Shown here: positions 1 to 64,000 of the stretch, in pieces
Layout: every line of letters starts with the position of its first letter
How positions within the stretch are numbered: position 1 is the first letter of the stretch
DNA from: a bacterium
Lineage (GTDB): Bacteria; UBA8248; JACPRG01; G963555815
Direction of reading: 5' to 3'
Assembly (NCBI GenBank): GCA_965218795.1
Contig: OZ244653.1
Coordinates: forward strand, 4,192,001 to 4,256,000
Length of the DNA: 64,000 nucleotides
Notes under the pieces: generated by a model
What the model saw: only the letters and a program-made list of their open reading frames with translations
The model's database searches: none
Told to the model about the DNA's origin: nothing
Made by a program: the position numbers and the translations under genes

Positions 1-738
1 GCCAAGTACGCCCGGCCGTCCGCGAAGGAAGAGGAAAAGGAGAAGAAGAAAAAGAAGGGCGTGGTCCGTGAATACACCGAGGCCATCCTGCTCGCCCTTC
101 TCCTGGCGCTCTTTCTGCGTGCGTTTGTCGTCCAGGCCTTCAAGATACCTTCGGGCTCCATGAAGGAAACCCTCCAAATCGGCGATCACCTCCTGGTCAA
201 CAAACTCCTCTACCGCACCTGGACGAAGAACGACCTCGCCGAGATGTTCGAGGTGGTCCCCATTCTGGGCGACTTCATCAAATTCCTGACCGACTTGCTG
301 CCGTTCGATTACAACTTCAGGTTCAAGGAAGTGAACCGCGGCGACATCGTCGTCTTCAAGTTCCCCCGGGATGAGACCCGCGATTTCATCAAGCGGGTGA
401 TCGGGATGCCGGGCGACGTGGTGGAGGTCCGTGGCAGAGAGGTCCTCATCAACGGCAGGACCATCGATGAGCCTTACGCCAAGTACGACGACGTGGGCGA
501 GCAGGGGAACTTCGCCACCCGCGAGCGGTTCGGCCCGGTCCGTGTGCCGGATGGGCACGTCTTCATGTTCGGAGACAACCGGGACAATTCCCTCGACAGC
601 CGGGCCTGGGGTTTTCTCGACACGGACAAGATCCGGGGGGAGGCGTTCATCCTCTATTGGTCCTGCATCAAGCCCGGCGTGTTGTGTCTGCTCCCGTCCA
701 ATATCCGCTGGAACCGCTTCGGCAAGCTGCTGTTCTGA
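1..738 (+). CDS. lepB: Signal peptidase I (probably 5'-partial; frame is open to the window edge)
   Basis: TM helix followed by IPSGSM (catalytic Ser), FIKRVIG (Lys) and GDNRDNSLDSR motifs; frame 1 is open from base 1. Confidence 0.95.
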   Translation, partial: AKYARPSAKEEEKEKKKKKGVVREYTEAILLALLLALFLRAFVVQAFKIPSGSMKETLQIGDHLLVNKLLYRTWTKNDLAEMFEVVPILGDFIKFLTDLLPFDYNFRFKEVNRGDIVVFKFPRDETRDFIKRVIGMPGDVVEVRGREVLINGRTIDEPYAKYDDVGEQGNFATRERFGPVRVPDGHVFMFGDNRDNSLDSRAWGFLDTDKIRGEAFILYWSCIKPGVLCLLPSNIRWNRFGKLLF

Positions 739-779
739 ATCAGCGGTGAAGGTAGAGACTCGCGCCGAACGATTGACGG

Positions 780-1640
780 TCACCCATTGGGTCCATCCTT
801 CAAGTTTCTTCTGAAATGATCCGAAAGCCTCGCAAATTCCTCGAGGCTCAGCGTCTCCGCGCGGCGGGCCGGGTCGATCCCCGCCGCGGCCATCGTGTCC
901 TGGATTCGGCCTTCCATTTCCTTCCCGAAATAAGACCGCAGATTATTGGACAAGGTCTTCCGCCGCTGGGCGAATGCAGCGCGGACGAGCCGCTCGAAGA
1001 AACCCGGGTCGTGGACCGGCGCCCTCGGCTCCTTCTGCGGAACCAGCCGGAGAACGGTTGAGGATACCTTGGGCGGCGGCGAGAACGCCCCGGGTTCCAC
1101 GTCGAATCCCCATTCCACCTCGCACCACAGCTGGACGGCCAGCGTGAGGGTGCCGTAATCCTTCGTTCCGGGCTGCGCGCTGATCCGGTCGGCCACCTCC
1201 TTCTGAATCATGACGACAAGGTCTCGGATCGCCTCCCGGCACTGAACCAGGTTCAGGAGGATGGCGGTGGCCGCGTAGTAGGGAAGATTCCCGATCACTC
1301 GAATGCGGGCGCCGCCGGGTTTCATTTCTGAGAGATTGGAGAAGTCGACGGCGAGGGCGTCCCCCTCGGCGATGGAGACGTGCGGCCGGTCGGCGAATTC
1401 CCGTTTCAGGTTCTCCGCAAGGCGGTCATCCAGCTCCAGCGCCGTCACGAGGCCCCCCGGTTCCACCCTCCGGGCCAGAGTTCGGGTCAGCTCCCCCCGT
1501 CCCGCGCCGATCTCCACTACGTGCTCCCCGGGCCGCGGATTGCAGAATTCGATGATCCGGTCCAGGACGAACGGGTCGCGGAGAAAATGCTGGCCCAGGC
1601 GGGCGCGCTTGCGCCTTTTTCGTACTGATTTGTGCGTCAT
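780..1640 (-). CDS. rsmA: 16S rRNA m6,2A1518/1519 dimethyltransferase
   Basis: LGQHFL, VEIGAGRG, GNLPY, QKEVADR, FSPPPKV, AFAQRRKTL and RRAETLS motifs. Confidence 0.97.
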   Translation of the reverse strand: MTHKSVRKRRKRARLGQHFLRDPFVLDRIIEFCNPRPGEHVVEIGAGRGELTRTLARRVEPGGLVTALELDDRLAENLKREFADRPHVSIAEGDALAVDFSNLSEMKPGGARIRVIGNLPYYAATAILLNLVQCREAIRDLVVMIQKEVADRISAQPGTKDYGTLTLAVQLWCEVEWGFDVEPGAFSPPPKVSSTVLRLVPQKEPRAPVHDPGFFERLVRAAFAQRRKTLSNNLRSYFGKEMEGRIQDTMAAAGIDPARRAETLSLEEFARLSDHFRRNLKDGPNG

Positions 1641-1661
1641 CTCGATGTCCCGGAGGTCTTG

Positions 1662-2666
1662 TTACCGCTGGTTCCGTCTCGTCAAATGGGCCGCCAGCCG
1701 AATGGCCGCAATCACGCCGGAGGGGTCGGCCCGGCCCCGCCCCGCGATATCGAAAGCCGTCCCGTGGTCGGGAGAGGTCCGGATGAACGGCAGCCCCAGC
1801 GTGACGTTGACCGCGGTCCCGCGCCCGAGCAGCTTGGCCGCGATCAAACCCTGGTCGTGGTACATGGCGACGATGCCGTCCCAGTCTCCGGCCTTTCGCG
1901 CAAACAGGGCATCGGCGGGGAAGGGGCCCTCGGCGTGAATTCCTTCCCGGACCGCGTCCCGAACGGCCGGGGCGACGGCGCGGGTCTCCTCCGTCCCAAG
2001 CCTTCCGCCTTCACCGGCATGAGGGTTCAGACCCGTCACGGCGATCCGGGGCGCTCGCTTCCCTTCGCCGTCACGGAGCCAGCGGTCGAGCACGCGAAGT
2101 GTCCGGAGGACGGCTTTCCGTCCGATGGCCCCCGGCACCTCGTCCAAGGGCAGATGCGTCGTGACCAGCGCCACGCGCAGCCGTCCGGCAAAGAAGGTCA
2201 TGGCCACGTCCCGCGTCCGGGTCAGCGTGGCGAGGGCTTCGGTATGTCCGGCGTGTGCGATCCCGGCCGCATGCCAGGCCTTTTTCGAGATCGGGGCGGT
2301 AACCAAGGCGTCGGCCCCGCCGGATTCCACGAGCCGGACGGCGGCTTCAACGCAGTCGTAAGAGAAGCGTCCCGTCGTGGCTGAGATTTTCCCCCAGCGA
2401 ACGCCCTTCAGAGCCGCACCCTCGACATCCTTGATTTCCAGACGCTTCAGAACGGTTTCGGCGCCGCGTCTGTGCTGTTTCCCCAGAGTGTCTGCCGTGC
2501 GCTCGAAAACCTTGCGGCTCCCGACAAGGACGAGCCGGCACAACCTCGCCAAACCGGGGTCGGCTGCGGCCCGAAGGATGATTTCCGGTCCGATGCCGGA
2601 CGGGTCGCCCGGGGTCAGAGTCACCCTGGGAAGGGAAGATGCGCGGGGACGGGGGGTCATGATCAT
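1662..2666 (-). CDS. pdxA: 4-hydroxythreonine-4-phosphate dehydrogenase
   Basis: GDPSGIGPE, TAPISK, GHTE, LNPHAGE, MYHDQG and RTSPDHGTAFDIAG motifs; classic pdxA-rsmA order. Confidence 0.97.
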   Translation of the reverse strand: MIMTPRPRASSLPRVTLTPGDPSGIGPEIILRAAADPGLARLCRLVLVGSRKVFERTADTLGKQHRRGAETVLKRLEIKDVEGAALKGVRWGKISATTGRFSYDCVEAAVRLVESGGADALVTAPISKKAWHAAGIAHAGHTEALATLTRTRDVAMTFFAGRLRVALVTTHLPLDEVPGAIGRKAVLRTLRVLDRWLRDGEGKRAPRIAVTGLNPHAGEGGRLGTEETRAVAPAVRDAVREGIHAEGPFPADALFARKAGDWDGIVAMYHDQGLIAAKLLGRGTAVNVTLGLPFIRTSPDHGTAFDIAGRGRADPSGVIAAIRLAAHLTRRNQR

Positions 2667-2845
2667 CCAATCTCTGTGTTGCGCTGAGCAGATCTTAGCA
2701 CGGACGCCCCTCGCTGCGGATGGCTTGCCGGTCGGGGACTGATATTGTGCTATCCTCTAATAAGCAGATTGACTGTTTTCTGACAGAAGGCGATAGAAAT
2801 GTTGCGCGTCTCCCACCTTTTTGAAAGTCAGACCGGAGGAATGAG

Positions 2846-3460
2846 ATGAGCCTTCTTCGGGAAGAGCCGGTTCCCGCCCGCGAGGGACGGGCGTGGGTCG
2901 TGAAGCGCGGTCAACGAATACGGTTCGTCGACGTCGATGGCGGTCAGATTGGCGACCTTGTGGTATTCAATGCGGACAACATCCGGGAACGCTTCAACCA
3001 ATCCCGCACGAGGTCCAATCAGGGAAAATTTCTGATCTCCACGGGGGATCACCTGTACTCCAAATTCAACAATATCATGCTGACCATCGTCGAGGACACT
3101 TACGGCACTCACGATTTGCAGTACGGGATGTGCAGCCGTTTCGTCTATCAGCGGGCAAAGCACAGCCTAGCCGAGGGTTTCCCGATCGGGGGGCCGCTCG
3201 GCCGGCCCGAGGTCGGCTGCTGGGAGATCCTCACCGAAACCATGAAGCCCTGGGACGTCCCGGCGGAGGACGTGCCCGATCCCCTGAACCTGTTCCAGAC
3301 GTTGGACTTTGATTTCGAAAACGGCCGTTTTGCTCTGGCGGAAGGCCGCAGCAAGCCGGGGGACTATGTCGACATGGTGGCCGAGATGGATGTGATCGCG
3401 GCGCTCAGCGCGTGCCCGGTAACGGGCCATCCGCTCCGGGTGGAGATTTACGAGATCTAG
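2846..3460 (+). CDS. DUF1989 / urea carboxylase-associated family protein
   Basis: GGQIGDL, HDLQYGMC, GCWE, PDPLNLF, SKPGDYV and SACP motifs; GGAGG RBS upstream. Confidence 0.9.
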   Translation: MSLLREEPVPAREGRAWVVKRGQRIRFVDVDGGQIGDLVVFNADNIRERFNQSRTRSNQGKFLISTGDHLYSKFNNIMLTIVEDTYGTHDLQYGMCSRFVYQRAKHSLAEGFPIGGPLGRPEVGCWEILTETMKPWDVPAEDVPDPLNLFQTLDFDFENGRFALAEGRSKPGDYVDMVAEMDVIAALSACPVTGHPLRVEIYEI

Positions 3461-3462
3461 GA

Positions 3463-3707
3463 AGGCTGCGGAAAAACGGTTTCGAGGGCCGTGATGACGC
3501 TCCCCGTGTCATCCTGAGGGAGAGGTCAATGACCCAAGGTCACCGACCCGCGCGAGGAATCTTCTTCAAATCAGGGAGCTTTTTATCAACCCGTTCAAAA
3601 ACAACAAGTTTTGCGCTTGAGCGAATTCCCCGCTGCGCTCGGAATGACAATTCGCGAGGTTCTCATTCCGGTCAAAACGCCGGGCCGGCGGAGTTTTTCC
3701 GCAGCCT
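3463..3707. mobile_element. MITE-like element with 15-bp perfect TIRs enclosing REP-like hairpin arms
   Basis: AGGCTGCGGAAAAAC (3463-3477) and GTTTTTCCGCAGCCT (3693-3707); CTAG just left, CTCG just right; internal GTCATCCTGAG ... CTCGGAATGAC arms. Confidence 0.7.
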
Positions 3708-3753
3708 GCTCGGGGCAGGCGGGGCTTGGACGTGAAACGTCGCCGTCGAATGG

Positions 3754-5058
3754 ATGACGACGCGGGATGAGAATTTCGTGAAGCTTACGGTCAATCGTTT
3801 TCCGGTGGATCGAATCGGGGAATCGCAGAATACGGAGTTGGACGGACGCACCCTCGGGATTGATCCGGCCGCGTTGCAAACCCTTCTCCTCCAGGACGAG
3901 CGCATCCGGGGGGTGTCGGTCGATCTCGTCCACCCTGGGGATTCCTGCCGCGTCATCAACATCCTGGACATCTTCGAGCCCCGGATCAAAGTTGACGGCG
4001 CGGGTGCAACGTTTCCCGGGACCTTTCCGGGCATCCTGGGCGATGCGAGCCTCGTCGGGAGCGGCGAGACGAATGTTCTGGAAGGCGCATCCGTCGTCGT
4101 TTGCGGTCCGTTGGACGGGGCCGAGGACGCCTTGCTCGATATGAGCGGGCCGTGCGCGGAACTCAGTCATTTCTCCGCGATCGAGAACGTGGCCGTCACC
4201 CTCCAGCCGGCCGAGGGGCTTCCCCGGGCCGAATTCTCCAAGGCGGCCGTCCAGGCGGGCGTCCGGGCCGCCCACCACCTCGCGGGGGCGACCGAAGGGA
4301 AGTCCGGGGAATCATCGGAAGTGTTTGACCTGCCGCCGGCCCTTCAGGGGGGCGGTGATCCAGGGGCGCTCCCCCGCGTCGGATACGTCTACTTCCTGTA
4401 TTCCCACGGCGATCTGCGGGACATGCTCGTCTACGGCAGAGACACCCGCGATCTGTACCCGACGCTGATCCATCCCAACGAGGTCATGGACGGCGCCGTC
4501 GTGTGGGAGGGCTTCAGCCGCCCGACCATGAACATGACGTATGACCAGCTCAACAACGGTGTCATCCGCTCCCTGTACGACGCGCACGGCAAGACCTTGA
4601 CCTATACCGCCACCATCATCGCCAACCACCACAAACTCTTTGCGGAAAAGGCTCTCCACGCAGAGCAGATCGCGTCCCTGGCGGGGGACGTCCTGGGCGT
4701 CGACGGTGTCGTCATTACGAAGGACGGCGGGGGCCAGGCGGACACCGACCTGATGCTGACCTGCGAGCGGTGCGAGGAGCGCGGCATCCAGACCGTCATC
4801 CTGGCGATGGAGTTCGCGGGCGTCGGCGGATCCTCGGAGGGTTCGCTGGCGGATACGAGTCCGAGGGCCGATGCTATCGTGGCCGTCGGGAACTGCGCGG
4901 AGATGATCGCGCTCCCCGCGATGGAGCGGGTCGTGGGGGGGAAGCGGCTCAAGGATTACGACCGAGACCCCCGGGAGGGGATCGAGGTCCCCTACAACAA
5001 AATGCCCGGCCCCATCAGCTTTTTCGGGGACAATTGCCTGCGCGCCCAGGCCTACTAG
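3754..5058 (+). CDS. Glycine/sarcosine/betaine reductase component B non-selenium subunit (GrdE/GrdG/GrdI-like)
   Basis: DIFEPRIK, DMSGPCAELSHFS, PTLIHPNEVMDGA, DGVVITKDGGG and DAIVAVGN motifs; directly upstream of the selenoprotein B gene. Confidence 0.88.
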   Translation: MTTRDENFVKLTVNRFPVDRIGESQNTELDGRTLGIDPAALQTLLLQDERIRGVSVDLVHPGDSCRVINILDIFEPRIKVDGAGATFPGTFPGILGDASLVGSGETNVLEGASVVVCGPLDGAEDALLDMSGPCAELSHFSAIENVAVTLQPAEGLPRAEFSKAAVQAGVRAAHHLAGATEGKSGESSEVFDLPPALQGGGDPGALPRVGYVYFLYSHGDLRDMLVYGRDTRDLYPTLIHPNEVMDGAVVWEGFSRPTMNMTYDQLNNGVIRSLYDAHGKTLTYTATIIANHHKLFAEKALHAEQIASLAGDVLGVDGVVITKDGGGQADTDLMLTCERCEERGIQTVILAMEFAGVGGSSEGSLADTSPRADAIVAVGNCAEMIALPAMERVVGGKRLKDYDRDPREGIEVPYNKMPGPISFFGDNCLRAQAY

Positions 5059-5074
5059 AACGGGAGAATTCATC

Positions 5075-6376
5075 ATGTCCCGCGCACGGGTCGTCCATTA
5101 CGTGAATCAATTCTTCGCCGGCGTCGGCGGCGAGAGCGAGGCCTCCACTGAGCCGTTCTTTGTGGAAGGCCCCGCCGGTCCCGGCAAGCCGCTGGACGCG
5201 ACCCTGGGGGATCAGGCGGACATCGTTCTCACCGCGGCCTGCGGAGACGATTGTTTCGCCGAGCAAAATGAGAAGGCCGTCGCCGTCCTCGTGGACCGCA
5301 TTCGCGACGCCCGCCCCGATCTGTTTTTTTCCGGACCCGCCTTCAACTCCGGGCGGTACGGATACGCCTGCGGCGTGCTGGGCCAACGCGTCGGGCAGGA
5401 ATTGAGCATCCCGGTCGTGTCGGGAATGGCGCCGGAAAATCCCGGTCTGGAGTACCGGAGAGGGGCCTATATCGTCCGGACGGCGGACAACGTCCGGGGG
5501 ATGAAGGACGCCATCGAAGCGATGGCCCGGCTGGGCCTCATGCTCCTGCGCGGGCAAGAACCGGGGGCTTCGGAGGACGAGGGATACTTTCCGCGGGGCT
5601 ACCGGAAGAACGTCCGGGTGGAGCGAAAGGGAACGGAGCGGGCCCTCTCGATGCTGCTGGCCAAGATCCGGGGAGAGGCCTTCGAGACCGAGTTGGTCAT
5701 GCCGAGGTTCGACCGCGTGGCGCCGGCGCCCCCGGTCGGCGACCCGGCGAAGGCGACGATCGCCCTGGTGACAACCGGCGGTCTGGTGCCCAAGGGCAAC
5801 CCCGACCGGCTGCAATCCACCATGGCGACCCGCTTCGGCCGGTACGCGGTCGATGGGGTCGAGGACCTGTCCCCCGCCGATTTCGAGGGGAATCACGGCG
5901 GGTATTCGACGGCCTACGTCAATGAGGATCCCGATCGGCTGGTACCCCTGGACGTCCTGCGGGATCTGGAGCGGGAAGGGCGGGTCGGAAAAGTCCACGA
6001 AGTCTTCTTCACGACGGCGGGTTGCAGCACGTATTACGAAGCCGGGGCCCGGATCGGAGCGGAGATCGCCCGGGAGCTCGAGGAATCCGACGTGGATGCC
6101 GCGCTGATCACCGCGACGTGAGGCACGTGCACCCGCTGCGGGTCAGCGGTCGCAAAAGAGATTGAGAGGGCGGGACTGCCCGCGGCCCTCATCGCCACGC
6201 TCAGCTCCATCGCGCGGAACACAGGGGCCAACCGAATCGTCACCGGGGCGGGCATCCCTCACGTGGTCGGCCATCCGGATCTGGACCCGGCGGAGGAGAA
6301 GGCGTTCCGGCGGAAGGTCGTGGAGCGGGCGATCCAGGCGATCTCTACGGAGGTCGGCGACCAACAGGTTTTCTGA
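5075..6376 (+). CDS. Glycine/sarcosine/betaine reductase selenoprotein B (GrdB/GrdF/GrdH-like), 433 aa with Sec349
   Basis: VVHYVNQFFAGVGGE, GPAFNSGRYG and ALVTTGGLVPKGNPD motifs; TGA at 6119-6121 reads through to ITAT-U-GTCTRCG...GANRIV...IPHVVG...DQQVF, stop at 6374-6376. Confidence 0.93.
6129..6153 (+). promoter_or_regulatory. Putative bacterial SECIS hairpin for GrdB Sec349
   Basis: Stem CCGCTG (6133-6138) / CAGCGG (6144-6149) with G-rich loop CGGGT starting 18 nt after the UGA. Confidence 0.65.
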
Positions 6377-6400
6377 TCGATCCATACGAAGGGAAAATGG

Positions 6401-7795
6401 GTGAAGGCTGATCTCGTGCTCAAGGGCGGGACGCTCGTCATCCCGGGACAGGGACTCGTCCGGGCCGGTGTGGCGGTTCGGGCGGGGACGATCACCGCAG
6501 TGGCCAAGGAAGCCGCGCTGCCGTCCGCGTCCCGGGTGATTGACGCAAAGGGCCGATTTGTGCTTCCCGGCATCATTGACCCCCATGTCCACTTCGGCCT
6601 GATCAGCGACCTGGGCGAGGATGTCCGGACCGAGACCCGGTCCGCTCTGGCGGGAGGGGTCACGACGGTCGGGGCCTTCATTCGCGAGCCGGAATCCCAC
6701 CTGGAGAGCTTCGACCGGCGGACCCGGATCTTCGAAAGCAACAGCTCGGCCGACATCTTTCCTCATTTCGAGATTGTCTCGGAGGCGCAGGCTCTCGAAA
6801 TTTCCGGGTGCGCGAAGCGGTTCGGCGTCACTTCGTACAAGATGTTCATGTCCGGGATCCCGATCAAAGGCTCGTCCGTCCCGGTGGATGACGGCGTGCT
6901 CCTTGAGTCCTTCCGGCAAATCGCCCGTCTCGGGGCGTCGGGCATCGCCCTCGTCCACGCTGAAAATCCGGATATCGTCATCCACGCCCGGGCGCGCATG
7001 GGGCAACTGAAACCCCGCGGCAATCTGAGGGACTGGGCCGACTGCCATCCGAATCTGGTGGAGGAGGAGGCGGTGCTCCGATCCGTCTATCTGGCGGAGC
7101 AGGCCGGCTGCCGGATCTATATCGTTCACGTCTCGACGGCGGAGGCTCTGGACCGGCTTCGCGCGCTCCGGAAGGACAACCCGGCGTTGTTCGTCGAAAC
7201 GTGCTCGCCCTACCTCACCCTGACGAAACATTCCAAAATGGGCCTTCTGGCCAAGCTCATCCCGCCCCTCCGCGGCCGGGAGGATCTGGAAACTTTGTGG
7301 CGGGGGATGGAAGAGGACGTCGTTGATTCGTTGGGAACGGACAACATTTTTCGCACACGGGCGTACAAGCAGCCGGAGGCCGGGCTCATCGGCGCGAAAG
7401 GCGCCGCGACGTTCCTCGGGGTTCACCTGCCCGTGATGCTCGATGAAGGAGTCCACCGCCGGAGGTTCCCCCTCGAACGGCTGGTCGACAAGATGACGCG
7501 CCAGCCCGCCCGCATCTTCGGTTTGTATCCGAAAAAAGGAACCATCTCTCCCGGCTCGGACGCCGATCTGGTCGTCGTGGACCTGGAGAAGGTGAGAACC
7601 GTCCGCCCCTCCGAGCTTCATACCCGGGCGGACTTCTCTTTATATGAGGGAAAGCGAATCCGAGGCTGGCCGGTGATGACGATCAAGGGCGGAGCCGTGG
7701 CCGTTGAGAACAACGAGATCCTGATCGATCCGGGCTGCGGTAAGGTGTTGAGACGGTCCCTCAAGACGGTCGGAGGACGGAGGATGTCTCGTTGA
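6401..7795 (+). CDS. Cyclic amidohydrolase (dihydropyrimidinase / allantoinase / dihydroorotase family)
   Basis: PGIIDPHVH, AGGVTT, SYKMFM, VHAEN, VHVS, ETC and KKGTISPGSDADLV motifs. Confidence 0.9.
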   Translation: MKADLVLKGGTLVIPGQGLVRAGVAVRAGTITAVAKEAALPSASRVIDAKGRFVLPGIIDPHVHFGLISDLGEDVRTETRSALAGGVTTVGAFIREPESHLESFDRRTRIFESNSSADIFPHFEIVSEAQALEISGCAKRFGVTSYKMFMSGIPIKGSSVPVDDGVLLESFRQIARLGASGIALVHAENPDIVIHARARMGQLKPRGNLRDWADCHPNLVEEEAVLRSVYLAEQAGCRIYIVHVSTAEALDRLRALRKDNPALFVETCSPYLTLTKHSKMGLLAKLIPPLRGREDLETLWRGMEEDVVDSLGTDNIFRTRAYKQPEAGLIGAKGAATFLGVHLPVMLDEGVHRRRFPLERLVDKMTRQPARIFGLYPKKGTISPGSDADLVVVDLEKVRTVRPSELHTRADFSLYEGKRIRGWPVMTIKGGAVAVENNEILIDPGCGKVLRRSLKTVGGRRMSR

Positions 7796-10155
7796 ATCCG
7801 GAAGCTTTGACGGAAGAGGCGGCGTATCGTATCGTCGGACGCCGTTTCCCGAAACACGACGGCACGCTGAAAGCCACCGGATCGGCCGTCTACGGAGCGG
7901 ACGTTCTCCCGCCCGGCGCCCTCATCGGGAAGATCCTCCGCAGCCCCTACGCCCACGCAAAACTCCTGCGCATCGACGTCCGGGGGGCGGAATCCCTCCG
8001 AGGCGTGAAGGCCGTGCTCACGGCGAAGGACACCCCCCTCATCCGGTACGGTTTCCGCGAAGGCGCGGATCCGGGGAATACGCGGTTCGCCGATAAGCTC
8101 CCTCTCGCATCGGAGAAGGTCCGCTTCGCCGGTGAGGAGGTTGCCGCCGTGGCCGCCGTCGACGAGGACACCGCCCAAGAGGCCCTGGACCGGATCATTG
8201 TCGATTACGAAGAATTGCCGATCGTGACGTCCCCCCTGGAGGCGATGCGGAATGGCGCTCCGGAACTCCATACGGGCGTCCGGGATAACGTCGCCCTTGA
8301 GATGACGATGGAATTCGGCGATGTCGATCCGGCCCTGGCTGAGGCGGACGTGGTGGCGGACGACGAATTCCACACCTCGCAGGTCGAACCCGTCTGTCTC
8401 GAGACGCAGGGATGCGTGGCGAAGTTCGATTCCGACGGAAGGCTGACGGTCTGGACCTCGATTCAAATGCCGTTCCTGCTTCGGGCCCACTTGGCGAATT
8501 GTCTGGACCTCCCCGAAAACCGGGTGCGCATCATCCGGTCGACCATCGGCGGGGGGTTCGGAAAGCGAATGGAAATGCACGACTTCCATCCCATCTGCGC
8601 GCTCCTGGCGATGAAGACCGGGCGTCCCGTGAGGGTCCTGCTGAGCCGGGAGGAGGATTTCATCGGCTCGCGCACGCGCCATCCCATGGGCATCCGGATG
8701 CGGACGGGCGCGACGAAAGACGGCCGAATTCTCGGACAGGAGATGCGGATCGTCACGGACAACGGCGCCTACATGAGCGCCGCGCCCGGCGTCACGTTCA
8801 CGGCCTCCAACTACAGCATCAGTCTTTACAGCAAGGTGAGGCACTACCGGTTCGACGGGAAGATCGTCTACACGAACAAGAACTACGGCGGCGCCTACCG
8901 CGGCTACGGAAACCCCCAGGGGACGTTCGCGCGGGAGGTTCAGGTGGACATTCTCGCCGAAAAGATCGGCCTCGACCCGGTCGATTTCCGCCTACGGAAC
9001 GTGACGGAAGAGGGCGACGTCTCCGCCTGCGGGTATCGGGTGACGAGTTGCGGGATGCGGGAGTGCATCGAGCGGACCGCGGCGTCCCTGGAATGGACCC
9101 GGAAGAAGAAGGAGGGCCGGCCCGGGCGCGGGGTCGGGATGGCCTGCGCGGTTCATTGCGGCGGCGGGGTCAGGGTATACCGGAACACGGACGCCTGCAG
9201 CGCCCTCGTCAAGATGGAGGACGACGGGACGGTGTCCGTCCTGACCGGGGCGACGGAGATCGGGAGCGGGCAGAACTCCGTGATGGCGGCGGTCGTGGCG
9301 GAAGAGCTGGGCGTCTCGCCCGAGGAAGTCCGGATCATCAGCGAGGATTCGGATGCGGTCCCCTGGGACCTGGGCACCCACGGCAGCCGGATGACCTTCA
9401 TTGCGGGCAACGCAGCCCGGCGCGCCGCAATCGATGTCAAGGAACAGCTGCTCACGGCTGCGGGAGAGATCCTGGAGGCCGACCCCCAGGACCTGGTTGT
9501 TCACGACCGCGAGATTTTCCTTCGCGGCCTGTCCGACCGCCGGGTTTCGCTGACCGACGTCGTCCGGGGCTCCCATTACAATCGGGACAGCCGGATATTC
9601 CTCGGTCGAGGCGTTTACGATCCGCCCCATGAAACGGTCAACCGTGAGACCCATTCGGGTAACATATCGGCGGCCTACAGCTTTTGCGCCCAGGCGGCGG
9701 AGGTGGAGGTCGACCGGGACACGGGCTTCGTCCACGTGCTGCGTCTCGTTGCGGCGCACGACGTCGGATACCCGATCTGCCCCGCAGGGGTGGAGGGTCA
9801 AATCGAGGGCGGCGTCATGCAGGGGATCGGCTACGGCCTGATGGAAGAAATGTTGTTCGACGCCGAATCCGGTCAGCTGCAAAACGGCACCCTGGCGGAT
9901 TACAAACTGCCGACCACCCTCGACGTTCCACCCATCGAGAGTATCATCGTCATCACCCGGGACGGCGAGGGGCCGTTCGGCGCCAAGGGGTTTGCCGAGA
10001 CCACGATTACGCCCACTGCGGCCGCCATCGCCAATGCCGTCTATGACGCCGTGGGGGTGAGGATCAGGGAACTCCCGCTGACCTCCGAGAAAATCTATCA
10101 TGCCCTGAACGGCGGGCCGGAATCGAGGCGGGGAGGAGGGGACGCGCGTGGCTGA
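7792..10155 (+). CDS. Xanthine dehydrogenase family molybdopterin-binding large subunit
   Basis: ILRSPYAHA, GGGFG, AYRGYGNPQ, GSGQ, GTHGSR, GQIEGG and GPFGAKGFAE motifs. Confidence 0.93.
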   Translation: MNPEALTEEAAYRIVGRRFPKHDGTLKATGSAVYGADVLPPGALIGKILRSPYAHAKLLRIDVRGAESLRGVKAVLTAKDTPLIRYGFREGADPGNTRFADKLPLASEKVRFAGEEVAAVAAVDEDTAQEALDRIIVDYEELPIVTSPLEAMRNGAPELHTGVRDNVALEMTMEFGDVDPALAEADVVADDEFHTSQVEPVCLETQGCVAKFDSDGRLTVWTSIQMPFLLRAHLANCLDLPENRVRIIRSTIGGGFGKRMEMHDFHPICALLAMKTGRPVRVLLSREEDFIGSRTRHPMGIRMRTGATKDGRILGQEMRIVTDNGAYMSAAPGVTFTASNYSISLYSKVRHYRFDGKIVYTNKNYGGAYRGYGNPQGTFAREVQVDILAEKIGLDPVDFRLRNVTEEGDVSACGYRVTSCGMRECIERTAASLEWTRKKKEGRPGRGVGMACAVHCGGGVRVYRNTDACSALVKMEDDGTVSVLTGATEIGSGQNSVMAAVVAEELGVSPEEVRIISEDSDAVPWDLGTHGSRMTFIAGNAARRAAIDVKEQLLTAAGEILEADPQDLVVHDREIFLRGLSDRRVSLTDVVRGSHYNRDSRIFLGRGVYDPPHETVNRETHSGNISAAYSFCAQAAEVEVDRDTGFVHVLRLVAAHDVGYPICPAGVEGQIEGGVMQGIGYGLMEEMLFDAESGQLQNGTLADYKLPTTLDVPPIESIIVITRDGEGPFGAKGFAETTITPTAAAIANAVYDAVGVRIRELPLTSEKIYHALNGGPESRRGGGDARG

Positions 10156-10513
10156 GATCCTCGTCGCCCCGGCCTCGGAGTTCGAGGAAGGCGGGTGCCG
10201 GATCATCGCGCAGGACGGTCTGGAGGTCGGCGTCTTCCTTGTGGGCGGCGAGTTCCACGCCTTCGAGAACGAATGCCCGCATCAAGGAGGACCCGTCTGC
10301 CAGGGCAGGCTGTTCAGGCAGGTGGAGGAAATCCTGGGCGAGGACAGGAGCAGTCTCGGCGAAAGATTCTCCGAAGAAAAGGTGCGCATCGTCTGTCCCT
10401 GGCACGGATATGAATTTGACGTCAAGACCGGCGGGCATCCGGCCGACGGACGGATCCGACTGCGGAAGTTCGAGGTGGAGGTACGCGACGGAGCGGTTTT
10501 CGTGATTCTCTAG
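10148..10513 (+). CDS. Rieske [2Fe-2S] ferredoxin
   Basis: CPHQGGPVC and CPWHGYEFD ligand boxes; overlaps the upstream stop; GGAGG RBS. Confidence 0.92.
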   Translation: MAEILVAPASEFEEGGCRIIAQDGLEVGVFLVGGEFHAFENECPHQGGPVCQGRLFRQVEEILGEDRSSLGERFSEEKVRIVCPWHGYEFDVKTGGHPADGRIRLRKFEVEVRDGAVFVIL

Positions 10514-10562
10514 AATCAACCCGCGGGGTCACGGTCAAGCAGGGTACAGCGGGAACCGAAGG

Positions 10563-11789
10563 ATGGAGTCAAAGTCGATGGAAACGAAGGTCATCGGGTC
10601 CACGGACCTCGAGCCGTTCCATCACCGCTCGGATACGCGGGAGATTCTCGCCCACGCGAAGCGGCAGGCGGAGGATCGAAACTACGCGGACTACGTCATC
10701 ATGGACGTGGATTCCCACCACTCCGACAATGTGTCCTGGAAGGCGGTGGTCCGCTACATCGAAGACCCGGTCGTTCGTGCGGCCGCCGAGGAGTATCACG
10801 CCAAGGTGGCCTCTCCCCCCTACGGTGTCGTGAACAACATCATGTACTACCAGGACGTGGGCGGGCGCATCCAGCATCAGGCGGGGTGGCGGGAGCCCGT
10901 GGACGACACCGGCCATCACGCGGACGTGACGATTATCCGACGCGCCATCGAGTGCATGGGCCTGGACTATATGGTCGTCTTCCCCACCAAGCTGCTGGAT
11001 CTGGGCAAACATCCGGTCGCAAGGACCGAGGCCCTGTTGGCGTACGCCTATAACCGCTGGCTGGTCGAGAACATCCTGTCGGTCGACCCGCGGATCAAAT
11101 CGCTCCTCTACCTGCCGATCAGTGTGCCGGAAGAGTCCGTCCGGATCGTCGAAGAATTTTCAGAGCACCCGGGCGTGATCGGGTTCATGGTGACGAGCAC
11201 CCGGAACAAGCCGGTTTATGACAATGTCTTCATGCGGCTGTATGCAACGCTGGAGGAGCGGGGCATGCCCCTGGCCTTCCACGGCGGCTATTCCTGGGGC
11301 GAGGAGCCCGTCATGGCCCAAATGAACAAGTTCATGGGCTACCACTTGGTGGGCTTCGTGCTGTGGAACCTGATCCACCTGATCAACTGGGTGACCAACG
11401 GCCTCCCGGAGCGGTTTCCCCGGCTGAAGGTCATCTGGATTGAGAGCGGTCTGGCCTGGTTGCCGTTCGTGATTCAGCGCCTGGACAACGAGTACATGCG
11501 CCGCGTCTCCGAGGCTCCGCTGCTCAAGCGGCGCCCCAGCGAGTACATCCGCGAGATGTATTTTTCCTCACAACCCATGGAACGGGAGAACCTGGAGGCG
11601 CTTGAGCTGACCTTCAAGATGATCAACGCGGAAACTCAGCTCATGTACGCCTCGGATTGGCCGCACTGGGATTTCGACCTGCCCAGCGCGATCTTCGATC
11701 TCCCTTTCCTGGGAGAGAGGGCGCGGCGGAACATCCTCGGGGAGAACGCGCTGAAACTGTTCAACCTGGATAGGCCGGACGGAAAATAG
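10563..11789 (+). CDS. Amidohydrolase_2 family TIM-barrel protein
   Basis: DVDSH, AYNRW, AFHG, PERFPRLKVIWIESGLAW, PSEY and YASDWPHWD motifs. Confidence 0.9.
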   Translation: MESKSMETKVIGSTDLEPFHHRSDTREILAHAKRQAEDRNYADYVIMDVDSHHSDNVSWKAVVRYIEDPVVRAAAEEYHAKVASPPYGVVNNIMYYQDVGGRIQHQAGWREPVDDTGHHADVTIIRRAIECMGLDYMVVFPTKLLDLGKHPVARTEALLAYAYNRWLVENILSVDPRIKSLLYLPISVPEESVRIVEEFSEHPGVIGFMVTSTRNKPVYDNVFMRLYATLEERGMPLAFHGGYSWGEEPVMAQMNKFMGYHLVGFVLWNLIHLINWVTNGLPERFPRLKVIWIESGLAWLPFVIQRLDNEYMRRVSEAPLLKRRPSEYIREMYFSSQPMERENLEALELTFKMINAETQLMYASDWPHWDFDLPSAIFDLPFLGERARRNILGENALKLFNLDRPDGK

Positions 11790-11928
11790 ACGCGCGTGGG
11801 ATATGGGTGGGCGGGTTCGCCGGTAACGGAGGAGTCTGCGCCCGCCGTCGTGGGCCATCCGATTCCCTGAGTCGGACGAAGCCCGGGCTTCGATCCATCC
11901 ACCGACGGGGGAAGGAGGATAAGACCGC

Positions 11929-12717
11929 ATGATGGACCCAGTATCCCAGCGGCCGGGAATCCGTTGCATCGACCTCAGCGTTCCGCTCCAGAATTACTCC
12001 TACGACCGGGACGAAGCCAAGATTTTTTATTGGGACCACCGGGAAGGGGGACGGCGGATCTCCAGGAAAATCGGCTTTGACCCCGCTCTTCTGCCCGACG
12101 GGATGGCTCTGGCGGCGGAAGAGGTGGAGCTGAACACCCATTCCGGCACCCACATGGATTCTCCGTGGCATTTCGGTCCCACGTGCGAGGGCCAACCCTC
12201 GCGCAGGGCGGATCAGATCCCCCTGGCCTGGTGCTTCTCGGACGGCGTACTCCTCGACATGACCCATAAGCGGGCGGGACACCTCATCACGGCGGAGGAC
12301 ATGGACGAGGCGGTGGGAAAGATTGGATATGAGATCAAGCCGTTCGATATCGTCCTCATCCGGACCGACGCCACGAAGCTCTATGAAAGCCCGGATTTTC
12401 TGGTGAGCCAGCCGGGCATGGGGCGCGAGAGCACGCTCTGGCTTCTGGACCGGGGGGTGAAGATCGCGGGCATCGACGCCTGGAGCTTCGACCGGCCGCT
12501 GACGGAGATGATGAAGGAGCTCAAGGCGGGCGACACAGCGGCCTACTGCCCGGCCCATTTTGTCGGAAAAGAGCGCGAGTACTGCCACGTGGAGAAACTG
12601 GCCAACCTGGACATGATCCCCAGAGCATTCGGGTTCAAAGTGGCGGTATTTCCCATCAAAATCGAACGCTCCAGCGCCGGCTGGGTGCGGGCGGTGGCGA
12701 TCTTCGACGAGGACTGA
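11929..12717 (+). CDS. Cyclase family protein (kynurenine formamidase-like metal hydrolase)
   Basis: THSGTHMDSPWH signature; GIDAWSFD, HVEKLANL and RAVA motifs. Confidence 0.92.
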   Translation: MMDPVSQRPGIRCIDLSVPLQNYSYDRDEAKIFYWDHREGGRRISRKIGFDPALLPDGMALAAEEVELNTHSGTHMDSPWHFGPTCEGQPSRRADQIPLAWCFSDGVLLDMTHKRAGHLITAEDMDEAVGKIGYEIKPFDIVLIRTDATKLYESPDFLVSQPGMGRESTLWLLDRGVKIAGIDAWSFDRPLTEMMKELKAGDTAAYCPAHFVGKEREYCHVEKLANLDMIPRAFGFKVAVFPIKIERSSAGWVRAVAIFDED

Positions 12718-12731
12718 TTCCGGGAGGCGGG

Positions 12732-13361
12732 ATGAACCTCAAGGAGCGGCGCGTGGAGGGGATGGACCGAGTCATGGCGATGACTGAAATTCGGACCTGC
12801 GCCGCCCAGAGCAAGTCCCAGGGCGGCGTGATCTGCGTCGTGAAAGGCGGCCGGCTCGTGGAGGTCCTGCCCGACCCCGATCACCCCAACGGTCCTCACG
12901 AGGTCGATCTGTATCCGAAGAGCCGGGTCCTGCCGGAGCTTCTCTATCACTCCGAATGGCTGAAGCGTCCCGTGCGCTGGTCCCGGCTGGGAGAGCATCT
13001 CTGGGATGAGGCTTTGGAGTCCATCGCGCAGAAGCTCCTGACCATCCAAGAGGAATCCGGCCCGGAGGCGGTGGATTTCCACCGAGCCTTGCCGGGGGGC
13101 GCCGCTTCAAGCGATTACAACCCCTGGTTTCACCGGCTGGCCTTCACCTTCGGAAGTCCGAACGCCTCCTCCGCGATGTACATCTGCAACTGGCACAAGG
13201 ACTTTGCGTCCCGTTACACCTACGGGAGCGGGGTCGCCGAGCCCGACTTCGACCGGCCGCGGGCGCTCATCCTGGGGGCCGGGGGCGGGCCGGACGCGCT
13301 CCTTGCGCTTTACCATGATTCCGATGATCTGTATCCTTGCAATTCTGCGAAAATTGATTAA
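12732..13361 (+). pseudogene. Decayed N-terminal fragment of a MopB (DMSO reductase-superfamily) molybdopterin oxidoreductase
   Basis: PDPDHP, PELLYH, WDEAL, GPEAV, FGSPN and ICNWHKDF motifs; [4Fe-4S] Cys mostly lost; about 200 aa versus more than 650 aa typical. Confidence 0.75.
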
Positions 13362-13592
13362 GAAGCATTGGGGCATTCCTCATCGGCCCAGGAAGCCTTC
13401 ATCTCCCTTCGGGCGTTCTTCAGAAGGGGGAATCGTTTTTCTTTTTTGCAGAAATAACAGGATGATTTGGAGTGGATTGCGGGAGGCGAAGGTCTTCCCG
13501 CAATTTTGCCGTCCGGCGGCAGTGTTGGCTGATTTCGAGTGCGGTTTGACGGGTCTATCGCCCGTCCCGACGAAATCCAACAGGAGTTGATG

Positions 13593-15786
<2,194 letters not shown>

Positions 15787-15898
15787 GAGTCGCTCCGCGG
15801 AACCAGGCGGAATCACCCCCTGCTTTCCAATTCTGGATCCGATACAGAATTCAAGCCGGCGCCGGCTCAATCATGACAGTTCAGTCTGACGCGTTGGG

Positions 15899-16753
15899 TT
15901 GCGAAACGTGCGGGAAATCCAGGCCGTCCAGATCACCGAAGCCGTAAAAGACATGTGCATCCAGGCGAATCGCGTTTTGGGTGAAGACATGCTGGCGGCA
16001 TTGGCGGACTCCGTGAAAAAGGAGGAATCCCCGGCCGGAATCATCGTTCTCGAACAGCTTTCAGAGAATGCAGCGCTTGCGTCCGAGCGGGAGATGCCCC
16101 TTTGTCAGGACACCGGATTTTCGGTGTTTTTCGTGGATGTGGGGCAGGATGCCCACATCACGGGCGGAAACCTGGAAGACGCGATCAATGAAGGCGTGCG
16201 GCGGGGCTATCGGGACGGGTTGCTCAGGGCTTCCATCGTCGAGCATCCTTTTTCGGACCGCCTGAACACGGGAGACAACACGCCGGCGGTGATCCATACC
16301 CGAATGGTTCCGGGAGATTCCCTTCGAATCGTTTTTGACGCCAAAGGAGGCGGAAGCGAAAACCAAAGCCAGCTCCGGATGCTCGAACCGGCAGATGGCC
16401 GGAAAGGCGTGCGGGATTTTATCATCCAGGCGGCCGTCAACGCGGGTCCGAGCGCCTGCCCGCCTTTGATTGTGGGCGTGGGTATCGGCGGGACCTTCGA
16501 AAAATGCGCCTTTCTTGCCAAGCAGGCTCTCTTGCGGGAGCTGGGTGATCCGAATCCCGATCCGGAAGTGGCCGAGCTGGAGACGGAATGCCTGAAGGCC
16601 ATCAATGATTCCGGCGTCGGACCGATGGGGTTCGGCGGCCGCGTGACGGCCCTGGCCGTCCACGTCGAGACATATCCCTGCCACATCGCGAGCCTGCCCG
16701 TGGCAGTGAACGTTGAGTGTCATTCCCACCGCCACCGGAACGTCACGCTCTGA
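15899..16753 (+). CDS. Class I Fe-S fumarate hydratase alpha subunit
   Basis: CQDTG, DNTPAV, KGGGSEN, ACPP, GIGG and CHIASLPVAVN..CH motifs. Confidence 0.93.
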   Translation: MRNVREIQAVQITEAVKDMCIQANRVLGEDMLAALADSVKKEESPAGIIVLEQLSENAALASEREMPLCQDTGFSVFFVDVGQDAHITGGNLEDAINEGVRRGYRDGLLRASIVEHPFSDRLNTGDNTPAVIHTRMVPGDSLRIVFDAKGGGSENQSQLRMLEPADGRKGVRDFIIQAAVNAGPSACPPLIVGVGIGGTFEKCAFLAKQALLRELGDPNPDPEVAELETECLKAINDSGVGPMGFGGRVTALAVHVETYPCHIASLPVAVNVECHSHRHRNVTL

Positions 16754-16763
16754 TGGAGGGGCC

Positions 16764-17327
16764 ATGTCCGAAGCAAAGCGTTTGATCGTCCCCTTATCCA
16801 ATCAAGACGTCGAGGGCCTGAGCGCCGGCGAGCAAGTCCTGCTGTTTGGGTCGCTCATCACGGCGCGCGACGCGGCTCACAAGCGGCTCGTGGAACTGGT
16901 GGACCGCGGTGAACCGCTCCCTGTCGATCTGGCCGGACAGGTGATATACTTTGTCGGGCCGACTCCGCCCAAGCCCGGAGAAGCCATTGGTTCGGCCGGT
17001 CCCACGACCGCCTCCCGGATGGACAGGTATTCCTCTCAGTTGATGGCTCTTGGAATGAAGGGAATGATCGGCAAGGGTTCGCGGGGTCCGGAAGTGGTCG
17101 AGGCCATGAAAAAGTATCGATGTGTGTACTTTGCGGCCATGGGCGGTGCGGGAGCCTTGCTATCCGGGAGTATCAAATCCAGCGAGGTTCTGGCCTGCGA
17201 TGATTTGGGAACGGAAGCCATCCGCCGTCTGGAAGTGGAGGGGTTTCCTGTCGTGGTGGCAAACGACGTCCTTGGCAATGACCTGTTCCAAATGGGAAAG
17301 GCGGCCTACGCCCGGAAAAGCGGATAG
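16764..17327 (+). CDS. Class I Fe-S fumarate hydratase beta subunit
   Basis: TARDAAHKR, GPTTASRM, MIGKG and DLGTEAI motifs; GGAGG RBS before ATG 16764. Confidence 0.93.
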   Translation: MSEAKRLIVPLSNQDVEGLSAGEQVLLFGSLITARDAAHKRLVELVDRGEPLPVDLAGQVIYFVGPTPPKPGEAIGSAGPTTASRMDRYSSQLMALGMKGMIGKGSRGPEVVEAMKKYRCVYFAAMGGAGALLSGSIKSSEVLACDDLGTEAIRRLEVEGFPVVVANDVLGNDLFQMGKAAYARKSG

Positions 17328-17358
17328 ACGGGGCGCGGAGGAGTAAGGAGAAATTCAC

Positions 17359-18111
17359 ATGGCGGATGCCACAGTAACAATCGGAGGGGAAGGCTTTGGC
17401 GCCACCCAGCGTCGCGACGCCTGGTGGATACAGCCTCTGGTGACTGGACTCGTATTGGCGATGTTCGGCGTCTATGCCACCTGGGCGGCGTTCCAAGGCG
17501 AAAACTACTACGCCGAGCCCTACCTGTCTCCATTTTATTCTCCCTTGATTCTTGTGGACTGGTGGCCTTTATCGCCGGCCATTCTCATCCTTTGGATGCC
17601 CCTGGGGTTTCGGTTGACCTGCTATTACTATCGAAAGGCCTATTACCGGGCCTATTTTCTGGATCCTCCCGCCTGCGCCGTGGGAGAGAGAAAAGGCAGG
17701 TACTATGTGGGCGAGCGGGCCTTCCCCTTTGTGTTGCAGAACCTGCATCGGTACTTTTTCTACCTGGCCGTCATCGTCGTGGCTTTTCTTTGGTATGACA
17801 CGGTGGAGGCATTCCACTTCAAGGACGGCGTCGGCGTTGGGTTGGGAACGCTGGTCTTGTTGGCCAATGTTGTCTTGCTGTCGTTTTATACATTTTCCTG
17901 CCACAGCTTCCGGCATCTCATCGGAGGCAAGCTGGACTGCATGTCGTGCACCCATCGCGGGGGAGCGAGAGCCCACGCGTGGAAAGGGGTGAGCGCGATC
18001 AATCACCACCACATGTTCTGGGCCTGGACCAGCTTGGTCATGGTGGGTCTGGCGGATTTATATGTTCGTTTGGTGGCCTCGGGGGTCATTCAGGACGTGA
18101 GGTTCTTCTGA
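17359..18111 (+). CDS. sdhC: Succinate dehydrogenase membrane anchor, mycobacterial Sdh1 (Rv0249c)-like
   Basis: Five hydrophobic segments; YLSPFYSP, FRLTCYYYRKAYYR, PPACAV, QNLHRYF and SCHSFRH motifs. Confidence 0.88.
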   Translation: MADATVTIGGEGFGATQRRDAWWIQPLVTGLVLAMFGVYATWAAFQGENYYAEPYLSPFYSPLILVDWWPLSPAILILWMPLGFRLTCYYYRKAYYRAYFLDPPACAVGERKGRYYVGERAFPFVLQNLHRYFFYLAVIVVAFLWYDTVEAFHFKDGVGVGLGTLVLLANVVLLSFYTFSCHSFRHLIGGKLDCMSCTHRGGARAHAWKGVSAINHHHMFWAWTSLVMVGLADLYVRLVASGVIQDVRFF

Positions 18112-19901
18112 TGCAGAATATCGAAATCCACGAACATGACATCATTGTGATCGGAGCGGGAGGCGCCGGCCTCCGGGCGGCCATCGAGGCGTCCGCCCAG
18201 GGGGTATCGGTCGGGATGGTTTGCAAGTCCCTTTTGGGGAAAGCCCATACGGTGATGGCCGAGGGCGGCATTGCGGCGGCCCTGGCCAGCGTAGACCCGG
18301 AAGACAACTGGCAGACTCACTTCCGCGACACCATGCGTGGCGGCAAAATGCTGAATCAGTGGGACATGGCGGAGGTCCATGCCCAAGAGGCGCCGGACCG
18401 GGTGAAAGAACTCCAGGAATGGGGAGCCCTGTTCGATCGAACGCCGTCGGGCGGGATTCTTCAGCGCGCCTTCGGGGGCCACCGCTGGCGGCGGCTTGCC
18501 CATGTGGGTGACCGGACGGGACTGGAAATGATTCGAACCCTCCAGGACCGCGGCGTCCATCAGGGTGTCGACGTCTATATGGAATGCACGGTGACCGACT
18601 TGGTCAAGGATGGAGACCGGATTTCAGGCGCGTTGGCCTACTGGCGGGAGAGCGGGCGGTTTGTCCTGTTCAAGGCCAAAGCGGTCGTGGTGGCCACCGG
18701 TGGGATCGGGATGGCGTACAAGATCACGTCCAACTCCTGGGAGTACACAGGCGACGGTACAGCGTTGGGTTACCGGGCAGGTGCGGACCTCATCGATATG
18801 GAGTTCGTCCAGTTCCACCCGACCGGCATGATTTGGCCTCCGGGCGTCCAGGGTATTCTCGTCACCGAGGGCGTCCGTGGAGACGGAGGGCTTCTCAAGA
18901 ACAACAGAGACGAACGGTTCATGTTCAATTACATTCCTGACATGTTCCGCTCGGAAACCGCGGAGACGGAGGAAGAGGCCGACCGTTGGCTGGCTGGAGA
19001 CAGGAACGCGCGCCGGACGCCGGATCTTTTGACGCGGGATGTCGTCGCGCGAGCCATCCTGAACGAGGTGAAAGAAGGTCGTGGGAGCGAACATGGAGGC
19101 GCTTACCTGGACATCTCGCACAAGCCCGCCGAATACGTCAAGAGAAAGCTCCCCAGCATGTTCATGCAGTTCGGTGAACTCGCGGATATCGATATCACGC
19201 AACAGCCGATGGAAGTCGGCCCGACCACCCATTACATCATGGGCGGACTTCGCGCAGAGGGGAGATCCACAGCGAGCACCGTTCCGGGTCTGTTCAGCGC
19301 GGGAGAGGCCACCGGCGGACTTCATGGAGCCAACCGCCTGGGCGGCAATTCCCTGTCCGATTTGCTCGTCTTCGGGAGGTTGGCGGGATTGGCGGCCGCT
19401 GAATTCGCCCAGGGCATCGAATCCAGCCCCAACGTGGATTCGGGGGACGTGGAACGCGCCATGACGGAGGCTCTCGCACCGTTTGGCCGTCCTGACGGAG
19501 AGAATCCCTTCCAAATCCATCAAGAGCTTCGAGAGAGCATGCAGGACAACGTCGGGATCATCCGCAACGAGGAGGGGCTGAACCGCGGTCTCGAGAAACT
19601 CAATGAATTCAGGGAGCGGGCGTCTCGGGCCGGGGCGCAAGGGTCCCGGATGTTCAACCCGGGCTGGCATCTTTGCATCGATCTCAAAAACATGATCGAC
19701 AACTGTGAGGTCATCGCGTTATCGGCAACCCTGAGAAAGGAAAGCCGTGGCGCCCACACCCGTGACGACTACCCGGACACCTCCGAAGAAGAAGGAAAGG
19801 TGAACACCATCATCAGACAGGAAGACGGGGAGATGAAAGCCAGTACGGCCCCCCTCCCTGGAATGCCCGAAGAACTCCAAAAGCTCTTCGAGGAGGAATA
19901 G
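18111..19901 (+). CDS. sdhA: Succinate dehydrogenase / fumarate reductase flavoprotein subunit
   Basis: GAGGAG, KAHTVMAEGG, QFHPT, TEGVRG, HYIMGG, HGANRLGGNSL and ESRGAH motifs; TGA/ATG coupling at 18111. Confidence 0.96.
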   Translation: MQNIEIHEHDIIVIGAGGAGLRAAIEASAQGVSVGMVCKSLLGKAHTVMAEGGIAAALASVDPEDNWQTHFRDTMRGGKMLNQWDMAEVHAQEAPDRVKELQEWGALFDRTPSGGILQRAFGGHRWRRLAHVGDRTGLEMIRTLQDRGVHQGVDVYMECTVTDLVKDGDRISGALAYWRESGRFVLFKAKAVVVATGGIGMAYKITSNSWEYTGDGTALGYRAGADLIDMEFVQFHPTGMIWPPGVQGILVTEGVRGDGGLLKNNRDERFMFNYIPDMFRSETAETEEEADRWLAGDRNARRTPDLLTRDVVARAILNEVKEGRGSEHGGAYLDISHKPAEYVKRKLPSMFMQFGELADIDITQQPMEVGPTTHYIMGGLRAEGRSTASTVPGLFSAGEATGGLHGANRLGGNSLSDLLVFGRLAGLAAAEFAQGIESSPNVDSGDVERAMTEALAPFGRPDGENPFQIHQELRESMQDNVGIIRNEEGLNRGLEKLNEFRERASRAGAQGSRMFNPGWHLCIDLKNMIDNCEVIALSATLRKESRGAHTRDDYPDTSEEEGKVNTIIRQEDGEMKASTAPLPGMPEELQKLFEEE

Positions 19902-19904
19902 TCG

Positions 19905-20639
19905 ATGCGCGAAGCCGTTCTCAGGGTTTTTCGAGGCGACGCCCAAGGCGGGGAGGAAAAGGAGTATCGAATCCCGGTCGAAGAGGGGATGGTTGTATTG
20001 GATGCCATCCACTACATCCAGGGACACTTCGAGCCGGATTTGGCCGTCCGCTGGAACTGCAAGGCTGCCAAGTGCGGTTCCTGCAGCGCGGAGGTCAACG
20101 GCAAGCCCAGTCTGATGTGTAAGACCCGAATGGATGATTTCCCCGAGGAAGAATCGATCACGGTCTACCCCATGAAGGCGTTTCCCGTGATCAAGGATCT
20201 GGTGACCGACGTATCGTGGAACTTCGAGGTCAACAAGAAGATACAGGCCTTCACTCCAGCTCCGGACACCGATTGGAAGATGTACCAGCCCGATGTGGAC
20301 CGGGTTCAGGAGTTCAGGAAGTGCATCGAATGCTTCCTCTGCCAGAACGTATGCCACGTGATCCGGACCCATGACCAAAAACCGCAATTTTCCGGTCCGC
20401 GGTTCTATGTTCGCGTGGCGGGTTTGGAGATGCACCCCTTGGACACCGCGTCCAGGCTGGAGTATTTGAAGGACGAGGCAGGGATAGGATTTTGCAACAT
20501 CACCAAGTGCTGCACGGAGGTCTGCCCGGAAGAGATCGAGATTACCGATAACGCCATTATTCCGCTGAAAGAGCGGGTGGTGGACAGGTACTATGATCCG
20601 GTCCTCAAGTTCTTCAGGAAATTGTTGGGAACATGGTGA
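19905..20639 (+). CDS. sdhB: Succinate dehydrogenase iron-sulfur subunit
   Basis: CKAAKCGSC, CIECFLCQNVC and CNITKCCTEVCP motifs. Confidence 0.96.
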   Translation: MREAVLRVFRGDAQGGEEKEYRIPVEEGMVVLDAIHYIQGHFEPDLAVRWNCKAAKCGSCSAEVNGKPSLMCKTRMDDFPEEESITVYPMKAFPVIKDLVTDVSWNFEVNKKIQAFTPAPDTDWKMYQPDVDRVQEFRKCIECFLCQNVCHVIRTHDQKPQFSGPRFYVRVAGLEMHPLDTASRLEYLKDEAGIGFCNITKCCTEVCPEEIEITDNAIIPLKERVVDRYYDPVLKFFRKLLGTW

Positions 20640-20869
20640 TCGGCTTCATCGGGCTGGCATCGTCGAATTCGCGCTTCGCATGATGTGTTCTTGAATTGCG
20701 TCATGACGTGGCCCTGTCTGTGCGGTTGGTTGCGTCGGGCGCTGACGGTGGGCAGGGCTGATCCGCGCGTGGATTCCTCATGGCTCGGCGGGTCATTCGA
20801 GGGGTGGGTTTTTGACCGTTCTGTCGTGCCGCCGGAACCGGGAAATCATGTCTTTTTCAAGGTCGAACC

Positions 20870-22033
20870 ATGAAGATCCATGAGTTTCAGGGGAAAGAGA
20901 TTCTGAAGTCCTTCGGCATTCCGGTCCCCGAGGGCGGCGTGGCGGAGACGGCGGGGGAGACCCGCGGCATCGCCGAACGGCTGGGCGGGCGCGTCGTCGT
21001 CAAGGCGCAGATACACGCCGGGGGGCGCGGGAAGGGCGGCGGCGTCAAACTGGCCGACGACCCCGACGAGGCGGAGCAGGCGGCCGAACGGATCATCGGG
21101 ATGCAGCTCATCACCCACCAGACCGGGCCGGAAGGCCAGAAGGTCAAGCGGGTTCTGGTGGAGGAGGCCTCCCCGATCGCCAGGGAGCTCTACCTGGGCG
21201 TGGTCATCGACCGCGCGCAATCGGCCCCCGTCGTGATGGCGAGCGAGGCCGGCGGGATGGATATCGAGGAGGTCGCCGCCAACACGCCGGAGAAGATCCT
21301 GACCGAAGTGGTCGATACGGCTTACGGCCTCCAGGGTTTCCAGGCGCGGCGGCTGGCCTTCGGCCTCGGACTGCCCCGGGAGAATTTGAGCGCCGCATCG
21401 AAGTTCTTCCAGAATCTGTACCGCTTGTTCGAAGAGAAGGACTGTTCGCTGGCCGAGATCAACCCGCTGGCGGTGATGGAAGACGGACGCCTGCTGGCCC
21501 TGGACGCCAAGCTCAATTTCGACGACAACGCCCTATACCGTCACGCGGAGCTCGCCGATCTCCGGGATCTGGACGAGGAAGCCCCCCTGGAGGTTGAAGC
21601 CTCCAAGTTCCATCTGAACTACATCAAGCTGGACGGAGAAGTCGGGTGCATGGTGAACGGGGCCGGGCTGGCGATGGCCACCATGGACATCGTGAAGATG
21701 GCCGGAGCCTCGCCCGCCAATTTTCTGGATGTCGGGGGAGGCGCCGACGAGGAGATGGTCGAAAACGCTTTCCGGATCCTCGTGGGCGATGAAGGCGTCC
21801 GCGCCGTGTTCATCAATATTTTCGGCGGGATCATGCGGTGCGATATTCTGGCCCAGGGGGTCGTCGAGGCCGTCCGGAAGCTGAACGTGACAATTCCCGT
21901 GATCATCCGAATGGAAGGGACCAACGTCGAGGAGGGCCGCAGGATCCTGGAGGACTCGGGTCTGGATTTCACGGTGGGCGACGGGATGCAGGATTCGGCC
22001 GAAAAAGTCGTCGCGGCGTTACAACAGGAATAA
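20870..22033 (+). CDS. sucC: Succinyl-CoA synthetase beta subunit
   Basis: MKIHEFQGK, KAQIHAGGRGK, EINPL, NGAGLAMATMD, NFLDVGG and NIFGGI motifs. Confidence 0.97.
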   Translation: MKIHEFQGKEILKSFGIPVPEGGVAETAGETRGIAERLGGRVVVKAQIHAGGRGKGGGVKLADDPDEAEQAAERIIGMQLITHQTGPEGQKVKRVLVEEASPIARELYLGVVIDRAQSAPVVMASEAGGMDIEEVAANTPEKILTEVVDTAYGLQGFQARRLAFGLGLPRENLSAASKFFQNLYRLFEEKDCSLAEINPLAVMEDGRLLALDAKLNFDDNALYRHAELADLRDLDEEAPLEVEASKFHLNYIKLDGEVGCMVNGAGLAMATMDIVKMAGASPANFLDVGGGADEEMVENAFRILVGDEGVRAVFINIFGGIMRCDILAQGVVEAVRKLNVTIPVIIRMEGTNVEEGRRILEDSGLDFTVGDGMQDSAEKVVAALQQE

Positions 22034-22311
22034 CCAAGAGCCATGAATTGTCAGGAAGGGCATGTTGGGGGCAACGGGCCTCCGCGATTTCTCGGCGTTC
22101 GGTGGCGCCGTAGCCGCGCGCAATCAGGGCATTGTGTATCGATAACCCATGTGCGCGTCGAAAAGTGAGCGGGCCGCGCCTGTTCCCCTGACCCCCATTA
22201 GAACTTTCCCGTCCCCTCGCGAAATGAAGATTTTACTGGTGCGCGCGCGCCTGACAGAAAGCCCTCCCCCACAGACATCAAAAGGTTCTATAGAGGACAA
22301 GAGAGGTTTCC

Positions 22312-23205
22312 ATGAGCACTCTCGTTGGGCGTGAAACCCGGATCGTCGTACAGGGAATGGGGAAGCACGGCCAGTTCCACGCGGCCCGCTGTCTGGAGTA
22401 CGGCAAAGAGAACGGAATTGAGCAGCAGGTGGTGGCTGGTGTGACGCCCGGCAAGGGAGGGACCCGGGTCGACTCCATTCCGCTGTTCAACACCGTTGCC
22501 GAGGCCATAGGGGAGACGGGTGCCAACGCTTCCCAGATCTTTGTGCCGCCCGCCGGCGCGGCTGATGCCGTCATGGAGGCCGCGGATGCCGGCATTCCGC
22601 TGGCCGTGTGCATCACGGAGGGCATTCCCGCGTTCGACATGCTCCGGGTCCACAAGTACCTGGAAGACCGTCCGACACGGCTCGTCGGCCCCAATTGTCC
22701 CGGGGTGATCTCGCCCGGGGGCTGCAAGATGGGCATCATGCCGGGGCATATTCATCTGCCGGGACGGGTCGGCGTGATATCGCGCAGCGGAACGCTGACG
22801 TACGAGGCCGTGGGTCAGCTCACGGCGGAGGGCATCGGGCAGTCGACATGTATCGGTATCGGCGGCGATCCGGTCATTGGGACGACCCACGTGGACGCGC
22901 TGGCGTTGTTCGAGGGCGACCCGGATACCGACGCGGTCATCCTGATTGGGGAGATCGGCGGGACCGCCGAGGAGGAGGCGGGCGAATTCATCCGGTCCGG
23001 GGGCTTCACCAAACCCGTCGTCGGGTTCATTGCGGGCCAGACGGCCCCGCCGGGCCGGCGGATGGGGCACGCGGGCGCAATCATCTCCGGTGGCAAGGGG
23101 ACCGCGGCGGACAAGATGGCCGCCCTGCGGGAGGCTGGCGTGACCGTCACGGAGAGTCCGGCCAGGATGGGGGAAAGGATGGCGGAGGTTCTACATCCCC
23201 GGTAA
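22312..23205 (+). CDS. sucD: Succinyl-CoA synthetase alpha subunit
   Basis: [29 protein letters not shown] and RMGHAGA (phospho-His) motifs. Confidence 0.97.
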
Positions 23206-23494
23206 GGGTTGAATCTCAGTCTGCATTGAATATATTGGAGTGATACGGAATTCGGATTGGTGTAACGGATGGAAGGACAGGTCTTCCGGCAGGTCTTCCG
23301 GACTGGCTCGGCAGTGCGCGGGGGCTCTCTTCAGCGGTTCTCGCCGATTGAATGAATTCCCCGCATATGTTAATTTGATCGAATACCTGGAGGCAGGAGG
23401 GCGGATGAGGAGACCCAAGTCCTCATCGTTCGGGCCGGCGCTGGGGAAAAGTTGATTTCTCTCTCAAGAAAACCCGAAAGAGGATTCCCTGGAG

Positions 23495-25375
23495 ATGAGT
23501 GAAACACCCGAAGCAGCCGATGGAACGAACGGGGAGGCCGCGCCCCACAAGGATCTGGAAAGTATCGAAACGGTAGCCATCCGGTTCGCGGGAGATTCCG
23601 GAGACGGGATGCAGCTCACCGGCACGCGGTTTACCAACGCGACCGCAATCGCCGGAAACGATCTCAGCACGCTGCCGGACTTCCCCGCCGAAATCCGCGC
23701 GCCCGCCGGCACACTGGCCGGCGTCAGCGGTTTTCAGATCAACTTCAGCAGCCAGAACATCCATACCCCGGGCGACAGCCCCGACGTGCTGGTGGCCATG
23801 AATCCGGCTGCGCTGAAGGCCAACCTGAAGGATCTCAAGCGGGGCGGAATGATCATTCTGAATACCTCCGCCTTCAACCAGAAGGCCTATGACAAGGCGG
23901 AATACACCTCCGATCCGCTGACCGACGGGACTCTCGAGCCCTATCGCGTCCATCAGGTCGATATTGCCAAGATGACGCAGGCGGCCCTGAAGGGCATGGG
24001 TCTGCAACCGAGCGTGATGGACCGCAGCAAGAATTTCTTCGCCCTCGGCTTGATGTTCTGGATGTACCAGCGTCCGATGGAACAGACCATCAAATGGATC
24101 GAGGACAAGTTCAAGAACCGGGCGGAGATCGTCGAAGCCAACCTCCGGGCCCTTCACGCGGGGTACCATTTCGGTGAGAACACCGAGATCTTTCAGACCG
24201 CCTATGTGGTGAAAGAGGCGCATCTGCCGCCGGGCCGGTACCGCAACATCACCGGCAACGAGGCCGTGGCGAGGGGCTTCGTCGCCGCCGGGCGGCTCGC
24301 CGGGCTTCGTGTCGTATACGGCAGTTACCCCATCACTCCCGCCAGCGATGTCCTTCACGAGCTTTCCGTGTTTAAGCATTACGACGTCATCACCATTCAG
24401 GCCGAGGATGAGATCGCCGCTGTTTCCGCCGCTATCGGTGCTGCCTTCGGCGGCTCTCTCGGCGTGACCGGCACCAGCGGGCCCGGAATCGCGCTGAAGG
24501 CCGAGGCCATGAATCTGGCCCTGATGACGGAACTGCCTCTCGTGGTGCTCGACGTTCAGCGGGGCGGGCCGAGCACGGGCTTGCCCACGAAGACGGAGCA
24601 GGCCGACCTGCTTCAGGTTCTCTACGGACGAAACAGCGATTCGCCCATACCGGTCGTCGCGGCGAACACGCCGGGCGATTGCTTCTTTGCCGCCATCGAG
24701 GCTTCCCGGATCGCCGTCAAGTACATGACGCCGGTCGTCCTGCTCACCGACGGTTATCTGGGCAACGGGGCCGAGCCCTGGAACATCCCCGAGGTGGAAG
24801 ACCTGCCGGAGTTCAAGGCCGAGTTCCGTACGGACCCCGAGGGCTTCATGCCGTATCTCCGCGACCCGAAGACCCTGGCCAGACCGTGGGTCAAACCCGG
24901 TACGCCGGGGCTGGAGCACCGCATCGGCGGCATTGAGAAATCGGACGGCACGGGGAACGTCAACTACGACCCGGCCAACCACGAGCACATGGTGCGCACC
25001 CGCGCCGCCAAGGTGGCGGGCATCGCCGACGACATCCCGCCGGCGCAGGTCGAAGGCGAGGAGAAAGGGAAGCTGCTGATCATCGGCTGGGGCAGCACCT
25101 ACGGCTCGATCACCACGGCCGTGAGCGTCCTGCAGGCGCGCGGGGCGTCGGTGTCTCACGTCCACCTGCGGCACCTGAACCCGCTTCCGCGAAACCTGGG
25201 CGACATCATTTCGAGCTTCGAGAAGGTCCTCATCCCCGAGATGAATATGGGCCAACTCCTGACGGTCCTTCGGGCTGAGTATCTGGTCGATGCGATCGGC
25301 TTCAACAAGATCCAGGGACAGCCCTTTAAAATCTCTGAACTCGTCAACAAGATTGAGGAGGTGCTCGCATCATGA
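23495..25375 (+). CDS. korA: 2-oxoacid:ferredoxin oxidoreductase alpha subunit (gamma-alpha fused)
   Basis: AGDSGDGMQ, YPITPAS, AEDEIAA, TSGPG and QRGGPSTGLPTK motifs. Confidence 0.93.
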   Translation: MSETPEAADGTNGEAAPHKDLESIETVAIRFAGDSGDGMQLTGTRFTNATAIAGNDLSTLPDFPAEIRAPAGTLAGVSGFQINFSSQNIHTPGDSPDVLVAMNPAALKANLKDLKRGGMIILNTSAFNQKAYDKAEYTSDPLTDGTLEPYRVHQVDIAKMTQAALKGMGLQPSVMDRSKNFFALGLMFWMYQRPMEQTIKWIEDKFKNRAEIVEANLRALHAGYHFGENTEIFQTAYVVKEAHLPPGRYRNITGNEAVARGFVAAGRLAGLRVVYGSYPITPASDVLHELSVFKHYDVITIQAEDEIAAVSAAIGAAFGGSLGVTGTSGPGIALKAEAMNLALMTELPLVVLDVQRGGPSTGLPTKTEQADLLQVLYGRNSDSPIPVVAANTPGDCFFAAIEASRIAVKYMTPVVLLTDGYLGNGAEPWNIPEVEDLPEFKAEFRTDPEGFMPYLRDPKTLARPWVKPGTPGLEHRIGGIEKSDGTGNVNYDPANHEHMVRTRAAKVAGIADDIPPAQVEGEEKGKLLIIGWGSTYGSITTAVSVLQARGASVSHVHLRHLNPLPRNLGDIISSFEKVLIPEMNMGQLLTVLRAEYLVDAIGFNKIQGQPFKISELVNKIEEVLAS

Positions 25376-26385
25376 GCACGGAAACGGCCAAGCTGACCAA
25401 GAAAGACTTCACGTCGGACCAGATCGTGCGGTGGTGCCCCGGTTGCGGGGATTACGCCATCCTGGCGCAGGTGCAGAGCCTGTTCCCCGAGTTCGGGATC
25501 CCCAAGGAGAACGTTGCGTTCGTCTCGGGCATCGGCTGCGCCGCGCGTTTCCCCTATTACATGAACACCTACGGTTTCCACGCCATTCACGGGCGGGCGC
25601 CGGCGTTCGCCACCGGTCTCAAGGCGGCCAACCCGGACCTGTCGGTTTGGGTCGTCACCGGCGACGGCGACGCGTTGTCGATCGGGGGGAATCACCTGAT
25701 GCATGTCCTCCGCAGGAACGTGGACGTGAAGATCCTTCTGTTCAACAACCGGATCTACGGCCTGACCAAGGGGCAGTACTCACCGACATCGGAGTTCGGC
25801 AAGAGGACCAAATCCACGCCCATGGGGTCTGTGGATACGCCGGTCAACCCCGTATCGGTCGCGATCGGATCGGGGGCCACGTTCGTTGCGCGCACCGTGG
25901 ACCGGGACGTGAAGCACATGAAGGAAATCCTGCGGGCGGCGGCGAGCCACAAGGGCACGGCCTTGGTCGAGATCTTGCAGAACTGCCCGGTGTTCAACGA
26001 CGGCGCCTTTTTCAACCTGACGGAGAAGGCGACGAAGGATACCGACGGCGTCCGCCTCGAGACCGGCCAGCCTGCGGTGTACGGCGCCAAGGACAACCCC
26101 ATGGGCCTGCGGCTGAACGGGTTGAGCATTGAAAGCGTCCCCGTGAACGGGAACACCGACGAGCTCCTCGTCCATGACCCGCATGTGGCCGACCCGACGT
26201 TGGCGTTCATGATCGGGCAGATGCACGATCACGGCCTTCCGGTCGCCCTGGGCGTCCTCCGGTCGGTGGAGCACCCCTGTTACGACGCGCTCGTGAACGA
26301 TCAGGTCAAAAGGGCCATTGAGACCAAGGGCGAGGGGGAGCTGGAGGGGCTTCTGAACGACGGCGACACCTGGACCGTGGGCTGA
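25372..26385 (+). CDS. korB: 2-oxoacid:ferredoxin oxidoreductase beta subunit
   Basis: [28 protein letters not shown] and [11 protein letters not shown] motifs. Confidence 0.93.
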
Positions 26386-26495
26386 GGCTCCGGCCTCGCC
26401 GCCTGTTCGGTACCGTATCATCACGAGGGAAACCCGGCCCGGGCTTCCCTCGTATTTTGTCGGCTTCCGGTGCAAGCCATGAAGGAGCGGAGTGT

Positions 26496-26909
26496 ATGGA
26501 AAGGACGTTGGCCATCATCAAACCCGACGCCGTCCAGCGACGATTGGTCGGCGCCATCGTCTCGCGCATCGAAAAGGAGGGGTTTGCGATTCGGGCGATG
26601 CGGCTTCGGCATCTCACGAAGAGCGAGGCGGAGGGATTTTACGACGTGCATCGGGAGCGCCCCTTTTTCGGGAGCCTGACGGATTTCATGTCGTCCGGAC
26701 CCTGCGTTCCGATGGTGCTGGAGAAAGAGGGAGCCATCGCCGCCTGGCGGCAGGTCATGGGCGCGACGAATCCGGAGGAAGCGGAGGAGGGGACGATCCG
26801 AAACCAGTTCGGCGAAGGCGTCGAGCGCAACGGCACGCACGGCAGCGACGCGCCCGAGACCGCGGCGTTCGAGATCAGTTATTTCTTCGACGAGTCGGAA
26901 TGGGTCTGA
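26496..26909 (+). CDS. ndk: Nucleoside diphosphate kinase
   Basis: [21 protein letters not shown] and NGTHGSD motifs. Confidence 0.97.
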
Positions 26910-27012
26910 GGGAAGGACAGGGAGTTCAGGAGAAAGCCTCTCGCATCGAGGATACGGGAACCGGCCCAATCGCCTTGGCAGCAGATAGACTCAGCCCCCC
27001 TCGAAAATCTTC

Positions 27013-27090
27013 CGGGCGGGTACGGGCCCCGCCTCTACATTTCAACGGGCTAACGGCTTGTAGTCATGGGCGGGGCTCTGTACCCGCCCA
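27013..27090. repeat. Inverted pair of GTAG-type REP-like palindromes
   Basis: CGGGCGGGTACGGGCCCCGCCTCTACA followed by the inverted TGTAG...GGGCGGGGCTCTGTACCCGCCC. Confidence 0.5.
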
Positions 27091-27385
27091 TGACAGCTTC
27101 CTGGCTTTCATCCATCTCGTCCAGAATTTCTGATAATAGTCGGCCCTCCTCTTGCGCCTTCCTCTGGGCCTCTACAATGTCCTCAATTCCGTAGGGTTTT
27201 CCATCCTGAAGTTTAAGAGAAATTCCGACGAGACTCATCGGATGGCCGCACTCGGATTTTCTTGACAGAATTCGCTCCCCCTGATTGCGTCTGGTTGAAA
27301 AGCCATGCCCCTTCTCACAGGCGTACATCCAGTAACCCTGCTTCACGACCAGTCTTTGGAATTCATCGCTGAACTCATCCGCCAT
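27050..27385 (-). CDS. Hypothetical protein with a possible Zn-ribbon (CEKGH ... CGH)
   Basis: Protein-like ORF co-directional with and just downstream of the FAH gene; start uncertain (27385 or 27406). Confidence 0.6.
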   Translation of the reverse strand: MADEFSDEFQRLVVKQGYWMYACEKGHGFSTRRNQGERILSRKSECGHPMSLVGISLKLQDGKPYGIEDIVEAQRKAQEEGRLLSEILDEMDESQEAVMGGYRAPPMTTSR

Positions 27386-27402
27386 GACAAGATCTTCCAA
27401 TA

Positions 27403-28398
27403 TCACTCAATATCCGCCACGATGAGATTCTGGAGCTCGCCCAGACCGCTCACGACGCAGCGGACCGTGTCACCTGGCTTGAGGTAGAAGTCTTGGGGGG
27501 GGTCCCGGAAGGCGGCCACGCCTGAGGGCGTCCCGGTCGAGATGATGTCCCCGGGTTCCAGGCCCATTCTGGACCAGTGAGCGATGAGCTCGGGGATCTT
27601 GAAGATCATATCCCGGGTGCTGCCGCTCTGCCGGGGTTCGGACTCGTCGTTCACCCAGGTCTCGAGCGTCAGGTCGTCGGGGTCGGGGATTTCGTCCGCG
27701 GTGGTGACAAAGGGTCCCATGGGGGCGAAGCCGTCGAGATTTTTCCCCATGAACAGCAGCCCGAATTTCATCTCGGCCCGCTGTATGTCCCGCGCGCTGA
27801 TGTCGTTGTAAATCGTGTAGCCGAAGATGTGCTCCATGGCGGTTTCGGGCGGGATGTCCTTGCCGCCCTTCCCGATGATCATGGCAATCTCCACTTCGTA
27901 GTCCAGTTCCTGCGTGTGACGGGAATGGACGATCGGCGTTTCGTGGCCGGTGATGACCGAAGGAACCTGGACGAACCCCATGGGAAACCGGAGCTTGGGC
28001 GCGTGGGGATTCTCGTCGACGTGGTCGCCGAAGTTGAAGCCCATGGCGATGAATTTGCCCGGGCGGGGAACCGGGGCGTGAAACCGGACGTTTTCCTGCG
28101 GGTGGACGACCTCCGTACCCTTCGCGCCTTGGAGGGGCTCCCCGCGGTCTCGCTTGGACTGGATGAGTCCCAGGATTCGCTGGACGGCTTCGGTGGAGTC
28201 TCCGCCGCCTCGGATAAATCCGAGGATCCCCTCTCTCGCCCATTTGGTCCGGAGCGCCATGGCTCTGGGATCCCGGTGGTCGGCTTCGGCAATCGTCAGC
28301 GCGAGGCTCATATCGGCCACCGTTCCGTCCTCCAGGACGAGCCCCATCCGGGGGCCGATGGGGTCTTCCGGCAGCGTCTCGAAGATAGCGAGCTTCAT
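27403..28398 (-). CDS. Fumarylacetoacetate hydrolase family protein
   Basis: GFNFGDH, LDYEVE, NDISARD, GKNLDGFAPMGP and PGDIISTGTPSGV motifs. Confidence 0.94.
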   Translation of the reverse strand: MKLAIFETLPEDPIGPRMGLVLEDGTVADMSLALTIAEADHRDPRAMALRTKWAREGILGFIRGGGDSTEAVQRILGLIQSKRDRGEPLQGAKGTEVVHPQENVRFHAPVPRPGKFIAMGFNFGDHVDENPHAPKLRFPMGFVQVPSVITGHETPIVHSRHTQELDYEVEIAMIIGKGGKDIPPETAMEHIFGYTIYNDISARDIQRAEMKFGLLFMGKNLDGFAPMGPFVTTADEIPDPDDLTLETWVNDESEPRQSGSTRDMIFKIPELIAHWSRMGLEPGDIISTGTPSGVAAFRDPPQDFYLKPGDTVRCVVSGLGELQNLIVADIE

Positions 28399-28723
28399 GG
28401 TTCTCTCCAGTGTCTACCGCCGCCGTGTGTCGCGGGGTCTTGTTCGCCGGGAGCGTTGCCTTTCAGGAGGGACCGAAAATCCAAGATGGCGCTTCCTGAC
28501 GCCTTCTGACCGTCCATCCGGAAATTTCGGGTCCGGCCAGCCTTGACAGGGCGAAGGCATTCTGGTTCTTTATTGCCTTGGCTCGGGGGTAAGTGGCCCC
28601 CGGGCGACACACCGTGTCTCTCCTCAAGGAACCGACATGCAATATTTTGCTGAGGGTGAGCCCGAAGAATCAAAGCGGCGGCATCTTTGGTGGCATGGTT
28701 GCGCGGTCAGGGTCGGCCTCGGC

Positions 28724-29275
28724 CTATCCCTTATCCTCGCCCTCTCTGCTTGGATGTTCTTCGAGTAGTCCCTTCTCCAGCTTGGCGATCCCGTGCTCTT
28801 CCAGCAGGTTCGCCAGCCGGTCCCGGTTGATGAGTTCCACGGGCGCTCCTTCCAGGTTCTTGTCCACCTCCTGCGAGAAGTAGCCCGTTGTCATGAAGAT
28901 CCCCTTCATGGCCTGCTCCTGATGCACGGCGCTGCTGAGGCCGATCACCGGGGCGGAATCCACTATCTGGTCCATCGGCGATAGAACCCCGTTGATGAGG
29001 TAGATCCCGCCCAGAACAGGGTGGTCCATGACGGCGGTGATGTCTACGGTTCCCGATTCAGGGGTCTCAACGGACGTGACCCGCAGGCCCAAAGCCTCTA
29101 CCAGGTCCACGCACAGTTCCCGGAACTCTTCCGGCGCCATCTCTTGGAGGGCGGAAGTTTGCGTCCGGTCCTGCTGGTAGTAGGCCTGCTCCATGGCAAT
29201 CGGGGCCGAGGAACGCTTGAGCAGAAAAATCAGAATGAAGCCCAAAATCGTGGATATCGTGATGATCACAAGCAT
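28724..29275 (-). CDS. Membrane-anchored Mrr-like restriction endonuclease-fold protein (catalytic motif degenerate)
   Basis: N-terminal TM; PEEFRELCVDL, VDITA, KGIFMTTGYFS and VELINRDRL motifs resemble Mrr_cat. Confidence 0.72.
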   Translation of the reverse strand: MLVIITISTILGFILIFLLKRSSAPIAMEQAYYQQDRTQTSALQEMAPEEFRELCVDLVEALGLRVTSVETPESGTVDITAVMDHPVLGGIYLINGVLSPMDQIVDSAPVIGLSSAVHQEQAMKGIFMTTGYFSQEVDKNLEGAPVELINRDRLANLLEEHGIAKLEKGLLEEHPSREGEDKG

Positions 29276-29378
29276 GGATATCCCCGGTGGAAACGGTCGG
29301 GGGCATTGGTCCGGTACTCGCCGGACCCGGCGTCGGGAACGACATCGGTGAGGGAATCTGCGACGACGCGGCGCCGCC

Positions 29379-29546
29379 CTATTCCATCATGTCGTCGTAA
29401 ATCCGGTCCTTGTTGCCTTCTTTGCTCAGCTTGTCGTTGTGAAAGGCCTGTTTGAGCGAAAGCCAACACGCGATGAAGACAACAAACAGCATTCCCGTAA
29501 TGGGTATGTTGTCGGGTTTCAAAAGAATTTCCAGAAATTGCTCCAT
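29379..29546 (-). CDS. Small single-pass membrane protein (KPDNIPI motif), 55 aa
   Basis: AAGGAG RBS upstream; hydrophobic helix; protein-like composition. Confidence 0.7.
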   Translation of the reverse strand: MEQFLEILLKPDNIPITGMLFVVFIACWLSLKQAFHNDKLSKEGNKDRIYDDMME

Positions 29547-29623
29547 GGTCTCCGTCTCCTTCCAGCTGAGATTCTCTATCAATATGAACCGGAAAAAGAC
29601 GGCTGGTCAAGCCAAAATCCGAA

Positions 29624-29652
29624 TTGACACGCCTTCGCACGATTCCTATACT
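29624..29652 (+). promoter_or_regulatory. Sigma70-type promoter for the ferredoxin gene
   Basis: TTGACA (29624-29629), 17-nt spacer, TATACT (29647-29652). Confidence 0.75.
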
Positions 29653-29730
29653 CAATTCGATGAGGACGCAGGGTGCAGCCCAATGAGTGCGCCTGAGTCC
29701 TGATTCCAAACATGATCCTGAGAGGCGAAT

Positions 29731-30186
29731 ATGGCTCACTTCATAGCGGATACGTGCATCGGGTGCAGCATCTGCGAGGTCAAGTGCCCGACGGATGCAA
29801 TCAGCGGCCGCAGGGACCAGCTCTATGTCATCGATCCGAATCTCTGCATCGACTGCGACGTCTGCGGGCGTCATTGTCCGGTCGAGTGTATCCTGGATGA
29901 GAATGGAAAGGTCATCCCGCGGATCCGGCCCAAGGAAATGCCCAAGGCTGTGGTCATCGAAGAATTGTGCAACGGGTGCAATTACTGCGTGGAGATTTGT
30001 CCGTTCGATTGCATCAGTCTGGAAGACGCCGAAGGCTGGGAAGATATCCAGGTGGTGGCCAAAGTCCACGAGAAGGAATGCGTCGGATGCCAGCTTTGCG
30101 AAGCCTTCTGTGACAAAGAGGCCATTGTCGTCCCTCTGCCCGAGGGGAAGACGAAGCTGGAGTTCGTGCTCGGCCACTATACCTGA
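29731..30186 (+). CDS. Polyferredoxin with four [4Fe-4S] motifs
   Basis: Four CxxCxxCxxxC motifs (CIGCSICEVKCP, CIDCDVCGRHCP, CNGCNYCVEICP, CVGCQLCEAFC). Confidence 0.93.
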   Translation: MAHFIADTCIGCSICEVKCPTDAISGRRDQLYVIDPNLCIDCDVCGRHCPVECILDENGKVIPRIRPKEMPKAVVIEELCNGCNYCVEICPFDCISLEDAEGWEDIQVVAKVHEKECVGCQLCEAFCDKEAIVVPLPEGKTKLEFVLGHYT

Positions 30187-30237
30187 GACTGCCGCGGCGC
30201 GGGCGTAACGCCGTCGGACAGGAGTAACGTTTCGATC

Positions 30238-30277
30238 AAGCCCGGGGACCCGCTCTGTCGCCCTCGGGTTTTTTTTC
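30238..30277 (+). terminator. Putative intrinsic terminator after the ferredoxin gene
   Basis: GCCCGGGG ... CCCTCGGGT imperfect stem followed by a T-run. Confidence 0.55.
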
Positions 30278-30283
30278 GGCCCG

Positions 30284-32059
30284 GTGGTGACGGGGAGAGA
30301 TGGGGTGAAATCACGCCGCCTCCGAGAATTCGCGCGCGGTCTCACATGGATCGTCTTGGCATGGGTCCTGGCCGCCTGTTCCCCCGTGGTCCTGCCTTCC
30401 CCGCCTTCGAGGGGTTCGCCCCCCCCCGACGTTCCTGCCGGCTTTACCGAACTGGCCGCGCGGCTCCGTCCGTCCGTTGTCCATATCAGCGCTCACAAAG
30501 CGGAAGGCCCGCTCCGGAGCGGGCAGAAGCCGAGGGGGTTGGCCACCGATCTCCGTGAATTTTTCGATCGGTTTTTCGGACCCCGGGGAGAGTCGGATCC
30601 CGAAGAGGGGAAGGGGAACGAAGAATTCCGGCGTGAGGGGACGGGAACCGGATTCCTGATTGGCGGCAGGGGCGAAATCCTGACCAATCATCACGTCGTC
30701 GAAGGGGCCGGCCGGATCCGCGTCCGGCTCTATCGGGGCGAATGGCTGGACGCCCGCCTGATCGGCGCGGACCCGCGCACGGATCTGGCTCTCCTTGAGA
30801 TACGCGCCAAACGTTCCCTGGCTGGCGCGCCGCTCGGAGATTCGGCGAAGGCCCGGGTGGGCGAGTGGGTCGTGGCAATCGGCAATCCCTTCGGGCTGGA
30901 GGAGACGGTCACGGTCGGTATCCTGAGTGCGAAGGGCCGAATCCTCGATAGTTCGGAATTCAGCGCATTCCTCCAGACGGACGCCCCCATTCATCGGGGA
31001 AACAGCGGCGGGCCGCTCCTCAATCTCCGCGGCGAGGTCATCGGAGTCAACACGGCCGTGGTCACGGGAGTGCCCGGCATCGGCTTTGCCATACCGATCA
31101 ACCTGGTCCGGCGTCTGCTTCCGGACCTCCGGCTGTTCGGGCATGTCCGCCGGGGATGGATCGGCGTGGCGATTCAGGACGTCGCCCCGGAATTGGCCCG
31201 ATACTTCAAGCTTTCCGGTGCCGGTGGGGTGCTGATTACACATGTGCAGGAGAAGGGACCGGCCGAGGAGGCCGGCCTGCGGCCGGGGGACATCATCCTG
31301 TCGATGGACGGGGGTGACCTCAAAGGCACGCCGGATTTCGAACGTGCGTTGGAACGTGCCCCAATCAACATTCCGACCGACCTCCGCCTCCTGCGGGGCG
31401 GGAAGGCTCTGAAGGTGCGGGTGACCACCCGAGAACTGCGGGAACCTCCGCCGATATCCACCAGCCGGACCCAACCCGGCCGGCTTGCGCATCCCCCCCT
31501 GGGGCTGCGCCTTCAATCACTCACCCCTTCCCTCGCCAGCCGGATGGGGATCGATGATCCGGCGGGGCTCGTTGTGGCGGATGTCGAGACGGAAGGCCCC
31601 GCAGACCGGGCTGGAATTCGACGAGGCGACATCATCCGCTTGATCAATATGCAGGCAGTCCGATCCGAACGTGGCGTTCAGGAAATTCTCCGCGCCCTGA
31701 AGGGGAGACAGACCCTGTTCCTGATCCAGCGGGGAGACCGGCGATTCTTTGTTCTTCTCCGCCGCCAATCCGGCACGGCAAAGCCCCCCAAAACGACAGG
31801 GGCGCAACAATTCCTCGGCACCGACACGCCCAAGGGGTTCATCCCCCCGCCGCCGCTCCATCCGAAGGACACCCGGCTGAAGACCCAAAATCTCGCCGAA
31901 GGCGCGTACGCTCTGCTATCCGGCAAGCCCGGCGTAGACAACAGCGGGTTCATCATCCCAGGCGCGACGAAATCCCTGCGGCACGTTGCCGCCCGCCCTT
32001 TTCACTGCTTGCGGTATCAATTCGGATTCAGGGTGTGTAAACTTTCGTCCCCGGCTTGA
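30284..32059 (+). CDS. HtrA/DegP serine protease with 2 PDZ domains; lipobox-like signal; aberrant ~100-aa C-terminal extension
   Basis: VLAAC lipobox-like; TNHHVV, TDLALL and GNSGGPL triad; two GPA..AG PDZ repeats; start uncertain. Confidence 0.9.
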   Translation: MVTGRDGVKSRRLREFARGLTWIVLAWVLAACSPVVLPSPPSRGSPPPDVPAGFTELAARLRPSVVHISAHKAEGPLRSGQKPRGLATDLREFFDRFFGPRGESDPEEGKGNEEFRREGTGTGFLIGGRGEILTNHHVVEGAGRIRVRLYRGEWLDARLIGADPRTDLALLEIRAKRSLAGAPLGDSAKARVGEWVVAIGNPFGLEETVTVGILSAKGRILDSSEFSAFLQTDAPIHRGNSGGPLLNLRGEVIGVNTAVVTGVPGIGFAIPINLVRRLLPDLRLFGHVRRGWIGVAIQDVAPELARYFKLSGAGGVLITHVQEKGPAEEAGLRPGDIILSMDGGDLKGTPDFERALERAPINIPTDLRLLRGGKALKVRVTTRELREPPPISTSRTQPGRLAHPPLGLRLQSLTPSLASRMGIDDPAGLVVADVETEGPADRAGIRRGDIIRLINMQAVRSERGVQEILRALKGRQTLFLIQRGDRRFFVLLRRQSGTAKPPKTTGAQQFLGTDTPKGFIPPPPLHPKDTRLKTQNLAEGAYALLSGKPGVDNSGFIIPGATKSLRHVAARPFHCLRYQFGFRVCKLSSPA

Positions 32060-33161
32060 AGGCGAACCATGAAAACGCGAAGTGGTTGCCGTGGAGAACC
32101 GGGGTCAGCCGGCTGCCTTTGAGCCGCCCTCCGATCGCCCGCCCCAGGATGTCCCAGCGGCTTCCCGTCTCCTTGTCCGTAATGCCGTCCTTCGCGGATT
32201 GGAATGTCAGTTTCTTCCCGTTCAGGTTCGGGTCGAACACGCCCGTTGCGCCCACGTCTCTGGACTTGGCAATGCTGCTTCCGTCCAGGGCGGAGGTGGC
32301 CCCGTCGGAGTGAAACACCACCACGTCCCGCCCGCCCACCTTGTCGTGGACGACCCGTTTTTTTGACAGGACGGAGTAGGGATAGGCCTTGTCGTTCTTT
32401 CCGATCGTCACGGCCACGACCCGCTCCATCGGTGGCAGGCGATCATCCTTCGGCCCCCTGTAGAGGAAGGGAATGCTCCGGATATCGTCATAGCCGGTAT
32501 AGGGGTTCCGGCCGTAGGCCCGCGTGAACCCGGTCTTGCGCGAGAGCACGCTGCCGCCGGGATGGGCTTTCTTGAAGTGTCCGTAGCCGACGATTGAGGC
32601 GGGCACCATGCTCAGTTGTTTTCCGAGCAGGTCGCCGATGATGGCCTCGCCCGTGAACTGTTGCCACCAGGACTCGGTCTGGCGGTCGTACATGACCAGA
32701 TCGCTCATCCTGAGCTTGCCGGTCGTCCCAAAATCGAGGAGACGCCCGTCGATCCTGCGGTCGAAGGCGATGGCCGCGTTGCACAGGGGGCAGAACGTCA
32801 CGGAAACCGGAAGGCCGTTCAACCGATCGTTGACGATCTCATGCCAGGTCAGGATCTGAAGCGGATAGGCGCGGGCCTCTCCCTTGTGCTCGACGACGAC
32901 GACCGGCTCGATGTTCTTGAGCCACTTGTCGGCCTCTTTCTGGGAGACGAATTTCGGGTTGTCGACAGCCGGGATGCCGTCCTTGGGCGGGCCGCCCGAC
33001 ATGATTTCTTCATAGGGAACCGAGTGTTTTTTGAAGTTGGTCTTCCACCCCCAGGCGGAGAAAAGCGGTTTCTCGCTGGCGGCGCGCGCGAGGTCAACGG
33101 CGGGATCCGCCGCCCATCCCACCCATGCGGCCAGCATCAACATCCAGAGCAGTCTCAACAT
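32028..33161 (-). CDS. DUF3179 family exported protein (Cys form, CPLC)
   Basis: Signal peptide; SGGPPKDGIPA, ARAYP...WHEIVND, VTFCPLC, MYDRQTESWWQQ and FSWFAF motifs. Confidence 0.88.
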   Translation of the reverse strand: MLRLLWMLMLAAWVGWAADPAVDLARAASEKPLFSAWGWKTNFKKHSVPYEEIMSGGPPKDGIPAVDNPKFVSQKEADKWLKNIEPVVVVEHKGEARAYPLQILTWHEIVNDRLNGLPVSVTFCPLCNAAIAFDRRIDGRLLDFGTTGKLRMSDLVMYDRQTESWWQQFTGEAIIGDLLGKQLSMVPASIVGYGHFKKAHPGGSVLSRKTGFTRAYGRNPYTGYDDIRSIPFLYRGPKDDRLPPMERVVAVTIGKNDKAYPYSVLSKKRVVHDKVGGRDVVVFHSDGATSALDGSSIAKSRDVGATGVFDPNLNGKKLTFQSAKDGITDKETGSRWDILGRAIGGRLKGSRLTPVLHGNHFAFSWFAFKPGTKVYTP

Positions 33162-33263
33162 TGAATGTCTCCCGTTCCAGAAAGGACTCCTCCGAGGGGC
33201 GCGTATCCGTATACCGCCCATCAGCGGGAATCACCCATTGCGAGTGATAACCGGAGGGATGGT

Positions 33264-33916
33264 TCAATGATTCCCGGCGGAAGGACCGGGATCATCGGCC
33301 AGCAGTTCTTCGACGACGGCCTCGTACACTTCGGCGGGTTGCGCGCCGACGGCCCGGTGCCCGTCGGGCAGCACAATGGTCGGCGTGGAGCAGATCCCCT
33401 GTCCGGCCTCCTCCTCATGGTCCCGCCAGACGGCTTTTTCCAGGTTCCCGTTCCGGTCAAGGTCCTCGAACCGGGGGACGTCCAGGTCCAAGCGAGGCTG
33501 ATCAGGACATCGTCATCGGCGATGTTGAGGCAGTCGACCAAGTGGGCCTCCTCAATCCGCTCCACATAGCGCGCCTTGGCCTCCGGCCCCTGGACCGCCG
33601 CGGCCTTGATACCGACGGAGCCGGGCATGGAGTAAGGATAGGAAAAATCTCGGGTGGCCATGAGCTCGGGATTCACCCGCTCTCCGCCGGGGCGGGACTT
33701 GACCATGGTCCAGTGACCGAGGATATCCTCCTTTCGGTGGGAAATGCCTTCCGCCGTCGGCGAAAGGAGGAGCGTCTTGTAGGTGATCCGGAGCTGATCC
33801 CCATATATCTTTTTCAGTTCGTGCAACCGCCCGGTCGCCAGAAAGCACCAGGATCAGTGGACGCACTGAAAGTAGATCAAATTCGCCGTCCCGGCCAATG
33901 GACGTCTCCCTTTCAT
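33264..33916 (-). pseudogene. DsbA/FrnE-like thioredoxin-fold selenoprotein (CVH-U-SWC) with a frameshift near 33490
   Basis: In-frame TGA at 33856-33854 in LIYFQCVH*SWCF; later KAAAVQG, NIADDDVL; C-terminal GICSTPTIV (cis-Pro) and GAQP lie in a different frame; start is ATG 33916 or TTG 33898. Confidence 0.8.
33823..33838 (-). promoter_or_regulatory. Putative SECIS hairpin for the DsbA-like selenoprotein
   Basis: Minus strand GCGACC-GGGC-GGTTGC; loop starts 22 nt downstream of the UGA. Confidence 0.6.
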
Positions 33917-34164
33917 GGATTGTCGGTGGGATATGATGGGTCGTCTGATGCTACTGATTAACCTATCAGCCCGCATGAGGGGATTCAAGACGGCGCCCCG
34001 CTGATTCGGACAGGTTTATGAAGACCTCCCCCGACATCCCGGGCTGGGGCCTCCCGGTCCTTTGAGAAGGCGTCCGCCGGCCGTAAGCTTGAGGGTCTTG
34101 CGAGAATGGCCCAAATTGGTGCAGAGGGCCGAGGACGTAGGAGAACGGAATCGGAGCGGCCGGA

Positions 34165-34389
34165 ATGAGTGATAGCCCGTCCGCGGCGTCGAGGAACGTC
34201 TGGAGGGAACCCCAAACGTCCGGATCACGACTACGGGTCGATGGGATGGACTGCGCCGAAGAGGTGCGGGCCATCAAGGGAGCCCTGGGAAAAATGTCCG
34301 GGGTCGAACAGGTCCTTTGTGACCTGACGTCCGGGAAGGTCCGGGTTCGGCACGCATCGCAAACGGTGGATCCGGAGGCGATCCGCTAG
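34165..34389 (+). pseudogene. Isolated heavy-metal-associated (HMA) domain; probable remnant of a Cd/Zn P-type ATPase
   Basis: LRVDGMDCAEE motif typical of the N-terminus of CadA-type ATPases; stops after 74 aa. Confidence 0.65.
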
Positions 34390-34409
34390 ATCTTTCAGGA
34401 TCGGAACCC

Positions 34410-34994
34410 ATGAAAAATATCGCGGTGATCGGCTGGGGTTCTTTGATCTGGTCTCCGGGGCGCTTGGAGCTTCAATCAGGATGGCGTCGGGACGGGCCGC
34501 TTTTGCCGGTCGAATTTGCCCGCGTATCTCAGGATGGAAGGCTGACTCTCGTCATCGTGGAATCCGACGAGGTGGATGAGCAGCGTGCGCTGTGGGCGTT
34601 GAGTGGGTTTTCAGATATTGAGAGCGCCATTGAAAATCTCCGCGCGCGCGAGCGCACCACAATGGAGTGGATCGGGAATTGGGATGGGCAACCGAAGCCC
34701 CGCACTGATATTGAAGGGAAAATTGCCGGATGGTGTGAAGAAAGGACGCTGGAGGGGGCTGTCTGGGCTGCTTTGCCTCCTCGAGACAAGAATGGGAATA
34801 AGGGAAAGGTGATGCCCCACGCGGAAGCGATAAAGTATCTGAACGATTTGGATGGCGATTGCCGAGAGCGGGCGAAAGAATACATTCAAAAAGCGCCCAA
34901 CCAGATCAATACAAAAATGCGTCAGCTTGTTCGTTCGCAGCTCGGCTGGCTAGACTTGCCTTCGGCGACATCGTTGTTTGAAGATCCCGCTTGA
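34410..34994 (+). CDS. Hypothetical protein, gamma-glutamylcyclotransferase-like N-terminus
   Basis: IAVIGWGSLIW, GPLLPVEFARVS.DGRLTLV and LRARE motifs; more AT-rich codon usage. Confidence 0.7.
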   Translation: MKNIAVIGWGSLIWSPGRLELQSGWRRDGPLLPVEFARVSQDGRLTLVIVESDEVDEQRALWALSGFSDIESAIENLRARERTTMEWIGNWDGQPKPRTDIEGKIAGWCEERTLEGAVWAALPPRDKNGNKGKVMPHAEAIKYLNDLDGDCRERAKEYIQKAPNQINTKMRQLVRSQLGWLDLPSATSLFEDPA

Positions 34995-35204
34995 AGGTAT
35001 GGAGAGTGATCACGCCGGTTCTCTGGATTCATCAATTTTTGAGAACGCGGTCGTTTTTGATTTGCGCAACTTCCGATTGAGGGCCAGGAGCGGCGTGTCC
35101 GCCGGCGCCGCTCGATACATCGTAAGGGCGCAACATGCGGCGCCCTGACCCTCATTTCCGATCATCGACAACAGACATGGAAAATATTCGAAATCAATCG
35201 GAGA

Positions 35205-36968
35205 TTGAGATTGCTCAACGCCGAAATCGCCGAAATCTTCGAGGCCATTGGGGACCTCCTGGAGCTCAAGGGAGAGAACCGGTTCCGGGTGATCGCCTAC
35301 CGCCGCGCTGGACAGACCCTCCGGGACCTCTCCGAGCCCGTCGAGGCCGTGGCCGAACGCGATGAGCTGGATTCCCTTTCCGGGGTCGGCAAAGACCTGG
35401 CGCAGAAGATCCGCGATTACATCGAAGCGAAACACATCAAGCAGTACGACGAGCTGAAGGCCGAGTTCCCCGAAGGCATCCTGGACCTTCTCCGCATCCC
35501 CGGTCTCGGCCCCAAGACCCTCGCGCTCATCTACAACGAACTGGGCGTGGGAAGCGGTGATGATCTTCTGGCCGCCATCGAAGACGGCCGCCTCATCGAG
35601 CTGCCTGGAATCCAGGAGAAAACCCTCGAAAACATCCACAAGGGCCTTGCTTTCATCGCTTCCAGCGGGGGCCGGCGACTGCTGGGGGAAGTGCTCCCGC
35701 CAGTGGAGGACCTGCTTCGGGCCGTGCGGAGGATCCCCGGCGTCAAACGGGCCGAGACGGCCGGTTCCCTGCGCCGCATGCAGGAGACCATCGGCGACGT
35801 GGATATCCTGTCTGCTCTCAAACCTGTCGCCAAGGGAAAAGGGCCGAAGGGCAAGGATGTCGTCAAGGCGTTCACCGAGCTTCCACAGGTCGCCGAGGTC
35901 TTGGCTCAGGGGGACACCAAGGGGAGCGTCCGCCTGGGCGACAAGCTTCAGGTGGATCTCCGCGTTGTCGACGAGGACGAATTCGGCGCGGCCCTGCAAT
36001 ACTTCACCGGTTCCAAGGCGCATAACGTCAGGGTCCGGGGGCTGGCACGACAGATGGGACTCAAGATCAATGAGTACGGCGTATTCAAGGGAAAAAAGAA
36101 AATCGCGGGCAAGACGGAGGAAGAAGTCTACGCCGCCCTCGGCCTCCCCCTGTTCGAACCGGAACTCCGGGAGGACCGGGGGGAAGTGGAGGCCGCCCGG
36201 GCCGGCAAATCGAAGCGGGGCAAGCTCCCGAAGCTCGTAACGCTGAAGGACCTCAGGGGCGAGATCCACGTCCATACCGAATGGAGCGACGGAGAGGGCG
36301 CCCTCGAGGAGGTGGCCCTCCAGGCCAAGGCCGCGGGATGCGAATACGTGGCGCTCACGGACCACTCGGTCACCGAACGCATCGCCAACGGCCTGAGCGT
36401 CGAGCGGATGTGGAAGAAGATCGAGGCGGTCGAAGCCCTCAACAAGAAACGGATCGGCATCGAGGTCTTCAAAGCCGCGGAGGTGGATATCCTCTCGGGC
36501 GGGAAGCTCGATTACCCAGACGACCTGCTCGAAGCCCTCGATGTCGTCGTGGCCTCGGTCCACAGCGGGTTCAAGCAGACCTCCGACAAGATGACGGGCC
36601 GGATCGTGGACGCGCTGGATCATCCCCGCGTGCATGTTCTCGGCCACCCCACCGGACGACTGATCAACGCCCGGGAGCCTTACGCAGTGGACCTCGACCG
36701 CGTCATGGCCAAGGCGGCGGAGCGGGGCGTCGCCCTGGAGATCAACGGCTCCTACCAGAGGCTGGACCTGTCGGACGTTCACGCGCGGAGGGGGCTGGAG
36801 CTGGGCGCGATTCTCTGTCTGTCCACTGACGCCCACCGGCTGGCGGCTGTCGGACGATTCGAGTTGGCCGTGGCCACCGCCCGACGCGCATGGGTCCAAA
36901 AATCCGACGTGCTGAACGCAAAACCGCTCGCTTCCTTCAGGGAGTGGCTCGCCGAAAGGCGAGGTTGA
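35205..36968 (+). CDS. polX: DNA polymerase X / PHP 3'-5' exonuclease
   Basis: [36 protein letters not shown] motifs; PHP motifs HVHT.WSDG, TDHS, HPTGR and TDAH. Confidence 0.95.
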
Positions 36969-37016
36969 TCGCGCAAATTCCGTATCCGTGCTTGTTGGGC
37001 ACAGGAGTGACTGCCT

Positions 37017-37549
37017 GGGGGCTTCTTGAAAGACGCCCCCAGACCCCCCTTAGAACTTTTGACGGCCAAGCCGTTGGCTTGGCCTGCTCGCGGCGTGGGC
37101 GGGTCCGCTGACCACGGGTCTGCCGGCGCGGAACATGAACAATGAGGAAAGCTGTTGCGATGGAGGACCGCCCATGTACATGGGCGGTCCTCCATCGCGA
37201 AATGAAAGTTTTTGAGGGGGGTTGGGGGACAATTTTCAAAATGTCCCCCAAAACGAAAGTGGTCTCTGAAGCGAGTCGCATCATCCCTCAAGCAAGTATC
37301 ATTCGGGGGGGCTTCTTTGAAAAGCCGCCCCCCACGACCCCCCGAGAAACTTTCGACGGCCGAGCATCCGCTCGGCCTGCTCGCGTCGCGGCGTAGGCGG
37401 GTCCGCTGACCACGGGTCTGCCGGCGCGGAACATGACAATGAGGAAAGCTGTTGCGATGGAGGATTGCCCATGAACATGGGCGGTCCTCCATCGCGAGAT
37501 GAAAGTTTTTGAGGGGGGTTGGGGGGACAATTTTCAAAATGTCCCCCCA
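37017..37549. repeat. Two tandem ~240-bp composite palindromic repeat units (REPIN-like)
   Basis: Units ~37017-37250 and ~37305-37549 share long identical stretches; perfect 42-bp palindrome at 37157-37198; related arms at ~39296-39320 and ~41537-41575. Confidence 0.88.
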
Positions 37550-37663
37550 TAATCCCAAGTATTATTCCAAGGGCGGCTTTTCAGAAAAGTCCCTCTGGAT
37601 GTGAGCTTGGAATGTCGTTTTTTCCTCTCATGGAAGCGAGCGATGACTGAGGAGGATTCTGCT

Positions 37664-39058
37664 TTGTCGGACATGCAAATCATCGGCGGGGGGACGGTCT
37701 TGACGCTGGACCCGGAGCGGAGAGTCATTGAAGACGGCGCTGTGGCCGTTGAGAGCGATCGGATCCTGGCCGTCGGAAAAACGGCCGCGTTGCGGGCGGA
37801 GCATCCGGAAGCTGAGGTGATGGACGTCGGGGGCGACATCATCATGCCGGGCCTCGTGGACGCCCACGTCCATCTCGCCCAGGCATTGCTTCGCGGTTGT
37901 GCGGACGACCTGACGCTCATCCCCTGGCTCACCGAGCGGGTCTGGATGCTTCAAGGATGTTTTGACGAGGAGGACGGGCGGACGAGCGCGGAGCTTTGCA
38001 TGCTGGAGATGCTCCGGTCTGGAACGACTGCTTTTGTGGAGACCCTGATTGCGGGACGTTACGGCCCGGACGGCATCGCCGAGACCGTCGAGCGGTGCGG
38101 GATCCGCGCGGGGTTGGCCAAATCCATCATGGATGTGGCCACGTACGCCGAGAGTCCCGTGCCCATGTTCGAGGGGATGATCGAGGACAAGGAGACCACC
38201 TTCCGGCAGGCCCGGGAACTGTACGGGAAATGGCACGGGAAAGCCGACGGCCGCATTCAGGTCTGGCTGGGGCCCCGGACCCTGGGCGGAACCACCCCGG
38301 AATGTCTGCGGGAAGTAGCGGCGCTGGCCCGGGATCTGGGCATCCGGATGAACATTCATTTTTGCGAGGTCCGGGAGGACGTCAAATTCATCCGTGAGCA
38401 GTATAACCGCCGTCCCACGGAATTGTTTGAAGAGCTGGGGCTCTTGGGGCCGGAGATGATGCTCATCCATTGCGTCTGGCTCGACGACGAAGACATCGAC
38501 GCCATCGCGCGGACCGGCACCCAGGTCGCGCACAACCCGGCATCCAACAGCAAGCTCGGCTCCGGCGTCGCCCCCGTTGACAAGATGCTGGAGGCGGGGA
38601 TCAACGTCGCCCTGGGATGCGACGGAGGGCCGAGCGACAACAACTACGACATGGTTCTGGAGATGCGGCTGGCCTCGTATATTCATAAAGTCAACCGGCT
38701 GGACCCGACCGTGACGCCCGCGGAGACCGTTCTCGAGATGGCAACCTTGGGCGGCGCGCGGGCCATGGGCTTGGAGGACGAAATCGGCTCGCTGGAGACC
38801 GGGAAAAAGGTCGACCTGGTCGTTCTGGACGTGCACAGGCCCCATATCGTCCCCTGTCCGGACCCCGTATCGGCCGTGGTTTGCGCCGCCCGGGGGGACG
38901 ATGTCCAACACGTCATGATCGACGGAAAGTGGGTCGTGCGGGACGAGAGCGTTCTGACCCTGGATGAGCAGGAGGTTTTGGAGCGCGCGGCCGAGCGGGC
39001 CAGAAGGCTTTACGAAAGGGCCGGCGTTGAGGTTCGGCCCAGATGGCCGGTGGTTTGA
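37664..39058 (+). CDS. MTA/SAH/5'-deoxyadenosine deaminase-like (TRZ/ATZ) amidohydrolase
   Basis: PGLVDAHVH, SGTT, IHFCE, IHCVW, HNPASNSKLGSG, LGCDG and MATLGGARA motifs; GAGGAGG RBS before TTG 37664. Confidence 0.9.
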   Translation: MSDMQIIGGGTVLTLDPERRVIEDGAVAVESDRILAVGKTAALRAEHPEAEVMDVGGDIIMPGLVDAHVHLAQALLRGCADDLTLIPWLTERVWMLQGCFDEEDGRTSAELCMLEMLRSGTTAFVETLIAGRYGPDGIAETVERCGIRAGLAKSIMDVATYAESPVPMFEGMIEDKETTFRQARELYGKWHGKADGRIQVWLGPRTLGGTTPECLREVAALARDLGIRMNIHFCEVREDVKFIREQYNRRPTELFEELGLLGPEMMLIHCVWLDDEDIDAIARTGTQVAHNPASNSKLGSGVAPVDKMLEAGINVALGCDGGPSDNNYDMVLEMRLASYIHKVNRLDPTVTPAETVLEMATLGGARAMGLEDEIGSLETGKKVDLVVLDVHRPHIVPCPDPVSAVVCAARGDDVQHVMIDGKWVVRDESVLTLDEQEVLERAAERARRLYERAGVEVRPRWPVV

Positions 39059-39396
39059 GCAGAAGGGGAATGCGTCCTTTCGCGGCGGCAACGTGCCGAG
39101 GCGTTCTTGTTGCACAAAGCGCGGCAAGTGAGCGGGTGCCCCTATCCACACGGGTTCGTTCTTAAGGGGACAAGCCCCGCGGGAATGACAGACAAGCCCC
39201 GCGCACAACCGCCCGTCATTCCTGCCCCCGCCTGATCCCTTCGGGGACAGGCTCAATTCGGTCACCCCTGCGCGCCTCTGGGCAGGGGGCTCCACAACCC
39301 CCCTTAAAAACTTCCATCGCAACAACTTTCCTCTAAGTATGGTGTCCCCGGAATGGGTCCCGTGAGTTGAATGGCCCGGCGCTTGACGCCCAGGGG

Positions 39397-39428
39397 AAAA
39401 AAGAAGGCCCCTCTTTCGAGGGGCCTTC
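39397..39428 (-). terminator. Intrinsic terminator of the NCS2 permease gene
   Basis: Minus strand GAAGGCCCCTC-GAAA-GAGGGGCCTTC then TTTTTT: 11-bp perfect stem with GNRA loop. Confidence 0.88.
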
Positions 39429-39487
39429 CTGCGGGTTCGGTCGATCCGGACGGGCGACGCCCCCACCCGGATTTACGGGATGGGGGC

Positions 39488-40912
39488 TTACGGTTTCTCC
39501 TCGACCGCGGTCACGCCCCTTTCCTTGTGCGTGCCCTTGATGAAGTTGTCCAGGATCAACCCGAGAACGGCCGCTACGGCCATCCCGCTGCCGGCCAGCG
39601 AGTTGACGATGTTCCCCAGTCCAACCCCGAAGACTTCGCGCATCCGCTTGGCGCCGTCAATTTTGAAAGGCGGCGCGCCGCTGATGTAAGCGGGCAGGCT
39701 CAGGCCCATGAACAGGATGAACCCCATGATCAGGAGGTTGCGGTCGGAATACAGGTCCGCCTTGGCTGCCTGCTGGATTCCGACGGCCGAGATGAGCCCG
39801 AAGAGCGCGCAGTAGAGCCCTCCGACCACGGGCGCCGGGACGGTGGCGATGATCGCGCCGAACTTCGATATCAACCCGACGATGATCAGGATGATCCCCG
39901 CCACGAGCGTCACACGGCGGGCGGCCACCCGCGTGATGCCGACCAGTCCGATGTTTTCCGAATAGCTCGTGCTGGAAAATCCGCCGAGAAGGCCGGTGAT
40001 GAAGCAGCCCAGCCCCTCGGACGCGATGCCGCGGTTCAATTGCTTGGTGGTCGGGGCGGGCGCCCGGGACATGGCGGCCACGGCGTGATAGTCGCCGAAG
40101 CTCTCAACCATCGAGGCCAGGTATCCGGCCAGGACGGCGAAGAAGAAGCCGATGTGAAACTTCGGCGCTCCCCACGGTAGGATGATGCTGTCCGTGCTCC
40201 ATTTGAACCAGGGCGCCCCGGCGACGGGCGCCCAATTGATATACGCGGGATGCTTGGGCCCGTACACTCCCGCGGCGGACAGGAGCAGGCAGAGCACCCA
40301 GACGACCAGGATCGCGCCGAAGATCGGAAACATCCTCAGGAGCAGGCTCTTCTTGGACCAAACCTGTGAGAAGAGGAAGATCAGGAGGATGGTGAGGATG
40401 GAGGTCGGCCAGTGAAGCCCGGCCTGGGGCGCCCCGACGGAAAACAGAGCCAGGCCGATGAGCATGATCACCGGCCCGATGACCACCGGTGTGAGAACCC
40501 TTCTCAGGTGGCCGACGAGCTTGCCCCATCCGATGGCCATCTCCACAATCGCGCCCAGCAGGATGGCCCCGGCGATGTACTGCATGGCCTCCGCCCCCTT
40601 GAACTGGCCCGCGATGGCGAAAAAAGCGGCCAGAAAGGAGAAAGACACGCCCTGGATGATGGGTAGCCGGCTTCCGATGGTGACCTGAAGAATGGTGGCG
40701 ATCCCCGAGCAGAGCATGACGGCGGTGACGAGGATGCCCACCTGGGCGTCGTTCATCCCGAGTGCGCCGCGAAGGATCAACGGTACGCTGACCGTCGCGC
40801 CGAACATCGTAAGAACGTGTTGTAAGCCGAAGACGATGGTTCTCCCCGTGGGCGGGACATCGTCTATCCCATAGAGTATCTGTCTGGGTTCTTCTTCGTG
40901 AGTATGCGCCAT
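39488..40912 (-). CDS. NCS2/NAT nucleobase (xanthine/uracil/purine) permease
   Basis: GLQHVL, GSRLPIIQG.SFSF, ESFGD and STSYSENIG...TRVAAR motifs; multiple TM helices. Confidence 0.93.
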   Translation of the reverse strand: MAHTHEEEPRQILYGIDDVPPTGRTIVFGLQHVLTMFGATVSVPLILRGALGMNDAQVGILVTAVMLCSGIATILQVTIGSRLPIIQGVSFSFLAAFFAIAGQFKGAEAMQYIAGAILLGAIVEMAIGWGKLVGHLRRVLTPVVIGPVIMLIGLALFSVGAPQAGLHWPTSILTILLIFLFSQVWSKKSLLLRMFPIFGAILVVWVLCLLLSAAGVYGPKHPAYINWAPVAGAPWFKWSTDSIILPWGAPKFHIGFFFAVLAGYLASMVESFGDYHAVAAMSRAPAPTTKQLNRGIASEGLGCFITGLLGGFSSTSYSENIGLVGITRVAARRVTLVAGIILIIVGLISKFGAIIATVPAPVVGGLYCALFGLISAVGIQQAAKADLYSDRNLLIMGFILFMGLSLPAYISGAPPFKIDGAKRMREVFGVGLGNIVNSLAGSGMAVAAVLGLILDNFIKGTHKERGVTAVEEKP

Positions 40913-41230
40913 CCTTTCCTCCCCCATCTTTCCGCGAAGGCCCGCGATGCGGCAACCGCGCGGATGATCCGAATCGTGTCACCGAATCAGAATTCCCATC
41001 GTTCCGGTCTAACAAACCGGCATCACGGGTGATGTTGAGGAAAACGGGGCGATTTCGCCGTCGATTCGAGAACCTTGAAGGACCGAACGGGCAGAACCGT
41101 TTTCCCAAACGAGACGTCTGGGAATGCAGGCAGGGAAGGCAAGGCAGTAAACCACTACCACTCTATACCAGACCCTATTTTACAAACGGAAGAACACCGT
41201 ATGTCAATAGACAATATGGGGATTTTTAAT

Positions 41231-41343
41231 GGAAATTATACGCTTGACTAGCCAGCCTTTTTTCTGGATTCCCGCTTCCGCGGGAATGACAGGCTGTTGT
41301 GCGGGGGCCTCGTTTGTCATTCCCGCGGAAGCGGGAATCCAGA
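41231..41343. repeat. Partial copy of the IS1595-type MITE end with two inverted GTCATTCCCGCGGAAGCGGGAATCCAG palindromes
   Basis: 41231-41290 nearly identical to the reverse complement of 49866-49926. Confidence 0.8.
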
Positions 41344-41919
41344 GTAATTCTGGGCAATTCCTGGGATTCTGGGGTTTGCTTCAGAGGGCATTTTTGCTTT
41401 TTGGGGGGACATTTTGGGCACTTGCGCGCCGGCCATTTCGCGGATGAGGATCTTTCTCAGAATCATGGCCTCTGTGGCGCACGTCCATGCGATTGCTTGA
41501 TGAGCAGGCATGCAAGTGCATCAAGCTGACACGATGTGTCCCCCCCAACCCCCGCAAAAACTTTCATTTCGCGATGTTCATTTCGCGAGCAGGCCGATCA
41601 TTCGCTCGGCCGGGTGGGGAGCGTCTTAGAAGAAGCCCCTCGCGAAATAACACTTCGGTAATTCAAGATGAAAAAACCTGGATCGGATTCCTCGTTTGTG
41701 CCTGTGGCCCTCGCCCGAAATGACAGCCTGTGGCAGTCATAGACCGTTACAACGGTCATTCCCAAAGAAGTTTATCGACCCTGTGAGAAAGCTGCACTCG
41801 CCGATCCCCCCGCGAATGGAATGCGACTGCTGACGATACTCCATGAATTTTTGACGCATTGAGGTTAGGATAGATTTTTTCAATACGGCCGAATATGAAT
41901 TCGAAGACGTGATTCCCAC

Positions 41920-43404
41920 ATGGACAAGACGGCCCGTATCGTTCAGGAGTTTTCCTTGCCGCGATTGGTCACAGCCGCCATCGCCGTTGCCGGGTTGATC
42001 GCCGTCGTACTGATGTGTCTGATATTCCTGGATCTCGGCGGACGGGCCGGGATTGCGACCGGGATTCTTCTCGCATACTTTGGCCTGGCGGCCATCGCTG
42101 TGTCGGCGGTGTACGTTTTCCTGTGGATATTTTTGGAGGGCAGGGTCTTCCGGCCCCTTCTCCATCTCCTTCGCCAAGGCGTTACGGCCGACGGGCCGGG
42201 GCGTGGCTGGAAGAGACGACTTGACGCGGGAAGGGCGGGATTGGAGCCAATCGCGGGGGAGGTCGACCGTCTGCACAAGGATCTGGCGTCAGCGCGAAGA
42301 CAGACGGCTGAAACGGTCAGGCAGGCGGTGGCCGAAGGCGAAGGCCAGCGCCACCGGCTGGAATCGATCCTCAGGGACCTCAGCGAGGGCGTTCTGGTTT
42401 GCAATCTGGAACATCAGGTTCTGTTGTACAACCGGTCGGCTCTATGGCTACTGTCCGGGGCGGGAGAGATGGGAATCGGTCGCCCTCTGGAGGGGATTTT
42501 GGACCCGGCGCCGGTCCAAGAGGCGCTTTACGTTCTGCTGGAGTCGCAGCGTGAATCCGCATCCGGGGAGGGTTATGCGGGTACGGTTTCGCTGGCCTGT
42601 ATCGTTTCGGAGGAAGGCCACTCCCTTCCCGCGAGAATGACCCTCACCTTCGACGGGGAGGGTCTGCCGGACGGATATGTCCTCACGCTCGAAACGAGAG
42701 CCGACCCCGACCGGGATTTTACACCCCCGGTCTTGTCGGAATTTTATGATTTCGGATTATTCTCCCGGCCTCTTGCTGCGCCGACAAAGGCCGAAGCTCA
42801 GCTATCGGGTCTCAGCTACGTCGTCTTCGACCTGGAGACCACAGGTCTGTCGCCTTCCGAGGGCGACCGCATCGTATCCATCGCGGGTGTTCGGGTCGTC
42901 AAAGGCCGTGTGTTGCGGAGTGAGGTCTTTCATTCCTTCGTCAACCCCGGCTGCCCGATCTCCATATCGGCCATCCGTGTGCACGGAATCACGGACGGGG
43001 CTGTGGTCGACGCGCCCGTGATGGAAGACGTCCTCCCGCGCTTTCGGCAGTTCGTCGGCGAGTCCATCCTGGTGGCCCACAATGCAGGATTCGATATGAA
43101 CTTCTTGAACATGGAAGAAGGCAACGCCGGAGTTCGCTTCGATATGCCCGTTCTTGATACCATGCTTCTGTCGATGGCGATTCACGTGGACGCCGACGGT
43201 CACGGTCTGGACGTAGTGGGCGACCGATTCGGCGTGGAGATCCCTCCGGGCGAACGTCACACGGCCCTGGGCGATACGCTGGCCACCGCGGAGGTCTTCG
43301 TCCGGCAATTGGGTTTCTTGAAGGCGCGGGGTCTTCAGACGCTGGCCGATCTCAATGACCTGTCTCAAAAGCAGGCCAAAACCCAGCGCTTCGAACCTTC
43401 CTGA
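41920..43404 (+). CDS. Membrane-anchored PAS + DnaQ-like (DEDDh) 3'-5' exonuclease
   Basis: Two TMs; PAS-like LSEGVLVCN...LLYN; EFYDF linker; VFDLETTG, VAHNAGFD and RHTALGD motifs. Confidence 0.9.
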   Translation: MDKTARIVQEFSLPRLVTAAIAVAGLIAVVLMCLIFLDLGGRAGIATGILLAYFGLAAIAVSAVYVFLWIFLEGRVFRPLLHLLRQGVTADGPGRGWKRRLDAGRAGLEPIAGEVDRLHKDLASARRQTAETVRQAVAEGEGQRHRLESILRDLSEGVLVCNLEHQVLLYNRSALWLLSGAGEMGIGRPLEGILDPAPVQEALYVLLESQRESASGEGYAGTVSLACIVSEEGHSLPARMTLTFDGEGLPDGYVLTLETRADPDRDFTPPVLSEFYDFGLFSRPLAAPTKAEAQLSGLSYVVFDLETTGLSPSEGDRIVSIAGVRVVKGRVLRSEVFHSFVNPGCPISISAIRVHGITDGAVVDAPVMEDVLPRFRQFVGESILVAHNAGFDMNFLNMEEGNAGVRFDMPVLDTMLLSMAIHVDADGHGLDVVGDRFGVEIPPGERHTALGDTLATAEVFVRQLGFLKARGLQTLADLNDLSQKQAKTQRFEPS

Positions 43405-43419
43405 GCCGATGCCGTCCGA

Positions 43420-44219
43420 TCAGAAGATTTCGCCGGTGAATTCCATCCGGACCTTCTTTTGAAGCGAATCGACAGCCTTCAAAGACTCTCCCAAAAGTTT
43501 TTTCTGCCGCCTTGAAAGGTCGTGGGGGTGAACGAAGTTCCCGACTTTTTCCCCATCCCGGAAGTCGCGAAGCTGCTGCTGCAGGAGGAGTCCCGTAATC
43601 AGGGTGAAAGCGCCCCGCATATCGTCCGCCTCGTCATCGGTGAGGACGCCGGCCCGGTGAAGGGAATCGACGCGGCGAAGGGTGGGCGTCTCCTCGCTCC
43701 CGCCCCTCAGCGCCAAGAGTCGCACCGATCCCACCAGCGGCAGGAGCCCGCCGTGCTTGAGGTTGATCTCCCCCCGGTTTTCGGGCTGATCCCGTTCGGT
43801 GCGCAGGCGGCCGAATAACCCGAGGGCCACGTGGCGGTCCGCTTCCGCGGTGAACATTTCCTGGAGAACGACGGGGTTCTGCCGGCACAGACCGGCGACG
43901 TGGTCACGCAGGGACCGTGAGAGACGGCCGTCGCCGTAGACCGGCTGAAAGTCAAAGAAGATATCGCTCAACTGAGCCGCGAACGTAGTCCGCCTGGCGA
44001 ACCATCCGGTCGTTTGCGCGCGCCACTGGGACAAGGTTTTGCGCCATACGGGATTGGTGGCCATGATGTACCCTTTGCACACAGGGAATCCAACGGCGGC
44101 CAGGTCGCGGGTCATCCGCTCGGCCAGCTCGATGAAGAATCGGTCGATCCGCTCGTGCTCGTCGTCGGGGTAATCCGCAACGACAAACCCGTTGTCCTGG
44201 TCGGGGTACAGAAAATTTT
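43420..44219 (-). pseudogene. C-terminal half of a CBS/DUF294 nucleotidyltransferase gene, split by the IS1595 element
   Basis: LYPDQDNGF, GFPVCKGYIMATNPVW, IFFDF and NLKHGGLLP motifs; joins in frame to the N-half once the element is removed. Confidence 0.92.
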
Positions 44220-44271
44220 GGGAATTATATAGGAAAGTTGACGAAAATCAGCAAATAACTAAAAAGAAGAG

Positions 44272-44300
44272 TTGACAATATATCCGTTAAGCCCTATATT
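44272..44300 (+). promoter_or_regulatory. Sigma70 promoter of the transposase
   Basis: TTGACA, 17-nt spacer, TATATT, 28 nt upstream of the ATG. Confidence 0.75.
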
Positions 44301-44327
44301 ATATAGAAGAAAGGGGCAACGGATAGA

Positions 44328-45254
44328 ATGAAACGTATTGCAAAGACCATTGGCATTTTTGAACTGAATCAGAAATACTCCACAGACTACAAGGCCCGGA
44401 AATATTTCGAAGAACTCAGATGGGGCAAGAAGCCTGTCTGTGTCCGGTGCGGTTGTTTCAAGAAGATCACCAAACAGAAGAAGCATCCGGGCCGTTATTG
44501 GTGCGGAGATTGCCGGAAGTATTTCACGGCCTTCACGAATACGCCCCTCGAATATTCCAAGGTTTCCCCTCGTCAATGGATTCTGGCCGCCTACATGCTC
44601 ATGACGGCCCGCAAGGGCGTGAGCAGTTTGCAGTTGAGCAAGGAGCTTGATGTCACTCAGACCACGGCTTGGTACATCCTGCATCGGTTACGGCTTGCTT
44701 GCGGAGACAACATGGAAGCTCTGTCCGGGGCCGTTGAAGTCGATGAGGTCTATCTAGGCGGCCGGGAATCGAACAAGCACGAAAACAAGAAGCTGAAGCA
44801 AGGCCGAGGAACTGTCGGGAAAACCGCCATTCTCGGCATGCGTTCAAGAGATGGTCGGGTAAAGGCCCTTCCTGTTGAGCGGGTAAACGAAAAGACCTTA
44901 CAAGGGGCTATCGAGGCAAACGTTACGCCGGGGTCAACGGTCTATACGGATGACCACGGAGGCTATCTTGGCCTAGAAGCGGAATACGAACACAAGACCG
45001 TCAAGCATTCCGCGAAAGAGTTCGTCAACGGAATGGCCCACACGAACGGAATCGAGAGCGTTTGGGCCGTCATAAAGCGTGGGTACAACGGCGTTTACCA
45101 CAACTGGAGCCGAAAGCACACCAAAGCCTACGTTGATGAGTTCACCTTCCGGCTGAATGAAGGCTCATGCGAGATCGACACAGAAGATCGGCTAGCATCT
45201 CTGTTCGGCGCAATGGTTGGGAAGAAAATCACATTAGACGAATTGACCTCATGA
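44328..45254 (+). CDS. IS1595-family DDE transposase (intact)
   Basis: Zn-ribbon CVRC...CGDC; KGVSSLQL..ELDVTQTTAW HTH; VEVDEVY, VYTD, HTNGIESVW and YVDEFTFR motifs. Confidence 0.96.
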   Translation: MKRIAKTIGIFELNQKYSTDYKARKYFEELRWGKKPVCVRCGCFKKITKQKKHPGRYWCGDCRKYFTAFTNTPLEYSKVSPRQWILAAYMLMTARKGVSSLQLSKELDVTQTTAWYILHRLRLACGDNMEALSGAVEVDEVYLGGRESNKHENKKLKQGRGTVGKTAILGMRSRDGRVKALPVERVNEKTLQGAIEANVTPGSTVYTDDHGGYLGLEAEYEHKTVKHSAKEFVNGMAHTNGIESVWAVIKRGYNGVYHNWSRKHTKAYVDEFTFRLNEGSCEIDTEDRLASLFGAMVGKKITLDELTS

Positions 45255-45321
45255 GGATGTGACTAGTTAGATAGTCTTTTTACCCTTCAAGTCCGTCCCC
45301 GCTTCGGGTTTTTTGTCGCGC

Positions 45322-46284
45322 TCACACCTTCGGTTCCAATATGTTATCGCTATACGGTAGAGACCCCATCAATCGTTCCGTAAATGCCCAGTTCGCCTCG
45401 CCGATATCAGTCACTGGAAGCCGGATACTCGCATCGGCCATTCTTTCCAAATGCCATTTACGTCCATAGTTGAAACGATAACGCTCCATCCTAATCAATG
45501 TACAAACAAAAAGTCCAGACAACGCCGTCATCTTGAATCGAGGGTAGAGGACATTGACATCATCCGATGCCCAGAAGGGCACCGGTTGGTAAAAGGCCTC
45601 GGCCACGGAACCGTTGTAATTTACCGATATAGTATTGCCTTCATGGTTTGGCGTTACGTCAACAAATTCTCTGTAGCCGTTGTTTGAGTCAATGGCACCC
45701 ACGAACGGAACAGCGCCTTCCCCCATGTTGGCCCTAGTCAGCCGGCGCCCCTTCTTTATCTCAAAAATATCTCTGAGTCTGAATGTCCTCCAGTTGCGCA
45801 CATCCAACGCTATATCGTCTCTAGCGATACAAGCGCTCGTACACGATTCCAAGGAAACCCCACCTACCCATTTGGGAACAGCACAAGGATTGGGAATCAA
45901 AATATCATCAAACGCCTTGTTCGCTTCCCGACCATGAGACGTAAACCTGAATCGATTTGAGGATATAACCAGGCAATAGTACACCTTTTGGTTAAAAGTC
46001 ATGGGCCGTTTCGGTGTCAGCACTTTGATGTTTTGCGCTGTGTAGAACCTTTTCGGTTGCACAAATGCTGATAGCAGATAGGTACCACCGAGGGTTACTG
46101 TAATTAGACCGGCAGCATAAGGCGCGATCCCCGGAATTTTCTGCACTCGTCCATCCACCCCCAAATCAGAAGAGGATCGAGAAACAAAATTTATGCCCTC
46201 GGGGTCTTCGGTCATCTTGTTCTTGTTGAGCTGGTTCCCGTACTCTATGTCAAACAGCTCCTGTATTCTGTTTAGGTCAGTCAT
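45322..46284 (-). CDS. Restriction-modification specificity subunit (BcgI beta / HsdS-like, two TRDs)
   Basis: Two repeats: ELFDIEYG..INFVSR..AFVQP and DIFEIKKG..VPFVGA..NNG..AFYQP..YRFNYGRK. Confidence 0.85.
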   Translation of the reverse strand: MTDLNRIQELFDIEYGNQLNKNKMTEDPEGINFVSRSSSDLGVDGRVQKIPGIAPYAAGLITVTLGGTYLLSAFVQPKRFYTAQNIKVLTPKRPMTFNQKVYYCLVISSNRFRFTSHGREANKAFDDILIPNPCAVPKWVGGVSLESCTSACIARDDIALDVRNWRTFRLRDIFEIKKGRRLTRANMGEGAVPFVGAIDSNNGYREFVDVTPNHEGNTISVNYNGSVAEAFYQPVPFWASDDVNVLYPRFKMTALSGLFVCTLIRMERYRFNYGRKWHLERMADASIRLPVTDIGEANWAFTERLMGSLPYSDNILEPKV

Positions 46285-48132
46285 ACCTCACCTTGAATGC
46301 CACATACTCTCGCAATGCTTGCTTAAAATCCTCCTTTCCTAGTGTCGAATAATCAGTTTCCATATAAGCCTCCGCACACCATTCGTCGGAGGCGGTGATC
46401 GATCTCAAAATACTGAGCCCCGCGACACTCTCACGATTAAGGTAGCAGTTTAGCCACCCAGCCTTGATCGCATCCCACCTTCCTTCATCCACTCGGCCCA
46501 TGTGCTTTGTCTTGCGAAAGCCATCATTCTTGAAGTATCCGAAGAAGACCTTGTAATCCGATGGATGCGGTCGATGTGCCTGCAAGACCATAATGCAGGT
46601 TATCACACCGACTGGATGAAAGAGATCGCTTGGCATCGAGAACACGCTTAGCAATTGGTGCTTCTTGAGTAGCCGTTCACGAATTTGAACCGCCGCTGAG
46701 CCTGTTGACGTTGCACAGCTCATTTGCACGACAGCAGCGCAACGCCCACCTGCGTTCAAGGCACGATAGGGCATTCTCTATGAACTCCAGCTGTCCGTCC
46801 TCGCCTACATCGTATGGGGGATTCAGGAATGCCACTGTCGGAGTCAGCGTTTTGACTAGTTCAACATTGTCAAGAGAAAAGGAGTCCCCTTGATAAATGT
46901 GCGCCTTTCCGTCTCCGCTCATCATCATGTTCGAACACGCGTACGTAAACATATCAGTACGCTTTTCCATGCCGACAAGTTGGTTCTGCTTTATGTCGCT
47001 CTTCTTGTCTGCATCATTTCCTGCCAAGCCCGCCATCCGTTTCATCGCGGAAATCAAAAAACCACCGGTCCCACAACAACTATCGTAGACGACATCGTTG
47101 ACATTTAAGTTGACCACATCACCGACGAACTCTGTAATGTGCTGCGGCGTGAGTACTAGTCCTGTTTTCTTGTCTGTACCCGCATATCGTATAAATTCTC
47201 GATAGAATCTACCCAACACATCGTAACCCCTATCTCCCATAGAGATGAGAGGCAAGATAGACTTCTCCAGTCTTTTCGTCAGGCCTCGCAACACATAGTT
47301 GGGTTCTTCATCTGAGGATTGATTCTTTTTCTTTATCCTCTGTTCTTTGGCAATGGGATACGTCCGGATTTTTGAATACTCTCCCATCATTGAATTGGTT
47401 CGGGCAGTGTCGATGCCATTGTCTTCTAGGACGTTGCCAATACCTGTCATGATGGCTCGGGCCAGCCGCTGAGGCATCGGCTTTAGTTGTTTTGTAGCGG
47501 CTGTCGACTTGTAGGAGGCTTTGAAACTTTGGTTGTGGAGTGCAAGCAATAGCGCACTGACCAATGTACATCTCTCGTACTCTACTATGGAGTAAGAATT
47601 GAGTTCCACATTCAAATCAATTGCTGTCTTCGTTATTTCTCTGCTTTCTATGTTGCGTGCCTGTACATCGTCACGAAGGAAGCTAATGTAGGAAAAGACT
47701 GACAACAGTTTTGTGTCCGCCTCTTCTGCGGCCGTTTGGTTTTGCTTTTGATAAAATGAGGAAACCCTCATCGCATTGTGGCTAGTTCCACTTACCGCGA
47801 TGGCGATTACATTGTATTCTTGCGAGAGAAACGACGCATAGTGGAGAGCACCATCAACCGCGTAACCGGACGGATTGTTGCGGTTTTCACTCTCATGAAG
47901 TTTGGTATCCGCCTTACATTCAACAACAATTATGTCATCTGGAAGCGCCGGGATGCTAATTAGGAACTCAGGATACCCGATCTTTCCGGTTTTGTTCTTA
48001 GAAGCACGAGCCAAGCATTGCTTCGCTTTGGGAATGGAAGTCCTTTGTTCTTCTAACTTTATCGCAGTGAAAAGCGGATCGGTCTTGAAGTGATCTCGAA
48101 TAAACTCTTCCGTAAGTCTCTCGTTAAGGCAT
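46277..48132 (-). pseudogene. Fused endonuclease / N6-adenine methyltransferase (BcgI alpha-like), frameshifted at ~46760
   Basis: GYPEF..VVECK nuclease motif; YAVDGALHY; motif I DSCCGTGGFL; motif IV NPPY; remainder (GGRCAAVV, SMPSDLFHP, DGF) in another frame; start uncertain. Confidence 0.85.
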
Positions 48133-48304
48133 GATCGGAAACCAGATCCCGGTAGCGTAGCCGCTTTCCGACCATGCCCCGCTCCAACGTGGACATTTGG
48201 GCCACAGTGTCGAGATCCCGGATTCAAGGGGTTTGGCTAGTTAAGCGTATAATCTCCCACCAGAGCCTTGAAGCGACAGCCGTCTTCAATCCATGTCATT
48301 GAAT

Positions 48305-48490
48305 TCATTTGCTGCCGGTTTTGACTTCCTCGAAAACCGGCTGGCCATTCCTGAACGAGATTTTGAATGGTCGCTTTAGGTCTTCCTTGGTGGGCGGTGG
48401 AGGGTCTTCGTTGGGCCTCGGGGTGTAAAATATCCGCTCTGCCACCCTGTCTAGTTTCACTTGATCGGTGAGTTCTGGATCACCGTTCAT
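48305..48490 (-). CDS. Small hypothetical passenger protein, 61 aa
   Basis: AAGGAG RBS 7 nt upstream of ATG; TTGACA at 48569-48564; protein-like composition. Confidence 0.65.
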   Translation of the reverse strand: MNGDPELTDQVKLDRVAERIFYTPRPNEDPPPPTKEDLKRPFKISFRNGQPVFEEVKTGSK

Positions 48491-48512
48491 GGGCGGTCTC
48501 CTTCGCTTTCGG

Positions 48513-48550
48513 ATAGGGCACTATGCCCTATATAGGACCAATGGTCCTAT
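48513..48550. promoter_or_regulatory. Two abutting 19-bp palindromes (operator-like)
   Basis: ATAGGGCA-CTA-TGCCCTAT (48513-48531) and ATAGGACCA-A-TGGTCCTAT (48532-48550). Confidence 0.65.
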
Positions 48551-48650
48551 CCTGAAACGGAAATGTCAACCCCTAATCCATCCCCATTCAGGGGGGGGAT
48601 CGACCCACCCACCCTTCTTCTCCGCGTGTCAACTTTCCTATATAATTCCC

Positions 48651-49319
48651 AAAATTTTCGCCCCGTCCTCCAGACCCCATGACGATGGCTTCAAATTCGG
48701 CCGGAGGCCTCCCGAGCCCTTCACGGTGCATGTCGGACAGGGTCTGTTCGATGATCCGCCGGTAGATGTCGTTGTTGATATGGGTCAGCAGGGATTGCAC
48801 CTCGGGGGCGGGCAGATGATCCGTGAACCATTGCTCGGCCACCTCCACCTGCGCGGCCTTGACCTCGCGGAGACCGTCCAGCGTGCCCTCCTGCGTCAGC
48901 CGGTCGATCTGATCGATCATCTGCGACGCCGCGAAGGCGATGGCATCGTGCAGGTTGATGATGCCGACCGGTTGATTTCCTTCATCCACGACCGGCATGT
49001 GCCGGAGGTCGAACCGCCGCATCTTGGCGATCGCCCGGTAGAGATAATCGCTCCCCTTGATCGAACGGACGGGCGTGGTCATCACGGCCGTGATCGGCTC
49101 CGGGCCCTCGCAGCGGAGGGCGACCCGGCGGGTTACGTCCCGCTCGGTGAGGATTCCCACGAGACCTCGTTGAGAGTCGGCGACGAGCGCATGGCTGGCC
49201 CGATTCTCCGTCATGGCCGCCAGGGCCTCCCGGACAGTTGTATCGGGGGAAACGATCAGCGGACCGGGCCGAAAAAATTCATCGACCAGACAGGAGAAAA
49301 TCCGCGTTTGGGACTGCAT
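48651..49319 (-). pseudogene. N-terminal half of the CBS-pair/DUF294 nucleotidyltransferase gene
   Basis: CBS motifs GILTERD and LRHMPVVD; MGSGGRGENF at the insertion junction. Confidence 0.92.
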
Positions 49320-49597
49320 GGGCGATGATTCCCTCTCAATGGGGGAAGGGTCTCATGCAAATTCATCTCAATGCTTCCATGAATCAATACAGACGGATAT
49401 CCGGGCCCAACAGCCGGAGGGCCTTTCGTCTCGAAAAAACATTCTGAATTGCATGAGAGCGATCATCCCGAGTATCTACGACTTTTCTTCCATCCTGATA
49501 TATCAATGGCCCCGAAATCGTTCCTGTCCAAGCTGAATCATAGTATTTGGAATGAAAGTTTAGGGAATATACGCGAGATCATGTTGAAGTAATTTTT

Positions 49598-49926
49598 GGG
49601 AATGATACGCTTGACGAGCCAGGGGTATCATTCTCACGGAGATTCCCGTGGACCCGTATCTCGCCTCGAGATCGTCAGGCGCCGCGCAAGTCGATTTCTC
49701 CATCGAGATGGATTCCCGCTCAGGTCGGGGAGTGGATTCCTGCTTGCGCAGGAATGACAAATGGCAAACGAGGCCCGCGCCCAACAGCCTGTCATTGCCG
49801 CGGGGCTTGTCCCCGAAGGCTTGAGTCGGGGGCGGGCTCGCTGGGGGATCGGCATGGTTCTGGTTGTCATTCCCGCGGAAGCGGGAATCCAGAAAAAAAG
49901 TCTGGCTCGTCAAGCGTATCATTTCC
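49598..49926. mobile_element. Non-autonomous IS1595-type MITE (329 bp) filled with REP-like palindromes
   Basis: 24-bp TIRs GGGAATGATACGCTTGACGAGCCA / TGGCTCGTCAAGCGTATCATTTCC (1 mismatch); flanks TAATTTTT / TAATTTCT (7/8 TSD). Confidence 0.82.
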
Positions 49927-50157
49927 TAATTTCTCAATTTTTCTGTGGTATTCCCGGTTCGCATATGGTAGATTCAGCCGGAATGATTCGGATGGAATGG
50001 GAGGTTCCTTCCAAGACTGACATCGAATCTTCTCAAGAATAATACCTGAGCCGAGCTTGCGTTTAAGGGTTTCACAGGATACAGATTTCAGCATCATTTT
50101 TCCGGTGTCTGGCCGTATCTGGAGTGAACGGAGCGACTGTAGAGGAGGCCTCGGTCT

Positions 50158-52140
50158 ATGAGCGCAAAGGTAGTCTGGCTCTTTGCCTTTGTCGTGCTGT
50201 ATTGGGCCTATTGCATTTTCTGGGGGGTCAAATGCGCACGAATGGCGCGAACCGCCGGTGATTACTTTATCGCCGGCCGTCGCCTCTCGATGTGGGTCTT
50301 TGTCCTGGCGGCAACAGCCACATCCTTTTCCGGATGGACCTTCATGGGGCACCCGGGTCTCGTCTACCGAGACGGTTTCCAGTACGCATACGCATCCTTC
50401 TACACCATTACCATCCCCTTCACAGGGGTGATGTTCCTGAAGCGACAATGGATGTTGGGCAAGCGCTTCGGATACGTCACTCCCGGCGAGATGTTCTCCG
50501 ATTACTTCCAGGGTGACGCAGTCCGGATCCTGACTGTGATCGTGGCGCTTCTCTTCTCGATTCCGTATCTCGGAGTGCAGCTCGGCGCCTCGGGCTTCCT
50601 GTTCAACGTCCTGACCGACGGAGTGTTGTCCGTCAACGTCGGGATGTGGCTCCTGTCCATCGTGGTGCTGATCTACGTAGCGGCCGGGGGGCTGCGCGCT
50701 GTGGCCTACGTGGATACGCTACAGTGCATCCTGCTGGCGCTCGGCATCGTGATCACGGGATTCATCGCTGTCAGCCTCGCCGGCGGATGGGGTTCTCTCA
50801 ATGCGGGGTTGGCGAAACTGGCCGCTTCCGACGTGGCGAAATGGGGGACCACCAAAGGTTACGGCGGGGGGGATTACAATTCCTACTTCGCCATTCCCGG
50901 CGTTATCCAGTTCACGGCTGGACTGGGGAAACAGACTCCCGTGGGCGGGTTATGGACGGGCGTCATGTGCCTGACCTACATGTTCGCGCTGATGGGCATC
51001 CAGTCGTCCCCGGCGTTTTCCATGTGGTCCTTCTCCAACAACAACCCGCGGCCGTTTGCGCCCCAGCAAGTCTGGGCGTCTTCCTTCGGCATCGGGCTGA
51101 TCCTGTTCTTCTTCACGGCGTTTCAGGGGATGGGAGCTCACCTGCTGGGCGCCAACCCCGCCGTAAGCGAAGCGGGCCTCGCCATTTCGAGCGCGCTTCC
51201 GGGAGCCATCGCTAAGAGGCCCGACTCGCTGGTTCCGCATTACTTCAACCAGATTGCAGGCGCGGCGCCCTGGCTCGTGGGTCTGCTGGCCGTCTGCGCG
51301 CTGGCGGCGATGCAGTCGACCGGGGCTGCCTATATGTCGACCGCCGGCGGCATGCTGACCCGCGATCTTTACAAGCGCTATCTGGCCCCCACTGCCTCGC
51401 ACGATAACCAAAAGGTCATGGGTCGGGTTGGCGTGGCGATCATCGTGATTGCCGCGTTGTTGGTGGCGACATTCTCACGGGATGCCCTCGTCTTGCTTGG
51501 AGGTCTCGCCGTTGCCTTCGGCTTCCAGATGTGGCCGTCCCTGGCGGGTGTTTGCTGGTTCCCGTGGATCACCCGGCAAGGCGCGACATGGGGACTGGCG
51601 GCGGGCCTGTTGGGCGTCATCTTCACCGAGAGCTTCGGCCTGACCATCCTCCAGGGGATCGGGATCGACGCTTGGGGCCGGTGGCCCTGGACGATCCATT
51701 CCGCCGGCTGGGGGATCTTCTTCAACCTGATCGTCTGCCTGATCGTGTCGGCCAACACGCAGAACAACAAGGCGATGGTCCACCGGATGAAGTATCACAA
51801 CTTCCTCCGGGAGAACGCCTCTCTGTCGGCGGACAAGCGGAGGCTCCTGCCGTGGGCCTGGGCGGCCACTATTGCCTGGTTGATCTTCGGGATCGGGCCG
51901 GGCGCCGTCATCGGCAACTACGCCTTCGGCGCGCCCGATCAGGGCGTCGCGGGGTGGACGTTCGGTATCCCCTCCATCTGGGCGTGGCAGATCCTGTTCT
52001 GGTTGCTGGGCGTCGCCATGATGTGGTTCCTGGCCTACAAGATGGAGATGTCCACGGTTCCGGAGAAGGATATCGAGGCGTTGGTCGAGGACATCGGCGA
52101 CGTGGCGCCGCAGCCGGCCGCCGGTTCGTCGAGATCATAA
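50158..52140 (+). CDS. Sodium:solute symporter (SSS family)
   Basis: DYFIAGR, ATSFSGWTF.G.PG, VAYVDTLQ and AAMQST motifs; many TMs; GGAGG RBS. Confidence 0.93.
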   Translation: MSAKVVWLFAFVVLYWAYCIFWGVKCARMARTAGDYFIAGRRLSMWVFVLAATATSFSGWTFMGHPGLVYRDGFQYAYASFYTITIPFTGVMFLKRQWMLGKRFGYVTPGEMFSDYFQGDAVRILTVIVALLFSIPYLGVQLGASGFLFNVLTDGVLSVNVGMWLLSIVVLIYVAAGGLRAVAYVDTLQCILLALGIVITGFIAVSLAGGWGSLNAGLAKLAASDVAKWGTTKGYGGGDYNSYFAIPGVIQFTAGLGKQTPVGGLWTGVMCLTYMFALMGIQSSPAFSMWSFSNNNPRPFAPQQVWASSFGIGLILFFFTAFQGMGAHLLGANPAVSEAGLAISSALPGAIAKRPDSLVPHYFNQIAGAAPWLVGLLAVCALAAMQSTGAAYMSTAGGMLTRDLYKRYLAPTASHDNQKVMGRVGVAIIVIAALLVATFSRDALVLLGGLAVAFGFQMWPSLAGVCWFPWITRQGATWGLAAGLLGVIFTESFGLTILQGIGIDAWGRWPWTIHSAGWGIFFNLIVCLIVSANTQNNKAMVHRMKYHNFLRENASLSADKRRLLPWAWAATIAWLIFGIGPGAVIGNYAFGAPDQGVAGWTFGIPSIWAWQILFWLLGVAMMWFLAYKMEMSTVPEKDIEALVEDIGDVAPQPAAGSSRS

Positions 52141-52235
52141 ACCGCTGTTTGCTGTGAGTCCGCCGGGGGAAGGGCGAGGTCGCTCTTCCCCCGGTTTCGT
52201 TTTCCGGATGACTGTCCAGCTTCATCGCCCTGTCC

Positions 52236-52472
52236 GTGGCTGAACTCTTTACGACAAAGTACCAATTGCTCTGGGCTATCGCGCTGGCCCTGTGCCTGTT
52301 CCTTCCCGTCCGGCGGCTGATTTGGGTGTTGTATGTTCGGCGGGCGGAACGAGGCGGGGATGTCGACGAGTCCCGCCGCCGGGTGCTGAAAAAGCGAGCC
52401 TCGGTCACCTCGGCGCTCCTTTGCTTCGTCTTCTCGTACTTCTATGCCGCTCATCTCTTTCCGGGACAGTGA
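52236..52472 (+). CDS. Small membrane protein
   Basis: Two hydrophobic segments; TGA overlaps the next ATG. Confidence 0.7.
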   Translation: MAELFTTKYQLLWAIALALCLFLPVRRLIWVLYVRRAERGGDVDESRRRVLKKRASVTSALLCFVFSYFYAAHLFPGQ

Positions 52473-53083
52473 TGAATCCGCGGGTCCTTCTACGATTCAT
52501 CAAGCTCATGGCGATTCTGACCGTCGTCATGTTTTCCGTCTGGGCGTTGATTCAAAGCTATTTCAATGAATTGCCCGGTGATTATGACACCCGGCAGGGC
52601 GACATCCGTCTCACGGAAGGCAAGTTCGACGAAGCGATCAAGAGCTTCAACAAGGCGCTCCGGGAGATGCCCAACCACCGGGGCGCACTGATGGGCCGGG
52701 CCTTGGTTTACATCCGGACGAACCGGACCGGCGAGGCCATCGCCGAACTCACGCACCTGATTGAATTTCTCAAGAAGAGTCTGAAATCGGAGGATGTCAC
52801 GGGCCGCGCCGCCCTGGCCGCGGCGTACGCGAATCGGGGGATTGTTCTGGACCGGCTGGGACGGTATGAACAGGCGCTGGCCGACTATATCGAAGCGCTC
52901 AAGACGGACGAAGGCGCCGTCTCGGGGCCGGGCCTGGTCGACAAGATCATTTATGGAACGCCGAAACCGTCCACGATTCGGGACCGGGCCGTGTATTTGA
53001 AGAAGCAGCTTGATCTGCCGGAAGACCAGCGGCTGTTGCGCGTGATCGAGATCGATCGGAAGCAGCGGAGCTATAAACCCTGA
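52472..53083 (+). CDS. Membrane-anchored TPR protein
   Basis: N-terminal TM; TPR-like AIKSFNKAL, ALMGRA and AYANRG...GRYEQALADY segments. Confidence 0.85.
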   Translation: MNPRVLLRFIKLMAILTVVMFSVWALIQSYFNELPGDYDTRQGDIRLTEGKFDEAIKSFNKALREMPNHRGALMGRALVYIRTNRTGEAIAELTHLIEFLKKSLKSEDVTGRAALAAAYANRGIVLDRLGRYEQALADYIEALKTDEGAVSGPGLVDKIIYGTPKPSTIRDRAVYLKKQLDLPEDQRLLRVIEIDRKQRSYKP

Positions 53084-53146
53084 CCGGGCTGGGCGAACTT
53101 CTCCGCTCGCCCCTCACATGGAATCATTCCGCCGCGCGGGTGCGGC

Positions 53147-53347
53147 TCAAAACTTGATGAGGCCAAGCACGTCCTGAAACAGGACCAGGAGGAAGAAGAC
53201 CGCGGCGATACAGCCGAAGAGAAGGTGGATGAAATCGGCGCTCCCGTCGGGGTTCCGCGTCCGCACCCCCTTCCAGGCGATTCCGGCTGTGACGGCGAGA
53301 AAGATCCAGTTGAAGGCCTGTTCGTACTCTCCCGCGAATTCGAACAT
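53147..53347 (-). CDS. Small two-TM membrane protein
   Basis: Two hydrophobic helices; host-like codon usage. Confidence 0.65.
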   Translation of the reverse strand: MFEFAGEYEQAFNWIFLAVTAGIAWKGVRTRNPDGSADFIHLLFGCIAAVFFLLVLFQDVLGLIKF

Positions 53348-53393
53348 CGCTTCGTCCCGGCGGCTTTCCGGCCCGGCGGCGGGCCGCCCCCTT

Positions 53394-53894
53394 TCAGGGG
53401 TTGTTTTTCGGCTGAACCGGCGTACCGGCTGTTCCAGGGCGTGAAATCATCTTCTGCTCGAAATAAGGAGGCAGGACGGAGCCCCCCCGTTCGGCGACCA
53501 CGTGCCCCAAGAAGATCATCCCCCCGATAAAGAGGATGACGATGGCGGAGGAAAGGCAGAATTTGGTCCAGGCTTGGGGAACCCGTCTCTTGTAGTCGCT
53601 GTCGTAGCGGTGGTATTCGGGAGCCTGGTCGTCGAGCTTGCCGGAGGCATCGAGCTTCATGATACGCCGGGCGTAGTGCCGGGCCCAGTGGGGGACCTCA
53701 TCGTAAAACATGTAGCGCTGGAAAAGCCGGTCGACGATCGCCCCGGGCATTTCCGCACCGAACCATTCGTCATAGGAGAGCTGAAGAAACTGGAACTCCC
53801 CGATCTGCAGGAGGTTGGCGGCTTGTGCCACCTCCGAACGTTCGGTGTGCTCCTCACGGTCAGGCCGCATCAGGGTTTCAAAGAAGTTTTGCAT
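53394..53894 (-). CDS. Conserved-looking hypothetical protein with a C-terminal TM
   Basis: AANLLQIGEFQFLQL.Y..W and VPHWARHYAR segments; TM near C-terminus; start taken at ATG 53894. Confidence 0.7.
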   Translation of the reverse strand: MQNFFETLMRPDREEHTERSEVAQAANLLQIGEFQFLQLSYDEWFGAEMPGAIVDRLFQRYMFYDEVPHWARHYARRIMKLDASGKLDDQAPEYHRYDSDYKRRVPQAWTKFCLSSAIVILFIGGMIFLGHVVAERGGSVLPPYFEQKMISRPGTAGTPVQPKNNP

Positions 53895-54289
53895 GGTGCC
53901 GCCCCGCTTGGCATTCTGGAGCACGCCGGCCCCAAATGGATGTTTCCCCCCGAGCGGTATCATCTTCAGTCCTTCAAATATAGTCCCTCGAATCTTCTGT
54001 GAACAAGTGCAATTGGGTATCGCTTCATCGGCGAGGGAGGAATACGTGAGTGACAGGGGGAAGCGTCGGTATTTCATCCGTTAAATGGAAAGGGTGCCCG
54101 GATTCGAAAACCCAAAAATGGGATGAGCTTTTTCGCCCGGGGACCCATTATCTTCATTTGCAGTATAATGAGTCAGGGTTGGCGGTCAAGAATGATGCGG
54201 CCGGGGCCGGGTTGGTTCTCCCGCAGAACGGTCGTGCTGGATTCCACCGGTAATCGAAAGAGGGTTCGGCAAGAAGGGAAGGTTCTGAG

Positions 54290-55531
54290 ATGGGCACGGG
54301 CGGCAGCCTCCAGGAAACATTGCTGGAATTCCGAAGTCAAAATCTGTTCATCATCTTCTTTACCGAAATCCTGTTCTATATTTCGTTCGCCATGTTGTTG
54401 CCGACGCTGCCGCTCTATCTGGCGGACTTCGGCGTGGGGACCACCCAAATTGGCTTGGTGATGAGTATATTCGCCGTCGGGCTTTTGGGTTCCCGGCCCT
54501 ACATCGGGAAATTCATCGACAACTACGGGGCGAGGTGCACCCTGCGTTACGGCGGCGGCATTCTGACCGGCTGCTCAATTCTCTACGCCGTGGCGCCGGC
54601 CCTGATTTGGGTCTATCCGATTCGGATCATTCACGGCGTCAGCATGGCGTTCCATTCCACGGCGTCCAACGCCATCGTGGCCTCCTCCACGACGCCGGAC
54701 AAGCGCGGCAGCGTCATGGGCCTTTTCGGGATCTCGCGGGCCGTCGCCTTTGGAGTCGGTCCGATACTCGGAAGCGTCGCCCTGGAAATGTGGGGCCACA
54801 CGGTGGTTTTCATGGTCTCGGGGGCATTCGGTCTCGGGGCTATGATCCTCGCGAAGTTTGGCGGCGAATGCTCGAAGGCGGAAGTGGAGACCTCAAGGGC
54901 GGCCATCCGGGAGTTTATCCAGAATCGGACGCTGCTTTTCTGCACCATTGCGATGTTCCTCTTGACGCTCGTCCACGGCGGCCTCACGACGTTCATTCCG
55001 ATTCACGTGAGTGAACGGATGGCCGGAAACCTGGGCACCTTTTATCTGGTCTATTCGATTGCCATCACGGTGGTGGAGATTTTCGCCGGAAAGGCCTCGG
55101 ACCACGAGTGCCGGGTTCCGATTGTTCTTGCTTCGGTGGCCTTGCTCGGCGTTGGGTTCATCGCGATCGGCGGTGTAGCGGGAACCCTCACCCTGATTCT
55201 CGCGGCCATCATCTACGGCGCCGGGTTTGGAGGCTTCCAGGTGGCGATTGGAGCTTTCGTGGGAGATCAAACGGACGACGAAAACCGGGGCTCCGTGTTC
55301 AGCATCTTTTACGCGTCCTATGACCTGGGCATCGCCCTCTCGGGGGTGGTCATGGGCGCGATCGCCGCGGGCGTCGGGCTTGCGGGGATGTTCTACCTCT
55401 CCAGCATCGTTGTCATACCGTCCTTCTTCCTCATCATGCTCTCGCCTCCGGGAGGGATTCGGGCAGCCTTCATGTGCGGCCTCCTCGGAGACTACCGGCC
55501 GCGCTTCCGCCATCTGGGCGGCAGCTTGTAG
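54290..55531 (+). CDS. MFS transporter
   Basis: 12-TM pattern; motif A-like GKFIDNYGAR; RIIHG and KRGSVMG segments. Confidence 0.9.
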   Translation: MGTGGSLQETLLEFRSQNLFIIFFTEILFYISFAMLLPTLPLYLADFGVGTTQIGLVMSIFAVGLLGSRPYIGKFIDNYGARCTLRYGGGILTGCSILYAVAPALIWVYPIRIIHGVSMAFHSTASNAIVASSTTPDKRGSVMGLFGISRAVAFGVGPILGSVALEMWGHTVVFMVSGAFGLGAMILAKFGGECSKAEVETSRAAIREFIQNRTLLFCTIAMFLLTLVHGGLTTFIPIHVSERMAGNLGTFYLVYSIAITVVEIFAGKASDHECRVPIVLASVALLGVGFIAIGGVAGTLTLILAAIIYGAGFGGFQVAIGAFVGDQTDDENRGSVFSIFYASYDLGIALSGVVMGAIAAGVGLAGMFYLSSIVVIPSFFLIMLSPPGGIRAAFMCGLLGDYRPRFRHLGGSL

Positions 55532-55897
55532 TTTCGAGGGTCCGGGGGGTTGGAAGACCGCCTGGAAGGGGACGGCGGAACGGGGCGCTGTCGATCGTGG
55601 TTGAACCCCGTGACGGGCGGCGATTGGATTCAAGGCCCGGACGAATTCGACCTCCGGAGTTCCCACCGAGGAATTCCTCAGCCCCTCCCAGTCGAACAGG
55701 CAAGTCTCGGCCAGACAGACATAGACCGTTTCCCTCCGTGGGAACAGCCAGTCGCAGATCGTTTCCAATCCGGGCAGGACCGACCAACCCCCTCGACCAC
55801 GAGCACGCTCCGGTCTCTCTGCCTGGTTGCCGCCTCCGGAGACAGATCGGCTGGTTGCGCGTAATTCAGGACGACCGCGTCTTCGGATTACATTACA

Positions 55898-56075
55898 TGT
55901 ATGACTAGGCTTCTTTCCTGACAGATTGGTAAACTTCCTGACCGTGACGGTGGGTCGCCTCCCCATATTGCGACAGCCCTGATGAAGTCGTTCGGTGTTG
56001 TAGAACTTCAGGGACTGTCCAGGTTCTTCTCTCGCAAACCTGCCCTATGTTGCCTGAATTCCTGCTGCTCACCTG
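55898..56075 (-). mobile_element. Degenerate 3' remnant of an IS481-family element
   Basis: Minus-strand translation KFYNTERLHQGCRNMGRRP and SVRKEA* resembles IS481 transposase C-termini; ends in a TGT-type terminus at 55898. Confidence 0.65.
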
Positions 56076-56387
56076 CCCCCGACGAAGACATTCGAGGGCA
56101 GGCATCCGGGGGTTCTCGTTTCTCCTTTGCAAGATATCATTTGTTCGGGAAGATACCTAGCTGGACACCTAAAACAACATGCTCCAGTGCTTCGGAATGG
56201 GCGGTGTAGAACCGCGCGCCCCAGAATCAGTGAAAGACCGCCCGTTTCAGGGAAAAAACTTCCACATCAGGCGGAATTGGCCTTATTCTTAGTGCAAGAT
56301 AAATACCGTTCAAACATCGGAAGAAGCCGCAAATCCTTCGGAATGGCTGTCGTTGATTCTTTTTCTCTGGTTCTCACGGGTGACATC

Positions 56388-59300
56388 ATGAGCGCGGATT
56401 CTCGATACCGAATCGGAGTCGATACGGGGGGCACCTTCACTGACGTCATCGCCGTTCGCCTCTCTGATGGAACCCTCTACTCCTCCAAGGTGCCGTCCAC
56501 GCCGGACGATCCCTCCCGCGCGCTGCTCACGGGCGTGCGGAAGATTCTCGGCGAAGCGGATGCGGAGGAATCCCAGGTCTCGGGCATCATCCACGGGACA
56601 ACGGTCGCCACGAACGTTCTGTTGGAGCGCGAAGACCACAACATGGGCCTGCTGGTCACCCGGGGCTTTCGCTTTGTCCTGGAAATCGCCCGCCAGAGCG
56701 TCCCGGAGGGTTACGGAAACTCGTTCTTCTGGGTCAAGCCTCCGCGCCTGGTTCCGGCGGACCGGGTGCTCGAAGTCGGCGGCCGGCTCGACTTCCGGGG
56801 CGGGGAGCTCGAGCCCCTCGATGAGGCCTCGGTCCGCGCGGCGGCCCGCCGCTTTCGGGAGCTGGGCGTCGCCACCGTCGGCGTCTGCCTGCTTCACTCC
56901 TATGCCAACCCTGCGCACGAGCTTCGCGTCAGGGAAATCATCGGTGAGGAGTTCCCCGAGAGCTTCGTCTCTCTGTCCTGCGAGGTGCTGCCCGAGTACC
57001 AGGAGTACGAGCGCGCGTTGACGACGTTGATGGACGCAGCCTGCAAGCCCGTCATCCGCGACTATATCGATCGCGCGGCGGTGCGGGTGGAGGAGGCCGC
57101 CGCCGGGCATACGCCGTTCCTCGTCATGAAATCCAACGGCGGCGTCATGAGCGCCCGGGCTGCGGTCGAGCGGCCCCTCGCAACGGCGCTTTCCGGCCCC
57201 GCTGCCGGCGTCCTGGCCGGCGCCGCCCTGGCGGCGGAGGCCCGCGTCGAGAAGGTCATCACGTTCGATGCGGGCGGGACCTCGACGGACGTCTCCGTCA
57301 TCGAGGGCGGGCGTGCCGCCTACACGACACAGACCACGCTCGGCAACTACAACGTCAAGATTCCCATGATCGACATTGTGACCGTCGGCACCGGAGGGGG
57401 CTCGATTGCGTGGATCAGCCCGGAGGGTCGTTTGCGGGTCGGGCCCCAGAGCGCGGGCGCCGACCCGGGCCCGATGTGCTACGCCAAAGGAGGCGAGGAG
57501 CCGACCGTGACCGATGCCGAGATCGTGCTGGGGCGGCTGCCCGAAGTACTGGTCGGCGGGGAATTGCCTCTGGATAAGAGCCGCGCAGAAGCGGGGATCG
57601 GGAAGATCGCCGAGGCCCAGGGGCTCGGCCCGGAAGATGCGGCGCGGGGAATTCTGGAAGTAGCGGCCTGGAATCAGGCCCTGGCCATCCGGCAGATGAC
57701 CGTCAACCGGGGAAAGGACCCCCGCGAATACGCGCTCGTGGCATTCGGCGGCGCGGGACCTTTGATGGCGGCGGACATCGCGGAAATCCTCGGCGTGGAG
57801 GAGGTCATCGTGCCGCCCGAGCCCGGATGCGGCAGCGCCATGGGCCTGGTCGAAGTCGACTTGCGCAACGACTACGTTCGCACCTGCATCGCCCGCATCG
57901 ACGAGATCCCTCCGGAGGACATCGAGTCGCGATTCGTTGAGATGATTGAGGAGGCGAACTCCGCGCTGGAGAACGAAGACGTGCCCGAGGCCTCCCGAAG
58001 CTTCGAGCGATCGGCCGATTTCCGCTACTACGGCGAGGGCCAGGAGATGACGGTCGATTTTCCCGTGGGCGGGACCATCGCGGACCTTCTGGAAGGCGCG
58101 GAGCGGCGTTTCCACGAGGCCTACCTGGCGCAGTTCGGCTTCAATTATCGCGATCGTACGCCGGTGGAGGTCGTCAATCTCCGGATTACCTCGGTGGGCA
58201 GACTGGAACGGGCTCCGGCCCGGGAGACCCCGAGTGGGCGGGGGATCGAGACGGCCCGCACGGGCGCGCGTCCGGTCTACTTTGCGCCGATGGGGTTTGC
58301 GGACACGCCGATCCATGCCCGCGAGCGGCTCGGCACGGGCGACGTTCTCGAGGGTCCCGCCATTGTCGAAGACTACGGGTCGACGACGGTCGTTCCTCCG
58401 AGAGGCCGGTGTGAACTGGATCCTTGGGGCAACCTGCGGATCCATTTGCCCGCCGCGGGAGAACAGGAGGCCGGGACCCGCAAGGGGCCGGAGGTGGACG
58501 TCAGCCCCGTGGTGCAGGAAATCGTGGAAGGCGCGCTCTATGCCGCCGAGCGGGAGATGGAGGACCTCGTCGAGCGCACGGCCCGGTCGCCATTGATTCG
58601 GGACATGCACGATTACCGGGTCGGCCTGTTCGACCGGAATGGAAACAAGCTCACCGGCCGCTCCTATTCGGCCGTCGTTGCGCCGGTGATGAAGAACTGG
58701 CCGATGGAGGAGGTCCGCGAGGGGGACGTCTTCCTGTGGAACGACGTCTACGAGTCCGAAGGCGGGATCGGCCACCTGCCCGACCTGTGCTCCTGCGTGC
58801 CGATTTTCCACAAGGGGACGCTCAGCGCCTTCGCCCTGGTCTTCGGCCACCACGACGACATCGGCGGAGCGGTCCCGGGGAGCCTTCCGACGAACGCCAC
58901 GGAAATCTTTCAGGAGGGAATCCTCGTTCCGCCCATCAAGCTCTACGACCGGGGGGTGATGAACGAGGCCGCCTACCGCATCATCTTTCGCAACAGTCGC
59001 TTGGGCGAGCACCTCCAGGCGGACATCGATGCGGAGATTGCCGCTTGCCGGGCGGGCGGGGCGCGGCTGCTCGAACTGCTCGATCGTTTCGGCCGGGACA
59101 CGGTCTTTCGATGCTTCGATTCCCTCCTGGACAAGTGCGAGCGGACCATTCAGGACGAGCTGCTCTCGAAGATCCGGGACGGGACCTACGAATGGGAGGA
59201 CTACATCGAGAGCGACGGCGTGGAGCCGGACAAGGTCCACGCCCTCAAACTGAAGATGACCAAGGCGGACGGCCGCCTCACGCTGGATTTCCGTGGCACC

Positions 59301-60317
59301 TCGCCCCAGGCGAAAGGACCGATCAACTGGCCCGGCGACTACGCCGACGGGGCCTTCCTGAAGAAGTGGGTCGGCCCGATCCTGCGCAACCTTGCGGACA
59401 GCTACGATCGCATGTTCGAGGTGGACATCAACGAGGGGATCTGCCGGCTCATCGACGTAACGTTCCCCGAGCCGGGCAGCCTCATCACGCCGGTTTTCCC
59501 CGGCCCGACGAACATGCGGACGTTCACCATCCTCCGGCTCCTGAGCCTTTTCTGCGGGGTCCTCGGCCTCGCCACCGGTGGAAAGATGCCCGCCGACCAG
59601 GAGACCATCCGCTACTGGGGCCTTCACGGCCGAGACCCCGAGGGCAGGTTCTTTCTCTTCCGGGAGATCCTGGGGGGCGGCTCGGGCGGCCGGCCCTGGG
59701 GGGACGGGGTGGACGTGATCCACGTCGTGCCCAACAGCCGGAACCTGCCTGCCGAGTTCAGCGAGAGCCGGTTCCCCGTGCGGGTCGAGCGGCTGGGGCT
59801 GGCGGTGGACTCGGGCGGGCCGGGCAAGCGGCGGGGCGGCCTGGGCTACTTCAAGGAGTTCCGCGCGCTCTGCGACTGTGAGGCCCTGAGCAACGCGGAC
59901 CGCTCGGTCATCGCCCCCTGGGGGGTGAACGGCGGCCGGGCGGGCGGGCTCTACTCCGTGACGATTAATCCGGGCGAGACGGGGGGGAGAGAGGAGCGCA
60001 TCGTTCCCGCCCTGAGCAACCGGGTCCCGGTGCAGGCGGGGGACCTCATCCGGATCGTCACGACGGGCGGCGGCGGCTGGGGCGACCCGCTGGAGCGGGA
60101 GACGGCCCTTGTCCGGGAGGATGTAGCCTGGGGGAAAGTGAGCCCGGAGGGGGCGAGACGGGACTACGGCGTGGCGTTCTCGGATGAAGCGGCCTTGACC
60201 GTGGACGAGAAGGCGACGGCGGAATTGCGGGAGCAAATGCGCTCGGAGCGGGGCGAAGTCCCCTTCTTCGACCATGGTCCGAATTTCAGGGCGCTCAAGG
60301 AAGCGGGGAGGGTGTAA
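56388..60317 (+). CDS. Fused hydantoinase A+B / 5-oxoprolinase-family ATP-dependent lactamase
   Basis: GVDTGGTFTD, HGTTVATN, SGPAAG, DAGGTSTD, GTGGGS and FGGAG (A half); GHLPD, GHHDDIGG, SGGPG..RGG and GGGGWGDP (B half); start taken at ATG 56388. Confidence 0.93.
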   Translation: MSADSRYRIGVDTGGTFTDVIAVRLSDGTLYSSKVPSTPDDPSRALLTGVRKILGEADAEESQVSGIIHGTTVATNVLLEREDHNMGLLVTRGFRFVLEIARQSVPEGYGNSFFWVKPPRLVPADRVLEVGGRLDFRGGELEPLDEASVRAAARRFRELGVATVGVCLLHSYANPAHELRVREIIGEEFPESFVSLSCEVLPEYQEYERALTTLMDAACKPVIRDYIDRAAVRVEEAAAGHTPFLVMKSNGGVMSARAAVERPLATALSGPAAGVLAGAALAAEARVEKVITFDAGGTSTDVSVIEGGRAAYTTQTTLGNYNVKIPMIDIVTVGTGGGSIAWISPEGRLRVGPQSAGADPGPMCYAKGGEEPTVTDAEIVLGRLPEVLVGGELPLDKSRAEAGIGKIAEAQGLGPEDAARGILEVAAWNQALAIRQMTVNRGKDPREYALVAFGGAGPLMAADIAEILGVEEVIVPPEPGCGSAMGLVEVDLRNDYVRTCIARIDEIPPEDIESRFVEMIEEANSALENEDVPEASRSFERSADFRYYGEGQEMTVDFPVGGTIADLLEGAERRFHEAYLAQFGFNYRDRTPVEVVNLRITSVGRLERAPARETPSGRGIETARTGARPVYFAPMGFADTPIHARERLGTGDVLEGPAIVEDYGSTTVVPPRGRCELDPWGNLRIHLPAAGEQEAGTRKGPEVDVSPVVQEIVEGALYAAEREMEDLVERTARSPLIRDMHDYRVGLFDRNGNKLTGRSYSAVVAPVMKNWPMEEVREGDVFLWNDVYESEGGIGHLPDLCSCVPIFHKGTLSAFALVFGHHDDIGGAVPGSLPTNATEIFQEGILVPPIKLYDRGVMNEAAYRIIFRNSRLGEHLQADIDAEIAACRAGGARLLELLDRFGRDTVFRCFDSLLDKCERTIQDELLSKIRDGTYEWEDYIESDGVEPDKVHALKLKMTKADGRLTLDFRGTSPQAKGPINWPGDYADGAFLKKWVGPILRNLADSYDRMFEVDINEGICRLIDVTFPEPGSLITPVFPGPTNMRTFTILRLLSLFCGVLGLATGGKMPADQETIRYWGLHGRDPEGRFFLFREILGGGSGGRPWGDGVDVIHVVPNSRNLPAEFSESRFPVRVERLGLAVDSGGPGKRRGGLGYFKEFRALCDCEALSNADRSVIAPWGVNGGRAGGLYSVTINPGETGGREERIVPALSNRVPVQAGDLIRIVTTGGGGWGDPLERETALVREDVAWGKVSPEGARRDYGVAFSDEAALTVDEKATAELREQMRSERGEVPFFDHGPNFRALKEAGRV

Positions 60318-60574
60318 GCGGGTTCAATGAATGATGCCGCTAAAGAGAGCCTGAACACAAAGGGGCGCTATGGGCGCGCGACCCATCCGCGCATGGGTCT
60401 GCCTGGAAAGCAGGGGTATTGCGTGGCAAGTTGTACATGTCGCCCTTTCGTGCAAGGTCGAAGGGGGTTCAGCCTCTCGTGGGCGTTCGGTGGACACGGG
60501 GTGGAGATCCTGCGAGCGTTGGTCCCGTTGGGGCGATTGCACGTGGCGGAGGTGTTTGAGTCTGATGTAGTGCG

Positions 60575-60886
60575 CTAGAGGGGGGCGGCCCTACCGCCGG
60601 GCCGCCTGGCGCCCCGGCCGCGTGCGGTGCGGCCGGTCACCGGGACTATGTTTCCCTTGGGCGCGCCATGCTGTTCTTGCCAGTACGGATGGGGCTCGCG
60701 TTGGGCGTTCCGGGTCGCGGCGACGTGGCCCGCTGTGATTCCCGCCTGGACATCCCCAAGCTGCTCAATGAATCCGAATGCTTCACAGAGATCCCCCCGC
60801 TTCGGAAAAAGCTTTGGCAGGTGCTTGGGCGTGTAGAGATCATCGATCGGGACGGTGGTCATGAGCCTCTTGTACTTTGACACCAT
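60575..60886 (-). CDS. Hypothetical protein or gene fragment
   Basis: Follows the asparaginase gene co-directionally; N-terminus protein-like, C-terminus low-complexity. Confidence 0.3.
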   Translation of the reverse strand: MVSKYKRLMTTVPIDDLYTPKHLPKLFPKRGDLCEAFGFIEQLGDVQAGITAGHVAATRNAQREPHPYWQEQHGAPKGNIVPVTGRTARGRGARRPGGRAAPL

Positions 60887-60907
60887 GTCCCGCGGCGTCT
60901 TGATTCC

Positions 60908-61831
60908 TTATTCAAAGACCGGGGCGAAGTTGCCCTCCGGCGCGTCCATCCCCTCCTTCCAGTAGGAATGGGGCGTGAGGTTGACGTTGCGCGCCGCGCC
61001 GACGTTGCCGTCCCTGTCGATGCACACGAGGAACATGAGCGGATTGTCGAACCGGGCGTTCAGCTCCAAGACCGCCTCTTCGGCGGCCTGCCGGGCCGGC
61101 TTGCCCCCCTTCAGGTTCTGGACCATCCGGTAGCCCAGGCAGGTTTTGATGACGATTTCGCCGGCCCCCGTGATCGTGATGGAGCCTGCGCCGTTCTCCG
61201 CATAGGTCGCTGCGCCGATGACCCCCACGTCGCCCACGCGGCCCGGCATCTTGAGGGGGAATCCGCCGCTCGACGTGCCGGCGGCGAAGTTGCCCTCCTG
61301 GTCCAGCGCGCAGCACCCGACGGTGTCGGCCCACCTGCGGATCTTTTTCCAGTAGGAATAGAAGCCGCCGAGCTCCTCGCCGCTCTTGATCTTGGTGATG
61401 AGATCCATCCACTCCTCCCTGCGGTGCGGGAGCTCGGGGTCGTATTCCTCAAAGCCCATTTTGCGGGCGATCTCCTCTGCTTCCGATCCGACCAGCATGA
61501 CGTGGTCGGTTTCGTCCATGACGGCCTTGGCGACCTGAATGGGATTCTTGACGCGCATGAGGCCGCCCACGGCGCCGGCCCCAAAGGTCTTTCCGTCCAT
61601 GACGCTGGCGTCGAATTCGATCTGGCCCTTCAGGTTCAGCCGGGCGCCGGTGCCCGCGTGATACATGGGGTCGTCTTCAGCGGAGGTGATCACGGCGATG
61701 ACCCCGTCCAGCGCGGACCCGCCGCCCTTCAGGATATCCACGCCCACCTGGATGTGCTTGATGGCCGTCTCGCCGAACTCGCCGTCCGAGGGGTTGATGG
61801 CCCCTCCCTGAAACGCGATGGCAGATGTCAT
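60908..61831 (-). CDS. Isoaspartyl peptidase / L-asparaginase (Ntn hydrolase)
   Basis: EDDP..AGTG, DASVMDG, KNPI..A, D/TVG (Thr nucleophile), TSSGG and GRVGD motifs. Confidence 0.93.
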   Translation of the reverse strand: MTSAIAFQGGAINPSDGEFGETAIKHIQVGVDILKGGGSALDGVIAVITSAEDDPMYHAGTGARLNLKGQIEFDASVMDGKTFGAGAVGGLMRVKNPIQVAKAVMDETDHVMLVGSEAEEIARKMGFEEYDPELPHRREEWMDLITKIKSGEELGGFYSYWKKIRRWADTVGCCALDQEGNFAAGTSSGGFPLKMPGRVGDVGVIGAATYAENGAGSITITGAGEIVIKTCLGYRMVQNLKGGKPARQAAEEAVLELNARFDNPLMFLVCIDRDGNVGAARNVNLTPHSYWKEGMDAPEGNFAPVFE

Positions 61832-61837
61832 CTTCGC

Positions 61838-63031
61838 TTACTCTCCCTGATACGGGCAGACGATCAGCTCGAACGGCAGCGATTCGCTCAGCACCTCGGT
61901 TCCCGTTTCCGTCACGAGCACGTTCTGCTCCATGTTGAAGCCCGACAGGCCCTTCCAGTAGAAGGGGGTCTCGACCGCGAAAACCATGCCGGGCTGGAAG
62001 GTCCGCTTTTCTCCGGGTTCGATGAAGGGGTATTCTTCCACCTCGATGCCCACGCTGTGTCCCATCATCCCCCGCTTGTAGTGAGGGTAGCCGTTTTCCT
62101 TCACGTACTCCACGCCGATGGGGAAGATGTCCTCCATGGGAACCCCGGGCTTGATGGCCGCGATCATCCGGAGCGTGGACTCCTTCATCAGGGCGTTGAG
62201 CTCGTGGATTTCATCGCTCGCTTCGTGGATGCACATGGTCCGGGCCAAGTCCGAGGTGTAGTGCCGGTAGACGCCTCCGATATCCCAGCGGACGGGGTCG
62301 CCTTTTTTGCCCACGTAGTCGTCCATGCCCGCCTGATGATAGGGGTCCGCCCCGTTGATTCCGAGGCCCATCGTCGTGTGCCACCAAAGGCAGTCGCGCT
62401 TGAGGAAGCCCTCCTTGAGCGCGCGGAGGACCCGGGTCTCCGGAACGCCGTCGTCAATCGCGCGGCACATGTCCTTGATCGCTTCGCAGGTCCTGTGATT
62501 GGCCTCGCGCGTCAGATCGATCTCCCTCGGCGTCTTCACCATCTTCATGTCGATGACGGCCTCCCGGGCGTCTTCGAATGTTGCGCCCGGCAGCTCGTTC
62601 CGGAGCGTCTCCGCGTGCATCGCGGGGAGGTCGTCCATCTCGATGCCGATGACGGCGTTGCTCAAGTGGTTCTCCCCGATGGCTTTGATGAGTCCCTTCA
62701 TGGCTCCGGATTCGTACATGTCCGGAATCGTCTCGCCCTCGGGCAACTCGAGGTGCATGCCAGTGGGCGTGAAGCCGATCCGGGGATGCTCCTTGAGCTT
62801 TTCCAGGTACATCGAAGTCCCGTAGCTGACGATGAGCCGGGGCTCTCCCTCCCTGGGCACCAGGACGAAAACCGGGCCGATGCGCCTCAGCATGAAGAGG
62901 ATGGTGTTGCGCGAGGTCGGAAGACAGTCCAGACCGCTGGTGTAAAAGACGTTCTCGGACGATGAGGCGATGAGCGCGTCGAGATTTCTCTCTTTCAGAA
63001 TGGCCTGCACGCGCGAAAGGTCCATTAACAC
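61838..63031 (-). CDS. M24 Xaa-Pro peptidase / creatinase-like protein
   Basis: Creatinase_N ENVFYTSG; KTPREI; metal ligands D.GG...Y.SD..RT, GHSVG, VETP and MEQ. Confidence 0.92.
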   Translation of the reverse strand: MLMDLSRVQAILKERNLDALIASSSENVFYTSGLDCLPTSRNTILFMLRRIGPVFVLVPREGEPRLIVSYGTSMYLEKLKEHPRIGFTPTGMHLELPEGETIPDMYESGAMKGLIKAIGENHLSNAVIGIEMDDLPAMHAETLRNELPGATFEDAREAVIDMKMVKTPREIDLTREANHRTCEAIKDMCRAIDDGVPETRVLRALKEGFLKRDCLWWHTTMGLGINGADPYHQAGMDDYVGKKGDPVRWDIGGVYRHYTSDLARTMCIHEASDEIHELNALMKESTLRMIAAIKPGVPMEDIFPIGVEYVKENGYPHYKRGMMGHSVGIEVEEYPFIEPGEKRTFQPGMVFAVETPFYWKGLSGFNMEQNVLVTETGTEVLSESLPFELIVCPYQGE

Positions 63032-63112
63032 AGTGAATCTCCTCGATCGGGTTTCAATGGGATCTCAAGGAAACTGCAATAGCTTTGTCCCGTAGGGACA
63101 AAATACCTTCGG

Positions 63113-64000
63113 TTACGATGTAACCACTACCCCATCCTCCGCGGATGGCGGGCCCGCGTCGTTTGGCTCATGCTGATCGTCAGATTGGTCTGACTCCGAC
63201 TGCGAGCCGACGTCACCATTGCGCCTTTCGCTTGCTTCGACGATATCGGTTTCCTGAATGGGGTCGTGTTTATCAATTGATGGAGGTGGAGGAGCCCAAG
63301 GCCGTAAATTCTGACCGATACGATCGTAGAAATCCGGTATCAGATGTTCCAAATCTTCTATGAAGGTTCGTCGCCCAGAGAACCGGCCAGCGAGATCTCT
63401 GATCATGACAACTTCGAAGCTTGTCGGTGCTGCACCCGGACGATCGCTCTCAAGACACTTGGAGTCTGCCTCGATCTCCGACAATGACGCCTGAGTTGGT
63501 CTCCTTCTCCCGAGCCAGAATGCCCGAACGATCACATCGTCGCCATCAACGCCTTGCAACTGTCGAACGAGCCAGTTTATCCTCGCGCTGGCTCGCTTCC
63601 TGTCACTCGGAGCATTGAGCTTCATAGAGCAGGAGACCGTTCGGCGTTGCAAATTTGCTGTTACTTCGAGATCGCTGGCAGCATTTGGTACACTGAAGAA
63701 ATAGCTCAACTCCTGCGAAGCAATCAACGAATCGCATGCATCTCGGAGCCGAAGTGCGGGATCTACCTGATGCTTACGCGAAAGGCGGATACCGACCCGT
63801 TCGCCGATACGGCGGCTCAATATCAGACATACATCTCTTTCTTCCTGATGACAGCTCGCAACGGTATTTTCGATCTCGGGCGAAGATCGCTTGAACGGTT
63901 GCTCATTTCGAATTCCAAGGACGAGCGACCGCCATTCTGAGTTCATTTGATCAAAACGTTTGACTCCAGAACTCGGATGTTCGAAATAGCGTGCCATCTC
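63113..64000 (-). CDS. Accessory hypothetical protein (5'-partial) resembling the 'stress response'/TerD-associated family
   Basis: Long ORF running off the window edge; YFEHPSSG, ARINWLVRQL and FIEDLE...FY....NLRPW.PPP segments; lower GC. Confidence 0.6.
   Translation of the reverse strand, partial: EMARYFEHPSSGVKRFDQMNSEWRSLVLGIRNEQPFKRSSPEIENTVASCHQEERDVCLILSRRIGERVGIRLSRKHQVDPALRLRDACDSLIASQELSYFFSVPNAASDLEVTANLQRRTVSCSMKLNAPSDRKRASARINWLVRQLQGVDGDDVIVRAFWLGRRRPTQASLSEIEADSKCLESDRPGAAPTSFEVVMIRDLAGRFSGRRTFIEDLEHLIPDFYDRIGQNLRPWAPPPPSIDKHDPIQETDIVEASERRNGDVGSQSESDQSDDQHEPNDAGPPSAEDGVVVTS

Follow-up and report, generated by a model that had tools for sequence, protein, structure and literature searches.

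Described systems and layout of the gene cluster

Canonical glycine reductase operons of the Peptostreptococcales have the order grdX-trxB-trxA-grdE-grdA-grdB-grdC-grdD, and in the textbook enzyme GrdD bears the thioester cysteine. Two-gene B components are known for betaine (GrdH/GrdI, Peptoclostridium acidaminophilum) and fluoroacetate (FarB/FarE, Cloacibacillus porcorum), in which a selenocysteine (Sec)-containing GrdB homologue is paired with an unprocessed GrdE homologue. Passages of PMC10838667 describe multiple B complexes with a shared A/C arrangement and state that FarE and GrdI lack the self-processing cysteines and are not proproteins. Clostridial purine fermentation, as outlined in portions of PMC3519856, runs from xanthine through 4-ureido-5-imidazolecarboxylate, aminoimidazole and formiminoglycine to glycine and glycine reductase, and its ring-opening genes are reported there as unidentified.

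We analysed a 64-kb stretch of DNA (the window; positions are counted from its first letter) from an uncultured bacterium whose DNA was recovered in sponge metagenomes. Profile searches with Pfam and NCBIfam confirmed nine co-directional genes that the first-pass annotation had proposed as a cluster; two further elements of the locus are listed with them:

2846 to 3460, + strand: DUF1989 protein, 204 aa (PF09347, 160 bits)
3462 to 3705, no strand: intergenic MITE-like dispersed repeat (terminal inverted repeats, genome copies)
3754 to 5058, + strand: GrdE-like subunit, 434 aa (PF09338, 360.5 bits)
5075 to 6376, + strand: GrdB-like selenoprotein B, 433 aa (PF07355, 435.5 bits)
6122 to 6159, + strand: probable SECIS hairpin immediately 3' of the UGA (Rfam SECIS_4, sub-threshold)
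6401 to 7795, + strand: cyclic amidohydrolase of the hydantoinase/dihydropyrimidinase/allantoinase group, 464 aa (TIGR02033, PDB 1GKR)
7792 to 10155, + strand: XDH/CODH-family Mo large subunit, 787 aa (PF01315, PF02738, PF20256)
10148 to 10513, + strand: small Rieske [2Fe-2S] ferredoxin, 121 aa (PF00355)
10563 to 11789, + strand: amidohydrolase-related dinuclear (Mn/Fe or Fe2) oxygenase (ARO), 408 aa (PF04909)
11929 to 12717, + strand: accessory cyclase-family metal hydrolase, 262 aa (PF04199, 123 bits)
12732 to 13361, + strand: truncated MopB (Mo-bisPGD) oxidoreductase, N-terminal quarter (PF00384, 21.6 bits)

The genes from grdE through the ARO gene are tightly packed and carry Shine-Dalgarno-like sequences, with spacings of 16 nt (GrdE to GrdB), 24 nt (GrdB to amidohydrolase), -4 nt (amidohydrolase to XDH), -8 nt (XDH to Rieske) and 49 nt (Rieske to ARO), and no terminator-like site was found on the + strand within this core. 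All six core reading frames are intact and keep their catalytic motifs. The outer spacings are 293 nt (DUF1989 to GrdE), 139 nt (ARO to cyclase) and 14 nt (cyclase to MopB), and the ICDH gene starts 177 nt downstream of the MopB remnant. We infer that the genes from grdE to the ARO gene are co-transcribed as one operon. Near-identical short contigs in the RNA-Seq library X20 cover parts of grdE (3925-4199), of grdB across the UGA (6087-6238) and of the ARO gene (11456-11639), and the XDH/Rieske junction (10094-10251) is bridged by a contig in X19, the RNA nature of which is only a guess. These contigs give a hint that the cluster is expressed, with DNA carry-over possible. A full-text literature search found no description of this gene combination, in line with the earlier impression that it did not match a described pathway.

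An atypical Grd-type protein B

The Sec residue of the GrdB-like protein corresponds to an in-frame TGA at 6119-6121 within T-U-G-T-C-T-R-C-G, which gives the motif U-x-x-C-x-x-C. Selenocysteine use is supported: tRNA-Sec, selA, selB and a TGA-containing selD were all found in the genome, and the 84 codons 3' of the TGA are 82-85% identical across three orthologues. A SECIS hairpin directly after the UGA is probable; the Rfam SECIS_4 match at 6122-6159 scored 28.2 bits (E 0.0088; gathering score 38), and the hairpin ACCCG/CGGGU was present in five of five f1 sequences folded, with fold z-scores that were not significant.

The GrdB-like protein scored 504.2 bits with TIGR01918 (cut-off 65.45) and fell below all three equivalog cut-offs, namely glycine (486.6 < 602.2), sarcosine (497.6 < 800) and betaine (GrdH; 430.3 < 775). 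It also failed both the GrdB and the GrdF motif published in PMC9751293. Among 93 rows tested, 36 had the glycine motif, one had the sarcosine motif and 56 had neither, including all nine rows of the family; in the tree, these nine grouped in a single clade (SH-aLRT 99) that lies apart from the Bacillota glycine clade. The first-pass description of this GrdB as atypical was thus borne out. The best NCBIfam match of the GrdE-like subunit was sarcosine GrdG (303.1, cut-off 780), and FarE scored 148.3 (cut-off 675). In particular, the Asn-Cys cleavage/pyruvoyl site is missing, as the subunit reads EGFSRPT where Bacillota GrdE show GNCVSAC. G-N-C was present in 47 of 76 aligned GrdE and absent from 29, among them the window GrdE, its paralogue and those of the related loci L009, L010 and L011, and it was found in none of 26 further GrdE of the same class. 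As judged from this residue pattern, the subunit is unprocessed and a pyruvoyl group cannot form, as in betaine GrdI and fluoroacetate FarE.

Since no pyruvoyl group is predicted and the glycine and sarcosine signatures failed, the substrate is probably neither glycine nor sarcosine. More likely, it would be a carboxymethyl compound with a leaving group that does not need a Schiff base; examples would be a nitrogen of quaternary, amidinium/guanidinium or ureido type, or a different heteroatom. Compared with canonical glycine reductase, the families for A, B (E + B) and C-beta are the same and Sec occurs in both GrdA and GrdB; however, the window GrdE has no Asn-Cys site, the window GrdB misses both the glycine motif and the TIGR01917 cut-off, no grdA lies between grdE and grdB, and the host lacks GrdD and encodes a COX1-type oxidase. 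The window pair resembles GrdH/GrdI and FarB/FarE in its two-gene B with an unprocessed partner, encoded apart from grdA/grdC and presumably feeding a shared A/C system. It differs from them in its scores far below the GrdH and FarE cut-offs, in a host lineage without GrdD and in its neighbours, which are Mo, ARO and hydantoinase-type genes rather than transporters or Trx. Its GrdB also retains the CxxC after Sec, unlike FarB as described in passages of PMC10838667.

We considered whether the pair might be a divergent betaine reductase of the GrdH/GrdI type, with glycine betaine or one of its close analogues as substrate and with neighbours partly engaged in methylamine chemistry. The unprocessed partner would fit this reading, as would an ARO acting as N-dealkylase like the characterised ARO SfbO, which performs oxidative N-dealkylation (PMC10811679). 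Several 50%-identical homologues are labelled 'betaine reductase' by JGI, the DUF1989 protein matches the N-terminal domain of TMAO demethylase (57.8 bits with the domain model; PDB 9Q59, 34.9 bits), and models for DMSO and S/N-oxide reductases give scores with the complete MopB of L010, which would allow MopB an N-oxide reductase role. However, the GrdH model gave the lowest of the three scores, the window DUF1989 protein (204 aa) lacks the GcvT domain of TMAO demethylase, and MopB is truncated in the window and absent from L009. Moreover, the neighbours coupled most closely are the hydantoinase-like and XDH genes, for which betaine and methylamine metabolism offer no known role, and we regard a betaine reductase as rather improbable.

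Partner Grd genes elsewhere in the genome

As the first-pass annotation had noted, GrdA, GrdC and GrdD were not found in the 64-kb window. The thioredoxin motif WC[GA]PC did not occur in any of its frames. A genome-wide search for the missing Grd genes and the sel genes succeeded for all but GrdD. At 0.76 Mb, 3.4 Mb from the window, we found grdA (with a TGA) and grdC beta along with a grdE/grdB pair paralogous to that of the window; this grdA/grdC locus is atypical as well. GrdD was found neither in this genome nor in any of the 61 related genomes searched, and the same search was positive in three of three control genomes with site-bearing GrdE. The lineage thus has a stripped-down Grd architecture of A, B, unprocessed E and C-beta, and because GrdD is missing, the downstream chemistry is uncertain. 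As grdA, grdC and a second grdE/grdB pair lie at 0.76 Mb, the window pair would be a further B component, specific for its own substrate and able to share GrdA and GrdC.

The Rieske protein and the ARO form one module

The first-pass annotation had listed an amidohydrolase_2 protein here and had included a deformylation step in its pathway. The best PDB matches of this protein were the ARO structures 8SM7, 8SM9, 8SM6, 6M1W and 8SM8, and it carries both ARO signature motifs as defined in passages of PMC13154177, the N-terminal D-x-H (D50, H52) and the C-terminal D-W-P-H-W-D, which are invariant in 44 aligned homologues. We therefore read the protein as an ARO, not as a deformylase, hydrolase or decarboxylase. 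The adjacent Rieske protein reads C-P-H ... C-P-W-H. Of 80 loci with ARO homologues, 46 have a Rieske gene next to the homologue, and each of the nine ARO paralogues of the genome has one within 6 kb. The modelled Rieske-ARO complex scored 0.81, compared with 0.00 for the best of three controls; of 80 solved complexes, 58 attain the mark for this score, as do 2 of 110 mismatched pairs. In the model, the Rieske cluster loops contact ARO residues 369-376, the runs agree on at least 93% of contacts and the partner pLDDT is at least 90.

As indicated by the motifs and the complex model, the two proteins belong together as a single O2-dependent monooxygenase module, made up of the ARO and the ferredoxin that supplies its electrons. 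Like the published AibH1H2/AibG, SfbO/SfbR and PtmU3 systems, this Rieske-ARO pair has the PF04909 fold, both signature motifs (gamma-4 being Trp) and an adjoining small Rieske protein, and its interface is likewise predicted at the loop after the D-x-P-H-x-D motif. The difference lies in the setting, a Grd/XDH/hydantoinase operon that goes unmentioned in PMC10811679 and in passages of PMC13154177. No reductase for the Rieske protein was found in the cluster. The Rieske protein was also considered as electron carrier of the XDH subunit; this was rejected, since it belongs with the ARO.

Cyclic amidohydrolase and molybdenum subunit

The cyclic amidohydrolase scored 256.9 with TIGR02033 (cut-off 393.25), and its best PDB match, at 216 bits, was the L-hydantoinase 1GKR. 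The positions that are conserved in the alignment comprise HxH, Lys, two His and Asp, and include the metal ligands. For the Mo subunit, the best NCBIfam match was the 4-hydroxybenzoyl-CoA reductase alpha model (669.8 < 994.55), and PDB 1RM6 matched with 467 bits. No [2Fe-2S] or FAD subunit adjoins it in the window; a small subunit lies within 3 kb of only 26 of the 70 XDH paralogues in the genome.

Accessory genes and the dispersed repeat

The DUF1989 protein scored 105.8 bits with UAAP2 and 101.7 bits with UAAP1, both far under their cut-offs, and matched PDB 3DI4 with 80 bits. The family takes in the N-terminal domain of TMAO demethylase and, according to passages of PMC11271267, the carboxyguanidine deiminase CgdAB. 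The intergenic repeat has the inverted ends GGCTGCGGAAAAAC and GTTTTTCCGCAGCC, and blastn with 3440-3760 found six further partial copies in the genome at 72-83% identity. A 107-codon ORF at 3412-3735 was rejected as a gene; it has no Pfam or NCBIfam match and overlaps the repeat region. Inside the repeat, a terminator-like hairpin with a T-run lies on the + strand at 3678-3690. In L010 and L011, copies of DUF1989 (78% identical) occur some 5 kb upstream of grdE, and none was found at the locus of the closest relative, L009. Because the repeat and the hairpin part it from grdE and its position varies in relatives, DUF1989 is only loosely attached; the gene itself is present as first annotated, without the tight linkage of a cluster member.

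The cyclase scored only 23.8 with the arylformamidase model (cut-off 223); it is kept in L010 and L011 (75-76% identity) and, like MopB, is absent from L009. The window MopB (PF00384 cut-off 24) is a true remnant, as first annotated: its 209 aa align solely to residues 4-180 of the 798-aa L010 orthologue, at 68% identity.

This loss of all but 209 of about 798 codons, the repeat inserted between DUF1989 and grdE, and the absence at this locus of the XDH+2Fe-2S, UbiD and binding-protein genes found upstream in L010 and L011 could indicate a cluster that is decaying and non-functional in this host. However, the core genes are 74-90% identical to those of L009 with no frame breaks, their catalytic motifs are kept, the Sec machinery is complete and near-identical contigs occur in an RNA library, and we therefore consider decay highly improbable.

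Conservation and recurrence in relatives

The order GrdE-GrdB-amidohydrolase-XDH-Rieske-ARO was kept in 3 of 80 GrdB loci (L009, L010 and L011; 64-90% identity), so that the cluster is conserved in other genomes, as the first-pass annotation had left to be checked. In this exact form the cluster occurs only in a single family-level lineage, and the four genomes are relatives that do not count as independent. The same families were also found in another order (amidohydrolase, cyclase, UbiD, XDH, Sec-containing GrdB, GrdE, DUF1989) in the third Grd clusters of genomes G004 (L275) and G006 (L274), where the identity of GrdB is no more than 40-41%. L174, the second Grd locus of G004, has GrdE2-GrdB2-GrdC directly followed by Rieske+ARO. 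These regroupings argue for a functional link. A hydantoinase-like gene adjoins GrdB in 2 of 21 class-level loci (L177 and L268).

The core could also be a mosaic of independent modules (Grd B, amidohydrolase-XDH and Rieske-ARO) that are adjacent by shared ancestry and serve no common pathway. The 5.17-Mb genome is crowded with 70 XDH large subunits, 20 hydantoinase-like, 12 DUF1989, nine ARO and seven cyclase genes; an XDH gene lies within 5 kb of 7 of the 20 hydantoinase-like genes, Grd or not, and 43 of the 46 Rieske+ARO pairs are self-contained, without any Grd, XDH or hydantoinase. The restriction of the exact order to one family and the coming and going of accessory genes also fit a mosaic. 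Against it stand the overlaps and gaps of at most 49 nt from grdE to ARO and the regrouping in L274, L275 and L174. Additionally, from the 70 XDH, 20 hydantoinase-like and 9 ARO genes over 5.17 Mb, we roughly estimate that independent placement would put all three within 10 kb of a given GrdB only about 9e-5 times. Overall, we regard a mosaic as unlikely.

A proposed catabolic route

We consider it fairly probable that the locus is a lineage-specific catabolic cluster in which an extra substrate-specific protein B ends an N-heterocycle or N-alkyl route; the whole cluster points to an undescribed breakdown route for a nitrogen-rich compound. From the enzyme families we infer a class of substrate and an order of steps. 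The ARO with its Rieske protein may use O2 for a C-H hydroxylation or an N-dealkylation, ring hydroxylation would fall to the Mo enzyme and ring opening to the hydantoinase-like enzyme, so that these neighbours produce the reductase's carboxymethyl substrate from an N-heterocycle or N-alkyl compound. The window Grd pair would then pass the carboxymethyl group to selenoprotein GrdA and on to GrdC, both from the 0.76-Mb locus, and the cyclase and DUF1989 proteins (with UbiD and MopB in relatives) may process side products.

Several features sit poorly with this catabolic reading. It is awkward that one operon should combine an oxygenase that needs O2 with a selenoprotein reductase of a kind known mostly in anaerobes, and in a genome so rich in these families part of the adjacency could reflect history. 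The accessory genes vary, XDH has no FeS/FAD partner nearby, the Rieske protein has no reductase in the cluster and GrdD is missing.

Relative to clostridial purine fermentation, as given in portions of PMC3519856, the cluster adds an O2-dependent oxygenase, has no formiminotransferase and has an unprocessed B in a respiring host. The possible likeness is one of enzyme types alone: a Mo hydroxylase, a cyclic amidohydrolase, a heteroaromatic decarboxylase (UbiD in L010, L011 and L275) and a selenoprotein Grd-type reductase. We also observed Bmp/PnrA, a purine-nucleoside-type binding protein, in the paralogous cluster L275.

Organization of the gene cluster

G000, the genome that carries the window (G000:C1:4192001-4256000), is a 5.17-Mb single contig with a G+C content of ~62%. 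The first-pass annotation had described nine co-directional genes at 2846-13361, and each named gene was backed by Pfam and NCBIfam matches on the plus strand.

Genes of the cluster in window coordinates, assigned from Pfam/NCBIfam
2846-3460, plus strand, DUF1989 protein
3754-5058, plus strand, GrdE-like protein
5075-6376, plus strand, GrdB-like protein, with TGA 6119-6121 in T-U-G-T-C-T-R-C-G
6401-7795, plus strand, cyclic amidohydrolase
7792-10155, plus strand, XDH-family Mo large subunit
10148-10513, plus strand, Rieske protein, 121 aa
10563-11789, plus strand, Amidohydro_2 protein (amidohydrolase-related dinuclear oxygenase, ARO)
11929-12717, plus strand, cyclase-family protein
12732-13361, plus strand, MopB fragment, 209 aa

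The cluster was flanked by housekeeping genes, with ksgA and pdxA upstream on the minus strand, and the downstream neighbours are icd, mdh and fumarase. The genes from grdE to Amidohydro_2 were spaced by 16, 24, -4, -8 and 49 nt, a purine-rich Shine-Dalgarno-like stretch preceded every start, and no terminator-like site was seen on the plus strand within this core, which we read as one operon. The 293-nt gap between the DUF1989 gene and grdE was occupied by a dispersed MITE-like repeat of ~240 bp (3462-3705) with inverted ends GGCTGCGGAAAAAC / GTTTTTCCGCAGCC; the genome has six more partial copies with 72-83% identity, among them those near 5074050, 3660474 and 3180865, and a terminator-like hairpin (3678-3690) sits inside the repeat in the gap. 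The promoter scan returned two promoter-like sites against 1.4 expected. An ORF of 107 codons at 3412-3735 was rejected as a tenth gene because it overlies the dispersed repeat and has no family match.

The last gene had been called a MopB remnant, and rightly so, since the fragment aligned solely to residues 4-180 of the 798-aa orthologue, which is intact in L010, a window-like Grd cluster of a relative. Beside this fragment we weighed decay of the cluster as a whole, which we hold to be highly improbable. In L011, another window-like cluster, the MopB orthologue (17977-20377) is split over two frames of 305 and 561 aa, which is a frameshift or assembly error in that record.

The window B component falls outside the characterized reductase types in sequence tests

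In strict anaerobes, Stickland fermentation is known to conserve energy at the step catalyzed by Grd-type selenoenzymes, for which four substrate classes are proven, namely glycine, sarcosine, betaine and fluoroacetate. The window GrdB belonged to the TIGR01918 subfamily of Grd/Prd selenoprotein B (504.2 bits; cut-off 65.45) and contained the Sec motif U-x-x-C-x-x-C. It scored below the cut-offs of the glycine GrdB equivalog TIGR01917 (486.6 versus 602.2 bits), the first of the sarcosine GrdF/GrdG models NF040794 and NF040793 (497.6 versus 800) and the betaine GrdH equivalog (430.3 versus 775), and the GrdE-like protein stayed below sarcosine GrdG (303.1 versus 780) and FarE (148.3 versus 675). 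The available text of PMC9751293 gives the motif ...AHGGxD[QTAP]...RV[IL]PxD...TxGNxTxV for glycine GrdB and ...IHGGYDR...TTGTGT... for sarcosine GrdF. The window GrdB has NHGGYST, RLVPLD and TTAGCST at the positions of the glycine motif, which therefore fails, and the GrdF motif is absent. Applied to 93 GrdB rows, these motifs classified 36 as glycine type, one as sarcosine type and 56 as neither; the glycine motif recovered the control loci L050 and L051, and the window and all nine family rows fell among the 56. In a maximum-likelihood tree of the same rows (quick search, support by SH-aLRT, without bootstrap), the nine family rows, comprising the window type and the second-locus type, formed one clade with an SH-aLRT of 99 outside the Bacillota clade. 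The cut-offs, the published motifs and the tree bear out the first-pass view of a non-canonical B component, and by every test applied to its sequence, the window protein would be neither a glycine nor a sarcosine nor a betaine reductase. Window-type GrdB is also rare; a search of 5.8 billion proteins revealed only six clusters with at least 64% identity.

The partner subunit differs at the processing site, which reads E-G-F-S-R-P-T in the window and G-N-C-V-S-A-C in the GrdE of Bacillota, Synergistota and others. The Asn-Cys site of pyruvoyl self-cleavage was missing from the window GrdE, its paralogue and the GrdE of L009, L010 and L011, the window-like clusters of relatives; it was present in 47 and absent from 29 of the 76 aligned GrdE, and none of 26 further GrdE of the same class had it. 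According to the portion of PMC10838667 available to us, FarE and GrdI lack these cysteines and hence are not proproteins that mature to a pyruvoyl form, since no Schiff base is required with their substrates, and the window subunit, likewise without the site, resembles betaine GrdI in this respect. In contrast to FarB, the window GrdB retains CxxC after Sec. The DUF1989 family is that of carboxyguanidine deiminase CgdAB (PMC11271267, accessible part) and also forms the N-terminal domain of TMAO demethylase (NCBIfam/PDB matches); the window copy lies below the cut-offs of both models. A divergent betaine reductase with methylamine-handling neighbours, on which the likeness to GrdI, the GrdH score and the DUF1989 matches all bear, is quite unlikely in our judgement.

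GrdA, GrdC and GrdD

The first-pass annotation had noted that grdA, grdC and grdD are absent from the window; a search of the whole genome recovered grdA and grdC together with selA, selB and selD, and GrdD was not among the finds. The region at 759-763.6 kb unites grdA (with TGA), grdC and a further grdE/grdB(Sec) pair, which has 59% identity to that of the window; it belongs to the following locus.

G000:C1:757-768 kb (L008 7375-18030), minus strand, second Grd locus

Its order is MopB (700 aa), an octopine-dehydrogenase-like protein (507 aa), an unknown 254-aa protein, GrdE2, GrdB2(Sec), GrdA(Sec), GrdC, an unknown 142-aa ORF, an EamA transporter and an MFS transporter; the part MopB-GrdE2-GrdB2-GrdC-EamA is kept in L173, a Grd locus of the congeneric genome G001. 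GrdA (760423-760860) matched PF04723 with 178.5 bits and contains one TGA in the context CFV*T, and GrdC (component C beta, NF040746) reached 529.7 and 525.6 bits (cut-off 450). The extra, unprocessed protein B of the window would then draw on GrdA and GrdC in trans.

For GrdD (component C alpha, NF040747), G000 gave just a 27.3-bit PlsX-like match, and none of 61 genomes of class-level relatives had a match at E <= 1e-10, with GrdA, as traced by Pfam family search, in 35 and GrdB in 36 of the same 61. The search was sound, because GrdD was recovered with 504-609 bits in each of the three controls with an Asn-Cys site in GrdE (the genomes of L050, L051 and L017; 3/5 controls overall). It was not found in the two controls with unprocessed GrdE (L038 and L088; one from Binatia, one from Actinomycetes). 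GrdD loss seems to go along with loss of the pyruvoyl site, and we found no published account of a Grd branch lacking both.

Selenocysteine use, transcription and habitat

G000 encodes tRNA-Sec, selA, selB and selD. The reading frame 3' of the GrdB TGA was 82-85% identical across three orthologues. A SECIS_4 (Rfam) match at 6122-6159 scored 28.2 bits (E 0.0088), below the gathering score of 38, and was the only match in window 1-16000 at E <= 0.1; simple folding showed the SECIS hairpin with z-scores of -0.15 to 0.73, no better than shuffles. No riboswitch or leader RNA reached the gathering score in L008, L009, L010, L011 or three further Grd loci of family relatives (L174, L274 and L275). 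The selD gene (G000:C1:5147448-5148413) has an in-frame TGA, so selenophosphate synthetase is itself a selenoprotein.

Near-identical DNA was found in 20 public runs from 12 studies, several of them labelled sponge metagenome. A DNA contig of 10,413 nt in run X5 spans 3657-14069 with 10 differences and looks independent, although it may derive from the source sample. Run X15 has no cover at ~12283-13350; such cover gaps and depth values were not counted as evidence. In run X20 (RNA-Seq), short near-identical contigs covered grdE (3925-4199) and the ARO gene (11456-11639), and a contig at 6087-6238 crossed the grdB UGA with 0 differences. Run X19, whose RNA status is guessed, had contigs covering 3636-3791 and, over the junction of XDH and Rieske, 10094-10251. 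These contigs hint at transcription, although DNA carry-over is possible and they are uninformative on operon structure. G000 also encodes a COX1-type (haem-copper) oxidase.

The Amidohydro_2 protein is a predicted oxygenase with a Rieske partner

The closest solved structures to the Amidohydro_2 protein were 8SM7, 8SM9, 8SM6, 6M1W/8FUL and 8SM8, followed by PtmU3. PMC10811679 describes these AROs, which that study traced by way of the small Rieske ferredoxins associated with them; among these AROs, SfbO catalyzes O2-dependent N-dealkylation. In the accessible text of PMC13154177, AROs are defined by two motifs, D-x-H in the N-terminal part and D-x-P-H-x-D/E in the C-terminal part, the latter preceded by ~200 residues or more. 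The window protein (PF04909, 81.8 bits) has D50-S-H52, invariant in 44 homologues, and D365-W-P-H-W-D370, invariant but for the x positions, at the required distance. The Rieske protein contains C-P-H...C-P-W-H, in agreement with C-x-H...C-x2-H.

Of 80 loci with an ARO homologue, 46 had a Rieske gene beside it, and all nine ARO paralogues of G000 had one within 6 kb. Complex modelling covered the ARO+Rieske pair, which scored 0.81, compared with 0.00 for the best of three controls; among 80 solved complexes 58 scored this high, as did 2 of 110 mismatched pairs, counts that hold only roughly here because the model was built on our own alignments. The runs agreed in at least 93% of contacts with a partner pLDDT of at least 90, and the predicted interface places the Rieske cluster loops 41-49, 52-54 and 82-87 against ARO residues 369-376, beside the metal-binding loop. 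The model supports binding of the two proteins. The pathway proposed in the first-pass annotation included a deformylation; given the nearest structures, both ARO motifs, the Rieske partner and the complex model, the predicted step of the amidohydrolase_2 protein is O2-dependent hydroxylation or dealkylation, presumably with the Mn/Fe or Fe2 cofactor of AROs, and not deformylation. By sequence and model, the Rieske protein is predicted to belong to the ARO and not to the XDH subunit; the XDH/Rieske overlap is not conserved, with an ORF-free gap of ~318 nt in L010 and L011. In many Alphaproteobacteria ARO loci (L104, L112, L134-L169 and others), the Rieske gene lies ~330-660 nt downstream of the ARO gene, an interval that leaves room for a small ORF; the window has no small ORF between the two genes, and Rieske directly precedes ARO.

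Other enzymes of the cluster

The cyclic amidohydrolase was nearest to L-hydantoinase 1GKR (216 bits) and in the alignment retained DPHVH, K (YKMFM), VHAEN, VHVS and TDN, which we take to be the binuclear-metal ligands (HxH, carbamylated Lys, two His and Asp). It scored below the equivalogs for dihydropyrimidinase (256.9 versus 393.25), allantoinase (245.6 versus 631) and ErtD (191 versus 650). The XDH large subunit comprises a hammerhead domain and two MoCo-binding domains (PF01315, PF02738 and PF20256) and was nearest to 4-hydroxybenzoyl-CoA reductase alpha, below the cut-off (669.8 versus 994.55; 1RM6, 467 bits). No FeS or FAD subunit was seen near it, and the window contained no Fer2_2 match to a [2Fe-2S] partner (28 matches in the genome); in L011 the [2Fe-2S] subunit lies ~9 kb upstream within the cluster. 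Such solitary subunits are common in G000, where only 26 of the 70 large-subunit paralogues have a [2Fe-2S] subunit within 3 kb; with only 28 small subunits in all, 44 large subunits therefore stand without one at that distance. XDH/CODH large subunits are vastly expanded in this genome (73 Pfam matches and 70 full-length tblastn hits, e.g. C1:4394822-4395538 and 5040262-5040999), beside 20 hydantoinase-like, 12 DUF1989, nine ARO and seven cyclase paralogues.

The available text of bioRxiv 10.1101/2025.04.24.650524 lists XdhAC, YgfK, SsnA, HyuA, YgeW, YgeY and YgeX as markers of reductive urate (2,8-dioxopurine) degradation, for which at least four of the seven should be clustered. Judged from Pfam/NCBIfam families, only the XDH-type and hydantoinase-type members of the nine genes resemble markers, and we saw nothing of the carbamoyltransferase, YgfK-type, SsnA-type, M20 or diaminopropionate-lyase families there. 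At a distance of 43 kb downstream, the window encodes a fused ATP-dependent hydantoinase/oxoprolinase of 1396 aa (56127-60317), in which a single frame joins Hydant_A_N, Hydantoinase_A, Hydant_A_C and Hydantoinase_B.

Conservation and recurrence of the arrangement

The neighbourhoods of the best 80 GrdB loci in a species-level genome collection were surveyed. GrdE-GrdB followed by amidohydrolase, XDH, Rieske and ARO in the same order, at 68-90% identity, was found only in L009, L010 and L011 (3/80), with GrdB proteins 75%, 64% and 65% identical to that of the window, respectively. All three are from uncultured bacteria; the genomes concerned are G001, of the same genus, and G004 and G006, of the same family. 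The other 77 loci were without the ordered cluster, and 12 of them, mostly from Binatia, had only a distant (23-29%) Amidohydro_2 match, on the opposite strand in 10; one locus had a 28% XDH match. GrdB occurred in four of six family relatives, and in G003 a window-like GrdB lies on a 1.8-kb contig without context. L009 shares the flanks of the window (ksgA/pdxA and icd/mdh) and lacks the cyclase and MopB genes as well as DUF1989; the co-occurrence that the first-pass annotation suggested checking held for XDH and Rieske/amidohydrolase_2 in all three clusters and for DUF1989 in L010 and L011. L010 and L011 contain the cyclase and a full-length MopB and have, upstream, a second XDH large subunit with a 2Fe-2S subunit, DUF1989, a UbiD-family decarboxylase and an NMT1/SsuA-type binding protein.

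The same families also recur at a distance. Third Grd clusters of G004 and G006 (L275 and L274) encode a GrdB(Sec) 40-41% identical to that of the window and, in another gene order, a cyclic amidohydrolase, cyclase, UbiD, XDH large subunit, GrdE and one or two DUF1989 proteins, along with a luciferase-like monooxygenase, a metallo-beta-lactamase-fold protein, RidA domains and a Bmp/PnrA-type binding protein. In L174, the second Grd locus of G004, GrdE2-GrdB2-GrdC is directly followed by Rieske+ARO. A plain GrdC-GrdA-GrdE-GrdB unit is the usual arrangement at class level, where a hydantoinase-like gene adjoins GrdB in two of 21 loci (L177 and L268). That G000 is very rich in XDH, hydantoinase-like, ARO, DUF1989 and cyclase families, that Rieske+ARO usually stands alone and that all cluster-bearing genomes are kin would suit a mosaic of unrelated modules; we consider such a mosaic unlikely, as these families re-assemble around so distant a GrdB in L274 and L275 and Rieske+ARO does so again in L174. 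The recurrence of families around Grd is the strongest argument for a functional link. We found no published account of Grd with XDH, hydantoinase or ARO, and the supplements of PMC9751293 and PMC10811679 may hold clade members.

Possible substrate and pathway

Grd B components, AROs, Mo hydroxylases and hydantoinases are known kinds of protein. The wiring is new: one predicted operon combines a detached B pair with an O2-dependent ARO, an orphan Mo subunit and a hydrolase of ring-opening type, and a distant paralogue has this kind of setting again. The host is a respiring bacterium known from sponge metagenomes. We consider it more likely than not that the B component acts at the end of a route formed by the linked genes, after N-heterocycle oxidation and opening or N-alkyl dealkylation. 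The missing pyruvoyl site suggests that the putative substrate is a carboxymethyl compound with a leaving group that is charged or good in itself; it could be betaine-like, an amidinium or guanidinium compound (for example formiminoglycine, guanidinoacetate or creatine) or a ureido compound (for example hydantoate). With clostridial purine fermentation, the cluster shares the types Mo hydroxylase, cyclic amidohydrolase, heteroaromatic decarboxylase and Grd reductase, a likeness that may serve as a lead and is not a result; the ring-opening genes of that fermentation are reported as unidentified in the available part of PMC3519856.

A more specific reading, which we offer as a long shot, is that the B component, independently of GrdD, reduces substrates of a new class, amidino-, guanidino- or ureido-acetates, in an oxygen-tolerant hybrid pathway of a respiring bacterium. 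A host-derived ring of imidazole, hydantoin or purine type would be oxidised in O2- and Mo-dependent steps and opened by hydrolysis, and this would supply a reductive C-N cleavage in which a protonated or resonance-stabilised nitrogen leaves without Schiff-base catalysis, and energy would be conserved as an acyl phosphate or thioester. If true, the clostridial fermentations of purine or creatinine would find an aerobic counterpart here. The B component is of an unstudied type, with no pyruvoyl site and in a genome class without GrdD (0/61), and the cluster yields a short, concrete and testable substrate list. Should the modules cooperate, they would help to define which substrates the large environmental branch of unprocessed Grd can use and would provide a physiological context for an orphan ARO and a candidate route of nitrogen-heterocycle degradation in sponge microbiomes.

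Genomic surroundings

Downstream of the cluster, a 2-oxoacid:ferredoxin oxidoreductase (POR/POR_N) lies beside the TCA genes. The TCA cluster (17946-25375) includes a succinate dehydrogenase/fumarate reductase flavoprotein as well as POR/POR_N, which suggests a ferredoxin-linked, low-oxygen-capable TCA variant. The best matches of the ICDH were 57-65% identical and scattered over many phyla. Further downstream, a region of low G+C content (44328-48227; 48-50% versus ~62%) contains a transposase gene of the IS1595 family and what is left of a type I restriction-modification system, namely a specificity subunit and an N6_Mtase gene split into two ORFs.
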